Part shown: positions 1 to 64,000 of the stretch, piece by piece
How the letters are laid out: every line of letters starts with the position of its first letter
How positions within the stretch are numbered: the first letter of the stretch is position 1
DNA from: an uncultured Pseudomonadota bacterium
Lineage (GTDB): Bacteria; Pseudomonadota; Alphaproteobacteria; JACZXZ01
Reading direction: 5' to 3'
Length of the DNA: 64,000 nucleotides
Assembly: GCA_963749075.1 (NCBI GenBank)
Contig: CAVVLJ010000016.1
Span: 1,280,001 to 1,344,000 of the forward strand
Position numbers and translations under genes: made by a program
The notes under the pieces: model-generated
Told to the model about the DNA's origin: nothing
Seen by the model: only the letters and a program-made list of their open reading frames with translations
Databases searched by the model: none

Positions 1-1117
1 GCGCGAGGACCGCGTCGGAAAGGAACTCGCCGCCGATGTTGTACTGGCCAAGCGCCTTCACGTCGTCCGTGAGGGCCGCCTGGGCGCGGCGGCACTCCGC
101 GGCGAGCGCCTGCGCATCGCCGCCCGCGGCAAGGCCGTCGCGGTAGGCGAGCTCGATGTCGCGCCGGATGACCTCGGCGCGCACGCGGATCTCGTCGATG
201 CGGTCGCAAATGCGCTCGAGCTTGGTCGCCTTGTCCAGGATATGGACCGGCGTGATCACCTTGCCCACGTCGTGAAGGCCGGCGGCGACGCGGATCTCGT
301 AGAGCTGCTCCTCGCTCAGGCGGAAGTCGGCGAAGGGACCCTCGCCCGCCTGGCAGGCGGCCTCGACGAGCATCTGGGTCAGCGCCGGGACGCGCTGGCA
401 ATGGGCGCCCGTATAGGGCGACTTGGCGTCGACGGCGCCCGCCATCATGTGGATGAAGGAGTCGAAGAGCGCCCGCTCCGCCTCGATGAGCTGCTGGTTC
501 TCCAGCGCCACGGCCGCCTGGCTGCCGAGCAACTCGATGACCGGGAGGATGGCCTCGCCGAACGGCATGACCTGGTGCGTCGCCGGGTCGAGCGCGTTGA
601 GGAGCTGCAGGACGCCGATGACCTCCTGCTTGTGGTTCTTGAGCGGCACCGTGAGGAAGCTCTGCGAGCGGTAGCCCGTCGTCTCGTCGAACTTGCGCGT
701 GCCGGAAAAGTCGAAACCGGCGGCGTGGTAGGCATCGGCGATGTTGATGGTGGCGCCGGTATGGGCGACGTGGGTCGCCACCTGGTTATGGTTGGGCTCG
801 TTCGACGCGCCGTGGTGGTAGAGCTCGAGCGGCGGGAAGGGCACCGGCTTCCCCGTGGTGCCGCCGAGCGCTATGCACAGCGTATCGTTGCGCAGGATGA
901 CGAAGCGCAGGCACTCGCTCTCCGTGCGCAGATAGAGCGTACCGCCGTCGGCATGGGCGATCTCCATGGCGCCGGCGACGATGCGCTCGAGCAGGCGGTC
1001 GTGGTTGCGCTCGGCCGAGAGTGCGATGCCGAGGTCGACAAGTTGCTTGAGCTCGGCGGCTACGTCCGCAGGAGCCTGGTGCGGCTCGCCCCCGGCAGTT
1101 TGCGCATCGTTGCCCAT
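1..1117 (-). CDS. GAF + HD-GYP domain phosphohydrolase (putative c-di-GMP phosphodiesterase); 3' end runs off the window
   Basis: Not in the ORF track; hand translation from ATG 1117: MGNDAQ...LGIALSAERNHDRLLERIV...ADGGTLYL...FDFSGTRKFDETTGYRSQSFLTVPLKNHKQEVIGVLQLLNA (GAF), later HDVGKVITPVHILDKATKL (HD-GYP type). Confidence 0.85.
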   Translation of the reverse strand, partial: MGNDAQTAGGEPHQAPADVAAELKQLVDLGIALSAERNHDRLLERIVAGAMEIAHADGGTLYLRTESECLRFVILRNDTLCIALGGTTGKPVPFPPLELYHHGASNEPNHNQVATHVAHTGATINIADAYHAAGFDFSGTRKFDETTGYRSQSFLTVPLKNHKQEVIGVLQLLNALDPATHQVMPFGEAILPVIELLGSQAAVALENQQLIEAERALFDSFIHMMAGAVDAKSPYTGAHCQRVPALTQMLVEAACQAGEGPFADFRLSEEQLYEIRVAAGLHDVGKVITPVHILDKATKLERICDRIDEIRVRAEVIRRDIELAYRDGLAAGGDAQALAAECRRAQAALTDDVKALGQYNIGGEFLSDAVLA

Positions 1118-1273
1118 ATGCCTGGCTCTTCCGCTCTCCGGGACAAACACCTTCACGCGCCCGGCCCATGCCGGCGCGTGCTCGTCCTTTCCACGCGATG
1201 GAACTATAGCATGGTTGATGCCGCAACTGTAGCGCCGCGCGCGGCCCCCGTCGCGGTCCCGCCGGCCTCGCCG

Positions 1274-2107
1274 TTACATCTTCTCGACGATCTCCTGCTC
1301 GGTTTTGCTCAGCTCGGGCGCCATGCGCTTGGCCACCGCGCGCAGCCATTCGAGGTACACCGTCTGGCCCTTATCGACCGCCACGCCGACCGGCTGGGCC
1401 TTCTCCTGGCTGCCCTGGCAGTTGTTCTCGCGCGGCAGTGCTGCCAGCCCCTTCACCTTCTTGGCGATGAGCGGCCACTGGATGCGGTTGATGGGCGCCG
1501 CGTCCGCCCGCTTGGCCATGATCTCCTCGATCGGCGCCGGCGCATTGGAGCTGCTGACGCCGTGGAGCTCCGCCTTGGGGAAGCGCTCCTTCACCCAGTT
1601 CTCCTCGGCGCCGCCGATGAAATAGGCGATGACGGTGCCGGGCGCATTGAGGTCGTCGACCGTCTTTGCGGCGGCGATCTTGGCATCGTCGGCGCGGCCG
1701 AACATGCAGACGCTGGTGTTGGAATAGAGCACGAAATCCACCACCTTGAGGCGCTCGGGCGTCTCGGCGAGGGCCGTGATGCTGATGTCGGCCTGATTGG
1801 TGGCGAGCACCGGGATCTTGGTCTCGTGGCTCACCGGTACCGTCTCGAGCTTCACCTTGAGGAGCCGCGCATATTCCTTGGCGAGAACCCAGGCCGGGCC
1901 GCCCCAGGGCTCGCCCGTGCCGCTCGTGGTCTCGGTGAGCCACGGCGGGTTGGCGAGCACGGCCACGCGCAAAGCACCTGCCTTGCGGATGGCATCGATG
2001 CGCGGGCTGGCGCCCGGCGCCGGCGGCTCCTGGGCATAGCTGAGGCTGGTCGCAAGCAGTCCCGCCGCAAGTGCCAACGCCGCGGCGGCAACTCTCATTG
2101 TCGGCAT
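1274..2107 (-). CDS. Periplasmic amino-acid ABC transporter substrate-binding protein (family 3), stand-alone
   Basis: Signal peptide MPTMRVAAAALALAAGLLATSLSYA; IDAIRKAGALRV, ADISITALAETPERLKVVDF; GGAGG RBS upstream of ATG 2107. Confidence 0.8.
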   Translation of the reverse strand: MPTMRVAAAALALAAGLLATSLSYAQEPPAPGASPRIDAIRKAGALRVAVLANPPWLTETTSGTGEPWGGPAWVLAKEYARLLKVKLETVPVSHETKIPVLATNQADISITALAETPERLKVVDFVLYSNTSVCMFGRADDAKIAAAKTVDDLNAPGTVIAYFIGGAEENWVKERFPKAELHGVSSSNAPAPIEEIMAKRADAAPINRIQWPLIAKKVKGLAALPRENNCQGSQEKAQPVGVAVDKGQTVYLEWLRAVAKRMAPELSKTEQEIVEKM

Positions 2108-2579
2108 GTCGGGCCTCCTCCCCTGATCGCTCCTCGCAATCGCGCGGAGCCGCGGTGCACCCGCGGTCTTCTTGCAGTGCCTGCACATTAGCATGACCGA
2201 ATCGCAGGCTAAAGCCAGATCGAGAACTGTGCCACGACCACAGCGACGGCAATCCGCACGTAGCATTGCAGGACCACGACACGGAAGCAAAGGCGTAACG
2301 TGCGCTGCCGTGGCCGAGAAGCCGGCCTCGTTATTTCTATCTCGCTTAACTCGACGGTCATCAGTGAAGTTAAATTATTGCAACGTGGGCGTGTAAGGTT
2401 GCAGGCCGGGAGCGGGCACCAACTTCGGTCGCTCACTCTTGCCCCCCACACCATTCACCAAGGGATCGCCTTTGCAACGGACGGGACAATGCCCGTGTCC
2501 GTTATTCCGTTGCGCGCTGCAAGCCGGCACCCCGGAGTGCGAACGCAATCTTTCCCCTTTGTCAAGGAGTACAGTTCCA

Positions 2580-3074
2580 ATGGACCCTGCTGGAAGAGAT
2601 AAGCCTAGAAAGAACATTCTGCGGGATGATGGTGATATTCCGGTTTTCGAAAAAATTGGGCATTCCGTCATCGAGATGCCACCCGGCGAGGATCCCCATT
2701 TCTTCGTCGACCAGGGTCTGCTTGCCCGAATGTCTCAGGGCGGCGTCCCGAACATGAATGATCTCTTTGCAATGATCCAGGCATTACGACCGTTGCTGAA
2801 TTTCCGACAGGGCCGCGCCTGGGATGTTCAGCGGATCAAGGGAACGTCGATGCACGACTTCGTCAATTACGCGACCGTGGCGATTGGACTATACGGAGCC
2901 GCCGCCGGGATTCCGATCGATGATATACTCGTATTGGAGGACATATACGCGGCCCTGCGCTCGGATTTCGGCAACGTCGAAATGGACAGGACGTATTCGT
3001 CGCTCCCGGTGACGAACGTCAAGAACACGGAACTCGGCTACGAATTGTTTGAGACCGGGAAGATCGGCCCGTAG
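2580..3074 (+). CDS. Hypothetical protein resembling a polymorphic-toxin Ntox44-like domain
   Basis: AAGGAG RBS before ATG 2580; motif FRQGRAWDVQR...DFVNYATVAIGLYGAAAGIP; visibly lower GC than the flanks. Confidence 0.5.
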   Translation: MDPAGRDKPRKNILRDDGDIPVFEKIGHSVIEMPPGEDPHFFVDQGLLARMSQGGVPNMNDLFAMIQALRPLLNFRQGRAWDVQRIKGTSMHDFVNYATVAIGLYGAAAGIPIDDILVLEDIYAALRSDFGNVEMDRTYSSLPVTNVKNTELGYELFETGKIGP

Positions 3075-3180
3075 AAGAAATGAGTTTTACGTCTCTAGCT
3101 TCCGAGGCCGCCGATATTGGAGCGGCGGCTTCGTTGCCGCAGAAGCCGCGTGAAAAGATGGCAGACGCTGACACGGGGCA

Positions 3181-3582
3181 TCAAGGAGCTCGTTCATATA
3201 GGACCCTTACCTCGCCAAAGCGATCTCGGTGATCGCGAAGTTGGACGGCGGTCGGCAGAGTGATGACCAAATTGTGCGCATTGTCCATTGAGACACGGGC
3301 ATTCGACGGATCGTCGATCATAGCGAGAGTGAGCTTCTCCATCGTGACGGTGTTGATCGCATAGATTTGAAGTGGGCCGTGGAGGCCGAAGCCGCAAGCG
3401 GCCATCCAGGTTTCTACCATCCATCTCGAGTTCGGTACGAATATACGGTCGAGTCGCTCGGGGGCACACGGCTTCCAAACGAACAATGTCACATAATTTT
3501 CCACGCTCGAGACGGTAATCGCGACGGCGAGGACCACGAGTCCGAGCCCAAGTAGAATATACCTTGCGGCCTTGCGAGCCAT
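3181..3582 (-). CDS. Hypothetical membrane-anchored periplasmic protein (133 aa)
   Basis: N-terminal TM/signal YILLGLGLVVLAVAITV, two Cys, beta-rich remainder; GAGG RBS; lower GC. Confidence 0.6.
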   Translation of the reverse strand: MARKAARYILLGLGLVVLAVAITVSSVENYVTLFVWKPCAPERLDRIFVPNSRWMVETWMAACGFGLHGPLQIYAINTVTMEKLTLAMIDDPSNARVSMDNAHNLVITLPTAVQLRDHRDRFGEVRVLYERAP

Positions 3583-3725
3583 TTTTGCCCCTCGTGGCGG
3601 GCGCACACAACGATGGATAGAAGAATTTAACACAATTGGAATTGATCTGCCACCGACGGCGCATGCGCAGGGCGGCTTGAACGTGGGACAGGGCGATTGC
3701 AAGCAGGCTTACCACGACGATCCGC

Positions 3726-3767
3726 GCGCCCTCCCCGGTGCGCCCTCCCCGGTGCGCCCTCCCCGGT
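3726..3767. repeat. Tandem repeat, 3 x 14 bp GCGCCCTCCCCGGT
   Basis: Three exact adjacent copies at 3726, 3740 and 3754. Confidence 0.95.
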
Positions 3768-3828
3768 TGTACGCGTCCGCTGGCTTGGGATAGCATAGCA
3801 AATTTGGCGCAAGCGGAGGGACCATGCG

Positions 3829-4377
3829 ATGCATGTCTGCGCCTCGAGCCACCGCGATGCGGGAGCGGCCGGGAGCCGCCGCCGCTTCCTCGGCCAGCTG
3901 GCGCTCGGCGGCGGCCTCCTCTTAGCAGGCGCCGCCCTCCCCTTCGTCCGCTTACGCGCGGCGGAGGGCACCGAGGCGCTCCTCTTGAGCTGCATCGACT
4001 ACCGGCTGGTCGACGCCACGACGCGCTACATGGACGGCCGCGGCATGGCGGGGAAGTACGACCATGTGATCCTCGCGGGCGCCTCGCTCGGCGCCGAGAC
4101 GGCCAAGTTCCCGGCCTGGCGCACGACCTTCTGGGAGCATCTCAAGCTCGCCATCGATCTTCACCACATCCACCAGCTCATCGTCCTCGACCACCGCGAC
4201 TGCGGCGCCTACAAGCTCATCCTGGGCAAGGACTTCTCGAAAGACCCCGCGGAGGAGTTCGCGGTCCATGCCCGCGAGCTGCGCCGGCTCAAGGCCGCAG
4301 TCTTGAGGCGGCACCCGCCGTTGCAGGTCGAGCTCTCGCTGATGGCGCTCGACGGCAGCGTCGAGCCGGTCGCCTGA
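3829..4377 (+). CDS. Putative beta-class-like carbonic anhydrase with Tat signal
   Basis: SRRRFLG twin-arginine signal; Zn-ligand motifs SCIDYR and DHRDCGAY. Confidence 0.75.
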   Translation: MHVCASSHRDAGAAGSRRRFLGQLALGGGLLLAGAALPFVRLRAAEGTEALLLSCIDYRLVDATTRYMDGRGMAGKYDHVILAGASLGAETAKFPAWRTTFWEHLKLAIDLHHIHQLIVLDHRDCGAYKLILGKDFSKDPAEEFAVHARELRRLKAAVLRRHPPLQVELSLMALDGSVEPVA

Positions 4378-4384
4378 CGCAGCC

Positions 4385-5284
4385 TCAGGCAAGCGCCCTG
4401 CCGGTCAGCCGCTCGAGCACCTTGAGCGGCGAGGTGCGCGGATCGGCCATCACCGCGATATCGAGATGGAAGGTCTGCTCGAGGGCGAATTGCCCGGCAA
4501 GTGCCGCGTGCAGCACCTGGTCGGTGTAGCAGAGCCAAGTGGTCCCCGGCGCAAAGGCGAACTCAGCGAGCCGAGCCGACTGCTGGTATGCGGCGTCGCG
4601 CTTGCCGCGGTCGTGCAGGCCGAGCATGAGATGGTCGTAGCCGCTCCGCCGGCCCTTGGTGATGCCGAGCGCTTGGAGGAGCCAGGCCTCGCCGGCGAGC
4701 TGCGGGCGCAAGCCCGCGACGAAGCGCTGAGCGAAGGCCTCGAACGGCTCGCCGAGGTGCCAAAGGCGCGCCTTGCCGGCGGGATCGATGTTGCTGAAGA
4801 GGCGCAGGATGCGCCGCCCATGTGTGGGGCGCGAGGGGAAGGCGTCGGGATGGAGGAGCGTGTCGTCCTTGATCGGCGAATAGCTGCGCCCGTCGATCTC
4901 GATCGGCCGGTAGCTCGTGCGCGCGCGCTCGAGCCCGGCGGCGTAGCCGGGCAGCAGGTCGGAGACGAGGCGGGTGGCACCCGATGCGAAACGCTCCATC
5001 ATTGCGGCGAGACGCTCGCGCGTCTCACCCCCGGCAACCGTGCCCTGGCAACTGCCGGTCAGAGGGTCGAAGCTGACGTTCTTGGCCTTGCCGTTCGAGA
5101 GATTGGGCGAGAGCAGCGCCTCCTCCCCCGCCTCGAGGACGAAGGCGAGCTTGGGGCAATAGAGCACTTTGCCGCCCTCGAGCGCCGCGACCGCACGCTG
5201 CCGCAGCTCGGGCGCGAAAGGGCCCGACCAGCGCTCGATCTCGAGGCTCTCGATGACGTCCTGAGCGTCCACCTCGCGTGCCAT
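4385..5284 (-). CDS. kdoO: Kdo hydroxylase family protein (KdoO-like)
   Basis: ALEGGKVLYCP, KAKNVS, TSYRP, KDDTLLHPDAFPSRPTHGRRILRLFSNI, YDHLMLGLHD, DQVLHAALAGQFALEQT. Confidence 0.8.
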   Translation of the reverse strand: MAREVDAQDVIESLEIERWSGPFAPELRQRAVAALEGGKVLYCPKLAFVLEAGEEALLSPNLSNGKAKNVSFDPLTGSCQGTVAGGETRERLAAMMERFASGATRLVSDLLPGYAAGLERARTSYRPIEIDGRSYSPIKDDTLLHPDAFPSRPTHGRRILRLFSNIDPAGKARLWHLGEPFEAFAQRFVAGLRPQLAGEAWLLQALGITKGRRSGYDHLMLGLHDRGKRDAAYQQSARLAEFAFAPGTTWLCYTDQVLHAALAGQFALEQTFHLDIAVMADPRTSPLKVLERLTGRALA

Positions 5285-5518
5285 GGCGGCATTCTAGCTG
5301 GAACGGCGGGCCGCGGCGAGGGCCGCGCAGCCTGCCTCGATATTTGCCCTCCCGAGAACCGGCGACGTGCCTTCACTTCAGATCAGACCTAAACGCCGCA
5401 AGGCGTCGCGAACAGCCGCCGGCAGGCCATAGCGATAGAATCTGTCTTCGAGGTCCCGGTCTTGCAGAATCCGACAAGCTAGCCAACTCTCAGCGTGCCT
5501 AGTGCCCTCGCTTTTTTT

Positions 5519-5544
5519 CTGGTAGCTTGGTAACAAGCTACCAG
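5519..5544. promoter_or_regulatory. Perfect 11-bp inverted repeat CTGGTAGCTTG-GTAA-CAAGCTACCAG, putative operator
   Basis: Arms are exact reverse complements; ends 25 bp upstream of ATG 5570. Confidence 0.65.
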
Positions 5545-5569
5545 TCTGTAGCAGGAACGGAAGTACCCG

Positions 5570-5788
5570 ATGGCCGCCGCAGCACAGAGGAAAGCGCAAA
5601 TCCATGTGCGCGTGACGCAGGAGTTCAAGAGAGCGGTCAAGATGTTCTGCGTCCGTGAAGGGACTACCGAGCAAACCTGGGTCCTGGAGTTAACCGAGGC
5701 AGCTCTCGCGGATCAGGCCCCGGATCTGTGGCCTGTGCCGCAGACCGAGCGCAAAAACCGCATCGGTCGCGGAACAGCGAAGGTCTGA
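5570..5788 (+). CDS. Small ribbon-helix-helix-like DNA-binding protein (72 aa)
   Basis: AQIHVRVTQEFKRAVKMFCVREGTTEQTWVLELTEAAL fits an RHH strand-helix-G-helix pattern; first gene of a tight operon. Confidence 0.6.
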   Translation: MAAAAQRKAQIHVRVTQEFKRAVKMFCVREGTTEQTWVLELTEAALADQAPDLWPVPQTERKNRIGRGTAKV

Positions 5789-5793
5789 CGATT

Positions 5794-8700
5794 ATGCCCG
5801 GTCTGAACGAGCAAGCCAGCGCTTTCGGTTGCCCAGACCTAATTCACCTTGCAGGCGAGCCCACGGCTGACAACCTGGAATATCTCGACCTATTGTCCGA
5901 CAGGTCAGAATCGCCGTTGCTTCCGGATGCCGTTGCTGAGTTTCAAGGCCGCCCGGTGATGTATCTAGTGGACGGCGGTGCCCGACTCGGGCGAAACGAG
6001 CCTGCAGCCGATGCAATTCGTCACTTGCAGCAACTCCTCGCAAATCGAAGCGAACAGTCCTGCCTTGCTGTAATCCGGCCCGGCTCACTGGATGTGTATC
6101 CTATCAATCTCGACCGCGAAACACTCATGAAGTTCCAGCCTAGAATCATCAGAGCGAATGCCTCTGACGCGCCTACTTTCTTCCAAGCCCTCGCCGCAGG
6201 CGTCCTGGCGCCGGAAGGGCAGCCAAAGGAAGCCGACTTTGTCTTCCACGAAATCCATAGCCTGCTTGCACGCGCTTCTGAAGATTTGACCGGCAAGCTC
6301 CGGCCGCTGGAAGTGCTCTCCGTCACGGGCCGCGCGTTGTTCTTCCGCTTTTTGCTTGACCGCCACATCATCCTTGAATGGGAGCGCGCCGATATTTGTC
6401 CGAAAGCGACCGAGTTGCGGGACGCCTTCTCCAATGCGGAGAAAGCTGCGGCCACTTCCTGCTGGCTGGATGAAACCTTCAATGGTGATCTGCTGCCACT
6501 CGTTTCAGGCTTGCCCGCCGACGCGAGTGCCGACGCACGTCTAACCGCCTACCGGAAGTTCTACCGACGGGCTGATGCTGACACGCGAAAGGACGTGTTC
6601 CTTCATTTGGAGGCCATACTTCGGGGCTGGAAATCATTGGGACATTTAAGTTTCCAACCCCGCCTGCCTCGCATTGACTGGAATGACTTGAACTTCGCCC
6701 ACATCCCGATCGGCGTACTGAGCCAAGTCTATGAGACCTTCAGCCGCCAGTGGGATCCAGAACACGCAGAGAAAACCAGTATCTACTACACTCCGAAGAA
6801 CATCGCTCGCTGTCTAGTCGACGAAGCGTTTGCAGGGCTTACAGACCCGGCGGAAGCTCACGCTCTCGATCCGGCATGTGGTGCAGGAATCTTCCTCGTC
6901 CTGACTTTCCGTAGACTAATTCGCGCCAGATGGCAGAAGGACGGGCGACGCCCAGACACCCGTGCGATCCAGCGCACTCTTTACAGCCAGTTACGCGGCT
7001 TCGACGTCAGCGAATCCGCGCTGCGCTTGGCGGCGCTGGCCCTCTACATCACTGCGATTGAACTCAATGGCTCTCCTCGACCACCTAAGAGTCTGAAGTT
7101 TCCAAGCCCCTTAAAAGATCACGTGCTTTTTAACTTCGGACGACAACTATTGGACAGCCAGCGCGGCTTCGTGCCCGGTAGTCTCGGCCCTGACGTTCCA
7201 CGACGATTCGACGGCACCTTCGACGTTGTTGTCACCAATCCGCCGTGGAGCCGCCTCCGCGCGTCGGGCAAGGTTAATGAAAATGCCGAGATCGAAAAGA
7301 CCCAGCCGGGGGGGCTGAGCCGCGAATTCACTGCCATAACTCAGCGGGTGCTAAAGGCCCGCAAACTGGACGACATCGCGAGGAACTACAGGAACCCCGA
7401 CAACAACCCCGACCTGCCCTTTGTCTGGAGAGCCGCAGAATGGACGAAGCCGGGCGGCATCATTGCGATGGCCCTTCCGGGCCGAGTCCTTTTCAAACAG
7501 AGCGAGCAAGGAAAAGCTGCGCGCGCCGCACTTCTGCAAGGGCTGGCCGTCACCGGCATCATCAATGGCTCCAATCTGCCAGAAACCGCCGTCTGGCCTA
7601 AGATGAAGCAGCCCTTCATGCTGTTTTTTGCACGCAATGCCGCGGCGGGGCCAAACCACCACTTCTATTTCGCTACGCCGGTCCGCGAACGCAAGCTCAA
7701 CGACCGGGGGCTTTTCCGCATCGACTACCAAGCCGCCGAGCCGGTTGCCGTGAAAGTTGTCGTCGAGAAGCCGTGGCTGCTCAAGGCGCTGGCGATTGGC
7801 ACCTCGTTGGATGTGGAAGTGATGGAGGGACTCAACGCGGCTGGTTGGAAGACGATCGGGGCATTTTGGAATCCCCCGATGCTGTATTGCGGGAAAGGCT
7901 ACAGTTTAGAGCCCCAAAGAAAAGGAGTTCCGCCTGAGTTTCTGCTCGACCTTCCAGATTTCGTTGCGCCTGATCAAGAGTTTTCCGTGAATGCCTCCAA
8001 GCTAGAGACGTTCAAGCAGAAGCACGGCTCTATCGTTCCCTATCAAGCCTGCGATCCGAGACTTTACCAACCGCCCCTGCTGGCCGTGCCTCAGTCTCCA
8101 GGCGAGCGTCGTGAACTCCCAAAGTCGTATCGTTTGCGGGCGAAAGCCGTCTGCTTTTCGCAAAGCTACTACGGCTTCTCGGCCGCGGGACATCCCGACG
8201 GAGAAATGCTGGTATCTCTGCTCTACCTCATCACCAACAGCCTTCTGTTTAATTACTTCTGCCTGATGGTGAGTTCACGCCTTGGCGCGGAGCGGCGGAC
8301 TTTCATCAAGGTCGATTTGGATGCGTTTCCTTTCCCTGACCCTGCCAGCCTAACCTCCGCGCAGAAGCGCAACATCCTATCTCTGGCCGAGGCGCTCGAA
8401 ACACGTTCCAACAAACCGTGGGATGTCATCGATAGATTTGTCTTTGAACTCTACGGACTGGATGACGACGACACCACAGTGGTGCGCGACACCCTGACCG
8501 TCGGCTCCCCCTATCAGTCGGTGCGCGGACCCGCCGAGTTACCTCCAAGCGGCAAGGAAGCAGGTTCCTTCTGTTCTTTCCTCGAAGACATGATCCAGCC
8601 ATCGTTTGAGGTAATTGGCCAGCGAGTATCGGTCGAGCAACTTCCCGCAGTAAGGGGGCGATGGGATCCCCCATGGCGGTTTGTTTCAGTCGCACTGAAG

Positions 8701-8919
8701 AGCGACAAGCTGCCCGCGCCCGATGATTTGATCGTCACCTTGATGGAAGAAGCGAACCGCGCCGCCGCGAGCCGTGTCGTCATGCGAGTACCCAACGGCG
8801 GATTGCTCATCGGCATCCTGAACCAGCGGCGATTCTGGACGCAGAGTCGGGCGAGACTCTGTGGGCTACACATCCTCCGGCAATGCTTGGATGCCTTTCC
8901 TCTGGAAAAGAAATCGTGA
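5794..8919 (+). CDS. Large N-6/N-4 DNA methyltransferase (HsdM/Eco57I type IIG-like) with probable C-terminal target-recognition region
   Basis: YYTPKNI (motif X), LDPACGAGIFL (motif I), GFDVS, FDVVVTNPPW (motif IV); about 1040 aa. Confidence 0.9.
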   Translation: MPGLNEQASAFGCPDLIHLAGEPTADNLEYLDLLSDRSESPLLPDAVAEFQGRPVMYLVDGGARLGRNEPAADAIRHLQQLLANRSEQSCLAVIRPGSLDVYPINLDRETLMKFQPRIIRANASDAPTFFQALAAGVLAPEGQPKEADFVFHEIHSLLARASEDLTGKLRPLEVLSVTGRALFFRFLLDRHIILEWERADICPKATELRDAFSNAEKAAATSCWLDETFNGDLLPLVSGLPADASADARLTAYRKFYRRADADTRKDVFLHLEAILRGWKSLGHLSFQPRLPRIDWNDLNFAHIPIGVLSQVYETFSRQWDPEHAEKTSIYYTPKNIARCLVDEAFAGLTDPAEAHALDPACGAGIFLVLTFRRLIRARWQKDGRRPDTRAIQRTLYSQLRGFDVSESALRLAALALYITAIELNGSPRPPKSLKFPSPLKDHVLFNFGRQLLDSQRGFVPGSLGPDVPRRFDGTFDVVVTNPPWSRLRASGKVNENAEIEKTQPGGLSREFTAITQRVLKARKLDDIARNYRNPDNNPDLPFVWRAAEWTKPGGIIAMALPGRVLFKQSEQGKAARAALLQGLAVTGIINGSNLPETAVWPKMKQPFMLFFARNAAAGPNHHFYFATPVRERKLNDRGLFRIDYQAAEPVAVKVVVEKPWLLKALAIGTSLDVEVMEGLNAAGWKTIGAFWNPPMLYCGKGYSLEPQRKGVPPEFLLDLPDFVAPDQEFSVNASKLETFKQKHGSIVPYQACDPRLYQPPLLAVPQSPGERRELPKSYRLRAKAVCFSQSYYGFSAAGHPDGEMLVSLLYLITNSLLFNYFCLMVSSRLGAERRTFIKVDLDAFPFPDPASLTSAQKRNILSLAEALETRSNKPWDVIDRFVFELYGLDDDDTTVVRDTLTVGSPYQSVRGPAELPPSGKEAGSFCSFLEDMIQPSFEVIGQRVSVEQLPAVRGRWDPPWRFVSVALKSDKLPAPDDLIVTLMEEANRAAASRVVMRVPNGGLLIGILNQRRFWTQSRARLCGLHILRQCLDAFPLEKKS

Positions 8920-9638
8920 GCGTCCCGGGCTTCTTCACCGCAGGCATCAGGTTCGAGTTACCCCATCCGTCTATAAACCCACGGCTGATCGTCATTGTCC
9001 ATGGCGTTGTCGAGCGCGGCTTGGAGCTGTTGCGAAATGACCCGCCAAAAGGTTTTGATCTGCAAACTGCAAAAGAAGACGCCATCACGTTCTATCTTCA
9101 CTGGGTCATTGAAAACCGACTCAGGCGCACCAAAGAAATTCCGGGATTCGACATGCGCACCTTTGGCCCAGTGTGGCGCGAACCGAAAGTGACGAACTTC
9201 GACCTGAAGCACCCTGACAAGATGCCGGACTTGGTCTTTACCTTTAGGCGCGAGTCGCTACCGATCCTTGGCACTCAGGATGGGTTCTTCGTTGAATGCA
9301 AGCCTGTGGACGACGCCCACGCGGCCGGTGAACACTACTGCGATAAGGGGCTTAGGCGATTCGTGAATGGCGACTACGCCTGGACGATGCAGGAGGCGAT
9401 GATGGTGGCCTATGTCCGTGGCGGTCGTTCCATCGGCAAAAGCCTTGTCCCTGCTCTCCACGCTAGACGCGAGGCTCTCAAGATTGTTGCCGACCCAACT
9501 CCCATCGACGGAAGCCCTGTCAGCACGAGAGCCGAGACACTATACGCCAGCACTCATGCCCGCGGTTTCCCTTGGCCGGACGGGAGAGGCTGTGCCTGCG
9601 ATATTCGCATTTTTCATTCTTGGTACTCCTGCTCGTGA
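8916..9638 (+). CDS. Putative PD-(D/E)xK restriction-endonuclease-fold protein
   Basis: GTGA start/stop overlap with the MTase; KEDAIT...MPDLVF...FFVECKPV...YCDKGLRRFVNGDYA. Confidence 0.6.
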   Translation: MSVPGFFTAGIRFELPHPSINPRLIVIVHGVVERGLELLRNDPPKGFDLQTAKEDAITFYLHWVIENRLRRTKEIPGFDMRTFGPVWREPKVTNFDLKHPDKMPDLVFTFRRESLPILGTQDGFFVECKPVDDAHAAGEHYCDKGLRRFVNGDYAWTMQEAMMVAYVRGGRSIGKSLVPALHARREALKIVADPTPIDGSPVSTRAETLYASTHARGFPWPDGRGCACDIRIFHSWYSCS

Positions 9639-9729
9639 TATGGGGTCCTTCCAAGTATATGATAAAGGACACTTTCATATAGAGGGGCAGGGCGCGGCCA
9701 CCCAGGAAGGCTACGCAGCCTAGACAACC

Positions 9730-9960
9730 TTAGTCGTTCATCCCTCGGAAAATGAGAGGTCCCCACTCCCAGCGGTTCGCACCATAGGGAGTCAGCTGAT
9801 TTGCCGGAATAGAGACCCTCGTCGGATTGCCTACGGCTGAGGGCAGCTCCACCTCCACATCGGGGCCGTTTATAGCGACCGCCGTACCCTGGGCCGACAG
9901 CGGTCCGGAGCTACCAGGCAGGTTGACCTGGACAATTACGGTATCGCCTTGTTGTGGCAC
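9730..9960 (-). CDS. Small hypothetical protein (76 aa), SH3/KOW-like beta pattern
   Basis: GGAGG RBS before GTG; PQQGDTVIV...GTAVAINGPDVEVEL...VSIPANQL. Confidence 0.5.
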   Translation of the reverse strand: MPQQGDTVIVQVNLPGSSGPLSAQGTAVAINGPDVEVELPSAVGNPTRVSIPANQLTPYGANRWEWGPLIFRGMND

Positions 9961-10280
9961 GGGCGTCCTCCATCATTCACCGTGGCGCCTGGGCTGAATT
10001 CATCGCGGAACTGCGACAGCTCTGGGCTCGCGCGCTTGTCTGGGACCCGGCGAGTCGTCGCCATTTGGCCCACGAAATCCTTCCTCTGTCGAGTCGACAT
10101 CGCCGCGACCCCTTAATTGACTTGCCGCCCCTTGTGGGCAATTCCTGCGCGAGGGCCGCGCGCTTGTAGCCCCCCGTCGGCTAGGCTAAGCTCCTGCTCG
10201 CAGGGCGAGAACAAGGGCCGGTTTTGCGGCCGAAAATGACCGCTCTGGGGCGAGGCGCTCGCGAACTGGGAGAGGGGATC

Positions 10281-11804
10281 ATGCTGAAGAGACTGGCACT
10301 CGCCGGCATTCCGGCGCTCGCGGCGTTCCTGCTCGGCGGCGCGCCGGCAGAGGCAGGCAAGGCCGACGACACCCTCAACATCGCCTGGGACCAGCCGCTC
10401 GACAACGCGGACGCCTATTTCAACACCAACCGCGAAGGCATCCTATTCGCGCGCATGGTGTGGGATCAGCTCATCGAGCGCGATCCGGTCACCTTCGAGT
10501 ACAAGCCCGAGCTCGCCACCGCCTGGCGCTGGATCGACGACGTGACCCTCGAGTTCGACCTGCGCAAGGGCGTGCAGTTCCAGGACGGCCAGCCCTTCGA
10601 CGCCGACGACGTGGTCTATACCCTCAATTTCGTCATCGACCCGGCCAACAAGGTGCTCAACACCACCAACGTCGGCTGGATCAAGAACGCCGAGAAGATC
10701 GATCCCTTCAAGGTGCGCCTCCACCTCAAGGCGCCCTTTCCTGCTGCCCTCGAATATATCGCCGGGCCCATCCCGATCTATCCCCACGTCTATTACGCCA
10801 AGGTCGGACCCGACGGCATGGGGAAGAAGCCGATCGGCAGCGGCCCCTACATGGTGGCAGCGCTCGAGCCCGGCAAGTCGGCGACTTTCGTCAAGAACCC
10901 CCACTATTGGGAGGGCAGCCCCAAGGGCAAGCCCAAGATCGGCAAGATCGTCATGCGCACGATTCCCGAGAAGACGACGCAGATGGCCGAGCTGCTCTCC
11001 GGCGGCATCGACTGGATGTGGTACGTGCCGACCGACCAGATCGACAACATCCGCAAGGTGAAGGGCCTCTCGGCCGTCGACGGCGAGACCATGCGCTCGG
11101 GCTACATCTTCTTCGACGCGGCCGGCCGCTCCGGCAAATCGCCCCTCCAGGACGTGCGCGTGCGCCGCGCCATCGCCCACGCCGTCAACCGCGAGGAATA
11201 CACCAAGACCTTCTTCGCCCCCTCCGCCCACGTGCTCAAGGCGCCCTGCTTCCCCACCCAGTTCGGCTGCTACCAGGGTGCCGCGCAGTACGACTTCGAC
11301 CTCGCCAAGGCCAAGGCGCTGATGAAGGAGGCCGGCTACGAGAAGGGCTTCGATACCCAGCTCTACTCCTTCCGCGATCCGCGCACCTGGGAGACCTCGC
11401 TCGCCGGCTACATGAGTGCCATCGGCGTGCGCGCCAATATCCAGCACCTGCAATACCCCACCTTCCGCAACAAGAACCACGAGGGGGTGACGCCGATCTC
11501 CTTCGGCGACTGGGGCTCCTATTCGATCAACGACGCCTCCGCCATCCTGGGCAATTTCTTCACCGGCTCGCCCGACGACTTCACCGGCGACAAGGAGCTC
11601 GAAGGCTGGGTGCACGAGGCCGACACCAGCCCGGACCCCAAGAAGCGCGAGGAGCTCTACAAGAAGGCCGTCGAGCGCATCATGGACCAGATGTACATGC
11701 TGCCGCTCAATTCCTACGCCATCTATTACGCCTTCACGAGCGAGCTCGACTTCACCCCCTACAAGGACGAGATACCGCGCTATTACCTCTACGGGTGGAA
11801 GTAA
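10281..11804 (+). CDS. Peptide/nickel-type ABC transporter substrate-binding protein (family 5)
   Basis: PELATAW, FDLRKGVQFQDGQPFDADDVVYTL, PIGSGPY, DVRVRRAIAHAVNRE. Confidence 0.92.
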   Translation: MLKRLALAGIPALAAFLLGGAPAEAGKADDTLNIAWDQPLDNADAYFNTNREGILFARMVWDQLIERDPVTFEYKPELATAWRWIDDVTLEFDLRKGVQFQDGQPFDADDVVYTLNFVIDPANKVLNTTNVGWIKNAEKIDPFKVRLHLKAPFPAALEYIAGPIPIYPHVYYAKVGPDGMGKKPIGSGPYMVAALEPGKSATFVKNPHYWEGSPKGKPKIGKIVMRTIPEKTTQMAELLSGGIDWMWYVPTDQIDNIRKVKGLSAVDGETMRSGYIFFDAAGRSGKSPLQDVRVRRAIAHAVNREEYTKTFFAPSAHVLKAPCFPTQFGCYQGAAQYDFDLAKAKALMKEAGYEKGFDTQLYSFRDPRTWETSLAGYMSAIGVRANIQHLQYPTFRNKNHEGVTPISFGDWGSYSINDASAILGNFFTGSPDDFTGDKELEGWVHEADTSPDPKKREELYKKAVERIMDQMYMLPLNSYAIYYAFTSELDFTPYKDEIPRYYLYGWK

Positions 11805-11824
11805 GTCGCACGCCGGCAAGATTG

Positions 11825-11862
11825 CCCCTCCCCCCTTGAGGGGGAGGGCTGGGGTGGGGGGT
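11825..11862. repeat. Intergenic palindromic element CCCTCCCCC-TTGA-GGGGGAGGG followed by GGGGTGGGGG
   Basis: GC hairpin between the SBP and permease genes; resembles small alphaproteobacterial extragenic repeats. Confidence 0.65.
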
Positions 11863-11880
11863 AAGGCGGGGTAGAGCTAG

Positions 11881-12798
11881 GTGCTCGTCTATTTTCTCAA
11901 GCGCAGCCTGGTAGCGGTCCTGGTCGCGATCACGGTCTCGATCATCAGCTTCATGCTGCTGCACCTCTCGGGCGACCTCGCCCAGGCGCTCGCCGGCCCC
12001 TCGGCCACGGCGGCCAACGTGGCACAGGTGCGCAAGTCCTACGGCCTCGACCGACCGCTCGCCGTGCAGTACCTCGAATGGGCGAAGAAGGCGCTGCACG
12101 GCGACTTCGGCGAATCCTTCTTCGACAAGGAGCCGGTCTTCCAGCTGATCGCGGATCGCCTGCCGATCACCCTCTCGCTCGGCACGGCCGCCCTGGCACT
12201 CGCCCTCCTCACCGCGATCCCGCTCGGCATCCTCGCCGCGGTCAGGCCGAACTCCTGGCTCGACCGGCTGGCCTTGACGCTCTCGGTCTTCGGCCAGGCG
12301 CTGCCGAGCTTCTGGTTCGGCCTCCTCCTCATGATCTTCTTCGGGCTCAAGCTGCGCTGGCTGCCGGTCTCCGGCACGGGCGGCTGGCGCTATTACGTGA
12401 TGCCCGCGATCACGCTCGCCTATTACGCCATGCCGGCCTTCATGCGGCTCACGCGCACCGGCATGATGGAGGTGCTCGCCTCCGACTACATCCGCACCGC
12501 GCGCGCCAAGGGCCTGAGTACGGCGCGCGTGCTCTTCAAGCACGCGCTGAGGAACGCCATCATCCCGGTGGTCGCCGTCGCGGCCGTGCAGTTCGGCTTC
12601 CTCCTCGGCGGCTCGATCGTGGTCGAGAGCGTGTTCTCGCTCCACGGCGTCGGCTATCTCGGCTGGGAGGCGATCAGCCGCGCCGATTTCCCGGTCGTGC
12701 AGGCGATCGTGCTCGTGCTCGCCGGCATCTACGTGGTGCTGACGCTCCTGGCCGACCTGCTCAACGCCTTCCTCGATCCCCGCGTGCGGGTCCATTGA
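11881..12798 (+). CDS. Peptide ABC transporter permease (DppB/OppB-like)
   Basis: GLDRPLAVQY, GDFGES, DYIRTARAKGL, HALRNA. Confidence 0.92.
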   Translation: MLVYFLKRSLVAVLVAITVSIISFMLLHLSGDLAQALAGPSATAANVAQVRKSYGLDRPLAVQYLEWAKKALHGDFGESFFDKEPVFQLIADRLPITLSLGTAALALALLTAIPLGILAAVRPNSWLDRLALTLSVFGQALPSFWFGLLLMIFFGLKLRWLPVSGTGGWRYYVMPAITLAYYAMPAFMRLTRTGMMEVLASDYIRTARAKGLSTARVLFKHALRNAIIPVVAVAAVQFGFLLGGSIVVESVFSLHGVGYLGWEAISRADFPVVQAIVLVLAGIYVVLTLLADLLNAFLDPRVRVH

Positions 12799-12810
12799 GA
12801 TGCCGCGGCC

Positions 12811-13706
12811 ATGAGCGTCGACAGCCTCATCACCCTCGGCGAAGTCCTGCGGCCCAACGCGGCGGCACTCCTCGGCCGCCGCATCCTCGGCCACCGCACC
12901 TTCGTCTTCGGCGCGGGCACGCTCGCCTTCATCCTCGCCGTGGCCATTCTCGCCCCCTGGCTTGCCCCTCACGACCCCTACGCCCAGGCGCTCAGCCAGC
13001 GCCTCATCCCGCCCATCTGGCACGACAAGGGCAGCTGGGATCACATCCTCGGCACCGACCAGCTCGGACGCGACTATCTCTCCCGCCTCATCTACGGCTC
13101 GCGCATCTCGCTCCTCATCGGCACCGCGGCGATGACCATGTCCGGGCTCATCGGCGTCACGCTTGGGCTCGTGGCCGGCTATTTCGGCGGACGCGCCGAC
13201 CTCGTCATCAATTTCATCGTCACCACGCGCCTCGCCATGCCGATCATCCTCGTGGCGCTCGCCGTGGCGGCGCTCGCGGGGAGCTCGCTCGAGAACGTGA
13301 TCCTGGTGCTGGGGCTCCTCCTTTGGGACCGCTTCGCGGTGGTGACGCGGAGCGTCACCATCCAGGTCCGCGCCCTCGATTACGTGGCGGCGGCGCGCGC
13401 GGTCGGCTGCTCCGCCTTGCGCGTGGTGGCGAGCGAGATCCTCCCCAACGTTCTCAACGCGATCATCGTGGTGGCGACCCTCGAGATGGCGAACGCCATC
13501 CTCCTCGAGGCGGCCCTCTCCTTCCTCGGCCTCGGCGTGCCCTCGCCGCTGCCCTCGTGGGGGCTGATGATCGCCGAGGGCAAGGAGTACATGTTCTTCA
13601 GCCCGTGGGTGATCACCATCCCGGGCGTCGCCCTCTTCACGCTCGTGCTGGCGATCAACCTGCTCGGCGACGGCGTGCGCGATCTCACGGCGCCGGAGAA
13701 CCGCGC

Positions 13707-13710
<4 letters not shown>
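12811..13710 (+). CDS. Peptide ABC transporter permease (DppC/OppC-like)
   Basis: HILGTDQLGRDYLSRLIYGSRISL, EAALSFLGLG, SWGLMI. Confidence 0.92.
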
Positions 13711-14711
<1,001 letters not shown>

Positions 14712-14715
<4 letters not shown>

Positions 14716-15686
14716 CGGCACCCGTCATCGAGGCGCGCGAGGTGGAGCGCCGCTTCTGGCTCCCGGCCGGCCTCTTCAGGGCAGAACGCGCGCTCCGCGC
14801 CGTGCGCGGCGTCAGCCTGAGCCTCGCGCGCGGCGAGGTGCTCGGGCTCGTCGGCGAGTCCGGCTGCGGCAAGTCGACGCTGGCGCGCATGCTCTTGGGC
14901 CTCTTGCCGCCCTCGAGCGGCACCATCCTCTTCGACGGCACGCCGATTGAGCACCTCGGCAGCACAGCACTCGCGCGCCGCGTGCAGCCCGTGTTCCAGG
15001 ACCCCTATTCCTCCCTCAACCCGCGGAAGTCGATCGGCGCCATCATCGCCTTGCCCTTGCGCGTGCACGGCCTCGGCGACGCCCGCGAGCGGCGGCTGAA
15101 GGTGGCGGAGATCATGGAGCGCGTCGGGCTGCCGGAGCGGCTCTCCCGCAGCTATCCCGGCCAGCTCTCGGGCGGCCAGCGCCAGCGCGTGGCGATCGCC
15201 CGCGCGCTCGTCATGCGGCCCGAGGTGGTGATCTGCGACGAGCCGACCTCGGCGCTCAACGTCTCCGTGCAGTCCCAGATCCTCAACCTCCTCCAGGACC
15301 TGCAGAAGGAGCTCAACCTCACCTATGTGGTGATCAGCCACAACCTCGCCGTGGTCCAGCATCTGGCGACGCGCGTCGCGGTCATGTATCTCGGCCGCAT
15401 CGTCGAGGAGAACGAGACGCTTGAGCTCTTCCGCGCGCCGCGCCATCCCTATACGAGAGCGCTCCTCGCCTCGGTGCTGACGCCCGAGCCGGGGCTCGGC
15501 GTCCCCGACACCCATCTCGGCACCGCCTTTCCCAACCCCCTTGATCCGCCGCCCGGATGCAGCTTTCATCCGCGCTGCGTCCATGCCATGGCGCTCTGCC
15601 GCGAGCGCGCGCCCGAGCGCCGGCAGGTGGACGGCGGCACGTTGGAATGCCATCTCTATGATGCGGAGCCCGGCTCGGCCCCTTAG
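14712..15686 (+). CDS. Peptide ABC ATP-binding protein (DppF-like)
   Basis: GTGA overlap; GESGCGKST, FQDPYSSLNPR, LSGGQRQR, DEPTSAL, HPYT, GCSFHPRC. Confidence 0.9.
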
Positions 15687-15725
15687 GACGGGCGGAGCGC
15701 GCGAATTGGGAAAAGGACGCACGCC

Positions 15726-17213
15726 ATGGCGACCCCTGCCTCGAGCCAGCCCGACCTCGTCATCCGCTCGGCCCTCCTGATCGACGGCACGGGCAAGCCC
15801 GCGACCCTCGGCGATCTTGCCGTCACGGACGACCGCATCACGGCGGTCGGCGCCCTCGGCGCGCTCAAGGGCGGGGTGGAGATCGCCGCAGAGGGCAAGG
15901 CCCTCGCACCCGGCTTCATCGACGTGCATACCCACGACGACCGAGCCCTCCTCTCCGACCCGCTCATGGCCTGCAAGGTGAGCCAGGGTGTCACCACCGT
16001 GGTGGCGGGAAACTGCGGCGTGAGCCTCGCCCCGCTCAGGATCGGGCGCCGCCCGCCGCCGCCGCTCGACCTCCTGGCCGAGGAGCCGGGGCAATTCTAC
16101 GGGAACTTCGGCGACTATCTCGACGCCCTCGACGCCTCGCCGCCGGCGCTCAATGCCGCCTGCCAGGTCGGCCACTCGACGCTGCGCGTGGGTGCCATGG
16201 ACCGGCTGGACCGCGCGGCCAGCCCCGCCGAGATCCTCGTCATGCGCCGGCGCCTCGAGGAGTCGCTCGAGGCCGGCGCCATCGGCTTCTCGACCGGCCT
16301 GTGGTACGACCCCGCGGCCGCCGCTCCGACTTCGGAGGTGATCGAGATCGCGCGGGCGCTCAAGCCGCTCGGCGCCATTCACACGACGCACATGCGCGAC
16401 GAATCTGCGCACGTCATCGACTCCCTCGAGGAGACCTTCGCCATCGGCCGCGAGGCCGAGGTGCCGGTGGTGATCTCCCACCACAAGGTGAGCGGCCTCT
16501 CCAACCACGGCCGCACCCGCGAGACGCTCGCCCTCATCGAGAAGGCCAGGCGGCAGCAGCCGCTCGGCCTCGACGTCTATCCCTATGTCGCGGGCTCGAC
16601 CGTGCTACGAACCGCCCGCCTCGAGGAGGCGAGCCGGGTGATCGTCACCTGGTCGCGCCCGCACCCCGAGTTCGCCGGCCGGGACCTGAGCGTCATCGCC
16701 GATCAGCTCGGCTGCAGCATGGCGGAGGCGGCGGCCCGGCTGCAGCCGGGAGGTGCCATCTATTTCATGATGGACGAGGCCAACGTGCGCCGCGTGCTGA
16801 GCTATCCCTATGCCATGATCGGCTCCGACGGCTTGCCGCACGACGAGCACCCGCACCCGCGCCTCTGGGGAACCTTTCCGCGCGTCCTCGGCCATTACGT
16901 GCGCCACGTCGGCCTCTTCACCCTCGAGGAGGCGATCAGGCGCATGACGAGCCTGCCGGCCGCCAAGTTCGGGCTCACGGGGCGCGGCATCCTGCGCCCC
17001 GGCGCCTACGCGGACCTGGTGCTCTTCGATCCCAAGACGATCGTCGACCGGGCGAGTTTCGAGAAACCCAAGGTGCCCGCGGCCGGCATCGAGCTCGTCA
17101 TGGTCAACGGCAGCGCCGTGTGGCGCGACGGCAAGCCGAGCGGCGCCCGCCCGGGCCGCGCGCTCCGCTTGGGCACTCTCGGCCCCATGGGCGGCGATAC
17201 GCTGGCCTATTAG
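15726..17213 (+). CDS. N-acyl-D-amino-acid deacylase (D-aminoacylase)
   Basis: PGFIDVHTHDD, QGVTTVVAGNCG, HMRDE, ISHHK, GSDG, HPRLWGTFPR. Confidence 0.9.
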   Translation: MATPASSQPDLVIRSALLIDGTGKPATLGDLAVTDDRITAVGALGALKGGVEIAAEGKALAPGFIDVHTHDDRALLSDPLMACKVSQGVTTVVAGNCGVSLAPLRIGRRPPPPLDLLAEEPGQFYGNFGDYLDALDASPPALNAACQVGHSTLRVGAMDRLDRAASPAEILVMRRRLEESLEAGAIGFSTGLWYDPAAAAPTSEVIEIARALKPLGAIHTTHMRDESAHVIDSLEETFAIGREAEVPVVISHHKVSGLSNHGRTRETLALIEKARRQQPLGLDVYPYVAGSTVLRTARLEEASRVIVTWSRPHPEFAGRDLSVIADQLGCSMAEAAARLQPGGAIYFMMDEANVRRVLSYPYAMIGSDGLPHDEHPHPRLWGTFPRVLGHYVRHVGLFTLEEAIRRMTSLPAAKFGLTGRGILRPGAYADLVLFDPKTIVDRASFEKPKVPAAGIELVMVNGSAVWRDGKPSGARPGRALRLGTLGPMGGDTLAY

Positions 17214-17230
17214 TGGCTTGCTCCTTGCTT

Positions 17231-17317
17231 CGTCATGCCCGCGCAAGTGGGCATCCAGGATCGGCACAGCCGAATGTTACCGTAAATTCCTGGACACCCG
17301 CTTTCGCGGGTGTGACG
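17231..17317. repeat. Paired REP-like palindromes (CGTCATGCCCGCGCAAGTGGGCATCCA ... TGGACACCCGCTTTCGCGGGTGTGACG)
   Basis: Two inverted hairpin units; a related copy lies at 43493-43572. Confidence 0.8.
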
Positions 17318-17376
17318 ACAATGGAAAAGGGCGTGCAGCGGTTGATCTTCCCGTCCAGTACTGAGGCCGATATCAG

Positions 17377-18852
17377 ATGACGAAGCGCGTGCTCATCGCC
17401 TCGATCATGCACGAGACGAACACCTTCAGCCGTATGGCCACGGACCTCGACGCCTTCAACCGCCGCTACGACCATCGCGGCGAGGCGGTGCCCAAGGCCT
17501 TCCGCGGCACGCGCACGGAGATGGGCGCCTTCCTCGACGCCGCGGAAAGCTGCGGCTGGCGGCTCAGTCATCCGGTTGCCGCGGCGGCGACGCCGTCGGG
17601 CACCGTCACCGCGGAGGCCTGGGCGGAGCTCAGCGGCGCCGTGCTGGCCGCCCTCGAGCCGCCGCCCGACGGCATTCTTCTCGCCCTTCACGGCGCCATG
17701 GTGAGCGAGACGGCGGACGATGCCGAGGGCGATCTCCTCGCGCGCATCCGCGAAAAGGTGGGCCCGCGCGTGCCGATCGCAGTGACCCTCGACCTCCACG
17801 CCAACGTGAGCGAGCGCATGGCCGAGCACGCCAACGTCATCACCGCCTACCGCACCTACCCCCACGTCGACATGTACGAGTGCGGCCGGCAGGCGGCGGA
17901 TCTCCTCGCGCGCGCCATGGCCGGCGAGATCCGGCCGCGCACGGCAGTGGCGCGCCGGGCGACCCTCGACGGGCTCGACCACGGCCGCACCACCTCGCCC
18001 GGGCCCATGCGCGACATGCTGGCGCGCGCGGCCGCCCTCGAGAAGGCGCCCGGCATATTCGTCGTGAGCGTGCACGCCGGCTTCGGCTGGGCCAACATCC
18101 GCGAGGCCGGGCCCTCGATCTCGGTGAGCGGCGAGCGCGATGCGGCGGAGCTCCGGGCGATCGCGGACGGCTTGATGGAGGAGGTCTGGCAGCGCCGCAG
18201 GGAGACCACGCTCAAGCTCCTCACGCTCCCCGAGGCCATGGCCGCTGCGCTGGCGCCCGACCATTCCGGCAAGCCGCTCGTGCTTGCCGACTTAACGGAC
18301 AATCCCGGCGGCGGCGGCTACGGCGATGCCACCAATCTCCTCCGCGCCATGGTCGAGGCCGGCATCGCCAATGCCGCCTTCGCGCCGATCAGCGACGGTG
18401 CCGCCGTGCGGCAATGCCAGGCGGCCGGCAAAGGGTCCACGCTCACCCTAGCCGTGGGCGGCAAGATCGACCCGCGCTTCGGCGCCCCCCTCGAGCTGAC
18501 CGGCACCGTCGAGCGCCTCGGCGACGGCGACTTCGTCTGCGACGGCCCCATGTGGAAGGGCCTCAAGATGTCGATGGGACCCTCCGCCGTGCTGCGCTCG
18601 GGCGGCATCGACATCGTGCTCGCGACCAACCGCTTCCAGATCACCGACCTGGAGCACTTCCTCTCGCTCGGCATCGAGCCGCGGCAAAAATCCGTCTTGG
18701 CGCTCAAGTCGGCGCAGCACTTCCGCGCCGCCTACGCGCCGATCGCGCGCGACATCCTCACCGTCGACTCAGGTGCCTTGACCACGCCCGACTATCGCCG
18801 CTTCACCTACCGCAAGCTGCGGCGGCCGATCTGGCCGCTCGACGAGCCGTAG
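17377..18852 (+). CDS. MlrC-like M81 family metallopeptidase
   Basis: HETNTFS, LALHGAMV, DAEGDLL, TLDLHAN, YRTYPHVD, DNPGGG, LKSAQHFRA. Confidence 0.9.
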   Translation: MTKRVLIASIMHETNTFSRMATDLDAFNRRYDHRGEAVPKAFRGTRTEMGAFLDAAESCGWRLSHPVAAAATPSGTVTAEAWAELSGAVLAALEPPPDGILLALHGAMVSETADDAEGDLLARIREKVGPRVPIAVTLDLHANVSERMAEHANVITAYRTYPHVDMYECGRQAADLLARAMAGEIRPRTAVARRATLDGLDHGRTTSPGPMRDMLARAAALEKAPGIFVVSVHAGFGWANIREAGPSISVSGERDAAELRAIADGLMEEVWQRRRETTLKLLTLPEAMAAALAPDHSGKPLVLADLTDNPGGGGYGDATNLLRAMVEAGIANAAFAPISDGAAVRQCQAAGKGSTLTLAVGGKIDPRFGAPLELTGTVERLGDGDFVCDGPMWKGLKMSMGPSAVLRSGGIDIVLATNRFQITDLEHFLSLGIEPRQKSVLALKSAQHFRAAYAPIARDILTVDSGALTTPDYRRFTYRKLRRPIWPLDEP

Positions 18853-18967
18853 CGCGGGGCCGCCGCGGGCCGGTCACCATAGCTTCACGGAACCGCCAGC
18901 ACGGCTGCAATCGTGACCGCCTATCCATGGCGGGCGGTCACCTTCATCAGCACGAGAGGAAACGGCC

Positions 18968-19201
18968 ATGAAGAACTCCGACAAGCTCGCCGAGCACCAC
19001 AGCACCGCCGCCCATCACCACGAGCTCGCCGCCGAGCATCACCGCCACGCCGCCGAGCACCACAAGAACGACGACCACGAGAAGGCGGCGCATCACGCGC
19101 ATGTCGCCCACGGCCATCACCTCCACGCGGCCCACCACGCCGGAGAGGCGGGCAAGCTTCACGCCGAGCACCACAGCCAGGAAGCGAGCGAGGAGGACTA
19201 G
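18968..19201 (+). CDS. Small histidine-rich helical protein, putative metal-binding
   Basis: 23 His in 77 aa with AEHH/AAHH periodicity; GAGG RBS. Confidence 0.8.
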   Translation: MKNSDKLAEHHSTAAHHHELAAEHHRHAAEHHKNDDHEKAAHHAHVAHGHHLHAAHHAGEAGKLHAEHHSQEASEED

Positions 19202-19238
19202 ACGGCCAGACGGGACGGCCCGCCGGGGACAGCGGCAC

Positions 19239-20241
19239 CTAGGCGCCGCGCGCGCGCTCCTGCCCATCCGCGAAATAGCCGGGGAACCTGCGCTTGAGGT
19301 TGTCCCGGATGCGCGCGAGCGGGTCCGTCCCCGGCGGCAAGAGGGTCTCGCCGGTGAGCGTCTCGAAGAGCCGCACGTAGCGCGCGCTCAGCTCCAGGCG
19401 CACCTCGTCCGGGATCGGCGGGATCGGCTCCTCGTAGGGGCGGCAATGGGCGTTGATCCAGAGCCGCACATATTCCTTGTCGAGCATCTCCGGCTCCTTG
19501 CCCGCGGCAAGGCGCTCCTCGTAGCTCGGCGCCAGCCAGAAGCGGCTCGAGTTCGGGCGTGTGAACCTCGTCCGCGAGCACGACCTCGCCGGCGCCGTCG
19601 AGGCCGAACTCGTACTTGGTGTCGACGAGGAGGATGCCGTGCTCCGCGCAGAGCTTGCGGCCGTGGGCGAAGACGTCGAGGCTCGCCGCCTTGATGCGCT
19701 CCCACTGCTGCTGCGTGCAGAGCCCCGCCGCGACGATGGCCCGCTCGCCGACCGGCACGTCGTGCTGGCCGAGGGGCGCCTTGCTCGTGGGCGTGATCAC
19801 CGGGCGCGGCAAGGCGCCGTTCTTGGCGAGGCCGTTGGGCAACTCGATGCCCCCGAACTCGCGCACGCCGTCCTGGTATTGCATCCAGATGCTGGTGCCG
19901 GTGGTGCCGGTCAGATAGGCGCGCACCACCACCTCGATCGGAATCATCTTGAGGGAGCGCGCGACGGTCACGTTCGGGTCGGGCACCTCGATGAGATGGT
20001 TGGGGCAGAGCGAGGCCGTGGAGCGGAACCAGAAGGCCGAAAGCCGGGTCAGGACCTGGCCCTTTTGCGGCACCGGCGACAGCATCTGGTCGAAGGCCAA
20101 CTGGCGGTCGGTGGCGATGATGATGCGCCGGCCGTCGTCCAGCGCGTAGCTGTCGCGCACCTTGCCGCCGTGGAAGCCGGGCAGCTCCGCGATATAGGCG
20201 CGCTCGAGGCAGACGGGGACGGCCTTGCTCGCGGTTGTCAT
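19239..20241 (-). CDS. purC: SAICAR synthetase (long Ade1-like type); apparent +1 frameshift at 19552
   Basis: GKVRDSY, IPIEVVVRAYLTG, ITPTSKA, LVDTKYEFG, LADEVHTP; removing one base gives PDSSRFW and joins the LDKEYVRLW frame. Confidence 0.9.
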
Positions 20242-20499
20242 GCTGCCGCCTCGCGGATTCCTTGCTCGAAGCTCCCGGCGTCTTCACGATAGCATGAACA
20301 TGGGCCGGCGGTCAGACGCCACGCGCAGGGCGCAGGCCGCTCCGGCGGCTGGCGCTCCGCCAAGGCCGCCGCAAGATAATCATTGCTTTACAATTCTACT
20401 TTAGCATGTGGCTCCCAGTGCTCGTTCCGCCCGGCATCCGAGGCGCAGCTTCATCGAGCGCCGCCTCGCACGCCGTCGCAACCGAAAAGGGGTTTGACC

Positions 20500-20694
20500 A
20501 TGCAAAAGCTCACCACGGCAGTCCAGCTCTTCCTGCGTGCACTCCGCTCGAAAGAGGGCGTCACGGCGATCGAGTACGGCCTCATCGCGGCTCTCATTGC
20601 CGTCGCGATCATCGGGGCCGTGACCGTTCTCGGCACCGACCTGACCGCGACCTTCAACATGGTCGCCGGCCACCTCGGCAACAGCCCGAGCTGA
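20500..20694 (+). CDS. Flp family type IVb pilin
   Basis: EG-VTAIEYGLIAALIAVAII prepilin cleavage/Flp motif; 64 aa. Confidence 0.92.
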   Translation: MQKLTTAVQLFLRALRSKEGVTAIEYGLIAALIAVAIIGAVTVLGTDLTATFNMVAGHLGNSPS

Positions 20695-20821
20695 GCGGCG
20701 GGCGGCAGAGAGACGCCGCGGCGCGCGGGCGCCGCCGGCACCCCGCGCGGCGGAGGGACTTCCCCGCGTGCGATCGGTAAAATGCGCGATTATTTCTTCC
20801 TTTCCTTTTGTCATATTCTTA

Positions 20822-22795
20822 TCAAAGTCGCATTTTTCTTCGCGCAACCAGCATTCGTTTGCGAAATCCGCGCAGCTCCAGCACGGCGCCGTCTTCGGCC
20901 GGCACGGCGATCCGCGTGCGCCCGCCTGCCCGCGGCACGGCATGCGAGGCCAACGGGCGCTCGTCGAGCAGCACGTCCAGGCGCTCGATGTTCTCGCTCG
21001 CGACCGCGACGATGGCCTCGCGCCCGCGCTCGAGGATTTCCGCCTGCAGCCCGTAGACCGCCTTGCCGGCAAGGATGCGCGCGGCGTGGCGGATGAGGTC
21101 GCGGTTTCCCGCCAGCACGTCGTCGCGCGTCATGCGGTGGACCTCGTCGGGGACGATGCCGAACTCCTCCACCTCGATGCCGGCATGGCGGCCGACCCTG
21201 AGCGAGCGCCGCAGGGCCACGCGCAGGCTCGCCCCCTTGGGCAGCGCGCGGAGCGACAGCCCGAAGCGGCTGCGGCCGCGCCCGCGATGGGCGAAAATCG
21301 CCTGCAGGAGCTCGTAGCTCCAGACGTTGGCGCCGCCGGCACCGGTGTTCCCGTCGGTTCCGAGGATCGTTCCGACCGCGTGGTCGCGGAAGCCGGCCGT
21401 GAAGATGTCCGTCGTGCTGTAGCAAAGCCCGTTGGTGACCAGCACGACCGGTCCGAAATAGCGCTGGCCGATGGCGTTGCAGGTGGCGGCGGAGTCGAGC
21501 GGGATGCCCGCCGAATAGGCGGCCCCGGTCTCGCCCGCGCGCGCGAGCGACGGCAGCCAGCGGCCGAGATGGTCGCTCGGGTCGAGCCGGCAGAGCGCCT
21601 GGCAGTGGCGCGTGTTGCGCAGCTGCAGCGGCTCGGGCTCGATCGCGCGCGGCGTCAGGAGCTGCAGAAGCCGCTCGCCGTTCGTGAGCACGCCGCCGCC
21701 GTTGTCGCGCACGTCGAGGATGAGGCCGCGCGGCGGCATCAGTTCGAGCAGACGCACGAATTCCGCGACGAAGCGTTCGCCCTCCTCGACGTTGAAGGTG
21801 CGCAGCCGGATATAGCCGAAGCGGCCGTCGGGCGTGTCGACCGGGTGCGCCTCGAAGACCGCCGGCATGGTGCTTTCGCCCCGCGCGAGCTTGGCGGCGG
21901 GGGCCCGCCTGCGCGCGAGCCTTTGCTCGGCCGCCGCCACCTGCGGCCGGTAGAGGAGCTTCTTGCTGTGGCGGAGCGCATCGCACTCCACGTCCATGGC
22001 GAGCGACATGGCCGTGGCGCGGACGGCGTCGTGGGCCGCGCCGAGCACGTCGCGGCGGGGTGCGAAGACGAGCCAGGGCAGCTCGATGCGGCGCACGCGC
22101 CCGCCGCCTGAGCGGTAGGCGACGCTCACGGCCTCCTCCTCCGGCGGCAGGGCGCGCATCATCGGACGGACGGTGAGCCGCTTGACGCCGCGGGCGCGGC
22201 GCGCCGCCTCGTTGCCGGCGGCGTTGATGCCGCCCACGCGCATGACCGCGCGCTCGATCGGGACCCAGTTCCAGCTCAGCACTTCGACGCCGCGGCGGAA
22301 GCTCGCGTGCCGGAAGCCCGGCAGGAGACTGGTCACGATGTACTTCCGCGCCCCGCCCTCGAAGCAGTCCTCGACCTCGAAGGGCAGGAAGGCGACCGCC
22401 CGGTTGTAGGGCAGCGGCAGGAAGTAGTTGGTGTGCAGATCGCGCAGCGAGAGGAAGACCTCCGTCATCTCCTGGTGGAAGGAGAGATCGCTCGGCAGCT
22501 CCCTGAGCCGCAGGCGGAGGAGCTCGAGCCGGCGCACGGGGTCGATGCCGTGCATGGCCTTCTTCATCGGCAGGTGGACGTAGAACTCCTCGAGCAGCAG
22601 CATGGCCTGGTCGACGATGCGCCGCCGCTCGGCGAGCGAAAGCGCCGCGGCGCGGGCGAGAAACCGCGGCAGCGTCACAGCATGCTTGAGGTGCGGCTTC
22701 ACCGCATCGTCGATATCGGCGAGATAGGGCGCCGCAAGCCCGCCGCGGCGCCTATCCTGGCGCGCGGCCTTGCCCCGGCCGGGCGGACGTGGCAT
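20822..22795 (-). CDS. S41 family peptidase (CPAF/tail-specific protease-like), no signal peptide
   Basis: LRDLHTNY, GYIRLRTF, LILDVRDNGGG, CYSTTDIF, GTDGNTGAGGAN, GIVPD. Confidence 0.8.
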   Translation of the reverse strand: MPRPPGRGKAARQDRRRGGLAAPYLADIDDAVKPHLKHAVTLPRFLARAAALSLAERRRIVDQAMLLLEEFYVHLPMKKAMHGIDPVRRLELLRLRLRELPSDLSFHQEMTEVFLSLRDLHTNYFLPLPYNRAVAFLPFEVEDCFEGGARKYIVTSLLPGFRHASFRRGVEVLSWNWVPIERAVMRVGGINAAGNEAARRARGVKRLTVRPMMRALPPEEEAVSVAYRSGGGRVRRIELPWLVFAPRRDVLGAAHDAVRATAMSLAMDVECDALRHSKKLLYRPQVAAAEQRLARRRAPAAKLARGESTMPAVFEAHPVDTPDGRFGYIRLRTFNVEEGERFVAEFVRLLELMPPRGLILDVRDNGGGVLTNGERLLQLLTPRAIEPEPLQLRNTRHCQALCRLDPSDHLGRWLPSLARAGETGAAYSAGIPLDSAATCNAIGQRYFGPVVLVTNGLCYSTTDIFTAGFRDHAVGTILGTDGNTGAGGANVWSYELLQAIFAHRGRGRSRFGLSLRALPKGASLRVALRRSLRVGRHAGIEVEEFGIVPDEVHRMTRDDVLAGNRDLIRHAARILAGKAVYGLQAEILERGREAIVAVASENIERLDVLLDERPLASHAVPRAGGRTRIAVPAEDGAVLELRGFRKRMLVARRKMRL

Positions 22796-23031
22796 GGCGT
22801 TCTCCCCTCCTGCAGCGACTCCGCCTCACGCCGGAGAGAGCCCTCTCAGCACCGCCCGGCCATCCACCATGGACGCGATCCGGGCGCGGGCGCGCGCTCT
22901 AGCGGCTCGCGATAGGTTCAGGGGAAAATTTTCTTAGATTTCCTAGTCCGGATCAAGCTATCCTCATAGAAAAGGTGAGCGTCTCCGCGCGACGCAGGCC
23001 AAGCGGAGTGCCGCAGGGGGCCGATAAAAAG

Positions 23032-26000
23032 GTGAGATGCGGCGGGTGCCATAGCGAGAACCCGGACGGCAATCGCTTTTGCGATCGCTGCGGCGCGCCC
23101 CTTGCGAGAGCCTGCGCCTCCTGCGGCTACGAGAACCGCGCGGAGGCCAAGTTCTGCGGCGGCTGCGGGCGCACCCTCGAGGCGGCAGCGCCGGGGGCAG
23201 CCGCGCACCCTCCGGCCGTGCGCGGGCTCTCGGCCGCCGACTACACGCCCCAGCATCTGGCGGCGCGCATTCTGAGCTCGCGCCTGACCCTTGCCGGCGA
23301 GCGCAAGCAAGTCACCGTGCTCTTTGCCGACATCCGCGGCTCGACCGAGCTCATCCACGGGCTCGATCCCGAGCAGGCGCTCGAGAGGCTCGATCCCGGG
23401 CTCAAGGCCATGATGGATGCCGTCCACCGCTACGAGGGCGTGGTGAGCCGGGTGCAGGGCGACGGCATCATGGCCCTCTTCGGCGCCCCGATCGCCCACG
23501 AGGACCACGCGGTGCGCGCCTGCCTCGCCGCCCGCGCCATGTTGGATTCGATCGCGCGGCTCGAGGGCAGCCCGCTGCGCATCAGGGTCGGCATGAACTC
23601 GGGCGAGGTGGTGGTGCGCTCGGTCGGCAACGATCTCTCGCTGGAATACGACGCCGTGGGCTTCACCGTGCATCTCGCCGCGCGCATGGAGCAGTTCGCC
23701 GCACCCGGCACCGCCTGCTTGAGCCCGAGCACGGTCAAGCTCGCGCGCGGCTTCGTCGAGGTGCGCTCGCTCGGCCTCCAAGACGTGAAGGGCATGACCG
23801 AGCCCGTCGAGATCTGCGAGCTCGTCGCCATCACCGGGCGCGCGCGCTGGGAGGTCAGGCTCGCCGGGCACAGCTTGAGCCGCTTCGTGGGCCGCAGCAC
23901 GGAAGTCGCGATCCTCGTCGATGCCATCAGGCGGACGGTCGCCGGGCGCGGCCAGATCGTCGCCGTCGTCGGCGAGCCGGGAGTGGGGAAATCCCGCCTG
24001 GTGCACGAATTCCTCGCCGCCGCACCGGCAAGCGATTGCGCCGTGCTGCGCGCGGGCGCCACGCCGCACGACCGCGACACCCCGTTCCTTCTCGCGGCCG
24101 AGCTGCTGCGCGCCTGGCTCGGCGTCGCCGGACGCGACAGCCAGGGCGAGATCGCAGGCAAGCTCGCGCGCGCCGTAGCGGAGATCGACGGCCAGCTGCT
24201 CGCGGCGCTGGCGCCGCTCAAGTCGCTCCTCGACCTGCCGACCGAGGACGCAGGCTGGGAGCGCCTCGACCCGCTGCTGCGGCGCCAGCGCGTGCGCGAC
24301 GCCTTTCGCCTGCTCATCCTCAAGGCGGCCGCGACGAAGCCGCTCATCCTCGTCGTCGAGGACCTGCATTGGGTGGACGGCGAGAGCGCTGCACTCCTCG
24401 ATGCCGTGGCCGCCGGGCTTGGCGCCGCTCGGCTTCTCCTCGTCGCGACCTTTCGTCCGGAATACCGCCACGGCTGGGCGGCGCACGGCTCTTTCTCGCT
24501 CGTGCGCGTCAATCCCCTCGAGGAGGCCGCCGCGGACGAGCTGCTGCGCTCGCTGTTCGGCGACGGCCAGGGGCTCGAGGCCCTGCGGCACCGCCTCATC
24601 GCGCGCTGCGAGGGCACGCCGCTTTTCCTCGAGGAGATGGTGCGGGCGCTCGTCGAGACCGGCGTGCTCGCGCGCGCGCGGCTCACGCGCAGCCTCGAGG
24701 AGGTCGTCATCCCCAACTCGGTGCAGGCCGTGCTGGCGGCGCGCATCGACCGCCTCTCCGCGGAGAACCGCAGCCTGCTGCAGATCGCCTCCGTGATCGG
24801 CAAGGACCTGCCGCTCGAGCTCTTGCAGGCCCTCACGGGCATGCCGGAGGAGCAGCTGCAGGTGCTGCTCGCCGATCTGTGCGCCGCCGAGTTTCTCTAC
24901 GAGGTCAACCTGCCGACCGGCACGGAATACACCTTCAAGCACGCGCTCACCCATGAGGTGGCCTACGAGGGCCTGCTGCTGGCGCGCCGGCGCGAGCTTC
25001 ACGCGCGCGTGGCCAAGGCCATGGCAGCGGCCTATCCCGACCGCCTCGACGAGCTCACCGAGCGCCTTGCCGACCACGCGCTCGCGGGCGAGCTGTGGGC
25101 CGAGGCGGTGGACTATTGCTTCAAGGCCGGACGCCGCGCCAACCAGCGCTCGGCCCACCGGGAGGCCATCGTCTATTTCCGCCGCGCGCTCGCGGCACTC
25201 GCGCACCGGCCCCAGGAGGGTGCTGCCATCGCTCAGGCGATCGACATCCGCCTCGGGCTGCGCATCGCACTCGCCGCCGCAGGAGAGCATCGCGAGATCA
25301 AGAGCGTGCTCGAGGAGGCCGAGGCCCTCGCCCAGTCGGTCGACGACCGGCCGCGGCTGGCGCTCGTCAAGAGCAGCAAATGCATCACCCTCACGATTCT
25401 CGGACCGGTGGACGAGGCGATCCCGGCCGGCCGGCTTGCCCTGGCGCTCGCCGAAGAGCTGCACGACGGCCCCACGCTTCTCAATGCCAGCTATGGACTC
25501 GGACAGGCCTATTGGTACCACGGCGATTTCGACGCGGCGATCGAGGTCCTCGCGCCCATCGCCGAGCGCCTGACCTCGGATCTCAAGCTCAGCTATGCCG
25601 GGACGACCGGCACCGCGGCGGTGCTTTGCCTGGGCTGCCTCGCCAACGCGTACAGCTTCGCGGGCCGCTTCGCGGAGGCCTTTGCCGCCGCCGCGGAGAC
25701 CATGGCGGCCGCCGAAGCGACCGGCCGCCCTTACGACGCGTGCTATGCACGCATCGCGCGCGGGCTCGCCTCGCTCACGCAAGGCGCGCTCGCGGCGGCG
25801 ATCGACGATTTCGAGGAGGCCCTGCGCATTTGCAGCAGCGCCGAAATCCGCCTGCTGGTGCCCGCCACGGTGCGCTATCTCGGCCGCGCCTATAGCCTCG
25901 TCGGGCGGCACCGCGAGGCCTCGGCGCTCGCCGCGGACGCGCTCGAGCTCTCGAAGTCGCAAGGCCTCGGCGCGCTGATCGCGTGGTGCGGCGCGGCGCT

Positions 26001-26397
26001 GGCCGAGGCGGAGCTCGCCGCCGGCCTCGGCGCGCGCGCCCGAGAGACGGCAACCGCCGCCCACGAGATGGCGCACCAGAACGGGTTTCGTCCCGTCGAG
26101 CTGCAATGCCTCAGGCTCCTCGGCGCGCTGCAAGCCGCGGGCGGCAACGAGGCGCTCGGCCGCGCGGAGGCCCATTACCGCGAGGCGCTGGCGCTCGGGC
26201 GGGCGATCGGCATGCGTCCCGAGCTCGCCCATTGCCATGCCGAGCTGGCCGGCGTGTTGCGCCAGGCCGGCCGCACCGCCGAAGCGGGACAAGAAGAGGC
26301 CGCGGCAATTGAGCTCTACCGCGCCATGGGGATGACGTGGTATATCGCTCGCGGAGAATTCGCTGGCGCTGCATCCGAGACTCCCGGTACAACCTGA
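23032..26397 (+). CDS. Double zinc ribbon + class III adenylate/guanylate cyclase + AAA/STAND ATPase + TPR protein
   Basis: Four CxxC; ERKQVTVLFADIRGST, GDGIMALFGAP, RVGMNSGEV; GEPGVGKSRL, VVEDLHWVD, GTPLFLEE; helical repeat C-terminus; start GTG 23032 or 22975. Confidence 0.9.
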   Translation: MRCGGCHSENPDGNRFCDRCGAPLARACASCGYENRAEAKFCGGCGRTLEAAAPGAAAHPPAVRGLSAADYTPQHLAARILSSRLTLAGERKQVTVLFADIRGSTELIHGLDPEQALERLDPGLKAMMDAVHRYEGVVSRVQGDGIMALFGAPIAHEDHAVRACLAARAMLDSIARLEGSPLRIRVGMNSGEVVVRSVGNDLSLEYDAVGFTVHLAARMEQFAAPGTACLSPSTVKLARGFVEVRSLGLQDVKGMTEPVEICELVAITGRARWEVRLAGHSLSRFVGRSTEVAILVDAIRRTVAGRGQIVAVVGEPGVGKSRLVHEFLAAAPASDCAVLRAGATPHDRDTPFLLAAELLRAWLGVAGRDSQGEIAGKLARAVAEIDGQLLAALAPLKSLLDLPTEDAGWERLDPLLRRQRVRDAFRLLILKAAATKPLILVVEDLHWVDGESAALLDAVAAGLGAARLLLVATFRPEYRHGWAAHGSFSLVRVNPLEEAAADELLRSLFGDGQGLEALRHRLIARCEGTPLFLEEMVRALVETGVLARARLTRSLEEVVIPNSVQAVLAARIDRLSAENRSLLQIASVIGKDLPLELLQALTGMPEEQLQVLLADLCAAEFLYEVNLPTGTEYTFKHALTHEVAYEGLLLARRRELHARVAKAMAAAYPDRLDELTERLADHALAGELWAEAVDYCFKAGRRANQRSAHREAIVYFRRALAALAHRPQEGAAIAQAIDIRLGLRIALAAAGEHREIKSVLEEAEALAQSVDDRPRLALVKSSKCITLTILGPVDEAIPAGRLALALAEELHDGPTLLNASYGLGQAYWYHGDFDAAIEVLAPIAERLTSDLKLSYAGTTGTAAVLCLGCLANAYSFAGRFAEAFAAAAETMAAAEATGRPYDACYARIARGLASLTQGALAAAIDDFEEALRICSSAEIRLLVPATVRYLGRAYSLVGRHREASALAADALELSKSQGLGALIAWCGAALAEAELAAGLGARARETATAAHEMAHQNGFRPVELQCLRLLGALQAAGGNEALGRAEAHYREALALGRAIGMRPELAHCHAELAGVLRQAGRTAEAGQEEAAAIELYRAMGMTWYIARGEFAGAASETPGTT

Positions 26398-26481
26398 CGT
26401 AGCCGGGGGCAAGGGCGCACCGAGCGAAATCCGGGGGGTCGCCCGCCATGACCCGCCGGCATCGAGCAAAGGGAGATCAAC

Positions 26482-26718
26482 ATGGCGAAGGCAATAACGA
26501 TCAAGCATATGGCGAGCGTCCTGGCCAAGGCGTCGCGGGATGCGAACTTCAAGAAGAAGCTGATGTTGGCCCCGGCGAAGACGCTCAAGGAGCACGGCTA
26601 CGAGCCGCACAAGGAGGCCGTCGCGGTCATCAAGTCGCTCAAGCACAAGAGCTTCGGCGCCGCGCCCAAGAAGCGCAAGAAGCGCGATTCTCACGCCTCG
26701 AGCGCCGCGGAGAGCTAA
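26482..26718 (+). CDS. Putative RiPP precursor with NHLP-clan leader (78 aa, Lys-rich)
   Basis: VLAKASRDANFKKKLMLAPAKTLKEHGY matches the NHLP leader pattern (A..D..F+..L...P...L...G); GGAG RBS; 8 bp upstream of the rSAM gene. Confidence 0.75.
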   Translation: MAKAITIKHMASVLAKASRDANFKKKLMLAPAKTLKEHGYEPHKEAVAVIKSLKHKSFGAAPKKRKKRDSHASSAAES

Positions 26719-26726
26719 GACCCGAC

Positions 26727-28724
26727 ATGACGCGGCCGGCGAGAGTCCTTCTCGTCTCGATGCCGCTGTCGGCGCCGCATTATCCCAGCATGGGCCTGAG
26801 CCTGCTCAAGCCCGCGCTGGAGCGCGCGGGACTCGCCTGCGAGATCCGCTATTTCTCGCTCGATTACGTCGACCGGCTCGGCGCCGACGCGCACGACTGC
26901 CTGACCGACCCGCGCTATTACATGGCGCACGTCGGCGAATGGGTGTTTGCCGCGGCGGCGCACGACGGAGTGCCGCGCGACGACGGCCTCGGCTTCTTCA
27001 CCGAGTACTTCCAGAAGGCCTACGCCGAGCACTATACGCCGGCGCGGCTCATGACGTTCCTCGCGGCGCGCGAGGAAGCGGCGGACTTCATCGAGCGCTG
27101 CCTCGACGAGGTGGACGGCGCTCGATACGCCATGGTCGGCTTCGGCTCGGCCTTTCAGCAGAACATGGCCTCGCTGGCGCTGGCGCGCCGGCTCAAGGCG
27201 CGCTATCCGCATCTCGCCATCGTCTTCGGCGGCACCAACTGCCAGGGCGACATGGGCGCCGAGCTCCACCGCCGCTACCCCTTCATCGACGCGGTCTGCC
27301 TGGGCGAGGGCGATCTCGTCTTCCCCGAGTTCGCGCGGCGCCGGCTCGCGGGCGAGGACTGCGCCGGCATGGCGGGAATGGCGGTGAGACGCGCCGGCGA
27401 GAGCGTCGTGCCGAGCCGCATGACGGTGCCCGTCGAGGACATGGACGCCCTCCCCTACCCCGACTTCGCGGAGTTCTTCGCGCAGCACGCGGGCTCGCCT
27501 ATCGCGCGGCGCTATTATCCGCCGGCGGCGGTGTTCGAGACCTCGCGCGGCTGCTGGTGGGGGGCGAAGCACCATTGCACCTTCTGCGGCCTCAACGCCC
27601 TCACCCTCGCCTATCGCAGCAAATCCCAGGCGCGCGCCTACGACGAGCTCGCCTATCTCGCCCAGCGCTACGGCAGCAACCTCGCCAACGCCGACCTCAT
27701 CCTCGATCAGCGCTATTTCGAGGAGTTCATCCCCCGCCTCGCCGAGGAGGGACCCGAGGTGACGATCTATTACGAGATGAAGGCGAACCTGAAGCCCGAG
27801 CAGCTCGTGCTGCTCTCACGCGCGGGCATCAAGAAGATCCAGCCCGGCCTCGAGTTCCTCTCGAGCGGCATCCTCAAGCTGATCGACAAGGGCTGCTCGA
27901 TGCTGCAGAACGTGCAGACCCTCAAGCTCGCCGCCGAGTGCGGCATCTACGTCGAGTGGCTGGCGCTCCACGGCATTCCCGGCGAGACGCCCGAGCAGTA
28001 CCTGCGCATGGCACAGCTCATCCCGAAGCTCAGGCACCTGCAGCCGCCGAGCGGCTTCATCCCCGCCCGCGCCGACCGCTTCAGCCCCTATTTCTACCGC
28101 CCCGAGGCTTACGGCGTGGCGCTCGAGCCGGCGCCCGTCTACCGCTTCATCTATCCCTTCGAGGAGGCGAGCCTGCGCCAGCTCGCCTACCATTTCGACA
28201 TGCGCTCCCCTGCCCTCGCGCGGCTCGCCGAGTACACGCGTCCCGCCGCGAAGCAATATCGCATCTGGCAGCAGCGCTGGCAGGCGAGCGCGCTCACCGC
28301 GGAGGAGCTCGGCGACGCCATCGCGATCTCGGACGAGCGCCCGGCCAGGGCCAAGAGGAGCTGGATCCTGCGCGGCGCCGAGGCGGCGATCCTCGGCCTC
28401 GCCTGGAAGATCGCGGCGCGCCACGCCATCGAGAAGACGGTGGCCGGGCGCTTCGGCGCTGAGGCGACGGCCCGCGCACTCAAGTCCCTCATCGCCCGCG
28501 GCCTCCTCCTGCAGGAGGGCGAGCAGTTCCTGGCGCTGCCGCTCCGCCAGCCGGGCCACCGGCGGGCGCCGACGTGGGAGGAGATCCGCAGCGCGCGCAC
28601 GACGCCCTATCTTTTGCGCGGATACCGGCGGCGCGGCCCGCGCATGCCTCTGCGCGCGGCAATGGACGGCGAGGCCTCGCTCGTCGGCGTCAGCGGCGAT
28701 GGAGCTGTCGGCGATAGACCTTGA
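26727..28724 (+). CDS. RiPP maturation B12-dependent radical SAM protein (TIGR03975-like, putative C-methyltransferase)
   Basis: VLLVSMP, PSMGLSLLK, GEWVF, FQQNMASLALA, FGGTNC, GEGD, LPYPDF, ETSRGCWWGAKHHCTFCGLN (Cx7Cx2C), YEMKANL, IQPGLE, DRFSPYF. Confidence 0.88.
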   Translation: MTRPARVLLVSMPLSAPHYPSMGLSLLKPALERAGLACEIRYFSLDYVDRLGADAHDCLTDPRYYMAHVGEWVFAAAAHDGVPRDDGLGFFTEYFQKAYAEHYTPARLMTFLAAREEAADFIERCLDEVDGARYAMVGFGSAFQQNMASLALARRLKARYPHLAIVFGGTNCQGDMGAELHRRYPFIDAVCLGEGDLVFPEFARRRLAGEDCAGMAGMAVRRAGESVVPSRMTVPVEDMDALPYPDFAEFFAQHAGSPIARRYYPPAAVFETSRGCWWGAKHHCTFCGLNALTLAYRSKSQARAYDELAYLAQRYGSNLANADLILDQRYFEEFIPRLAEEGPEVTIYYEMKANLKPEQLVLLSRAGIKKIQPGLEFLSSGILKLIDKGCSMLQNVQTLKLAAECGIYVEWLALHGIPGETPEQYLRMAQLIPKLRHLQPPSGFIPARADRFSPYFYRPEAYGVALEPAPVYRFIYPFEEASLRQLAYHFDMRSPALARLAEYTRPAAKQYRIWQQRWQASALTAEELGDAIAISDERPARAKRSWILRGAEAAILGLAWKIAARHAIEKTVAGRFGAEATARALKSLIARGLLLQEGEQFLALPLRQPGHRRAPTWEEIRSARTTPYLLRGYRRRGPRMPLRAAMDGEASLVGVSGDGAVGDRP

Positions 28725-28821
28725 CGGGGGCGGCGGTTCGGACTTAGGTCAATCACCCTCAACCGCAGCTTCCCCGCAAGGACAAGGCGACAGCCCCGCC
28801 TCAACGCCCCGCCTGATTGCA

Positions 28822-30297
28822 ATGAGCAGCAACTCCCACTCGCCCGGAACGTGCTGGCGCCCGGCTACGTTGGCCGTGCTAGCACTCCTCCTCTCCGCCT
28901 GCACGCTAGGCCCGGACTTCGTGCCCCCGGCCGCCCCCGCCGCCACGCGCTACACGAGCAAGGCTCCGTCCCAGGCGGCGGCCGCAGCCGCAGCACAGCG
29001 CGTCGTGCCCGGCAACAAGGTGACATCCGAGTGGTGGAAGGAGTTCCATTCGGCCGCGCTCGACGATGCGGTCGCTGAGGCCATCAAGGACAACCGCACA
29101 CTGGCGGCCACCCGTGCCACGCTCGCGCAAGCCGAGGAGGCCGTCAACGCGGCGGCGGCGGCGCTCTACCCTCAAGTCGACTTGCCGGCGACCGCCGGCG
29201 CCCAGAAATTCGGCGCCGCCCAATTGGGAACCACGGCCGTGCCGCCGACCTTCGGCTTTCTCACCGTCGGGCCCATGGTGAGCTATGCCCTCGACATCTT
29301 CGGTGGCACGAAGCGGCGCATCGAGGGCCAGGCGGCACTCGCCCAGTACCAGGGCTATCAGCTCGCCGCGGCGCGCCTCACGCTCAGCGGGCGCGTCGTG
29401 CTGCAGGCGCTCGCCGTCGCCTCGGCGCGCGCGCAGACGAAAGCGGTCGAGGACATTCTTGCCGACGACGAAAAGAACCTGAGCCTGGTGCAGACCGCGC
29501 GCGCGGCAGGGGCGGTGTCCGACGTGGACGTGCTGAGTGCCGAAAGCCAGCTCGCCAACGACCGCACGCTCCTCCCGCCGCTCAATCAGCAGCTCAGCGC
29601 GGCGCGCCACGCGCTTGCCGTTCTCGTCGGCAAGGCGCCCTCCGAGTGGACGCCGCCGGACTTCGAGCTTGGCCGGCTCGCCCTTCCCGCCGAGCTTCCC
29701 TTGAGCCTGCCCTCCGAGCTCGTCCACGAGCGGCCGGACATCATGGCCGCCGAGGCGCAGCTCCACGCGGCAAGTGCCGGCATCGGCGTCGCCACGGCAA
29801 ACCTCTATCCGCAGATCACGCTGGACGCCGCCCTCGGCCAGCAGGCGCTCGACCCGGGCCACCTCTTCGGTCCGGCCAGCACGGCATGGAACATCGGCGG
29901 AGGCCTCGCCGCCCCGCTCTTTCACGGCGGAGCACTCGAGGCCGAGCGGCGCGCGGCAATCGCCGCCTACGAGGCCGCCCTCGCGGATTACGAGGAGACC
30001 GTGCTGCAGTCCTTCGCCCAGGTCGCCGATACGCTGCGCGCGCTCGAGCATGACGCCGAGGAGCTGGCGGCGCAGAAGCACGCGTTCGACTCCGCGGAGG
30101 CCTCCTTGCGGCTCACGCGCATCAGCTACAGCGCGGGCAACTCCGGCATCCTGCAAGTGCTCGATGCGGAGCGCCTCGACCAGCAGGCGCGCCTCGGCTA
30201 TGTGCGCGCCGACGTTCAGCGCTATGTCGACACCGCCGGTCTCTACCTGGCACTCGGCGGTGCCGCGCTCTCGGCGCCCGCCGCTGCGGCCAAGTGA
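28822..30297 (+). CDS. NodT/OprM family efflux outer-membrane lipoprotein
   Basis: Lipobox LSAC-TLGPDF, WWKEF, LPSELVHERPDIMAAE, IGVATANLYP, LYLALGG. Confidence 0.9.
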   Translation: MSSNSHSPGTCWRPATLAVLALLLSACTLGPDFVPPAAPAATRYTSKAPSQAAAAAAAQRVVPGNKVTSEWWKEFHSAALDDAVAEAIKDNRTLAATRATLAQAEEAVNAAAAALYPQVDLPATAGAQKFGAAQLGTTAVPPTFGFLTVGPMVSYALDIFGGTKRRIEGQAALAQYQGYQLAAARLTLSGRVVLQALAVASARAQTKAVEDILADDEKNLSLVQTARAAGAVSDVDVLSAESQLANDRTLLPPLNQQLSAARHALAVLVGKAPSEWTPPDFELGRLALPAELPLSLPSELVHERPDIMAAEAQLHAASAGIGVATANLYPQITLDAALGQQALDPGHLFGPASTAWNIGGGLAAPLFHGGALEAERRAAIAAYEAALADYEETVLQSFAQVADTLRALEHDAEELAAQKHAFDSAEASLRLTRISYSAGNSGILQVLDAERLDQQARLGYVRADVQRYVDTAGLYLALGGAALSAPAAAAK

Positions 30298-30329
30298 CGC
30301 GCCGGCAGCCGAGCGGCGCCCGCCGCCGC

Positions 30330-30830
30330 CTATGGCTGCAGCATGATCATCTCGACGATGATGGAGCCCGCCACGATCATCCAGGAGAGCAGCGAGAGCT
30401 TGGAGAGCACCATGACCGCGCGGGCGCCGCGGTAGTTCGCGGCCGCCGCCCAGGCGGTGCGCCAGCCGAGCAGGAAGTCGATCATGCCGGCCTCGAGCGC
30501 CTTGACCCGCTCGGCATCGTCGCGGTTGCGCGCGAGCATGCGCTCGATGCGATTGGCGAGCGACAGCCGCACCAGCGCCGCCATCCAGATGGCCGCGGTC
30601 GAGACGAAGAGCGGGATGGTGCCCCGGAGCGTGATCGTCTGGTCGACGACGATGGTGACGCCGAGGATCCAGAAGGCAAGGCCCATGCCGATGAGGAACG
30701 TCGCGGTATCGCGGAAGAACTTCGCGGTGACCCGCACCCCGCTCGTGAGCACCGCAAGGTGCAGCTTGATCTCCTGGAGATCGGCCAGGAGCGCGCTCGG
30801 CCCCGGCTCGACGGGAGGCACATCAGCCAT
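30330..30830 (-). CDS. Hypothetical integral membrane protein (about 3 TM)
   Basis: 166-aa ORF with hydrophobic segments filling the gap between the efflux genes. Confidence 0.55.
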   Translation of the reverse strand: MADVPPVEPGPSALLADLQEIKLHLAVLTSGVRVTAKFFRDTATFLIGMGLAFWILGVTIVVDQTITLRGTIPLFVSTAAIWMAALVRLSLANRIERMLARNRDDAERVKALEAGMIDFLLGWRTAWAAAANYRGARAVMVLSKLSLLSWMIVAGSIIVEMIMLQP

Positions 30831-30964
30831 GATATGATTTTATCACAGCACCGTGATCGGCCCCGCATAGTCTTTATCGTATCATGCCGCACCGCAGCGC
30901 AGGGGAGCCCTATGACCGCCGTAATAGGTGGAGCCCAAAGACTTCAGGTCCTTAGCCGGCCGGT

Positions 30965-32128
30965 ATGAGGAAGCTGAGCAGCATCGGAACGGGCCGGGCG
31001 CTGGCGCTCGGCGCGGCGGCGCTCGTGGCGGCGCTGGCCGGCTGGTACCTTGTCGAGCGCTCCGTGCGCGCCCGCGCGGCGTTGCCCGCCCTGGCCGACC
31101 CGGCGATCCCCGTGGTGGCGGGCACCGCCGAGACGCGGGACATGCCCGTCTACGTCCGCGGCATCGGCACCGTTCAGGCCTTCAACACCGTGACCGTCCG
31201 CACCCAGGTCGACGGTCGCATCGTCCGCGTGCTCTTCAGCGAAGGCCAGGAGGTCAAGGTGGGCGACCCGCTCTTTCAGATCGACCCGCGGCCGTTCCAG
31301 GCCGCCCTCGATCAGGCCGAGGCCGCCAAGCAGCGCGACCAGGCGCAGCTCCAGGGGGCCCAGCTCGACCTCGAGCGCTACGCCAAGCTGCTCACGACCG
31401 GCTTCCAGACCCGCCAGAGCTACGACGACCAGAAGGCGCTGGTCGGTCAGCTGCAGGGGGCGATCAAGGTGGACCAGGCGCAGATCGACACCGCCAAGCT
31501 CAACTTGGTCTATGCCGACATCCGTGCGCCCATCGACGGCCGCACCGGCGCGCGGCTCGTCGACCTCGGCAATTACGTGCAGGCGAGCCAGGGCACGGCA
31601 CTCGTCACCATCGCGCAGTTGAGGCCGATCTTCGTGAGCTTCACCGTGCCCCAGGACTCGCTCGACCAGATCCGCCGGAACCAGGCCAAAGGCGCGCTCG
31701 CGGTGGCGGCCTACGGGAGCGACGACAGGAGCGAGCTTTCGCAGGGCAAGCTCACCCTCATCGACAACCAGATCGACGTGACGACCGGCACGATCCATCT
31801 CAAGGCGACGTTCGACAACAGCGACGAGCGCCTGTGGCCCGGCGAGTTCCTGAGCGCGCGCCTGATCCTCTCGGTGCGCAAGGGCGCCGTCGTCGTGCCG
31901 GCGGAGACGGTGATGCAGGGTGCCTCCGGATCCTACGTTTACGTGATCAAGGCGGACGACAGCGTGGAGCGCCGCGACGTCGAGGTGGCCGCCGTCCAGG
32001 ACGGCCTGGCCGTCGTGGCGAAGGGCATTGCGGCGGGCGAGACGGTCGTCGTCGACGGCCAGTACCGCCTCACCAACGGGGCGAAGGTCAAGATCGACAA
32101 GCCGCAGAAGAGCGCCGCGGCGGGCTGA
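30965..32128 (+). CDS. RND efflux periplasmic adaptor (MdtA-like)
   Basis: GIGTVQAFNTVTVRTQVDG, QIDPRPF, IRAPIDGRTG, IDNQID, LWPGEF. Confidence 0.92.
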   Translation: MRKLSSIGTGRALALGAAALVAALAGWYLVERSVRARAALPALADPAIPVVAGTAETRDMPVYVRGIGTVQAFNTVTVRTQVDGRIVRVLFSEGQEVKVGDPLFQIDPRPFQAALDQAEAAKQRDQAQLQGAQLDLERYAKLLTTGFQTRQSYDDQKALVGQLQGAIKVDQAQIDTAKLNLVYADIRAPIDGRTGARLVDLGNYVQASQGTALVTIAQLRPIFVSFTVPQDSLDQIRRNQAKGALAVAAYGSDDRSELSQGKLTLIDNQIDVTTGTIHLKATFDNSDERLWPGEFLSARLILSVRKGAVVVPAETVMQGASGSYVYVIKADDSVERRDVEVAAVQDGLAVVAKGIAAGETVVVDGQYRLTNGAKVKIDKPQKSAAAG

Positions 32129-32179
32129 GCATGCGGCAACCATAGACATGCGAAGGCGTGGGGCACGGTCCGTCCGGCC

Positions 32180-35100
32180 ATGAGCATTTCAGAAATCTTC
32201 ATCCGCCGGCCGATCGCCACCTCGCTCCTCATGATGGGCGTGCTGGTCTTCGGTGCGGCGACCTACGGCCTGCTGCCGGTGGCGGCGCTGCCGACGGTCG
32301 ACTTCCCGACCATCTCGGTCTCGGCGCAGCTGCCGGGCGCCAGCCCCGAGACCATGGCCTCCTCGGTCGCGACCCCGCTCGAGCAGCAGTTCGCGGCGAT
32401 CCCGGGCCTGACCCAGATGACCTCGACGAGCGGCCTCGGCGCCACCACCATCACGCTGCAGTTCGAGCTCAGCCGGAACATCGACGGCGCCGCGGAGGAC
32501 GTGCAGACCGCGATCAACGCGGCGAGCGGGCTGCTGCCCAAGGACCTGCCCAACCCGCCAACCTACAAGAAGACGAACCCCTCGGACCGCGCGGTCCTCA
32601 TCTACGCCGTCTATTCCGATGCGCTGCCCATCTACAAGGTCGACGACTACGCCTACACCATCCTCGCGCAGAAGCTCTCGACGGTGAGCGGCGTCTCGCA
32701 GGTCATCGTGGCCGGCCAGCAGCAATATGCCGCGCACATCCAGGTCAATCCCGCGGAGCTCGCCGCGCACGGCATCAGCCTCGAGGACGTCCACACGGCG
32801 CTCGCCAACGCGACCCTCGACGAGCCCAAGGGCAACCTCGAGGGCGCGCGCCAGACCTTCACGCTCGACACCAACGACCAGCTCTTCACCGGCAGCGCCT
32901 ACCGCGACGTGATCATCGCCTACCGCAATGGTGCTCCGGTGCGCCTCAGGGACATCGGCAAGATCATCGATTCGAGCACGCAGCCGAGGACCGGAGCCTG
33001 GTACGACACGAGGCGCGCCGAGCTCCTCCTCATCCAGCGCCAGGCGGGCGCCAACACGATCGCCGTCGTCGACCAGATCAAGGCGCTGATGCCGCGCCTG
33101 CGCGCCTCGATCCCGCCCACGGTCAAGGTCGACCTGGTGGCCGACCGCAGCCTCACCATCCGCTCCTCGGTGCGCGACGTGCAGTTCACCCTCATGCTCA
33201 CCGTCGGCCTCGTGGTCATGGTGATCTTCGTCTTCCTGCGGAGCCTGTGGGCGACCATCATCCCGGCCGTCGCCGTGCCGCTCTCCCTCGTCGGCACCTT
33301 CGGCGTCATGTACATGCTCGGCTACAGCCTCGACAATCTCTCGCTCATGGCGCTCACCATCGCCGTCGGCTTCGTCGTCGACGACGCCATCGTCATGCTC
33401 GAGAACATCGTGCGCTACATCGAGATGGGGGAGCGCCCCTTCGAGGCGGCGCTCAGGGGTGCCGGGCAGATCGGCTTCACCATCGTGTCGATCACCTTCT
33501 CGCTCATCGCGGTCTTCATCCCGCTCCTCTTCATGGGCGGCATCGTGGGCCGCCTCTTCCGCGAGTTCGCCGTGACGGTGACGGTGGCGGTCGTCGTCTC
33601 GGGCTTCGTCTCGCTCACGCTCACGCCGGTCATGTGCTCGCTCTTTCTCAAGCGCGAGACGGGACACGCCAAGAACCGCCTGAACCGGGCCGCCGAGCGC
33701 TTCTTCGAATGGCTGATCCAGGGCTACGACCGCGGGCTCAATTGGGTCTTCCGCCACCAGCCGACGATGCTGCTCTTGACCCTCGCCCTCATCGCCGTCA
33801 CCGCGGTCCTCTATATCTGGATCCCCAAGGGCTTCTTTCCCGAGCAGGATACCGGCTTCATCTTCGGGCAGGCCGAGGCGCGCCAGGACACCTCCTTCGC
33901 CGCGATGTCGGTGATCGAGCAGCGCTTCGCCAAGATCATCCTCAGCGATCCCGCGGTGCATGCGGTGGTCGGCTTCGCCGGCGCCACCGGGGGCAACCCG
34001 AGCGAGAACACCGCCCGCATGTTCATCCAGCTCAAGCCCTTCGAGGAGAGGAGCGCCTCGGCGCAGCGGGTCATCCAGCGCCTGCGCCCGAAGGTCGCCC
34101 AGGTGCCGGGCGCCTTCTTCTTCATGCAGGCCGGGCAGGACATCAGCATCGGCGGCCGGCTCTCCAAGACGGAATACCAGTACACCCTGACCGACACCGA
34201 CACGGAGGAGCTAAATCACTGGGCGCCGATCATCCAGCAGGAAATGGGCAAGCTGCGCGAGGTCCAGGACGTGGGCTCGGACCAGCAGATCTCGGCGCCC
34301 CACATCGCCATCGAGGTCGACCGCGACGCCGCCTCGCGCATGGGCCTAAATCTCTCGCTCATCGACCAGTCGCTCTATGACGCCTTCGGCCAGCGCCAGG
34401 TCGCCACCATCTACACCTCGACCAGCCAGTACAAGGTGATCCTCGAGGTGGAGCCGCAGTTCCAGGACGATGCCACGGCGCTCGCGCGCATCTATTTCCC
34501 CGGGCCGGGCGGGGCACAGGTGCCGCTCAGCGCCTTCGCCCATTTCACCGACAGGGTCGAGCCGCTCACGGTCAACCACCAGGGCCAGTTCCCCTCGGTG
34601 ACGCTCTCCTTCAACCTGGCGCCGGGCTATTCGCTCGGCCAGGCCGTCGACGCCATCCAGGCGATCCAGAGCCGGCTGCGCACGCCCATCACGCTCGACG
34701 GCTCGTTCCAGGGCACGGCGCAGGCCTTCCAATCCTCGCTGTCCTCGACGCCGCTCCTCATCGCCGCGGCCATCTTGGTGGTCTATATCGTGCTCGGCAT
34801 GCTCTATGAGAGCTACATCCACCCCGTCACGATCCTTTCGGCGCTGCCGTCAGCCGGCGTGGGCGCGCTCGTGATGATGATCCTCTTCGGCTACGATCTG
34901 AGCGTCATTTCGCTCATCGGCATCATCCTCCTCATCGGCATCGTCAAGAAGAACGCGATCATGATGATCGACTTCGCGCTCGAGGCCGAGCGCAAGGAGG
35001 GCAAGGGCACCCTCGAGGCGATCCACCAGGCCTGCCTGCTGCGCTTCCGCCCCATCATGATGACGACGATGTCGGCCATCTTCGGCAGCCTGCCGATCGC

Positions 35101-35323
35101 CCTCGGTCAAGGCTCCGGCTCGGAGCTGCGCCGCCCGCTCGGCATCGCCGTCGTGGGCGGCCTCCTGGTCTCCCAGGCTCTGACGCTCTACACGACGCCG
35201 GTCATCTATCTCTATCTCGACCGCGCGGCACTCTGGCTCAGCGGGCGCCGCACGAAGGAGCGCGAGGCGCCGGAGCCTGCCGCGGCGCCCCTGCCCGCTC
35301 CCGGCCGGCACGCCGGCGACTGA
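32180..35323 (+). CDS. RND efflux permease (MdtB/MdtC-like)
   Basis: FIRRPIATSLL, LPVAALPTVDFPTI, GFVVDDAIVMLEN, GIVKKNAIMMIDFA, RFRPIMMTT. Confidence 0.95.
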   Translation: MSISEIFIRRPIATSLLMMGVLVFGAATYGLLPVAALPTVDFPTISVSAQLPGASPETMASSVATPLEQQFAAIPGLTQMTSTSGLGATTITLQFELSRNIDGAAEDVQTAINAASGLLPKDLPNPPTYKKTNPSDRAVLIYAVYSDALPIYKVDDYAYTILAQKLSTVSGVSQVIVAGQQQYAAHIQVNPAELAAHGISLEDVHTALANATLDEPKGNLEGARQTFTLDTNDQLFTGSAYRDVIIAYRNGAPVRLRDIGKIIDSSTQPRTGAWYDTRRAELLLIQRQAGANTIAVVDQIKALMPRLRASIPPTVKVDLVADRSLTIRSSVRDVQFTLMLTVGLVVMVIFVFLRSLWATIIPAVAVPLSLVGTFGVMYMLGYSLDNLSLMALTIAVGFVVDDAIVMLENIVRYIEMGERPFEAALRGAGQIGFTIVSITFSLIAVFIPLLFMGGIVGRLFREFAVTVTVAVVVSGFVSLTLTPVMCSLFLKRETGHAKNRLNRAAERFFEWLIQGYDRGLNWVFRHQPTMLLLTLALIAVTAVLYIWIPKGFFPEQDTGFIFGQAEARQDTSFAAMSVIEQRFAKIILSDPAVHAVVGFAGATGGNPSENTARMFIQLKPFEERSASAQRVIQRLRPKVAQVPGAFFFMQAGQDISIGGRLSKTEYQYTLTDTDTEELNHWAPIIQQEMGKLREVQDVGSDQQISAPHIAIEVDRDAASRMGLNLSLIDQSLYDAFGQRQVATIYTSTSQYKVILEVEPQFQDDATALARIYFPGPGGAQVPLSAFAHFTDRVEPLTVNHQGQFPSVTLSFNLAPGYSLGQAVDAIQAIQSRLRTPITLDGSFQGTAQAFQSSLSSTPLLIAAAILVVYIVLGMLYESYIHPVTILSALPSAGVGALVMMILFGYDLSVISLIGIILLIGIVKKNAIMMIDFALEAERKEGKGTLEAIHQACLLRFRPIMMTTMSAIFGSLPIALGQGSGSELRRPLGIAVVGGLLVSQALTLYTTPVIYLYLDRAALWLSGRRTKEREAPEPAAAPLPAPGRHAGD

Positions 35324-35379
35324 GGCAGGTGGCGTCGCTCCGCATCCCCGAACGGCTTTGACGCGGGCCCGCGACAACC

Positions 35380-35580
35380 ATGGCATCGCCCAACGAGCAA
35401 GACCCGGACGAGGACGAGGCACAGAGGACGACGGCGCGGCTCGCGGGGCTGGCGCTGATCCTGCTCTTGGCCGTGATCGGCCTCTACCTGGCGCAGAAGC
35501 TGCGCACGGAATCGAACCTCGAGGATTGCCTCATGTCCGGACGCTCGAACTGCGCGCCCGTCGTGCCGCCGAGCCGCTAA
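35380..35580 (+). CDS. Small single-TM protein ending EDCLMSGRSNC
   Basis: Acidic N-terminus, one TM helix, Cys pair; resembles a conserved small alphaproteobacterial protein. Confidence 0.6.
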   Translation: MASPNEQDPDEDEAQRTTARLAGLALILLLAVIGLYLAQKLRTESNLEDCLMSGRSNCAPVVPPSR

Positions 35581-35650
35581 GCCGGCGCTGCCCGGCCCGC
35601 GCGGCGCCGACGGCCAAAGACGCGGCGCGAATGCCGTCGGACGCGCCGTC

Positions 35651-36488
35651 TCACCAGTTGAAGACGTAGAACGCCGAGGCCCCGATCTCGATCGTATGGT
35701 TGCCCGGCTCTTGGCCGAAACCGACCGTGGCCCCGTCGAAGATGACCGGCTTGAGGTTCGAGGCGCCGATCCGCCAATAGCGCACGAAGGGCCCGAACTG
35801 AATCTCGCCGATCGAGGTCTTGGCATCCGCCATGAGCGAGGCGCGGAAGCCGGTGCCATGATGCTGGGTATTGTCGATGTCGTTCTGGAAGCCCGGCACG
35901 TCGGTCAGATAGGAATGCTGGTGGCCGTAGAGGAAGAGATCGTATTCCGCGAGCGGCGTGATCGTCCATCCCTGCGCCACCTCGACCGGCACCGTGAAGC
36001 CGAACGGCATGTAATAGTAATTCGAGCTGCGGTCGTAGCCGGAGGCCCCGAGGCTGCTCATCTGCCCGCTCTGGCCGTCATAGAGGTAGCGAAACCCGAA
36101 GCCGAAGTAGGGCACCACTGAGACGGTCGGGCTCGCCTTGAAGTTGGTCTCCACGAGCATGCGGGGCTCGATGTTGTAATTTGTGGCGCCGCTCGCGGTG
36201 CCGGAGCCGGGCGAGCTGTAGTCGAGCGAAGCGGCGGCGGCGGCCAACTCGAGCTTGAACGAGAAGATGTCCTGGGTGACCTTGTAAAAGCCCTGGACAC
36301 CGTAGAAGAAGCCGCTGAGATGCGCGAAACTCGGCTCCGTATAGTGGTAATAGTAGAGTTCCGGCCCGAGCCCCAGAACTCTGCTGCAGCTCGGCGGCTG
36401 CGGCCCGGTTGGAGGCGAGCGGCGAAAGGGCAAGTGCCGCGGCCAGGAGAGTAGCCGCGCGGCAGCCCAGCGATACCCGGCGTTTCAT
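35651..36488 (-). CDS. Outer-membrane beta-barrel protein; apparent +1 frameshift at 36377
   Basis: Signal peptide MKRRVSLGCRAATLLAAALAL in one frame; Tyr/Gly-rich amphipathic strands (YTEP, PYFGFGFRYLYD, GYDRSSNYYYMP, PFVRYW) and terminal FYVFNW in the next frame. Confidence 0.75.
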
Positions 36489-36696
36489 CTCTGCCACCCC
36501 TCAAGGCCCATGCGTGCTCAAGAGAGCACATGAATATAACGGAATTGTTATGGCAACTCGGGCCGCCGCCGCTTCCGCGATCTCCGCAACGTAGCGTTGC
36601 GCTTCTGCCACAACATCGCCTCGTTGGCCCATCGCATCGAGATCACCATGGTTCTGGCGCGCTGGTTTCCCGATTATGTCGAACAGGCGGGCCGGC

Positions 36697-39015
36697 TCAG
36701 GGCAGTGCTCTCCCGGTGATCGGCTTGGCGAGGTCGCGCACGCGGTCGAGGCCGAACTGGCCGAAGAAACCCCAGAGAAAAGCCGAGAAGAAATCGCCGA
36801 AGGTGCCGAGCCAGGTGCCGATGAAGATCTCATATCCGGCGAAGGTGGTGAGAAGCGCGCTTGCGATCCCGATCCAGAGGTTCACCCGGCCGGCCGCCGC
36901 AGCAATTGCCGCGTAATCGGGCGTCGCGGTCACCTCCCCCGCGTAGGCCCCCGCGCTGATCGGGGCGTCGTTTCCGAACTGGACGGAAACAGTGAGGAAG
37001 CCTGGGCGGCGCGGCGTGACATTGGCGCCGGTCGCCTCGCCATCGGCGATGACTGCCGCGCCCTGCGGATCGCAACTCCACTGGGGCGCCGCCCCGGGAG
37101 GCGCGCCGTTCGCCCAGTCCAAGCGGGCCCGCGCTCGCCGGTTCACCATGAGATCGGGCGGCAGATCGAGGCGCGGCGGCACCTGCGCCGCCCCAGGCGC
37201 GCCAAGATCCGTCACGGCTCGCTGCAATGGCGCAAGCTGCAGCGCGGCGTGCGCGGCCGCGGCTACTGCCGCGCCGGGTTGAAGGAGCGCGGCAACGGCA
37301 GCGGGAAAGTCGCCTGCGGCGAGGACGGCGTCGAGCGCCCCGTTGGCGGGGTCCGCGATGCGGAACTCGGCCTCGACGCCGCGGCGGATGGCGGCAAGCG
37401 CCTGCAGCCTCGCGATAGGATCCGGCTCATCTGCCCCGCCGCGCATCGAATTGTCGGCCGCGGCCGAGAGTGCCTCGATCAGGCGCGCGTAATTGACTTG
37501 GGCGGGGCGCAGCGCGGCGGCAGCGGCGCGGAATTGCTCGGCCATGGCGGGAGGTGCGCTCAACGCGACCCAGCCTCGCAGCCGGCGCGCCACGTCATCG
37601 GCCTGCTGGACGAGCTGGCCGGGGTCGGCGAGCGGAAACGCGGTCCGCAGGGCATCTGCCAGCGCGCGCCTGGTCTGCTCCGGCTCGCGCGCGGGATTTG
37701 CCCACGGCCCCAGCGCGTCAAGGGCGCCTCCGACCTCGCGGAGCCACGGCTGGAGGGCCTCGGGAACGTCGCGCGGCAGCGTCTGCTCGAAAGCGGCGAG
37801 ACGGCGCTGCGCCTCCTCCACGTCGCCCCCGGAGCCCAAGCGGTCGATCCGGTCCAGCATCGCGGTCAGCACCGTCAGCCGGTGGGCGATCGCGGCGTCC
37901 GGCGGCAGATGGTTCGGCGCCACCACCCCGCGCACGCGCGCCAGGCTCTGGGCGAATTCCTTTGCCGCGTCGACCGCTCGCGTTTCGATGGCGGTCGCCC
38001 GCGTCTGGGCGTCGGTTACCGCGGCCTGCATCGCCTCGGGCGTCGTGGCATCGCGGATGCTCGCCTCCACCGCCGCGGCGAGGCCGATGAGCCGCTGTTG
38101 CACCGCCGGATCCTTCTGCGGCGCAGCGCGCTTGGCAATCGCGCCCACGGCGCGCAGACCCTCAAGCAGCGCGGCGCTCAGCGCCGCGCGCTTTGCCAGC
38201 CGGACGTTGAAGAACCAGCCCAGCGCAATGCCGAGCGCCACCGCGACCATGAGGAAATACCCGGCCACGCGCACCTTGAGGGTGACGTCGATGCTCCGGT
38301 TCTCCTTGAGCATGGCCTCGTGCAGGATGAGCGTCCCGGTATATGAGCCGGCGGCGGGCACTTGCGACAAGGCGAGCTTGAGCTCCGCCCGGCCGCCGGC
38401 GGCGATCGCGAGCGGCGTCGATAGGGGATCGAGCACGATGCCGGCGTACTCGCCCGACGCCGCCTTCAGTGCGCTGCCCGTGACGGCGATCTCCTTGAGG
38501 TCGGCGACGTGGGATGTCTCGTGCAGCGGAATCGACAGCGCGTCCGTCGCGGCGTGAAAACCGAAGGGCAAGGTTTCCAAGGCCAACGTCACGCTTGCCG
38601 GCGCGTCGAGCACGGGCGTGCCGGCGCGCACGATGGCGATGGCGATCCCCGCGGCACTCGGCGGCGTGCCCTCGAAACTGACGGCAAGCGGCACCTCGTA
38701 ACTGCCCGGGTCCGGGCAGCCGTTCGTAAGCGTGCCGGTCGCTTGGTACTCGCCGATGCTCTGGTCCGACGAGACGGGCTTCGTCCAGGCGATCGACCAA
38801 GCGGCCGCCGCCGCCGCCGGACCCTTGCTCCTGATGTCCTTGGTGCGCACGGCCAAGGGTGCCGTGTCGGCGGTAAAGCGCAGAACGATGCTGGCGTTGT
38901 CGCACTCGGCGATGACAAATGTCCGCTGCCCCGACACCGCGGTTGCCGCCTCGGCGGAGGCGAGCGTCGGCGCGGCGAGGAGGAGGGCGAGGAGACAGCG
39001 CTGAGCTAGACGCAT
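36697..39015 (-). CDS. Large hypothetical membrane protein (signal peptide, beta-rich periplasmic part, TM, long helical region, C-terminal TMs)
   Basis: 772 aa; MRLAQRCLLALLLAAPTLASA; TM GYFLMVAVALGIALGWFF; C-terminal GTFGDFFSAFLWGFFGQFG. Confidence 0.7.
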   Translation of the reverse strand: MRLAQRCLLALLLAAPTLASAEAATAVSGQRTFVIAECDNASIVLRFTADTAPLAVRTKDIRSKGPAAAAAAWSIAWTKPVSSDQSIGEYQATGTLTNGCPDPGSYEVPLAVSFEGTPPSAAGIAIAIVRAGTPVLDAPASVTLALETLPFGFHAATDALSIPLHETSHVADLKEIAVTGSALKAASGEYAGIVLDPLSTPLAIAAGGRAELKLALSQVPAAGSYTGTLILHEAMLKENRSIDVTLKVRVAGYFLMVAVALGIALGWFFNVRLAKRAALSAALLEGLRAVGAIAKRAAPQKDPAVQQRLIGLAAAVEASIRDATTPEAMQAAVTDAQTRATAIETRAVDAAKEFAQSLARVRGVVAPNHLPPDAAIAHRLTVLTAMLDRIDRLGSGGDVEEAQRRLAAFEQTLPRDVPEALQPWLREVGGALDALGPWANPAREPEQTRRALADALRTAFPLADPGQLVQQADDVARRLRGWVALSAPPAMAEQFRAAAAALRPAQVNYARLIEALSAAADNSMRGGADEPDPIARLQALAAIRRGVEAEFRIADPANGALDAVLAAGDFPAAVAALLQPGAAVAAAAHAALQLAPLQRAVTDLGAPGAAQVPPRLDLPPDLMVNRRARARLDWANGAPPGAAPQWSCDPQGAAVIADGEATGANVTPRRPGFLTVSVQFGNDAPISAGAYAGEVTATPDYAAIAAAAGRVNLWIGIASALLTTFAGYEIFIGTWLGTFGDFFSAFLWGFFGQFGLDRVRDLAKPITGRALP

Positions 39016-39098
39016 GGTGTCGACGTGCTCATCGCCGCGGGCAGCGTGGAGGGAAGAGACATGCTAAGGCAAAAGCATTTTGCTCCCCGCTTGCGCCA

Positions 39099-41387
39099 TC
39101 AAATCTCGCTGAGATCAGACACCGGGTAACCGGTCACGACCAGCGCAAAATCCTGGGGCGGCTTGAGCAGATTGCCCGCAAAGACCTGAATGTAATAGGT
39201 CCCGGCGGGAGGGCCGTCCACACGGACGGTTTCCACATTATTGTCGGGATCCGGGAGCACCAGAGCGTCGGGCAGGCCCGCATTGCCCAGCCACTTCTTG
39301 CCGCTCTCGGCATGCTGGACCATCAGGTTCAGATTGTTCTGCAAGCCGCGCGCCGGCAGGTCGGTATAAGCCATGCAAATCCGCAGCGCTGGGGTGTCCG
39401 CCGGCAATTGGAACTGAAATCGCCTTCGCGCCCCGGTCCGCGTAAATGCCCGGCTCGGCGTCTTCCATTCGTCGACGAACTGCAACCGCAGCCCCTGCTG
39501 CCACGCGTTCGGAATGGTGAGCTCCATGCAGATGCGCCCGTGGCCCTGGTGATAGTTAGGCTCGCCGCTCGTGGGTGCCGTCGAGTCCTTACCCAGGAGC
39601 CATTGGGTGCCATTGATCAAGGTCGCTTTCAGGAGCGCCGCACTCGGCTCATGCTTGCGGTCCTGGACGTAATACTGCCGTATCAGTGCGGCGCATCCCG
39701 AGACGAGCGGTGCCGCCATGCTCGTGCCGCCATCGAACGCATATCGCGGATTCTTCGGCTGCCCAGGCGTCGCCGGATACTCGCCCCAGAACTTGCGGAT
39801 CGGCGCGAGCGACGATTTCGTGGAGGCAATGTCGGTGCCGGGCGCGACAACATCCGGCTTGATGCGGCGGTCGTCGCAGGGCCCGCGGCTGCTGAAGGCG
39901 GCAAGGCAGTCCGGATTGCCCGAAACGTGCTCCCACGCGATCGGCAGGTAGGGAAAGCGCTCCGGCTTGAACTCGACCCACTTCATCCCGCTCAACGCGC
40001 CGTCGCTCCGGTCGCTGCGGCTTGCGCCCACGGTCAGCGCGTTCTTGCACGAGGCGGGCGAGCCGATCGAGAGCCAGTCGACGAAGCCGCGAGCGGCCTT
40101 GACGGGGCTCGCGGCCGTGCCTTCGTTGCCGGCGGCAATCACGATGAGCATGTCCGGATGGCTGTGGACGAACTCGTCAACCTCCTCGCTGTTGATGGTG
40201 TAGATCGAGGCGGTTGCCGAGCCCCAGCTGTTGTTGTGGATGCGCGCGTTTGCGCGATACGCTTCGTCGAACAGATCGTTGAGATCCAGCGGCAGGCCGC
40301 CGAGGCCGCCCTGCGCGTCCAGCAACGACTGGAAAAAAAGCTGGGCCTTTGGCGCGGCGCCCTTGATCTGCCCATTCGAGGCAGCACCGTCTCCCAGCAC
40401 GGAACCGGCGACGTGGGTGCCGTGGCCCAAGGGGTCGCTCGTATCGTTAGGCCGGCCGCGTGCGACCTTGCCCACGATGCGCCCCTGGAAATCGGGATGC
40501 TCATCGTCGATGCCCGTGTCCGCGACCGCGACGATTTGTCCCGCGCCGTCCTGCGTGAGGCACGTGGCGGGGTTCTGCCCGGGCCAGCCGTCGATACAGA
40601 GCAAGCGGCGCGCGGCGTCATTGAACAGTTCCGGCGCGACATACTCGGCGACGGTATCGACCTCGGGCAGCGCGCCCAACTCGTCCAACGCCGGCGAATT
40701 CTCCGTCACATAGAAACGAATCTTCCGGCCGCTCGAGCCGGCTATGGAGACGTTCCTGCCGCGCAGCCAGTCCTCCACCGTCTTGCGATCCTCAGGGAGG
40801 TGGAGGCGAACGTCATACGTCACCATGCGGAGACCGGCCGGCGATGGCTGGCCGGGCGCCAAGGCCGGAAGCGAGCTCGTCATCGTCTTCGGCGCGGAAT
40901 TGGCCGGGCTGATCCAGCTGACGCGTTCCACGAAGTCGAGCGCCTGCACCAGCGGTATTTGCTCGCGGCGGAGCCGTGCCTTGAAGCCGCCGTCCGGCAC
41001 CCATTCGAGGAGCGTCACGCCGATCGCTGCGAACTTGTCGCGCCAAACTTCGAGAAGCGGCCCCCGCAGCCGTACGAGGTAGTAATCCACGGCGGCCGGG
41101 TGCGCCTCCTCGACCGCGCGCCTAAAGATCGGCTCCTCCGTAGCCACCCCCGCCATGGCAAGGTGCGGCCTTATTCCAGGCAATACCTCTTGCGGCACCT
41201 CTTCCGGCGGCGGTGCGGCCTGCTGCTCTTGGACGATCAAGCCGGCGCGGCGCAATGCCTCGATGTCATTATCGTTCATCTCCCCGATTGCAAAGCTGTC
41301 GGTGACTTCCGGCGCGCTCATGCGCCGTAAAGCCTCGCTCTGCTCCCTCTCGTGCATGTAATAGGCGATGACGCGCTTCATGGCCAT
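39099..41387 (-). CDS. S8 subtilase (KP-43-like), no signal peptide
   Basis: Catalytic triad VAVADTGID, GHGTHVAGS, GGTSMAAP; AAGNEG; FSSRGP..D.RIKPD; C-terminal NNVE...QDFALV domain; GAGGAGG RBS. Confidence 0.92.
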   Translation of the reverse strand: MAMKRVIAYYMHEREQSEALRRMSAPEVTDSFAIGEMNDNDIEALRRAGLIVQEQQAAPPPEEVPQEVLPGIRPHLAMAGVATEEPIFRRAVEEAHPAAVDYYLVRLRGPLLEVWRDKFAAIGVTLLEWVPDGGFKARLRREQIPLVQALDFVERVSWISPANSAPKTMTSSLPALAPGQPSPAGLRMVTYDVRLHLPEDRKTVEDWLRGRNVSIAGSSGRKIRFYVTENSPALDELGALPEVDTVAEYVAPELFNDAARRLLCIDGWPGQNPATCLTQDGAGQIVAVADTGIDDEHPDFQGRIVGKVARGRPNDTSDPLGHGTHVAGSVLGDGAASNGQIKGAAPKAQLFFQSLLDAQGGLGGLPLDLNDLFDEAYRANARIHNNSWGSATASIYTINSEEVDEFVHSHPDMLIVIAAGNEGTAASPVKAARGFVDWLSIGSPASCKNALTVGASRSDRSDGALSGMKWVEFKPERFPYLPIAWEHVSGNPDCLAAFSSRGPCDDRRIKPDVVAPGTDIASTKSSLAPIRKFWGEYPATPGQPKNPRYAFDGGTSMAAPLVSGCAALIRQYYVQDRKHEPSAALLKATLINGTQWLLGKDSTAPTSGEPNYHQGHGRICMELTIPNAWQQGLRLQFVDEWKTPSRAFTRTGARRRFQFQLPADTPALRICMAYTDLPARGLQNNLNLMVQHAESGKKWLGNAGLPDALVLPDPDNNVETVRVDGPPAGTYYIQVFAGNLLKPPQDFALVVTGYPVSDLSEI

Positions 41388-41755
41388 GGCACGAAGCCTC
41401 CTCGTTATGCTTGTTGTGCGCCCTGCCGACCGCCATGGGCGACGAGCGCATTAGACGCGCAAGGCGCAACGATCCCGGGCGCTGTGTCGTACCAGTGGCG
41501 CGACAATACGAGGCGCTCCGGAACCGCGGGATCGATGCAGCTAAGCGTCGCAGACGAGGTTTGCCTGCTCTCTGCCGACAAGGCGCGCTTCCGTTTTATG
41601 ACCGTCACGCGACTATTTCGCTACACAAGAGCCAGCCACGGTAGCACAAAGGCCATGCAAGGAATAGTAGAGAATATCGCGCAAAGAACGCGCGGCAGCG
41701 GCCAACGTCGTCGGCATCAAGCTGAGCATCGCGGGTGCCGCTGCGCTCTCTCGGC

Positions 41756-43408
41756 TCAGGTCTGATAGACCGAGAAGGCGAGCGTGCCGGCACGCGCGCG
41801 GTAGTCGGTCACCACGTTGACCACCGCCACCATCCCCTCGTCCACCGCCTTCTGGGCGCGCTCGAGCGCCGGCCGGATGTCCTCCGGCCGCTCGACGTAC
41901 TCGCCGTGGCAGCCGAGCGTCTCGGCCATGCGATCGTAGCGCGTATAGCCGAGGTTGCGGCCGGGCTTCTCCCGCTTCGGATCGGCCGTCCAGCCGCCGT
42001 TGAGGCTGATCACCACCAGGATCGGGATCTTGTGCCGCACGGCGGTGTCGAGCTCCATGGCGTTCAAGCCGAAGGAGCCGTCGCCGTGCAGCACGATGAC
42101 CTGCTTGTCGGGCTTGGCGATCTTGGCGCCGAGGCCGAAGGGCAGGCCCACGCCCATGGTGCCGAAGGGTCCGGAATTGAGGCGGTGGCCGGGCACGTAG
42201 GTCGGCATCGACTGGCGGCCGTAATTGAGGATCTCCTGCCCGTCGACGACGAGGATGGCGTCGCGCTGCATGAAGCGCGCGATCTCGTCGCAGAGGCGCA
42301 AGGGATGGATGGGATCGCCGTCGGGCGGCTTGTTGCCGCCGAGCGCCGCGCGCTTCGCCGCCTCGCCGTCGGCGAGCTTCCGCCGCCAGGGCTCGAAGCG
42401 GGCGGCCGGCACCTGGCCGTCGAGCGCCGAGACAATCTGCTGCAGCACCATCTTGCAGTCGCCCACGATCGGGATATCGACCCGCCGCGGCGCCGAGGCG
42501 ATCTCGCCCGCGTCGATGTCGATGCGCGCGATGACGGCGTCCGCATTGAAGCGGGGGGCTGCCGCATGGCTGATGATGTAGTTCATGCGCGTGCCGACGA
42601 TGAGGAAGAGGTCGGCGTCGCGGAAGGCCGCGGAGCGCACCGAGAGATAGGAAAAGGGATGGTCGTCCGGCAGCACGCCGCGGCCTTGCGGCGTCGTGTA
42701 GAAGGGAATGCCCGCCGTCTCGACGAGCGCCTTGAGCTCGTCCCAGGCGCGCGACCAGATGACGCCGCTCCCGGAGACGATGATCGGCTGCTTGGCCTTG
42801 GCGAGGGTTGCTATGAGGCGCTCCACCTCCTTGGGATCGCCCTGCGGCCGGGCGTCGAGGATGGGCCGGCCCGAGAGGCTCCAGTCGACCTGCTCCTCGG
42901 GGATCTTGGCGTAGAGGATGTCGCCGGGAAAATCGAGGTAGACCGGCCCCGGCTTGCCGCTCATGGCATGCTGGAAGGCGTTGTTCACCTGCTCGGGAAT
43001 GCGCTTCAGGTTGTAGACCCGGTCCGCCCATTTCGTGCAGGGCTTCATGATGGCGAGCTGGTCGATCTCCTGGAAGACCTGGCGCCCGTTGTGGCCGATG
43101 GGGCTCGAGCCGCCGATCGCCACCACGGGCGCGCAATCGATGAGGGCGTTGGCGATGCCGGTCGTGAGGTTGATGACGCCCGGTCCGCTCGCCGCCATGC
43201 ACACGCTCGGCCTCTGCAGGAGACGGCTGTAGGCCTGCCCCATCATCGCCGCGGCCTGCTCGTGGCGCACGTCGAGCGGCCGGATGCCCTCCTTGATGCA
43301 GGAGGCCTCGGCCAAGAGCATGGGCCCGCCCATCAGGAAGAAGAGGATGTCCGTGCCCTCGTTCTTGAGGGACTTCGCCAGGATCTCCGAACCCGTGAGT
43401 TCCGCCAT
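41756..43408 (-). CDS. TPP-dependent enzyme, oxalyl-CoA decarboxylase / 2-hydroxyacyl-CoA lyase-like
   Basis: VRHEQAAAM, SGPGVIN, FQEIDQ, PGHRLNSGPFGTMGVG, GDGSFG...N. Confidence 0.85.
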   Translation of the reverse strand: MAELTGSEILAKSLKNEGTDILFFLMGGPMLLAEASCIKEGIRPLDVRHEQAAAMMGQAYSRLLQRPSVCMAASGPGVINLTTGIANALIDCAPVVAIGGSSPIGHNGRQVFQEIDQLAIMKPCTKWADRVYNLKRIPEQVNNAFQHAMSGKPGPVYLDFPGDILYAKIPEEQVDWSLSGRPILDARPQGDPKEVERLIATLAKAKQPIIVSGSGVIWSRAWDELKALVETAGIPFYTTPQGRGVLPDDHPFSYLSVRSAAFRDADLFLIVGTRMNYIISHAAAPRFNADAVIARIDIDAGEIASAPRRVDIPIVGDCKMVLQQIVSALDGQVPAARFEPWRRKLADGEAAKRAALGGNKPPDGDPIHPLRLCDEIARFMQRDAILVVDGQEILNYGRQSMPTYVPGHRLNSGPFGTMGVGLPFGLGAKIAKPDKQVIVLHGDGSFGLNAMELDTAVRHKIPILVVISLNGGWTADPKREKPGRNLGYTRYDRMAETLGCHGEYVERPEDIRPALERAQKAVDEGMVAVVNVVTDYRARAGTLAFSVYQT

Positions 43409-43492
43409 TGGAGCCGCCTCCCGATACCCTAGACGCCGTTGTTCCGTGAGAGTTTGACTTGAAACGACGCGTCAATTTTCAACTTCCGGCTC

Positions 43493-43572
43493 GTCACCCC
43501 GGCGAAAGCGGGGGTCCATCCTTGGTGCGCGCTATCGGACCAAAAGTGGATTCCCGCTTGGACGGGAATGAC
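43493..43572. repeat. Paired REP-like palindromes (GTCACCCCGGCGAAAGCGGGGGTCCA ... TGGATTCCCGCTTGGACGGGAATGAC)
   Basis: Same family as 17231-17317. Confidence 0.8.
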
Positions 43573-43707
43573 TGTGAATAGTGGGCAATATATTGAAAAC
43601 GACGCCTTCATTTCCGCTGCAGCCTTTTGCTCCTAAGCCGGCCGGCGATGTCCGGAATGGGCCGCACAGCGCCCGAGTGCGGCCACGATAGCATGGATCG
43701 GGCGCGC

Positions 43708-44376
43708 TCAGAGCTTGACGAGGCGGCCAACCGGAGGGCCAGTCCCGTCGCGGGCGAGCGGATCGATCCAGAAGACCTCGGCGCGGCCGTGCGCCTCCGC
43801 CCGATAGAGCCCGCCGGCCTCGAGGCGCTTGCCGGCGGCGGCAAAATCGTAGAAGCGTCCGCCGATGAGCTGAGCGGCGCCAACGTCGAGCACGATGGCC
43901 GCGCCCTTCGGGTCGAGCGGCACGATGGTGAGCTTGCCGGGGCTGCCCATGTCGAAGAGCGGGCTCGTGCCATAGAGCGTGCGCTCGATGCCGAGCTCAT
44001 GGGGTTGGCCCTCGGGCCGCGGCGGCGGCACGAACCCAGGAGCCGCCGTCTCCTCGCCAGCCGCGCGCCCGCCGCGGTCGCAGTCGGTCGGCTCGCGCGT
44101 GACGCTGCCGCCCGCCACCCTGCCCTGATCCTTGCCCGGCGTCACGGTGCCGCCGTGCACGCTCTCGCGGACGCACGAGTGGAAATAGTCGATGACGATC
44201 TCGCCGCCGCTGCCGAGCGGCACCGCCCGGCCGGCCGAGAGATAGTCAAGCGCCTTGAGGCCGCCGGCAACTCCCTCGACCTTCTCCACGATGGCGACCG
44301 GATCGGCGTGCGCCGGGAGCGCCGAAAGCGCGCCGGCCGCCAGTAGGCCGAGCGAGAGGGAGAGGCGAAGATTCAT
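43708..44376 (-). CDS. Hypothetical exported protein
   Basis: Signal peptide MNLRLSLSLGLLAAGALSALPAHA; AIVEKV, SCVRES, GPPVGRLVKL. Confidence 0.65.
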   Translation of the reverse strand: MNLRLSLSLGLLAAGALSALPAHADPVAIVEKVEGVAGGLKALDYLSAGRAVPLGSGGEIVIDYFHSCVRESVHGGTVTPGKDQGRVAGGSVTREPTDCDRGGRAAGEETAAPGFVPPPRPEGQPHELGIERTLYGTSPLFDMGSPGKLTIVPLDPKGAAIVLDVGAAQLIGGRFYDFAAAGKRLEAGGLYRAEAHGRAEVFWIDPLARDGTGPPVGRLVKL

Positions 44377-44624
44377 GATGCGCGTCCTGTCGGCGGCAAT
44401 CTTACGGAGGAAGCAGGCAGCAAGGATAGCGCGAATTTGCATGGCTGCCGCGGCGCTCCCGGATAGCTGCGGACAGGGCAATCTGGCCGGGCGCCCTGCC
44501 TTGTTGAAGCTCGAGGAGCGGTATAGAGTTGCCCATCGCGCGCCGGTCGCGGCGATGGCGCCTGCGCGCAAGGTCTCGCGAGAAAGACGCCGGCGCCGAG
44601 CCGGGCAGCAATCGGGAGCATGCC

Positions 44625-45902
44625 ATGCCCGACGACACGATTCTGAAGCCCCTCGAGGGCCAGGCGCCGCAAGAGGCGGCGGCGCCGCTCGGCCAAGCTT
44701 CGCTCGCCGGCGTGAGAGTGGTCGACTTGACCCAGTTCGAGGCCGGCACGTCCTGTACCCAGACGCTCGCCTGGCTGGGCGCCGAGGTCATCAAGGTCGA
44801 GGAGCCGAACAAGGGCGAGCAGGGCCGCAGCGCCTCCTCGGACAGGCCCGGCGCCAACTCCTACTACTTCATGCTGCTCAACGCCAACAAGCGCAGCGTC
44901 ACCGCCGACCTCAAGAGCGAGAAGGGCAAGGCGCTGCTGCGGGCGCTCATCGCCAAGTCGAACGTCTTCGTCGAGAACTTCGCACCCGGCGTCATCGAGC
45001 GCCTCGGCTTCGATTACGAGAGCGTGCGCAAGCTCAATCCGCGCATCGTCTACGCGCAGATCAAGGGCTTCGCCCCCGACGGGCCTTACGGCAAGTTCCT
45101 CGCCTTCGACATGATCGCCCAGGCGACGGGCGGTGCCATGTCCATCACCGGCGAGCCCGACGGACGGCCCCTCAAGCCGGGCATGACGATCGGCGATACC
45201 GGCACGGGGCTGCACTGCGCCATCGGCATTCTCGCCGCCCTCTACCAGCGCCAATTCACCGGCCGCGGCCAGCGCATCGAGCTCGCCATGCAGGAGGCGG
45301 TCATCAATTACGCCCGCATCTCCTATGCGAGCCAGGCGCTCTGGGGCAAGCCAGCACCCCGCGTCGGCAACCAGAGCATCCTCGGCACCAACTCGCCGAG
45401 CGAGAGCTATCCGTGCAAGGGCGGCGGGCCCAACGACTATTGCTACGTCTACACCTCGCGCGCGACGCCCCAGCATTGGGAGCGCCTGCTCAAGATCATC
45501 GGGCGCGAGGATCTGCTGGGCGATGCGCGCTTTGCCACGGCCCAGATGCGCTACAAGCACCGCCAGGAGATCGATGCGCTGGTCGGCGCCTGGACGCGCA
45601 AGTTCGACAAAGTCACGGTCATGAAGACGCTCGGCGAAGCCGGCGTGCCGGCCGGTGCCGTGTTCGACACCATGGAGCTCACCAACGACCCGCACCTCCG
45701 CCGCCGCGGCGCCTTCGTGACGGTCAAGCATCCGGTGCGCGGCGATTTCACCATGCCGGGCTGGCCGGTCAAGATGTCCGAGTGCAACGTGGCGATCGTG
45801 GCGGCCCCCCTCCTCGGCGCCGATAACGGCGAGGTCTACGGCAAGCTCCTCGGCCTGACGGCGGAGGAGATCGCGGCGCTCAAGGAGGCGAAGGCGATCT
45901 GA
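44625..45902 (+). CDS. CoA-transferase family III (formyl-CoA transferase-like)
   Basis: VVDLTQFEAGTSCTQTLAWLGAEVIKVE, NANKRS, ENFAPG, IGDTGTG (catalytic Asp), APLLG. Confidence 0.88.
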   Translation: MPDDTILKPLEGQAPQEAAAPLGQASLAGVRVVDLTQFEAGTSCTQTLAWLGAEVIKVEEPNKGEQGRSASSDRPGANSYYFMLLNANKRSVTADLKSEKGKALLRALIAKSNVFVENFAPGVIERLGFDYESVRKLNPRIVYAQIKGFAPDGPYGKFLAFDMIAQATGGAMSITGEPDGRPLKPGMTIGDTGTGLHCAIGILAALYQRQFTGRGQRIELAMQEAVINYARISYASQALWGKPAPRVGNQSILGTNSPSESYPCKGGGPNDYCYVYTSRATPQHWERLLKIIGREDLLGDARFATAQMRYKHRQEIDALVGAWTRKFDKVTVMKTLGEAGVPAGAVFDTMELTNDPHLRRRGAFVTVKHPVRGDFTMPGWPVKMSECNVAIVAAPLLGADNGEVYGKLLGLTAEEIAALKEAKAI

Positions 45903-45943
45903 CGCCGGCGCGGGCGGCACCCCGCATCGGCCGCGCAGCCGCG

Positions 45944-46756
45944 CTATTTCGGCTGGAAGCTGTAGCTCGCCATCATATCCCCTACCGCCTGATAGGCTTC
46001 GCTCGTGACGGTGACCTCTCCGCGGAAGGGATAGTCGAAGGCCACGATGAGCACGATGACGAGCGCCAGCGATGCCGCAACGCCGGCGGTCACCGCCAGG
46101 TGCATCTTGAAGCTGTGCGCGCCGAAGAGATAGGTGAAGCCGACCGTGAGGGCGCCGCCGAAGAAGATGATCCACCAGATGAGCTCGGGAATATGGCTCT
46201 CGGCCGCGAGCAGCCTCGTCTGGCGCGCGCTGAAGAGATAGTCGATATCCTGCAGCAATTCCCTGTGCATGTTCAACTCGCCCTGGGTTTTCGGCTCGAA
46301 ATGCGCAACGTCGACGTTGAGGTTGCCTATGATGGTCCAGCCTCTCTGGTAGGTCGACTTGCCCGTGTGCCCGGCGTGCTGCGCGGGCCACTCATCGTCG
46401 ATGACGAGCTGGACGTAGTCGCTGAGCTGCTTGCGATAGCGGACGGCGACCGCATCCGGCACGCCTGCGGTGTCGAAAAACACATTCCCGATGGCCTTGG
46501 CCTCGTTCTCGGCCGCATCGCCGGCCTTGGCGTAGTTCTCCCACGCCACGACCGCGATGAAGGCGAGCAGCACCGCATAGAGGATGCCCACGATGGCGAT
46601 CGTGAAGCCCGCGATGTCGTTGTGGCTGCGGCGCAGCTCCAGGTCGACGAGGCGATGAAAGACGCAAAGCCCGGCGCAGGAGGCGAGCACCGAGGCGGCC
46701 ACGATCGCGCTGCCGACCAGCCATGTGGGATCGTCGTAGATCCAGTCCGTAAACAT
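45944..46756 (-). CDS. DUF4239-like membrane protein
   Basis: HNDIAG...VGILYAVLLAFIAVVAWE...EA, FDYPFRG. Confidence 0.75.
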   Translation of the reverse strand: MFTDWIYDDPTWLVGSAIVAASVLASCAGLCVFHRLVDLELRRSHNDIAGFTIAIVGILYAVLLAFIAVVAWENYAKAGDAAENEAKAIGNVFFDTAGVPDAVAVRYRKQLSDYVQLVIDDEWPAQHAGHTGKSTYQRGWTIIGNLNVDVAHFEPKTQGELNMHRELLQDIDYLFSARQTRLLAAESHIPELIWWIIFFGGALTVGFTYLFGAHSFKMHLAVTAGVAASLALVIVLIVAFDYPFRGEVTVTSEAYQAVGDMMASYSFQPK

Positions 46757-46845
46757 CCCTCCCCCGGTCAGAAATACGAGAAATGCCGGGACATCATACC
46801 CGACTCGGCCACCTTATCGATGCGCTATACGAGATCGGAGCACCG

Positions 46846-47469
46846 TCACGCGTGGCGGGGCACGGCGTAGTCCGCGGGATAGGTGGCGCGGAACTCAGGG
46901 AGCGCCTCGCAGTGCGCGGAGAGCGCGTCGAGGGCGGGATAGCGCCCCGGCGGAAGCTGCTCGGGATCGACCATGCGCACGAAGCGAACCATGCAGGCGG
47001 TGGTGATCTCGGCCTGGCCGAGCCGGGCGGCGAGCGGCCAGGACTCGGCCGCGAGCGCTGCCAAGGCGCCGTTGCCCTGGGTCCGGCAACGCTCGATCCA
47101 TTCGGGCCAGCGGTAGGCGGCAGGGCGGATGATCCGCTCATAGGCGGCCGCCCCGATCTTCTCGATGGCACCGATCGCCAGCGCCACCAGGCGGAGCGCC
47201 CGGCGCCGAGCGGGATCCGTCTGCGGCAGAAGTGCCCGCGCCGGCCCGACGGTCTGGTCGAGCCAGTCGAGGATCGCCGTCGAATCGATTAGCACCTCGC
47301 CGTCGTCGAGCACGAGCGAGGGGATGCGGGCGAGCGGATTGAGCTTGCGCATGGCGTCGAAATCGCCGAACACGGAGCGGGTGTCGTGCTCATAGCCGAA
47401 GCCCAGCAGGCGGAGCGAGATGCCCACCCGCCGCACGACCGGCGAATCATACTGGCCGACCAGGATCAT
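46846..47469 (-). CDS. Glutathione S-transferase family protein
   Basis: GQYDSPVVRRV, NPLARIPSLVLDDGEVLIDSTAILDWLD. Confidence 0.88.
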   Translation of the reverse strand: MILVGQYDSPVVRRVGISLRLLGFGYEHDTRSVFGDFDAMRKLNPLARIPSLVLDDGEVLIDSTAILDWLDQTVGPARALLPQTDPARRRALRLVALAIGAIEKIGAAAYERIIRPAAYRWPEWIERCRTQGNGALAALAAESWPLAARLGQAEITTACMVRFVRMVDPEQLPPGRYPALDALSAHCEALPEFRATYPADYAVPRHA

Positions 47470-47645
47470 GGCGCCCCGCCCCCGACACATCCGCCGCGAC
47501 GAACCTCGGCGGATCAGGATGCACACCTTCGGCTTCGCCGACAAGAAATACGGAGAGACGATACGCAACCTCGCTCGTTTCAGCTACCATGCGGTCCGAT
47601 TTGCCCGGACGGGCCGTCCGTCCGGGACATGCCGGATAGAGTGCG

Positions 47646-48032
47646 ATGATCAGGAACTTCGGCGATCATTCGGCGAATGAGCGGACGTTCCTCGCCTGGG
47701 TGCGCACGGCCATTGCCGTCATGGCATTTGGATTTCTCGTGGAGAAATTCGACCTCTTCCTCGAGATTGCCGCTCCCTCATTGGCAGGACGCGTGCTCTC
47801 GCTGCCCGGCCAGAAATTCGGCAACACGGCCGGATTGGTGCTCATCGTCGTCGGCACTGCCATGGTCGCCGTAGCAGGCATTCGCTTTCTGGTCACCGCA
47901 AAGGCCATCGACAGCAAGGAGGCGCTGCCAAGCCCGGGATCGCGGGTCGATCTGGCGCTGGCGGCGCTGCTGGTCCTTCTGGGCTGCGCTCTCTTCCTCT
48001 ACATGACGCACGCCCTCGTCGCCAATTCCTGA
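47646..48032 (+). CDS. YidH/DUF202 family membrane protein
   Basis: [24 protein letters not shown]. Confidence 0.88.
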
Positions 48033-48075
48033 GGCCGGCAGCAAGACGGGAAAGGCCTTGTCGGAGGGAGGTGCT

Positions 48076-48999
48076 ATGAAGAAACTGCAGCCGAACATCC
48101 TGCAGTGCATCGGCAACACCTCTTTATTGGCCTTGCGCAAAATCGTGCCCGAGCGCGCCAGCCGCATCCTCCTGAAATTGGAGAGCGAGAACCCGACTGG
48201 CAGCATGAAGGACCGCATGGCGCTTGCCATGATCGAAGCGGCGGAGGCCGACGGACGTCTTAAGGCGGGAGGTTCCGTCGTCGAATACACCGGCGGCAGC
48301 ACCGGCGTGTCCCTCTCGCTGATCTGCGCGGTCAAGGGATATCCCCTCGATATCGTGAGCTCCGACGCCTTCGCCCGGGAAAAACTCGAGCATATGAGAA
48401 TCCTGGGAGCCAAGCTTCAAATCGTGCGAAGCGAGAGCGGGCGCATGACCGAGAAACTGACCCGCGACATGGTCGAGGCCGCCCGCATCATCGCGGAAGA
48501 GACCGGAGGCTTCTGGACCGATCAGCTGAACAATGAAGACCAGCTTGCGGCCTATCACGGAATGGCGGAGGAAATCTGGATCGAGACGGACGGCGAGGTC
48601 GACGGCTTCGTTCAGAGCGTGGGTACCGCGGCGTCGCTTCGCGGCACCGGGGAAGCCTTACGCCGCCATAACGAGCGGCTCGCAATCGTTGCCGTGGAGC
48701 CATCCGAATCCCCCGTTCTGTCGGGCGGCCAGCCGGGCGCGCATAAAATCGACGGCATCGGCGCGGGTTTTGTCGTGCCGCTCTGGCAGAAGGGCATCGC
48801 CGGCCGCATCGAACGGGTTTCCACGGAAGAGGCTATGGCCATGACCGCTCGCCTCGCCCGCGAGGAAGGTCTCTTTGCCGGGACTTCCACCGGCAGCAAT
48901 GTCATCGCCGCCCTGCGGCTCGCCGAGCAACTGGGGCCCGGCGCGACCGTCGTCACCGTCATGTGCGATACCGGGATGAAATATCTCAGCAAAGGATAG
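48076..48999 (+). CDS. PLP-dependent cysteine synthase family protein
   Basis: IGNTSL, KLESENPTGSMKDR (PLP Lys), GLFAGTSTG, DTGMKYLS. Confidence 0.88.
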   Translation: MKKLQPNILQCIGNTSLLALRKIVPERASRILLKLESENPTGSMKDRMALAMIEAAEADGRLKAGGSVVEYTGGSTGVSLSLICAVKGYPLDIVSSDAFAREKLEHMRILGAKLQIVRSESGRMTEKLTRDMVEAARIIAEETGGFWTDQLNNEDQLAAYHGMAEEIWIETDGEVDGFVQSVGTAASLRGTGEALRRHNERLAIVAVEPSESPVLSGGQPGAHKIDGIGAGFVVPLWQKGIAGRIERVSTEEAMAMTARLAREEGLFAGTSTGSNVIAALRLAEQLGPGATVVTVMCDTGMKYLSKG

Positions 49000-49271
49000 G
49001 GATTTGACCCCCTCGCTCGACCGCGGTCGCAACAAAGGCGGAGGGCTGAGCCGCCGCAGATCAGGGCGGCCGACGGCCCCATCACGGCCGCCTCACCCCT
49101 GAGGCCGTGCGCATCCAAAGCAACCTCCGCAGCGCGGGGGATGCGCTAAGCCAAGGTCCGCAACCGGCCATGGGAATGTGCCATGAACGACTTAGGAGGG
49201 CTATGGCAAGAGTTTGATGCCGCAGCGCTACCGTGGAGGGGGAAGCGGGATGAGGAAAACCGGCTAAGTGC

Positions 49272-49346
49272 TGGTGGGCGCGACGGGAATTGAACCCGTG
49301 GCCTCCTGATTAAAAGTCAGTTGCTCTACCGCTGAGCTACGCGCCC
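49272..49346 (-). tRNA. tRNA-Lys (anticodon UUU) with encoded CCA
   Basis: Reverse complement GGGCGCGTAGCTCAGCGGTAGAGCAACTGAC-TTTTAA-TCAGGAGGCCACGGGTTCAATTCCCGTCGCGCCCACCA folds as a cloverleaf. Confidence 0.96.
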
Positions 49347-49438
49347 GCGCTCGCGCATAAATAGGCGCGTGGGCGGGGCGAGGTCAATCGGCAATGGGCG
49401 AGGAGCTGTCCCTCGCCCTTCCCTTCCCTGCGGGATGC

Positions 49439-50587
49439 TCACTCCGCCGCGGCGCGCGCCGCCGGCGAGGCGAGCGAGTAGCGGACGAAGCGCCGATTGC
49501 CCGCCGGCAACAGTGCCACGTCCAGCGTGCCCTCGGCCGGCTGCATCACGATCATCGCGACCGTCGCGGTGACGACACCGTCGACGCCCGGGCGCGGCGG
49601 GCGGCAGACGGACCAGGGGCTCTCGAAATCATCGAAGAGCGCCTCCTTCACGTCAGCGGCGGTGAGCTCGCCGAGCGTGGGCACCAAGAGCTCGCGCACG
49701 CGCAGATCGCGGTAGAGCGAGTTGGGCGTGCCGGCCAAGCCGGTATCCCTGAGCTTGGCAAGCGCCACCGGGCTCAGCCAATGGTTGGCGTGGACGAGCA
49801 GCCCACGCTCGGGATAGAGCCGGAAGGTCTCGTCCGGCGCGCACTCGAAATCGATCGCGATGCCGCCCCGATGGCTGACGATCATGTTGTTCGAGGCCGA
49901 TTTCGGCGTCGCGTAGACGGCGCGCATCGCAAGCGCAAGCCGCTCCTCTTCGAGCACCTTGCGCCGGATCAGCGCCAGCGGCACGCCGATCTGGCCATAG
50001 TCGCGGTCCGACTCGAGGTAGTTCGCCGTAAGTGCTATGCCCGCGGCATTGCAGCCGAAGCGAGCAAGGCCGCCGGCCTCGGTGAAGGTCAGGAGGTCGG
50101 GCCCGTCTTCGCGGCAGATGCGGAGCACCACCGCCGTCTCGGCGCATTCGACCTTCCAGTCCCAGTTCTGCGCGTGGATGAGGCACCCGTCCGCCGCCGC
50201 CTCGGGCATGACGACGACGCCGGTGCAGCCGTCGGGTGCTGTGGCCTCGGCGAGGCGCCCCCGCAGATCCGGCCGTTCCGCGAGCTTCAGGATCTCGGTG
50301 CGCGCGTTCAGCAGCACCACCTCTTCGAACGGCAGTGCAGCACCCCGCGCAATGCCGCGCATCTCCTCGACGTAGGCCGGCTCGAACCCCTCGATGACCG
50401 GCAGGTAGTCGTTCACGAGCCCGCGGATCTCGCTCCCGGCCAATCCGGCGCGCGCGAGCTGGGCCGTATAATGGGCGACCCCGCGGCGGATGCGCTCCGC
50501 GGCCGCGATGCCATAGGCGACGCCCCGCTCATGAGGCGGACCAGAGAGGTTTATGAGGGGGCAGCTCTCTATCGGCATGGTCCTCAT
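49439..50587 (-). CDS. C45 family Ntn hydrolase/acyltransferase
   Basis: GPPHERGVAYG, EEMRGIA, LNARTE, DG-CTG (autocleavage Cys), AQNWDW, HANH. Confidence 0.88.
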   Translation of the reverse strand: MRTMPIESCPLINLSGPPHERGVAYGIAAAERIRRGVAHYTAQLARAGLAGSEIRGLVNDYLPVIEGFEPAYVEEMRGIARGAALPFEEVVLLNARTEILKLAERPDLRGRLAEATAPDGCTGVVVMPEAAADGCLIHAQNWDWKVECAETAVVLRICREDGPDLLTFTEAGGLARFGCNAAGIALTANYLESDRDYGQIGVPLALIRRKVLEEERLALAMRAVYATPKSASNNMIVSHRGGIAIDFECAPDETFRLYPERGLLVHANHWLSPVALAKLRDTGLAGTPNSLYRDLRVRELLVPTLGELTAADVKEALFDDFESPWSVCRPPRPGVDGVVTATVAMIVMQPAEGTLDVALLPAGNRRFVRYSLASPAARAAAE

Positions 50588-50646
50588 GGCCGTCCCGGCG
50601 GGCCGGATTCAACAGGCGATGCGCGAGGTGCAATCGGCGGCGGCCG

Positions 50647-51240
50647 CTACTTCACGTCGGCGGCGACTTGCAGCTTGACGATCTTGTCGGGGGTGCCGCT
50701 CACCTGGCCGTTGGGCTCGGCGCCCTTCTTGATGCTGTCGACGAACTCCATGCCCTTCACGACCTCGCCGAAGATGGTGTATTGGCCGTCGAGCCAGGGC
50801 GCCACCTTGAAGCAGATGAAGAACTGGCTGTCGGCGCTGTTGGGGTCGGAGGAGCGCGCCATGCCGAGGGTGCCGCGCTCGAAATGCGCCGTGCGCGAGA
50901 ACTCGGCGGGGAGGTTCTGGCCCGAGCCGCCGGTGCCGTTCCCCTTGGGATCGCCCGTCTGCGCCATGAAGCCGGGGATCACGCGGTGGAAGAGGAGACC
51001 GTCGTAGAAGTGCTGGCGCACCAGCTCCTTGAAGCGCGCCACGGTCTTCGGCGCCAGGTCCGGGCGCAGCTCGATCACCACGCGGCCGTCCTTGAGGTCG
51101 AGATAGAGGGTGTTCTCGGGATCGGCCGCCTGGGCCGCGGCACTTGCTGTCATGAGGAGAACCGCCATCAACAGGGGTTTGAGGAAAGCACGCATCATCC
51201 GGTTCCTTGCTTTCATTTGGGCTTTCATTTGGGCTTTCAT
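50647..51240 (-). CDS. Cyclophilin-type peptidyl-prolyl isomerase, exported (start may be 51240, 51228, 51216 or 51198)
   Basis: LAPKTV, FYDGLLFHRVIPGFMAQTGDP, GMARS, SADSQFFI, LDGQYTIFGEV. Confidence 0.92.
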   Translation of the reverse strand: MKAQMKAQMKARNRMMRAFLKPLLMAVLLMTASAAAQAADPENTLYLDLKDGRVVIELRPDLAPKTVARFKELVRQHFYDGLLFHRVIPGFMAQTGDPKGNGTGGSGQNLPAEFSRTAHFERGTLGMARSSDPNSADSQFFICFKVAPWLDGQYTIFGEVVKGMEFVDSIKKGAEPNGQVSGTPDKIVKLQVAADVK

Positions 51241-51256
51241 TTGGGCTTTCGTTTGG
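51209..51256. repeat. Tandem repeat, 12 bp GCTTTCATTTGG x3 plus one imperfect copy, at the coaD/cyclophilin junction
   Basis: Exact copies at 51209, 51221 and 51233; one-mismatch copy at 51245. Confidence 0.95.
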
Positions 51257-51762
51257 CCTGGCGCTCCTTGTAGCGCGCGTTGAGCCGCGCCGCCACTCCC
51301 GGCGGCACGAAGCTCGTGATGTCGCCGCCCAAGAGGGCGATCTCCTTGACGAAGCGCGAGGCGATGAAGGTCTGCCGCTCGGCCGCCATGAGGAACACGG
51401 TCTCGATGTCGGGCGCCACGCGCGCGTTCATGCCCGCCATCTGGAACTCGTAGTCGAAGTCGGAGACGGCGCGCAGGCCGCGCACGATGATGGAGGCACC
51501 GACGCTCTTCACGAAGTGGGTGAGGAGCCGGTCGAAGGCCTGCACCTCGACGCGCGCCATATTGCCGTTGCCGGCCGCAGCTAGCGCTGCGCACTCCTCG
51601 TCCACCATGGCGAGCCGCTCCTCGAGCGTGAAGAGCGGGCCCTTGCCGATGTTGGCCGCAACCCCCACCACCACGCGGTCGAGGATGCGCGTCGCGCGCT
51701 GGATGATGTCGAGGTGGCCGTTGGTGATCGGGTCGAAGGTCCCGGCATAGACGCCGATCCGC

Positions 51763-51770
<8 letters not shown>
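51237..51770 (-). CDS. coaD: Phosphopantetheine adenylyltransferase
   Basis: YAGTFDPITNGHLDII, IVRGLRAVSDFDYEFQMA. Confidence 0.96.
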
Positions 51771-54508
<2,738 letters not shown>

Positions 54509-54815
54509 TAAATGGGGCTTTTGCGAGGGTTGCGGAGGCGGCCGGCGGGGCTCTGCGGATGGGCCCGAAGCGGCCCTCCTTCTATAGCAAATTTCGCGCC
54601 TGCGAACAATCGGGAACGGTACGCCGCCTCCGTTATTTTCTGCAACAATCGCAATATGTTACTGGATTTTTTCGAGGCCGTATCCAAAGCCGCGAAAAGC
54701 GCTCGCGCGGCAGCGAGGAAAGCGCTTGCCGTGGCGGCCCCGCGCGAGCGCGAGGGCGGGCTAAGAAGCGTCTATTTCTGCAGTCCGAGATGCCGCGGGC
54801 GGCGGCGGAGCCGGC

Positions 54816-55664
54816 TCAGCCGGCCGCGCGCCTTTGGCCGCGCGCGCCGCGCCCGGCGCTGCGCTCCGCATGTGCGGCCCCGGCGGTCTTCCCCGGTCCG
54901 GCGCCGAAGTAGCGCGCCAGGCGCGCCGCGGCCGCGTGAAGCCGCGGCACCAGCCGCCTGACGCCCGCCATGTTGAGGCGCACGGTGGGTGCGGCGAGCG
55001 AGAGGGCTGCCACCATGCGCCCCGCCGCGTTGCGCACCGGCACCGCGGCGCCCACGATGTGCAGCACGAACTCCTGGTTGGTCGCGGCGTAGCCCTGCTT
55101 GCGCACGCGCGCGATTTCCGCCGAGAGGGCGGCGGCGCCGGTGATGGTGAAGGACGTGAAGGCGGGGCGCTGCGCGAGCGTAAGATAGGCCTCGAGGTGC
55201 CCGGGCTCGAGCTCGGCGAGAAAGAGCTTGCCGCTCGAGGTGCAGAAGAGCGGCGCGCGGCGCCCGGCGCGGAAGGTCAGCGTCTGCTGCTGGCGCGGCT
55301 CCGCGCTCGCGACATAGACGACTTCGTCGCCGTCGATGATGCCGAGGCTGCACATCTCGCCGAGCTCGTCCGAGAGCGCGCTGAGGAGCGCCTGGACGGG
55401 TGCTGCACCCGCTGCCGCGGCGATCACGTCGGCCGCGAACTCGACCAGGGCGGGCGAGACGGTGAGCCTGCGGCTCCCCGGCACGCGCTGCAGGTAGCCC
55501 AGGCGCTCGAGCTCGCTCGAGATGCGGTGCGCGGTGGGCGGCTTGAGGCCGAGCTCGGCCGCGAGGACTGCAAGCGGCGTATTGGGCCGCCGCGCCACCG
55601 CCCAGAGCACCTCGAAGAGCTTCGCCGCGGGCGACGGCCGTGCCGGATAGTGCTGCCGGGCCAC
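54816..55664 (-). CDS. IclR family transcriptional regulator
   Basis: HTH LAAELGLKPPTAHRI...GYL; PLFCTSSGKLFLA, VRKQGYA, AAVPV. Confidence 0.88.
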   Translation of the reverse strand: MARQHYPARPSPAAKLFEVLWAVARRPNTPLAVLAAELGLKPPTAHRISSELERLGYLQRVPGSRRLTVSPALVEFAADVIAAAAGAAPVQALLSALSDELGEMCSLGIIDGDEVVYVASAEPRQQQTLTFRAGRRAPLFCTSSGKLFLAELEPGHLEAYLTLAQRPAFTSFTITGAAALSAEIARVRKQGYAATNQEFVLHIVGAAVPVRNAAGRMVAALSLAAPTVRLNMAGVRRLVPRLHAAAARLARYFGAGPGKTAGAAHAERSAGRGARGQRRAAG

Positions 55665-55672
55665 GGGCTGGC

Positions 55673-56497
55673 TCAGGCCTCGAGATAGGCGCCGGTGAAG
55701 CGGCGGAGGAAGCCCTTGAGGCGCTCCGAGCGCGGCTTGACGAGAAGCTCGCCCGGCGGCCCCTCCTCGACGATGACGCCCTTGTCCATGAAGATGATGC
55801 GGTCCGCCACGTCGCGCGCGAAGCCGATCTCGTGGGTCACGAGGATCATGGTCATGCCTTCCTGGGCGAGGCGGCGGATGACGAGGAGCACCTCGCCGAC
55901 GAGCTCGGGATCGAGCGCCGAGGTCACCTCGTCGAACAGCATGACCTTGGGCTCCATGGCGAGTGCCCTCGCGATCGCCACCCGCTGCTGCTGGCCGCCG
56001 GAAAGGCGGGCGGGATACTCGTCCGTCTTGTCGGCGAGGCCGACCTTGTCGAGAAGCGCCTCGGCTGTCGCGCGCGCCGACTTGCGCTCGATGCCGCGCA
56101 CGTGCACGGGCCCCATCATGACGTTCTCGATGGCGCTGCGGTGCGGGAAGAGATTGTAGCTCTGGAACACCATGCCGACGCGCTCGCGGAAGCGGGCGAT
56201 CTCGGCCTCGGGCCGCATGAGCCGCCTGCCGTTGCCGCCCTCGCGGTAGCCCACCAGCTCGCCGTCGATGCGCACCTCGCCCTGGTCGTAGGCCTCGAGG
56301 AAGTTGATGCAGCGGAGCATGGTCGACTTGCCCGAGCCGCTCGGGCCGAGCACGACCACCACCTCGCCGGGCGCCACCGCGAAGCTCACGCCGTCGAGCA
56401 CGCGGAGTGCGGCGAACGACTTGCCGAGGCCGCTCACCGCGATCATGGCGCTGCCGTCTCCCCGGCCCGTGCGGCGCTCCTCAGCTTGCGAAGGCAT
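55673..56497 (-). CDS. Polar amino-acid ABC transporter ATP-binding protein
   Basis: [37 protein letters not shown]. Confidence 0.92.
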
Positions 56498-57131
56498 AGC
56501 GCCGCTCCAGATTGCGCGCCACGAGCGAGAGAGGGTAGCAGATGACGAAATAGATGGCCATGACGCCGAGGAAGATCTCGAAGGCGGCAAGCGTGCGCTC
56601 AACCACCTCGCGCGCGGCATAGCTCAGCTCCCAGGCGCCCACCACCGAGACGTAGGAGGTCTGCTTGACCGTGATCAGCGCGGTGTTGAGGAGCGGCGGC
56701 GTCGCCATGCGCAAGGCCTGCGGGAAGACGATCTCGCGCAGCATCGGCCAGCGGCGCATGCCGAGGCTCTTGGCCGCGGCGATCTGGCTCGCGGGGATCG
56801 CGAGGATGGCGCCGCGCACGATCTCGCTCACGAAGGCCCCGACGTAGACGACCATCGCGACGCCGACCGCGACATAGGCGTTGACGCGGTAGCCGAGTGC
56901 GGGGAAGGCGTAATAGCCGAGGAACATGACGACGAGGATGGGAATGCCGCGCAGCACGAAGACGTAGCCCGTCACGAGCGCGCGCGCCGGGCGCGGGCCG
57001 ACGGCGCCCACGGTGCCGACGGCGAAGCCGAGGAGCATGCCGAGCGAGATGGTGGCGAGGGAGAGCCATAGGGTGACCACCGCCCCCTCGAGGAGGTACG
57101 GCAGGCTGATGAGGAGGACGTGGAACATCAT
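56481..57131 (-). CDS. Polar amino-acid ABC transporter permease
   Basis: [21 protein letters not shown]. Confidence 0.9.
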
Positions 57132-57790
57132 CCGAACCGCGCCGCGAGGCGCTTCTCGGCGAGGCGCAGGACCGCGCCGAGCGCCGTGGTCATCGTGAGG
57201 TAGAACAAGGCAACCGCGACGAAGACCTCATAGGAGGCACCGGTGCGCTCGATGATCATCTTGCCCGAGAGCGTCACCTCCATGACGCCGATCGCCGAGA
57301 CGAGCGAGGTGTCCTTGACGACCACGATGAGCTGGTTCGCGACCGGGGCCATGACCTTGATCGCCGCCTGCGGCAGCACGACCAGCCAGAAGGCCTTGCG
57401 CGTGCGCATGCCGATGGCGCGCGCCGCCTCCCATTGGCGCGCGCTCACGGACTCGACGCCGCCGCGCAGGACCTCGGCGAGGAAGGCGCCGTGCTGCAGG
57501 GCGATGGCGATGACGCCGCAGAGAAAGCCCGAGAGGAAGATGCCGAAGAGCGGCAGGCCGAAATAGATGAGATACATCTGGATGAGGAGCGGCGTGTTGC
57601 GCATCACCTCGACGTAGGCGGCGGCCGCATCGGCGAGCCAGCGCAGCCTGGAGGTGCGCATGAGGAGGAGCGGCAGGCTCCAGGCGAGTGCCAGCGGCAC
57701 CGCGGCGGCGGCGAGGGCGAGGGTGAGCGCGAAGCCCTCCGCGAGATAGGGCACGTAGCGCGCGAGGAAATTCACGAGCTGCGGCGCCAT
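57128..57790 (-). CDS. Polar amino-acid ABC transporter permease
   Basis: RNTPLLIQ, AEVLRGG, QWEAARAIG, KDTSL. Confidence 0.9.
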   Translation of the reverse strand: MAPQLVNFLARYVPYLAEGFALTLALAAAAVPLALAWSLPLLLMRTSRLRWLADAAAAYVEVMRNTPLLIQMYLIYFGLPLFGIFLSGFLCGVIAIALQHGAFLAEVLRGGVESVSARQWEAARAIGMRTRKAFWLVVLPQAAIKVMAPVANQLIVVVKDTSLVSAIGVMEVTLSGKMIIERTGASYEVFVAVALFYLTMTTALGAVLRLAEKRLAARFG

Positions 57791-57831
57791 CCCTCACCCT
57801 CCCGCGGCAGCACCGCCACGGCCGGCGGCGC

Positions 57832-58671
57832 TCACTGCCGGTTCAGGTAGTACTTCGCGTGCAGCGGCGGATGGCCGAACCATTTCACGTAGATGGCGCT
57901 GTACTGGCTGAACAGACTGCCGCCGGTCATCTCCGCCACCACGGTGTCGAGGTAGAGCCACCACTTGAAGTCGCCCTGGCGGAGGAAAATGGCGTTGTTG
58001 GTCACGTCGGTGAGCCACTCGCTGAGGATGCGGATGTCGGGATTGTCCTTGACGTACCACCAGGCCACCGGCGCATCGAGCTGGGCCGCATCGGCGCGGC
58101 CGAGCTTGACGGCATTGAACTGCGCCGCGATCGAATCGAAGGTGACGAACTTGGCCTTGGGATAGATGCGCTTGCCGCGCTCCTCCTGGACCGGCGCCGT
58201 CAGGTGGGCGACCGTGTATTTCGCGTCGTTGAGGTCGGCGAGCCGCTGGATCGGCGAATTCGCCTTCACCACCATGACGATGCCCGAATCGATATAGGGC
58301 CGCGTGAAGGCGACGCGCTGGGCGCGGTCGGCATAGACGGTCGTCACCTGGATGCCGAAATCGATCGTGCCGTTCTCGACGTTCGGCCAGCGCGCGGCGA
58401 AGCCCTGGCGGACGAAGTCGATCTTCTGGTCGTCGCCGAACGTCGCCTTGGCCACGAGGCGCGCGATGTCGATGTCGAAGCCGACGAGCTCGCCCTTCTC
58501 GTCGACGAAGCCGAAGGGCGGCGCCTCGCTGGTGACCCCGACGATGAGCTTGCCGCGCGCCAGCACCTCGTCGAGCTTGGACTTCTCCTGGGCCATTCCC
58601 GGCTCGCCCGCGAGCGCGAGTGCTCCGAGCGCCAAGGCGGCTGCCGCCGCCCATCTCAGCAATCTTGCCAT
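57832..58671 (-). CDS. Polar amino-acid ABC transporter substrate-binding protein
   Basis: Signal peptide; RGKLIVG, PPFGF, GFDIDIA, FTRPY. Confidence 0.9.
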   Translation of the reverse strand: MARLLRWAAAAALALGALALAGEPGMAQEKSKLDEVLARGKLIVGVTSEAPPFGFVDEKGELVGFDIDIARLVAKATFGDDQKIDFVRQGFAARWPNVENGTIDFGIQVTTVYADRAQRVAFTRPYIDSGIVMVVKANSPIQRLADLNDAKYTVAHLTAPVQEERGKRIYPKAKFVTFDSIAAQFNAVKLGRADAAQLDAPVAWWYVKDNPDIRILSEWLTDVTNNAIFLRQGDFKWWLYLDTVVAEMTGGSLFSQYSAIYVKWFGHPPLHAKYYLNRQ

Positions 58672-58726
58672 GTCAGTCTCCCCTGTTCAGGTTTTCGTTG
58701 CGCTATTGTTTGCCGTGCCGTCCCCG

Positions 58727-60115
58727 CTATTCCGCGGCGGCCGTCCGCGTCCCCATGGCGAGCGAGCTCGATTGGCGGAAGTCGACGTCCTTGGGGAAGC
58801 CGTCCATCGCCCGCTTGACCGCGGTCTCGAGGCGGCCGACCACGTCCTCGATCTCCGCCTCGCTGATGATGAGCGGCGGGCAGACGCGGAAGAAGTTCTT
58901 GACCGCGATCGTGGCGATGCCTTCGAGGAGCGCGTTGTAGCGGATGCGCTCGGCCATCGCGGGATCGGGCCGCTTGCTCTTCTTGTCGGCGACGATGTCG
59001 AGCATGTGGTAGAGGCCCATGCCGCGCACGTCGCCCACCACCTCGTAAGTCCGCGCGATGCGGTCGAGATGGCCGCGGAGGACGGCACCCAGCCGCTCGG
59101 CGCGCTCGGCGAGCTTGTCGCGCAGCACGATCTCGAGCTGCTTCAAGGCCACGGCGGAGACGAAGGGGTCGCTCGAATAGGTGCCGGCCCAAGGGAGCCC
59201 GCACCTGCCGCGCACCTGCTCGGCGATCGCCGGCGTGGTGATGGTGCCGCAGACCGCGAGCCCGGCCGAGAGTCCCTTGCCGAAGGTGACGATGTCGGGC
59301 ACCACGTCGGAATGCTCGAGCGCCCACATGCGGCCGGTGCGCGCGGGTGCCAGCTGCGCCTCGTCGAGGATGAGGAGCGCCCCCCAGCGCTTGGCAAGCT
59401 CGGCCAGGCGCGGCAGCCATTCCTTGGGCGGGACGATCATGCCGCCCGCCACCGGAATGGTCTCGGCGATGATGCCGGCCACGTCCTGGCTGGTGACGAA
59501 CTCCATCATGTCCTCGCTCTTCTTGAGGCAGTCGATGTCGCAGGCCGGATAGCTCGAATTGACCGGGCAGCGGTAGCAGAGCGGCGCCAGGATGGAATTC
59601 GACTTGGCCGGGAACATGAGCGGCCCGAGGCTCTTGCGCCGCGCGCCGCCCACGGTGGTGAGCGCCTCGACGGCCAGGCTGCCGCCATGAAGGCCGCGGA
59701 TGATCGAGACGATGTCGAACTTGCCGGTGGCGGCGAGCGCCATGCGCATGGCGATCTCGTTGGCCTCCGAGCCGGTCACCGCGAAGTTCACCACCTTGAG
59801 CTCGCCCGGAAGCGTGCTGCCGAGAAGCTCGGCGAACTCGACGGCCCACGGATTGGAGTACCAGGAGGACTGGTGGACGAAGGTCCCCGCCATCTCCTTG
59901 ATCGTCTCGGTGAGCTCGGGGTGGGAGTGGCCGAGCACCATGCACATCATGCCGGAGGTCAGGTCGTAGTACTCGTTGTCGTCCATGTCGACGAGCTTGG
60001 TGCCCTTGCCGGCCTTGAAGATGACGTGCGGCGAGAAGCGCCAGCCGAAGACGGACTTGGCGTCGCGCGCCATGAGATCCGAGTGCGAGTTGGAAAAACG
60101 GAACGACTTATCCAT
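58727..60115 (-). CDS. Class III PLP-dependent aminotransferase
   Basis: LGHSHP, TGSEANE, LLILDEAQ, PDIVTFGKG, GDVRGMGL. Confidence 0.92.
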   Translation of the reverse strand: MDKSFRFSNSHSDLMARDAKSVFGWRFSPHVIFKAGKGTKLVDMDDNEYYDLTSGMMCMVLGHSHPELTETIKEMAGTFVHQSSWYSNPWAVEFAELLGSTLPGELKVVNFAVTGSEANEIAMRMALAATGKFDIVSIIRGLHGGSLAVEALTTVGGARRKSLGPLMFPAKSNSILAPLCYRCPVNSSYPACDIDCLKKSEDMMEFVTSQDVAGIIAETIPVAGGMIVPPKEWLPRLAELAKRWGALLILDEAQLAPARTGRMWALEHSDVVPDIVTFGKGLSAGLAVCGTITTPAIAEQVRGRCGLPWAGTYSSDPFVSAVALKQLEIVLRDKLAERAERLGAVLRGHLDRIARTYEVVGDVRGMGLYHMLDIVADKKSKRPDPAMAERIRYNALLEGIATIAVKNFFRVCPPLIISEAEIEDVVGRLETAVKRAMDGFPKDVDFRQSSSLAMGTRTAAAE

Positions 60116-60160
60116 GGAATCCCCCTTGCGGCCGCCGCGGGTCCTTGCTGCCGGCGTGAA

Positions 60161-60199
60161 ATACCGTAAACCGGAATTTTACATTCAGTAAAGCGGAAT
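60161..60199. promoter_or_regulatory. Two 17-bp pseudo-palindromic boxes (ATACCGTAAACCGGAAT, ATTCAGTAAAGCGGAAT), putative IclR operator
   Basis: Boxes start 22 bp apart, just upstream of the aminotransferase-ABC-IclR operon. Confidence 0.55.
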
Positions 60200-60234
60200 C
60201 TGGAAGATCGCCGCGCAGACGAAGGCGCCACCGC

Positions 60235-61206
60235 TCAGGGCCGCACCTCGTTGAGGAGCGGCAGTCCGCTCCGCCAGCGCCGCAGGTTCTCGGCGAAGAC
60301 CTCGGCATAGCGGAGCGGCCAGTCCGCCACGTTGTCCGACGCGTGGGGCGTGAGCAGCAGGCTGGGGAGCCCCCATAAGGGGCTCGCCTGCGGCAAGGGC
60401 TCCGTCGCGAAGACGTTGAGATAGGCGCCGCCGAGACGCCCGCTCCGCAAGAGCCCGGCGAGGGCGGCTTCGTCGAGAACGGCGCCGCGGGAGGTATTGA
60501 TGAGCAGCGCTCCCGGCTTCATCGCCTGAAGGAGCCCGGCGCTCATGAGGCCGCGCGTCTCGTCGGTGAGCCGCACGTGCAGCGAGACGATGTCCGCCTG
60601 GCCGATGATGCGCCCGAGCTCCGCGATCTCATGGCAGGCATCGACGGCCGGATGGGGCGAGGTGCCTCGGCGCGCCGCAAGGACCCGCATCCCCAGAGCC
60701 TTGGCATTGTGCGCCACGGCCGAGCCGATCGCCCCCAGGCCGACGATGAGCAGCGTCTGGCCGCGCAAGGGACGGAAGGCGCGGCCTTGCCAGGTCTTCT
60801 CCCGTTGTTGCTCGATGTAGCGGAGAAAATTGCCGTTGAGCGCCAGCATGGCACCGGTCACGGTCTCGGCGAGGTCGCGCGCCAGCACGCCGGCGCAATT
60901 CGTGACCGTGACCCGCCGCGGGTCCCAAGGCAGCACGTGCTCGTAGCCCGAGCCACCGACGTGGAACCACCTGACGCTCGGATGGAGGATGGCGGGGCGA
61001 TGCGTCTCGCCGGGGAAGCCGGCATGCTTGAGGGAGAGCACGGCCTGCGGATCGCCGTTGCTCAGGGCCGGCTCGACCTCCGCGGGGCTGCTGGCGTAGG
61101 CGAAGGCGGTCTCAGGAAAGCTGCGCTCGAGCAGTGCGCCGACCGCTCGCGGCTCGTCGTAGATGACGAGCACCCTCTCGATCGTCGCGCGCGGCGTTCC
61201 AGGCAC
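60235..61206 (-). CDS. D-2-hydroxyacid dehydrogenase
   Basis: GLGAIG, LINTSRG, EPLP, LTPH. Confidence 0.88.
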   Translation of the reverse strand: MPGTPRATIERVLVIYDEPRAVGALLERSFPETAFAYASSPAEVEPALSNGDPQAVLSLKHAGFPGETHRPAILHPSVRWFHVGGSGYEHVLPWDPRRVTVTNCAGVLARDLAETVTGAMLALNGNFLRYIEQQREKTWQGRAFRPLRGQTLLIVGLGAIGSAVAHNAKALGMRVLAARRGTSPHPAVDACHEIAELGRIIGQADIVSLHVRLTDETRGLMSAGLLQAMKPGALLINTSRGAVLDEAALAGLLRSGRLGGAYLNVFATEPLPQASPLWGLPSLLLTPHASDNVADWPLRYAEVFAENLRRWRSGLPLLNEVRP

Positions 61207-61232
61207 CGGCGGCGCCTCGGGTGCTTAGTCCC

Positions 61233-61721
61233 CTAGAACGGAATCTCGTCGTCGAGATCGCCGCCGCCGGCGCGCGGGGTGCCGCCGCTCTCGCCGCCCG
61301 ATGCCCCCGGGGCGGAGCCGCCGCGGTCGTCATAGCCGCCGCCCCCGCCTCCTTCGTCCCCGCCGCCGCCGCGGCTGTCGAGGAGGGTGAGCTCGCCGCG
61401 ATAGCGCTGCAGCACCACCTCGGTCGTGTATTTCTCCTGGCCGCTCTGGTCGGTCCATTTGCGCGTCTGCAACTGGCCCTCGAGGTAGACCTTGGAGCCC
61501 TTCTTGAGGAATTTCTGCGCCACCTCGCCGAGCCGGTCGTTGAAGATCACCACCCGGTGCCACTCGGTCTTCTCGCGCCGCTCGCCGCTCGCCTTGTCGC
61601 GCCAGTTCTCCGACGTCGCAACCGAGAGATGTACGATGGCGTCGCCCGCCTGGGTTCGGCGCACCTCGGGATCGCGGCCGAGATTGCCGATCAAAATCAC
61701 CTTGTTGACGCTTCCCGCCAT
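61233..61721 (-). CDS. ssb: Single-stranded DNA-binding protein
   Basis: [27 protein letters not shown]-terminal DDEIPF. Confidence 0.97.
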
Positions 61722-61840
61722 GGCCGCCCCCCTCTCGTCCCACTGTGCCGCACTGGTTGAGTACTTTAGCTCCAAACGACGGTCTTGATAAGGCGCTCTT
61801 TGGCTCGGTCGCGACTGCGGCGCCGGGTCTCTCGCCTGCG

Positions 61841-62185
61841 TCAGGGCGGATCGAAAGCAAATATCGCGGCAAGCATTGCTGCCACGTCGGCAGCGGTCTT
61901 CTCATCGGCCGTGCCGAGGCGTTTCACGAGCCGCACCTTGGCCACCGTCCGGATGTGGTCGAGCGCCACTTGCCCGTCCTTGCGCCGAAAGCGGATCGGC
62001 ACCCGTGAGGGATAAGCGCGCCGCACCGCGGTCATGGGTGCCACAATGACCGTGCGAAGATGCCGGTTCATCTCATCGGGCGGCACGATAAGACGGGGCC
62101 GCGTCATTTGGATTTCCGCGCCGAGCGCGGGATCGAGATCGACGAGCAGGATGTCAAAACGACGGACGACTGTCACCACCTCCAT
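61841..62185 (-). CDS. PemK/MazF family toxin, possibly degenerate
   Basis: [17 protein letters not shown]...[16 protein letters not shown]...[16 protein letters not shown]. Confidence 0.8.
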
Positions 62186-62325
62186 TCCGCCGTCGAGCTC
62201 CCAGGCGCGCCCTCGCAGAACGCGGACACGTCGGCGCCGTCTCGCGGAGGAGAGAAACTAGCCGCTGCCCGGACTTCCCGAGTTCGGCCGCGGAGGTTGG
62301 CATTGCTGTGGCGTCGGCGGATCAT
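62173..62325 (-). pseudogene. Vestigial MazE/AbrB-like antitoxin tail
   Basis: 50-aa frame ending ...PPRDG...AEWRW-stop overlapping the toxin start; no AbrB DNA-binding N-terminus. Confidence 0.35.
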
Positions 62326-62548
62326 CTCGAGCGGCTGCCGGCACGGCACCGTTCAATGCGCGGGCGGCCTTGGCCCGCTTGCGCCGCCGCGCCGCAAGCA
62401 GGATGAGCGTCAGCCGCTTGGCCTGTAGCCTCGAGAGGCCCATGGCCGCCCTCCTCGTGATGTGGATATCTCACGCTGAAAGACGTCCGCCAGCACCGCA
62501 CGTGAAGCGGCGCGCGCAGCAGGCATCGGGGGCAACCGGGGGCGTCGC

Positions 62549-63970
62549 CTACTTGGCAATGAAGACCGGATCGACGCGGTTCGCCGAGCCGTCGTCCGGG
62601 GGCTTGCTGCCGAGCAGGCGCAGGCCGATGCGCTCATCGCTCACGCCTTGGTTGATGAGGTAGTCGCGCACGTTAAGCGAGCGCCTGTAGGACAGCAGGC
62701 GCGCCTGCTCCGCCTGCGCCTCGGTCGCGCCGGCATAATAGGCGTAGAGCTGGAGGCGCAGCTCGTTGCTCTTCGCCAGCCGGCCGGCGAGCTTGTCGAG
62801 CTCGGCCTTGACCGGCTCCGTGAGCTCGGCGCTACCCGGCGCGAAGTGGATGCTGGGCGCCTTCTCGCCCGCTGCCTGGGCCGGACTCTCGGCCGCGGCC
62901 GGCTTGGCCGCGACTTGGGCCGCGGGGGCGGCACTCGCCGGCTTGGCCGGCGTCGCCGCCGGAGCGGGCGGTGCCGCCGACGTGGCTGCCGGCGCAGCGC
63001 TGGCGGGCGGCGCTGGCGCTGCTGCGGCTACCCGAGGTGCCGGTGCCGCGGGCGGCGGCGTCTCGGGCGCGGCGGCGCGTGCGGGCGCCGCTGCGGGTGG
63101 TGCGGGCGCCCGAGCCGCCGCGGCTGGCGCCGACACCGGCGTTGGGGGTGTCGCTGGCCGCGGCGTCGGGGTCGGGGTCGTCGGCGCTTGCGGCTTGGGG
63201 GCCGAGGCCGCCAAGGCCGGGGCCGCTGCCGGCCGCTTTGCAGTCGCCGGCGGCGGTTGCGGACGCGGCAACGCCGCCCGCGGAGGTGCGGCGGCGGCAC
63301 TCTTGCTCGGCGTTGCCGGCGGCCCCGGCCGCGCCAGATTTTGCATGTAGCGAAGGAGCCCGCTCGAGACGCGGCCGTCGACCGGCAGCCCGTCCTCCTG
63401 TTGGAAGAGCCGGATCGCTCGCAGCGTCTTCATCCCCAAGCGTCCGTCAGTGTCGGGCTCGTAACCGAAAGAGACGAGCAGCCGCTGGATCTCGGCAAGC
63501 TCGGGAGAGGGCGGCTCGGGCTTTGGCGTCCGCGCGGCAACGGCGGCGTACGGCTTCGCCGCTCCAGCCGCTGCCGCCGGCGCCCTTGGCGGTGGCGGTG
63601 GCGCGGGTGGAGCGGCCACAAGCGCCTTGGCCGGCGGCGCCGGCACGGGTGCCGCAGCACTCGGAGGCGCCGCGGGCGGAGCGGCGGCAACCGCCTTCTC
63701 CGGCGGCGCCGGCGCCGGTGCGGGCGCGCTTGCCGGTGCGGCGGGCGGAGCCGTGGGGGGCGTCGCCTCCGCAAGCGGCTTCGGCGGCATCGCAGCGGGT
63801 GCCGCCGCGGAGGGTGCGGCGGTGCTCGGCGTGCTCACCTCGACGCTCCTGGCCAATGGTGCCGGAGCCGGGGACTGCCGGGACACGTAATAGACCGCCG
63901 CGATGGCGGCCGCCGCTGCAACCACGCCGAGCCCGAGCAAGAGCGCCGATATCTTCACTTGCGTCGCCAA
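62549..63970 (-). CDS. Membrane-anchored Pro/Ala-rich protein with peptidoglycan-binding domain and C-terminal OmpA-like domain
   Basis: N-terminal TM; IQRLLVSFGY...DGRLGMKTLRAIRLFQQEDGLPVDG; IHFAPGSAEL...LSYRRSLNVRDYLINQGV...NRVD. Confidence 0.8.
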   Translation of the reverse strand: MATQVKISALLLGLGVVAAAAAIAAVYYVSRQSPAPAPLARSVEVSTPSTAAPSAAAPAAMPPKPLAEATPPTAPPAAPASAPAPAPAPPEKAVAAAPPAAPPSAAAPVPAPPAKALVAAPPAPPPPPRAPAAAAGAAKPYAAVAARTPKPEPPSPELAEIQRLLVSFGYEPDTDGRLGMKTLRAIRLFQQEDGLPVDGRVSSGLLRYMQNLARPGPPATPSKSAAAAPPRAALPRPQPPPATAKRPAAAPALAASAPKPQAPTTPTPTPRPATPPTPVSAPAAAARAPAPPAAAPARAAAPETPPPAAPAPRVAAAAPAPPASAAPAATSAAPPAPAATPAKPASAAPAAQVAAKPAAAESPAQAAGEKAPSIHFAPGSAELTEPVKAELDKLAGRLAKSNELRLQLYAYYAGATEAQAEQARLLSYRRSLNVRDYLINQGVSDERIGLRLLGSKPPDDGSANRVDPVFIAK

Positions 63971-64000
63971 TCTCCAGCTGGAGGGCCTAGCCGATAGGCC

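Follow-up and report, generated by a model that had tools for sequence, protein, structure and literature searches.

The gene for a small protein of the NHLP clan and the B12-dependent radical-SAM gene that follows it constitute, judged by sequence comparison, the core of a rare, uncharacterised conserved cassette that consists of an S41 protease, a STAND-type nucleotide cyclase, the NHLP-like protein and a radical-SAM enzyme of the TIGR03975 family, joined in some lineages by a Crp-type regulator. The best reading of this cassette, at a probability of roughly 0.55, is that the tail of the small protein undergoes C-methylation followed by proteolysis, either under the control of cyclic-nucleotide signalling or feeding into it. 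On the whole, the locus looks like a peptide modification tied to cyclic-nucleotide signalling rather than a simple antibiotic system. The initial annotation of the window (the whole 64,000-nucleotide stretch of DNA analysed here) had described a ‘minimal’ locus of precursor and modifying enzyme, which proved too narrow given the near-universal cyclase neighbour, the clade-wide S41 protease and the Crp genes of some lineages. Literature searches on TIGR03975, on NHLP with B12 and on S41 with radical-SAM returned no description of the cassette, nor is it described in the available portion of the eLife article on NTP-dependent conflict systems (PMC7159879). The features of the locus are collected in Table 1.

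Table 1. Features of the cassette and its downstream flank, with window coordinates
Feature	Coordinates	Strand	Basis or position
CPAF-like S41 serine protease, 657 aa	20822..22795	-	PF03572, fold match; divergent from cyclase gene
Divergent intergenic region, protease/cyclase	22796..22974	.	Alignment with L004-L007
STAND-type nucleotide cyclase, 1140 aa	22975..26397	+	Pfam, TIGR03903, synteny
NHLP-clan small protein, 78 aa, presumed substrate	26482..26718	+	Family profiles, synteny, dN/dS
B12-dependent radical-SAM enzyme, TIGR03975, 665 aa	26727..28724	+	TIGR03975, Pfam
RND/NodT tripartite pump genes	28822-35323		Directly downstream of the radical-SAM gene

The 78-aa open reading frame is a genuine gene, beyond what chance would be expected to produce. 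Its third-position GC content reaches 0.92 in the coding frame, compared with 0.53 and 0.43 in the other two, a Shine-Dalgarno sequence (AGGGAG) lies 7 nt 5’ of the start, and dN/dS values of 0.21–0.30 against three relatives place it under purifying selection. The product contains 16 Lys, 3 Arg, no Cys and two non-adjacent Gly, with a pI of 10.4, a KKRKKR patch at residues 63–68, the C-terminal tail DSHASSAAES and no Gly-Gly leader cleavage site anywhere in the 78 residues, and the composition first reported for it is thereby confirmed. In the AF2 model the pLDDT is 70–82 at residues 1–50 and below 50 at residues 59–78, and the predicted architecture is a helical domain (residues 1–58) followed by a disordered tail (residues 59–78, GAAPKKRKKRDSHASSAAES). 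Among public runs no RNA data set with the locus was found, and part of the stretch was recovered only in soil-metagenome DNA contigs from one study.

Assignment of the peptide to the NHLP clan had been proposed from its leader-like N-terminus, and the outcome depends on the level at which the question is put. Taken alone, the window peptide scores below every curated NHLP cut-off, reaching 30 bits with NF038399 (cut-off 40), 22.5 with TIGR03793 (50.9) and 14.4 with TIGR04509 (34). At the family level, by contrast, NF038399 is the best-matching curated model and is matched at E ≤0.01 by 20 of 26 relatives, with a best E value of 3.2e-14. A profile of the 26-member family further matches nitrile hydratase alpha (1v29, E 8.3e-8), Os1348 (6lk7, E 4.6e-5) and an NHLP leader (8tb1, E 1.4e-3). 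By these profile comparisons, clan membership appears weak for the lone window peptide and clear for its family. That family is abundant in metagenomes, where 663 cluster representatives were recovered at E ≤0.001, and rare in genomes, with two carriers, both genus mates, among 400 other Alphaproteobacteria sampled evenly.

The very basic character ascribed to the precursor does not extend to the family, in which the median net charge is −2 and a charge of at least +8 is reached by only 3 of 104 short representatives; by this comparison the strong basic charge is specific to the window lineage. The alignment of precursors for conserved tail residues, which the initial annotation had suggested, was more productive. 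What the family conserves is a disordered tail that ends in [G/A]-[E/D]-x, represented in the window peptide by Ala76-Glu77-Ser78. The penultimate residue is Glu or Asp in 56 of the 104 short representatives, against a background of 16.6% acidic residues over the last 30 positions, and position −3 is Gly or Ala in 65. In some members the tail contains (E-A)n or (E-G)n repeats, as if the target motif had been multiplied. The same radical-SAM clade also serves two further tail types, ending in RPRC-x and W-x, so an acidic target cannot be general; common to all types is a conserved penultimate residue followed by one variable last residue, and nothing more. These tails bear on whether the small protein is a substrate at all. 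It could instead be an accessory subunit or chaperone of the radical-SAM enzyme, a nitrile-hydratase-alpha-like helper to an enzyme with some other target, as the resemblance of the helical domain to part of nitrile hydratase alpha and the crystallization of Os1348 as a folded dimer (PMC7726476, in the portion available) might suggest. However, no motif of the family is conserved more sharply than the one in the disordered tail, and repeated (E-A)n tails are typical of repeated substrate sites rather than of subunits, which makes this alternative very unlikely.

The radical-SAM enzyme belongs to the family that includes the proteusin C-methyltransferases, as had been claimed, with a TIGR03975 score of 604.3 bits against a cut-off of 281.85 and model positions 1–606 aligned to residues 7–606; it is the sole protein in this genome above that cut-off. 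The reported Cx7Cx2C motif, CWWGAKHHCTFC, is present at residue 276, and all 71 relatives examined carry Cx7Cx2C while none carries Cx3Cx2C. Pfam detects the Radical_SAM domain at 40.7 bits, whereas the B12-binding domain scores 25.2 bits, under its gathering score of 32.1; the putative N-terminal B12-binding region is covered by the TIGR03975 match, and the nearest solved relatives, TokK and CysS, are B12-dependent radical-SAM enzymes. The reading frame is open back to position 26448, but alignments to the family model and to the relatives begin no earlier than residues 3–7 counted from the 26727 start. With the peptide stop codon (TAA) at 26716–26718, the two genes are separated by the 8 bp originally noted, and the enzyme is probably translationally coupled to the peptide gene. 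Enzymes of the B12-dependent radical-SAM class also catalyse reactions besides methylation. By analogy with PoyC (PMC11285071) and with MpcB, described in a preprint (PMC10849626), which have the same motif and, according to the portions of these sources available, perform C-beta methylation, the window enzyme may be a C-methyltransferase.

In the enzyme tree, the window radical-SAM protein falls within a 29-row clade (SH-aLRT 100) that contains all of the peptide-linked enzymes. As established from the radical-SAM side, 31 of the 80 loci fetched have a peptide HMM match upstream of the enzyme and on its strand, all within this one clade, and none of the 47 loci outside it has one; peptide relatives were found just upstream of all close enzyme relatives with sufficient flanking sequence. 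The expectation that the peptide would be conserved beside its enzyme was thus upheld. Searches centred on the peptide were uninformative, a single peptide query returning one weak, unrelated locus in genome contigs and a two-sequence alignment no matches in metagenome contigs. The third constant component is the cyclase, an orthologue of which adjoins in 31 of 34 loci of the clade in either orientation. A Crp-type regulator lies directly downstream of the radical-SAM gene in six loci, and no adjacent Crp gene was found in the window lineage. Loci of Roseobacter and Rhizobiaceae reduce the cassette to peptide, radical-SAM enzyme and cyclase alone, with unrelated housekeeping genes on either side and neither a protease nor an exporter. 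Cultured, non-pathogenic bacteria that carry the cassette include Belnapia mucosa T6, Neoroseomonas eburnea LMG 31228, Ruegeria arenilitoris and Flavimaribacter sediminis.

The cyclase consists of a double zinc ribbon, a class III cyclase domain, an AAA_16 P-loop NTPase and a TPR sensor region (Pfam DZR, Guanylate_cyc, AAA_16 and TPR_12), and no DNA-binding domain was found in it with Pfam. It matches the kinase/cyclase fusion model TIGR03903 over positions 282–1039 of 1267 with 289.6 bits, under the cut-off of 705.75, and the N-terminal kinase of that model is missing, its place being taken by the double zinc ribbon. Across 25 cyclase sequences the metal-binding Asp119 and Asp163, the Walker A motif GxGKS (residues 336–340) and the Walker B residues ED (462–463) are invariant. 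The consensus also carries conserved RVQGDG and VHLAxR motifs; we take the Arg of the former, aligned by eye, to occupy the position of the substrate-specifying Lys, and the His of the latter that of the transition-state Asn. On this assignment the canonical Lys and Asn are both replaced in a conserved manner, a point against any firm prediction of the cyclase product. The genome encodes a single further full-length paralogue, which is 30% identical. A defence-system reading was considered and rejected, as PADLOC recognized neither the protease nor the peptide nor the radical-SAM enzyme and matched the cyclase only to a generic Pycsar cyclase fold.

One possible, though clearly minority, account of this constant partner is that the modified protein, or a tail released from it, is not exported and acts as an intracellular ligand or partner of the cyclase. 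The TPR sensor would read the modified C-terminus, the NTPase would switch, a cyclic nucleotide would be made with Crp as output, and the S41 protease would set or end the signal. The cyclase is the sole gene besides the peptide and its enzyme to be kept almost everywhere, irrespective of orientation, and the three-gene cassettes of Roseobacter and Rhizobiaceae, the missing DNA-binding domain, the Crp genes in the operon at six loci and the presence of just one other full-length paralogue all point the same way. However, binding of the peptide by the cyclase is hypothetical, and since STAND regulators ordinarily act as pathway regulators of biosynthetic clusters, regulation of the cassette explains the adjacency equally well. 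NCBIfam already lists fusions of the TIGR03903 type as neighbours of TOMM and NHLP systems, and these fusions are not known to have a sensing role.

The S41 protease is encoded divergently from the cyclase, with homologues at the same position in 16 loci besides the window. It scores 62 bits with PF03572 against a cut-off of 24, its AF2 model (pLDDT 84.6) finds the chlamydial protease CPAF (3dor) as the top fold match with an E value of 7e-23 and a TM-score of 0.66, and Ser459, His120, His106 and a DxRDNxGG motif are invariant in 14 sequences; in our alignment Ser459 and His120 appear to correspond to residues of the CPAF triad. Inspection by eye of the N-termini, which are variable and Arg-rich, revealed no signal peptide, so the enzyme is probably cytoplasmic. 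A complex prediction of protease and peptide, run without controls, scored 0.00 (mark 0.32) and counts neither for nor against their pairing. In the intergenic region between protease and cyclase, alignment with L004-L007 revealed a short conserved block, ATTTTCTTA ... ATCCTC ... AAAAG, directly 5’ of the cyclase start, and no CRP-box (TGTGA-N6-TCACA, its half-sites or TTGA-N6-TCAA) was found in the two intergenic regions.

Presence of the protease follows tail type: of the 19 loci with acidic-type tails that could be judged, 17 have it (the two without an adjacent copy are L011 and L023), and of the 12 with other tails none has it, although the enzymes linked to it form a single 16-row clade in the radical-SAM tree and the association rests on one or two evolutionary events. 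This pattern, and the tail itself, could also fit a carrier-protein scheme, in which the C-terminal residue or dipeptide is built into a small molecule on the protein and freed by the S41 enzyme, comparable to pearlin/3-thiaglutamate-type or PQQ-type pathways. The penultimate residue is indeed conserved within each subfamily (Glu/Asp, Cys or Trp), with exactly one variable residue after it in every case, and the co-occurring protease is from a family that includes C-terminal processing enzymes. Against this, the top fold match of the protease is an endoprotease and not a carboxypeptidase, further tailoring enzymes are not conserved, and the subfamilies that lack S41 have no cassette protease whatever. 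We consider such a scheme improbable.

No conserved transporter was found in the cassette across the loci compared. The statement that neither YcaO nor C39 proteins lie nearby holds beyond the window itself: no YcaO was found anywhere in the genome, which is 96% complete, its single C39 peptidase domain lies on a different contig (C20), no C39 or ABC exporter was found near the locus, and the open reading frames scanned, those from 10 to 48 kb of the window, included no further radical-SAM protein and no YcaO. The option entertained in the initial annotation, a small protein that is modified and stays active within the cell, fits this absence of a conserved exporter. The opposite view, in which the methylated tail is released by cleavage and leaves the cell as an antimicrobial or surfactant peptide in the manner of a classical RiPP, would here depend on the RND/NodT pump, which follows the radical-SAM gene in the window and in L004-L006. 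Precedents exist in the portions of the sources available, Os1348 of Pseudomonas sp. Os17 being linked to antibiotic activity and encoded beside an RND pump (PMC7726476) and the clavusporins being exported C-methylated peptides (PMC10849626). However, in the set of 35 loci searched for the pump (the 34 of the clade and L030), only the closest relatives, at 80% radical-SAM identity, retain it, and it is absent from the other 28. The adjacency is best understood as synteny by kinship since it is confined to these relatives, and the pump was rejected as the exporter of the cassette. The core released would, moreover, be a short and highly polar peptide, and a secreted product of this kind is unlikely.

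The closest known systems share some of these features and differ in others. The PoyB/PoyC proteusin system of polytheonamide shares the TIGR03975 enzyme family with its Cx7Cx2C motif (PMC11285071, portion available) and a precursor with a nitrile-hydratase-like leader and a C-terminal core. Unlike the proteusins, the window has no epimerase, YcaO, N-methyltransferase or C39 exporter that could be found, the core is short and polar and ends in [G/A]-[E/D]-x where that of the proteusins is long and hydrophobic, and the enzyme is accompanied by a STAND cyclase and a CPAF-like protease, with Crp in some loci. The clavusporin mpc system of Streptomyces (MpcA, MpcB, MpcC, MpcP and MpcT) is likewise a compact operon in which a Cx7Cx2C B12-dependent radical-SAM enzyme C-methylates a short ribosomal peptide and a dedicated serine-type protease removes the leader. 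It requires the DUF5825 partner MpcC, and the portion of the preprint available mentions no cyclase (PMC10849626). Among the neighbours scanned in the window and five related loci, no DUF5825 partner, S9 peptidase or MFS exporter was found. Os1348 (NF038399, PDB 6lk7) resembles the window peptide in size, at 85 aa, and in its folded helical domain, whereas its locus continues, as described in the portion available, with a GNAT, an HEXXH protein and a SagB-type dehydrogenase and has neither a radical-SAM enzyme nor a cyclase (PMC7726476). The TOMM kinase/cyclase fusions of TIGR03903 are similar as large cyclase-NTPase-repeat proteins beside NHLP-clan precursors and differ in that the partner enzyme in the window is a radical-SAM protein, not a cyclodehydratase, and in the kinase that the window cyclase lacks.

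In the preferred reading, tail methylation followed by proteolysis, the folded NHLP-like domain (residues 1–58) would act as the leader that docks on the radical-SAM enzyme. Using the [4Fe-4S] cluster held by its Cx7Cx2C motif together with SAM and methylcobalamin, the enzyme would then methylate unactivated carbon in the tail (residues 59–78) once or several times, the likeliest site being at or beside the C-terminal [G/A]-[E/D]-x motif, here Ala76-Glu77-Ser78. The cytoplasmic S41 protease would subsequently cleave the modified protein, probably near a conserved Asp about 10 residues from its end. The STAND cyclase, with Crp where present, would link the cassette to cyclic-nucleotide signalling, most likely as the cassette’s own regulator; it would then be the counterpart, in split form, of the LAL-type STAND regulators found in secondary-metabolite clusters.

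Enzymes of the TIGR03975 family are known from two heavily C-methylated hydrophobic products, the polytheonamides and the clavusporins. In this cassette, an enzyme of the same type is paired with a tail that is short and polar and in which a C-terminal dipeptide position is sharply conserved, and no exporter is conserved alongside. The constant STAND cyclase partner, joined by Crp in some lineages, connects the modification of peptides by radical-SAM enzymes with cyclic-nucleotide signalling in a concrete and testable way. It also suggests a candidate ligand, or a regulon, for one of the zinc-ribbon/cyclase/AAA/TPR proteins, a large and functionally obscure class in Alphaproteobacteria. Tentatively, and with the odds well against it, the entire cassette might be an intracellular signalling device in which the radical-SAM enzyme writes a C-terminal dipeptide mark, the TPR region of the cyclase reads it, Crp provides the output where present and the CPAF-like protease erases or releases the mark; were this true, a radical-SAM post-translational modification would serve as a second-messenger input in bacteria.

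The Lys-rich 78-aa ORF of the initial annotation, which carries a KKRKKR patch and lacks Cys and a Gly-Gly site, was found again as described, 8 bp before a 665-aa radical-SAM enzyme (rSAM). The ORF is a real gene: GC3 is 0.92 in its own frame and 0.53 and 0.43 in the two alternative ones, AGGGAG serves as ribosome-binding site upstream, and dN/dS is 0.21–0.30 when compared with three relatives. The AlphaFold model of the peptide consists of a helical domain (residues 1–58; pLDDT 70–82 over residues 1–50) and a tail of residues 59–78 with pLDDT below 50. The open frame of the rSAM reaches back to 26448, across the peptide gene, but neither the family model nor any relative aligns upstream of the ATG at 26727. 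The peptide and rSAM belong to a cassette with an S41 protease and a STAND-type cyclase, joined in some lineages by a Crp-type regulator.

Features of the cassette and its surroundings in the window
Feature	Position	Strand	Length	Description
Peptide ABC importer (Opp/Dpp-type)	10224-18849			Upstream of the cassette; SBP_bac_5, two permeases, ATPase; amidohydrolase and MlrC/M81-type metallopeptidase in the same interval
SAICAR synthetase ORF	19198-20241	-		Pfam match over first ~229 residues only, then ~120 Arg/Ala/Pro-rich residues unlike the family; may be a frameshift or assembly error
S41 protease	20822-22795	divergent	657 aa	Pfam S41 domain, 62 bits
Protease-cyclase divergent region	22796-22974			Short conserved block (ATTTTCTTA ... 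ATCCTC ... AAAAG) common to related loci L004-L007; may be a promoter or operator
Cyclase	22975-26397		1140 aa	Double zinc ribbon, class III cyclase, AAA_16 P-loop NTPase, TPR repeats
Peptide	26482-26718	+	78 aa	16 Lys, 0 Cys, no Gly-Gly, KKRKKR patch, tail DSHASSAAES
rSAM	26727-28724	+	665 aa	TIGR03975; motif CWWGAKHHCTFC
RND/NodT pump genes	28822-35323			Directly downstream of rSAM
ORF adjoining S8 subtilase	36700-41387	-	772 aa; 762 aa	772-aa ORF without Pfam match; 762-aa S8 subtilase

Assignment of the rSAM to the B12-dependent TIGR03975 family held, with a score of 604 bits (cut-off 282) over the entire model, and the 5.49-Mb genome contains no second TIGR03975 gene. The Cx7Cx2C motif already noted by eye was present in all 71 relatives that could be read through, and the canonical Cx3Cx2C in none of them. 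A review (PMC11285071) names Cx7Cx2C as a peculiarity of the C-beta methyltransferase PoyC, and a preprint ascribes both this motif and C-beta methylation to MpcB of the clavusporin pathway as well (PMC10849626).

Eighty loci were gathered around rSAM relatives, the pairing being examined from the rSAM side only, and were searched in six frames with a peptide HMM built from small ORFs upstream of these relatives. In 31 of these 80 loci a family peptide precedes the rSAM in the same orientation, so that the pairing seen in the initial annotation is conserved. Locus L011 has a truncated ORF in this position, ending in PPGEA, and at L024 upstream sequence is missing. A quick maximum-likelihood tree covered 71 rSAM rows, ten more having been left out for internal stops or short length; in it all peptide-linked enzymes formed a single clade (29 rows, SH-aLRT 100), and the same six-frame search returned the peptide in 0 of 47 loci outside it. 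Enzymes outside the clade adjoin other precursor types. Another precursor family, of 110–135 aa, lies before more distant TIGR03975 enzymes (36–38% identity) at L054:5571-5963 (Paracoccus denitrificans DSM 413) and at L050, L071, L074, L076, L079 and L082. Its members combine a conserved helix at the N-terminus (...LEMRVAELEDKL...) with repeats of a C-[TV]-I-R-A-C-T-like unit and an end rich in Gly; this precursor, in a model organism, looks like a repeat-core RiPP substrate. A conserved Lys/Cys-rich ORF of ~61 aa (...CCxKPxKK..., ending in GC) lies upstream of the rSAM in loci from Acidobacteriota and 'Heliomicrobium' MAGs (L042:5708-5893, L046:5714-5899, L048:5605-5790, L055:1497-1688, L083:5714-5899); it is a possible third precursor type, unless it is an artefact of overlapping frames.

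The proposed NHLP-clan membership of the peptide stood for the family but only weakly for the window peptide by itself, which stays under the cut-offs of all curated NHLP models (NF038399, 30 bits, cut-off 40; TIGR03793, 22.5, cut-off 50.9). Among 26 aligned relatives, 20 matched NF038399 (best E 3.2e-14), and the profile of the 26 matched nitrile hydratase alpha chains (E 8e-8), the Os1348 crystal structure 6lk7 (E 4.6e-5) and the NHLP leader 8tb1. At family level the NHLP link is clear, and the peptide is classed as a distant clan member. Os1348 of Pseudomonas sp. Os17 is an 85-aa dimeric, antibiotic-related small protein whose neighbours (GNAT, a HEXXH protein and a SagB-type enzyme) are quite unlike those of the window peptide (PMC7726476). 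Searched against 1.84 billion representatives, the peptide-family profile gave 663 matches at E ≤ 0.001 and 71 at ≤ 1e-10. The family is rare in genomes; among 400 other Alphaproteobacteria sampled evenly, the only carriers were two genus mates, the remaining five matches being long nitrile-hydratase-like frames.

The description of the precursor as very basic applies to the window lineage but does not extend to the family. Net charge is +13 to +19 in the window peptide and those closely related to it (including those at 5744-5986 of L004–L007), with leader and tail both basic, whereas 104 short representatives of the family have a median of -2, no more than 3 of them reaching +8. These 104 are the matches of ≤ 130 aa among the best 150 of the peptide-profile search. 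Conserved tail residues, for which an alignment of precursors had been suggested, were found: the penultimate residue is Glu or Asp in 56/104, against an acidic background of 16.6% across the 30 final residues, Gly or Ala stands at position -3 in 65/104, and the final residue varies. Tails commonly end in GMAE-x, AGE-x, AGD-x or DME-x, mostly ~5–8 residues past a conserved Asp, and the corresponding window tail is D-S-H-A-S-S-A-A-E-S. The tail of some members closes with a run of (E-A)n or (E-G)n; in other repeat-core RiPPs, runs of this sort denote a multiplied modification site. Enzymes of the same rSAM clade are also found with two other tail types, DG[VI]IRPRC-x (10/104) and a hydrophobic end (12/104, Trp penultimate in 8 of the 12), and in these too the penultimate residue is usually conserved and the last one varies. 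It is how the disordered tail ends, and not basic charge, that unites the family. Conservation of this tail makes it highly improbable that the small protein is a helper subunit that assists the rSAM without being its substrate.

A window-neighbour search and clustering of all ORFs placed a cyclase orthologue beside the pair in 31 of the 34 loci of the peptide-linked clade; two of the other three have less than 600 nt upstream, and L026 has a different neighbourhood. The L026 variant (4664-9290; Thiobacillus sp. UBA3361) contains a family peptide whose hydrophobic end reads ...GLWI, the B12 rSAM, a further radical-SAM protein that is small (326 aa) and a C11 peptidase of clostripain type, with no cyclase and with a phage-type integrase nearby. 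In Roseobacter/Rhizobiaceae loci the cyclase is on the opposite strand, so its adjacency outlives rearrangement, and with only one other full-length paralogue in the genome (30% identity) the adjacency is not explained by gene number. Across 25 aligned orthologues, both metal-binding Asp residues and the Walker A and Walker B motifs are invariant, and the consensus includes RVQGDG and VHLAxR. Read by eye, the Arg of RVQGDG presumably occupies the substrate-specifying Lys position and the His of VHLAxR the transition-state Asn position. The cyclase is probably active. In three loci of Roseobacter/Rhizobiaceae type (L025, L027, L029) the cassette consists of cyclase, peptide and rSAM alone, flanked by unrelated housekeeping genes with no protease or transporter among them. 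This minimal form without protease or exporter, the position of the cyclase as sole universal partner and the absence of a DNA-binding output from it would suit a signalling role, with the modified protein as ligand or partner of the cyclase, although this is judged unlikely.

A protease homologue was present in 16 loci beyond the window. The AlphaFold model of the protease (pLDDT 84.6) had chlamydial CPAF as its top fold match (E 7e-23, TM 0.66), and Ser459 and His120 are invariant across the aligned sequences. The N-termini are variable and Arg-rich with no signal peptide evident by eye, on which basis the protease is probably cytoplasmic. The strict 'penultimate plus one' geometry of the tails might point to a scaffold from which a C-terminal residue or dipeptide is converted to a small molecule and then released, but a fold resembling endoproteases and the absence of further enzymes make this improbable. 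The S41 gene occurs in 17 of 19 judgeable loci with acidic-type tails (exceptions L011 and L023) and in 0 of 12 with the other tail types; because these loci share ancestry and the S41-linked enzymes fall into a single clade of 16 rows in the rSAM tree, this association represents one or two events and is no statistical result. A Crp-type regulator with cNMP-binding and HTH_Crp_2 domains directly follows the rSAM in six loci (L008, L012, L019, L020, L021, L056; at ~7.7–8.7 kb of each), with none in the other loci or within the 64-kb window. The RND/NodT pump genes follow the rSAM in the nearest relatives only (the window and L004–L006) and were left out of the cassette for this reason; the same lack of conservation speaks against an antimicrobial exported through this pump, a quite unlikely reading.

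The cassette is not a proteusin cluster, since it has no epimerase, YcaO or C39, whose absence near the peptide and rSAM was confirmed. Nor is it an mpc-type (clavusporin) cluster, DUF5825, S9 and MFS not being seen among its scanned neighbours, or a TIGR03903 TOMM system, as the cyclase matches that model over positions 282–1039 with a score well under cut-off and the kinase is absent. No published description of the cassette was found in the literature searched, in which subscription journals are thinly covered, so that its absence is unproven.

Taken from families and synteny, an account of tail methylation, proteolysis and cyclase/Crp regulation is proposed, with a probability of roughly 55% as a whole. 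The rSAM very probably modifies the tail of the window peptide, the helical NHLP-like domain would be the docking leader, and by analogy the modification is likely to be methylation. Family membership and the common Cx7Cx2C motif are the grounds for proposing that the rSAM would methylate the peptide encoded 8 bp before it, at unactivated carbon of the tail. The favoured site, put forward tentatively, would be the conserved penultimate position, Glu77 in the window, with the conserved Asp69 region as second choice. The modified protein would then most likely be cut by the protease. STAND regulators govern many biosynthetic clusters, and the cyclase, with the Crp-type regulator where present, would most likely regulate the cassette as a split form of such regulators.
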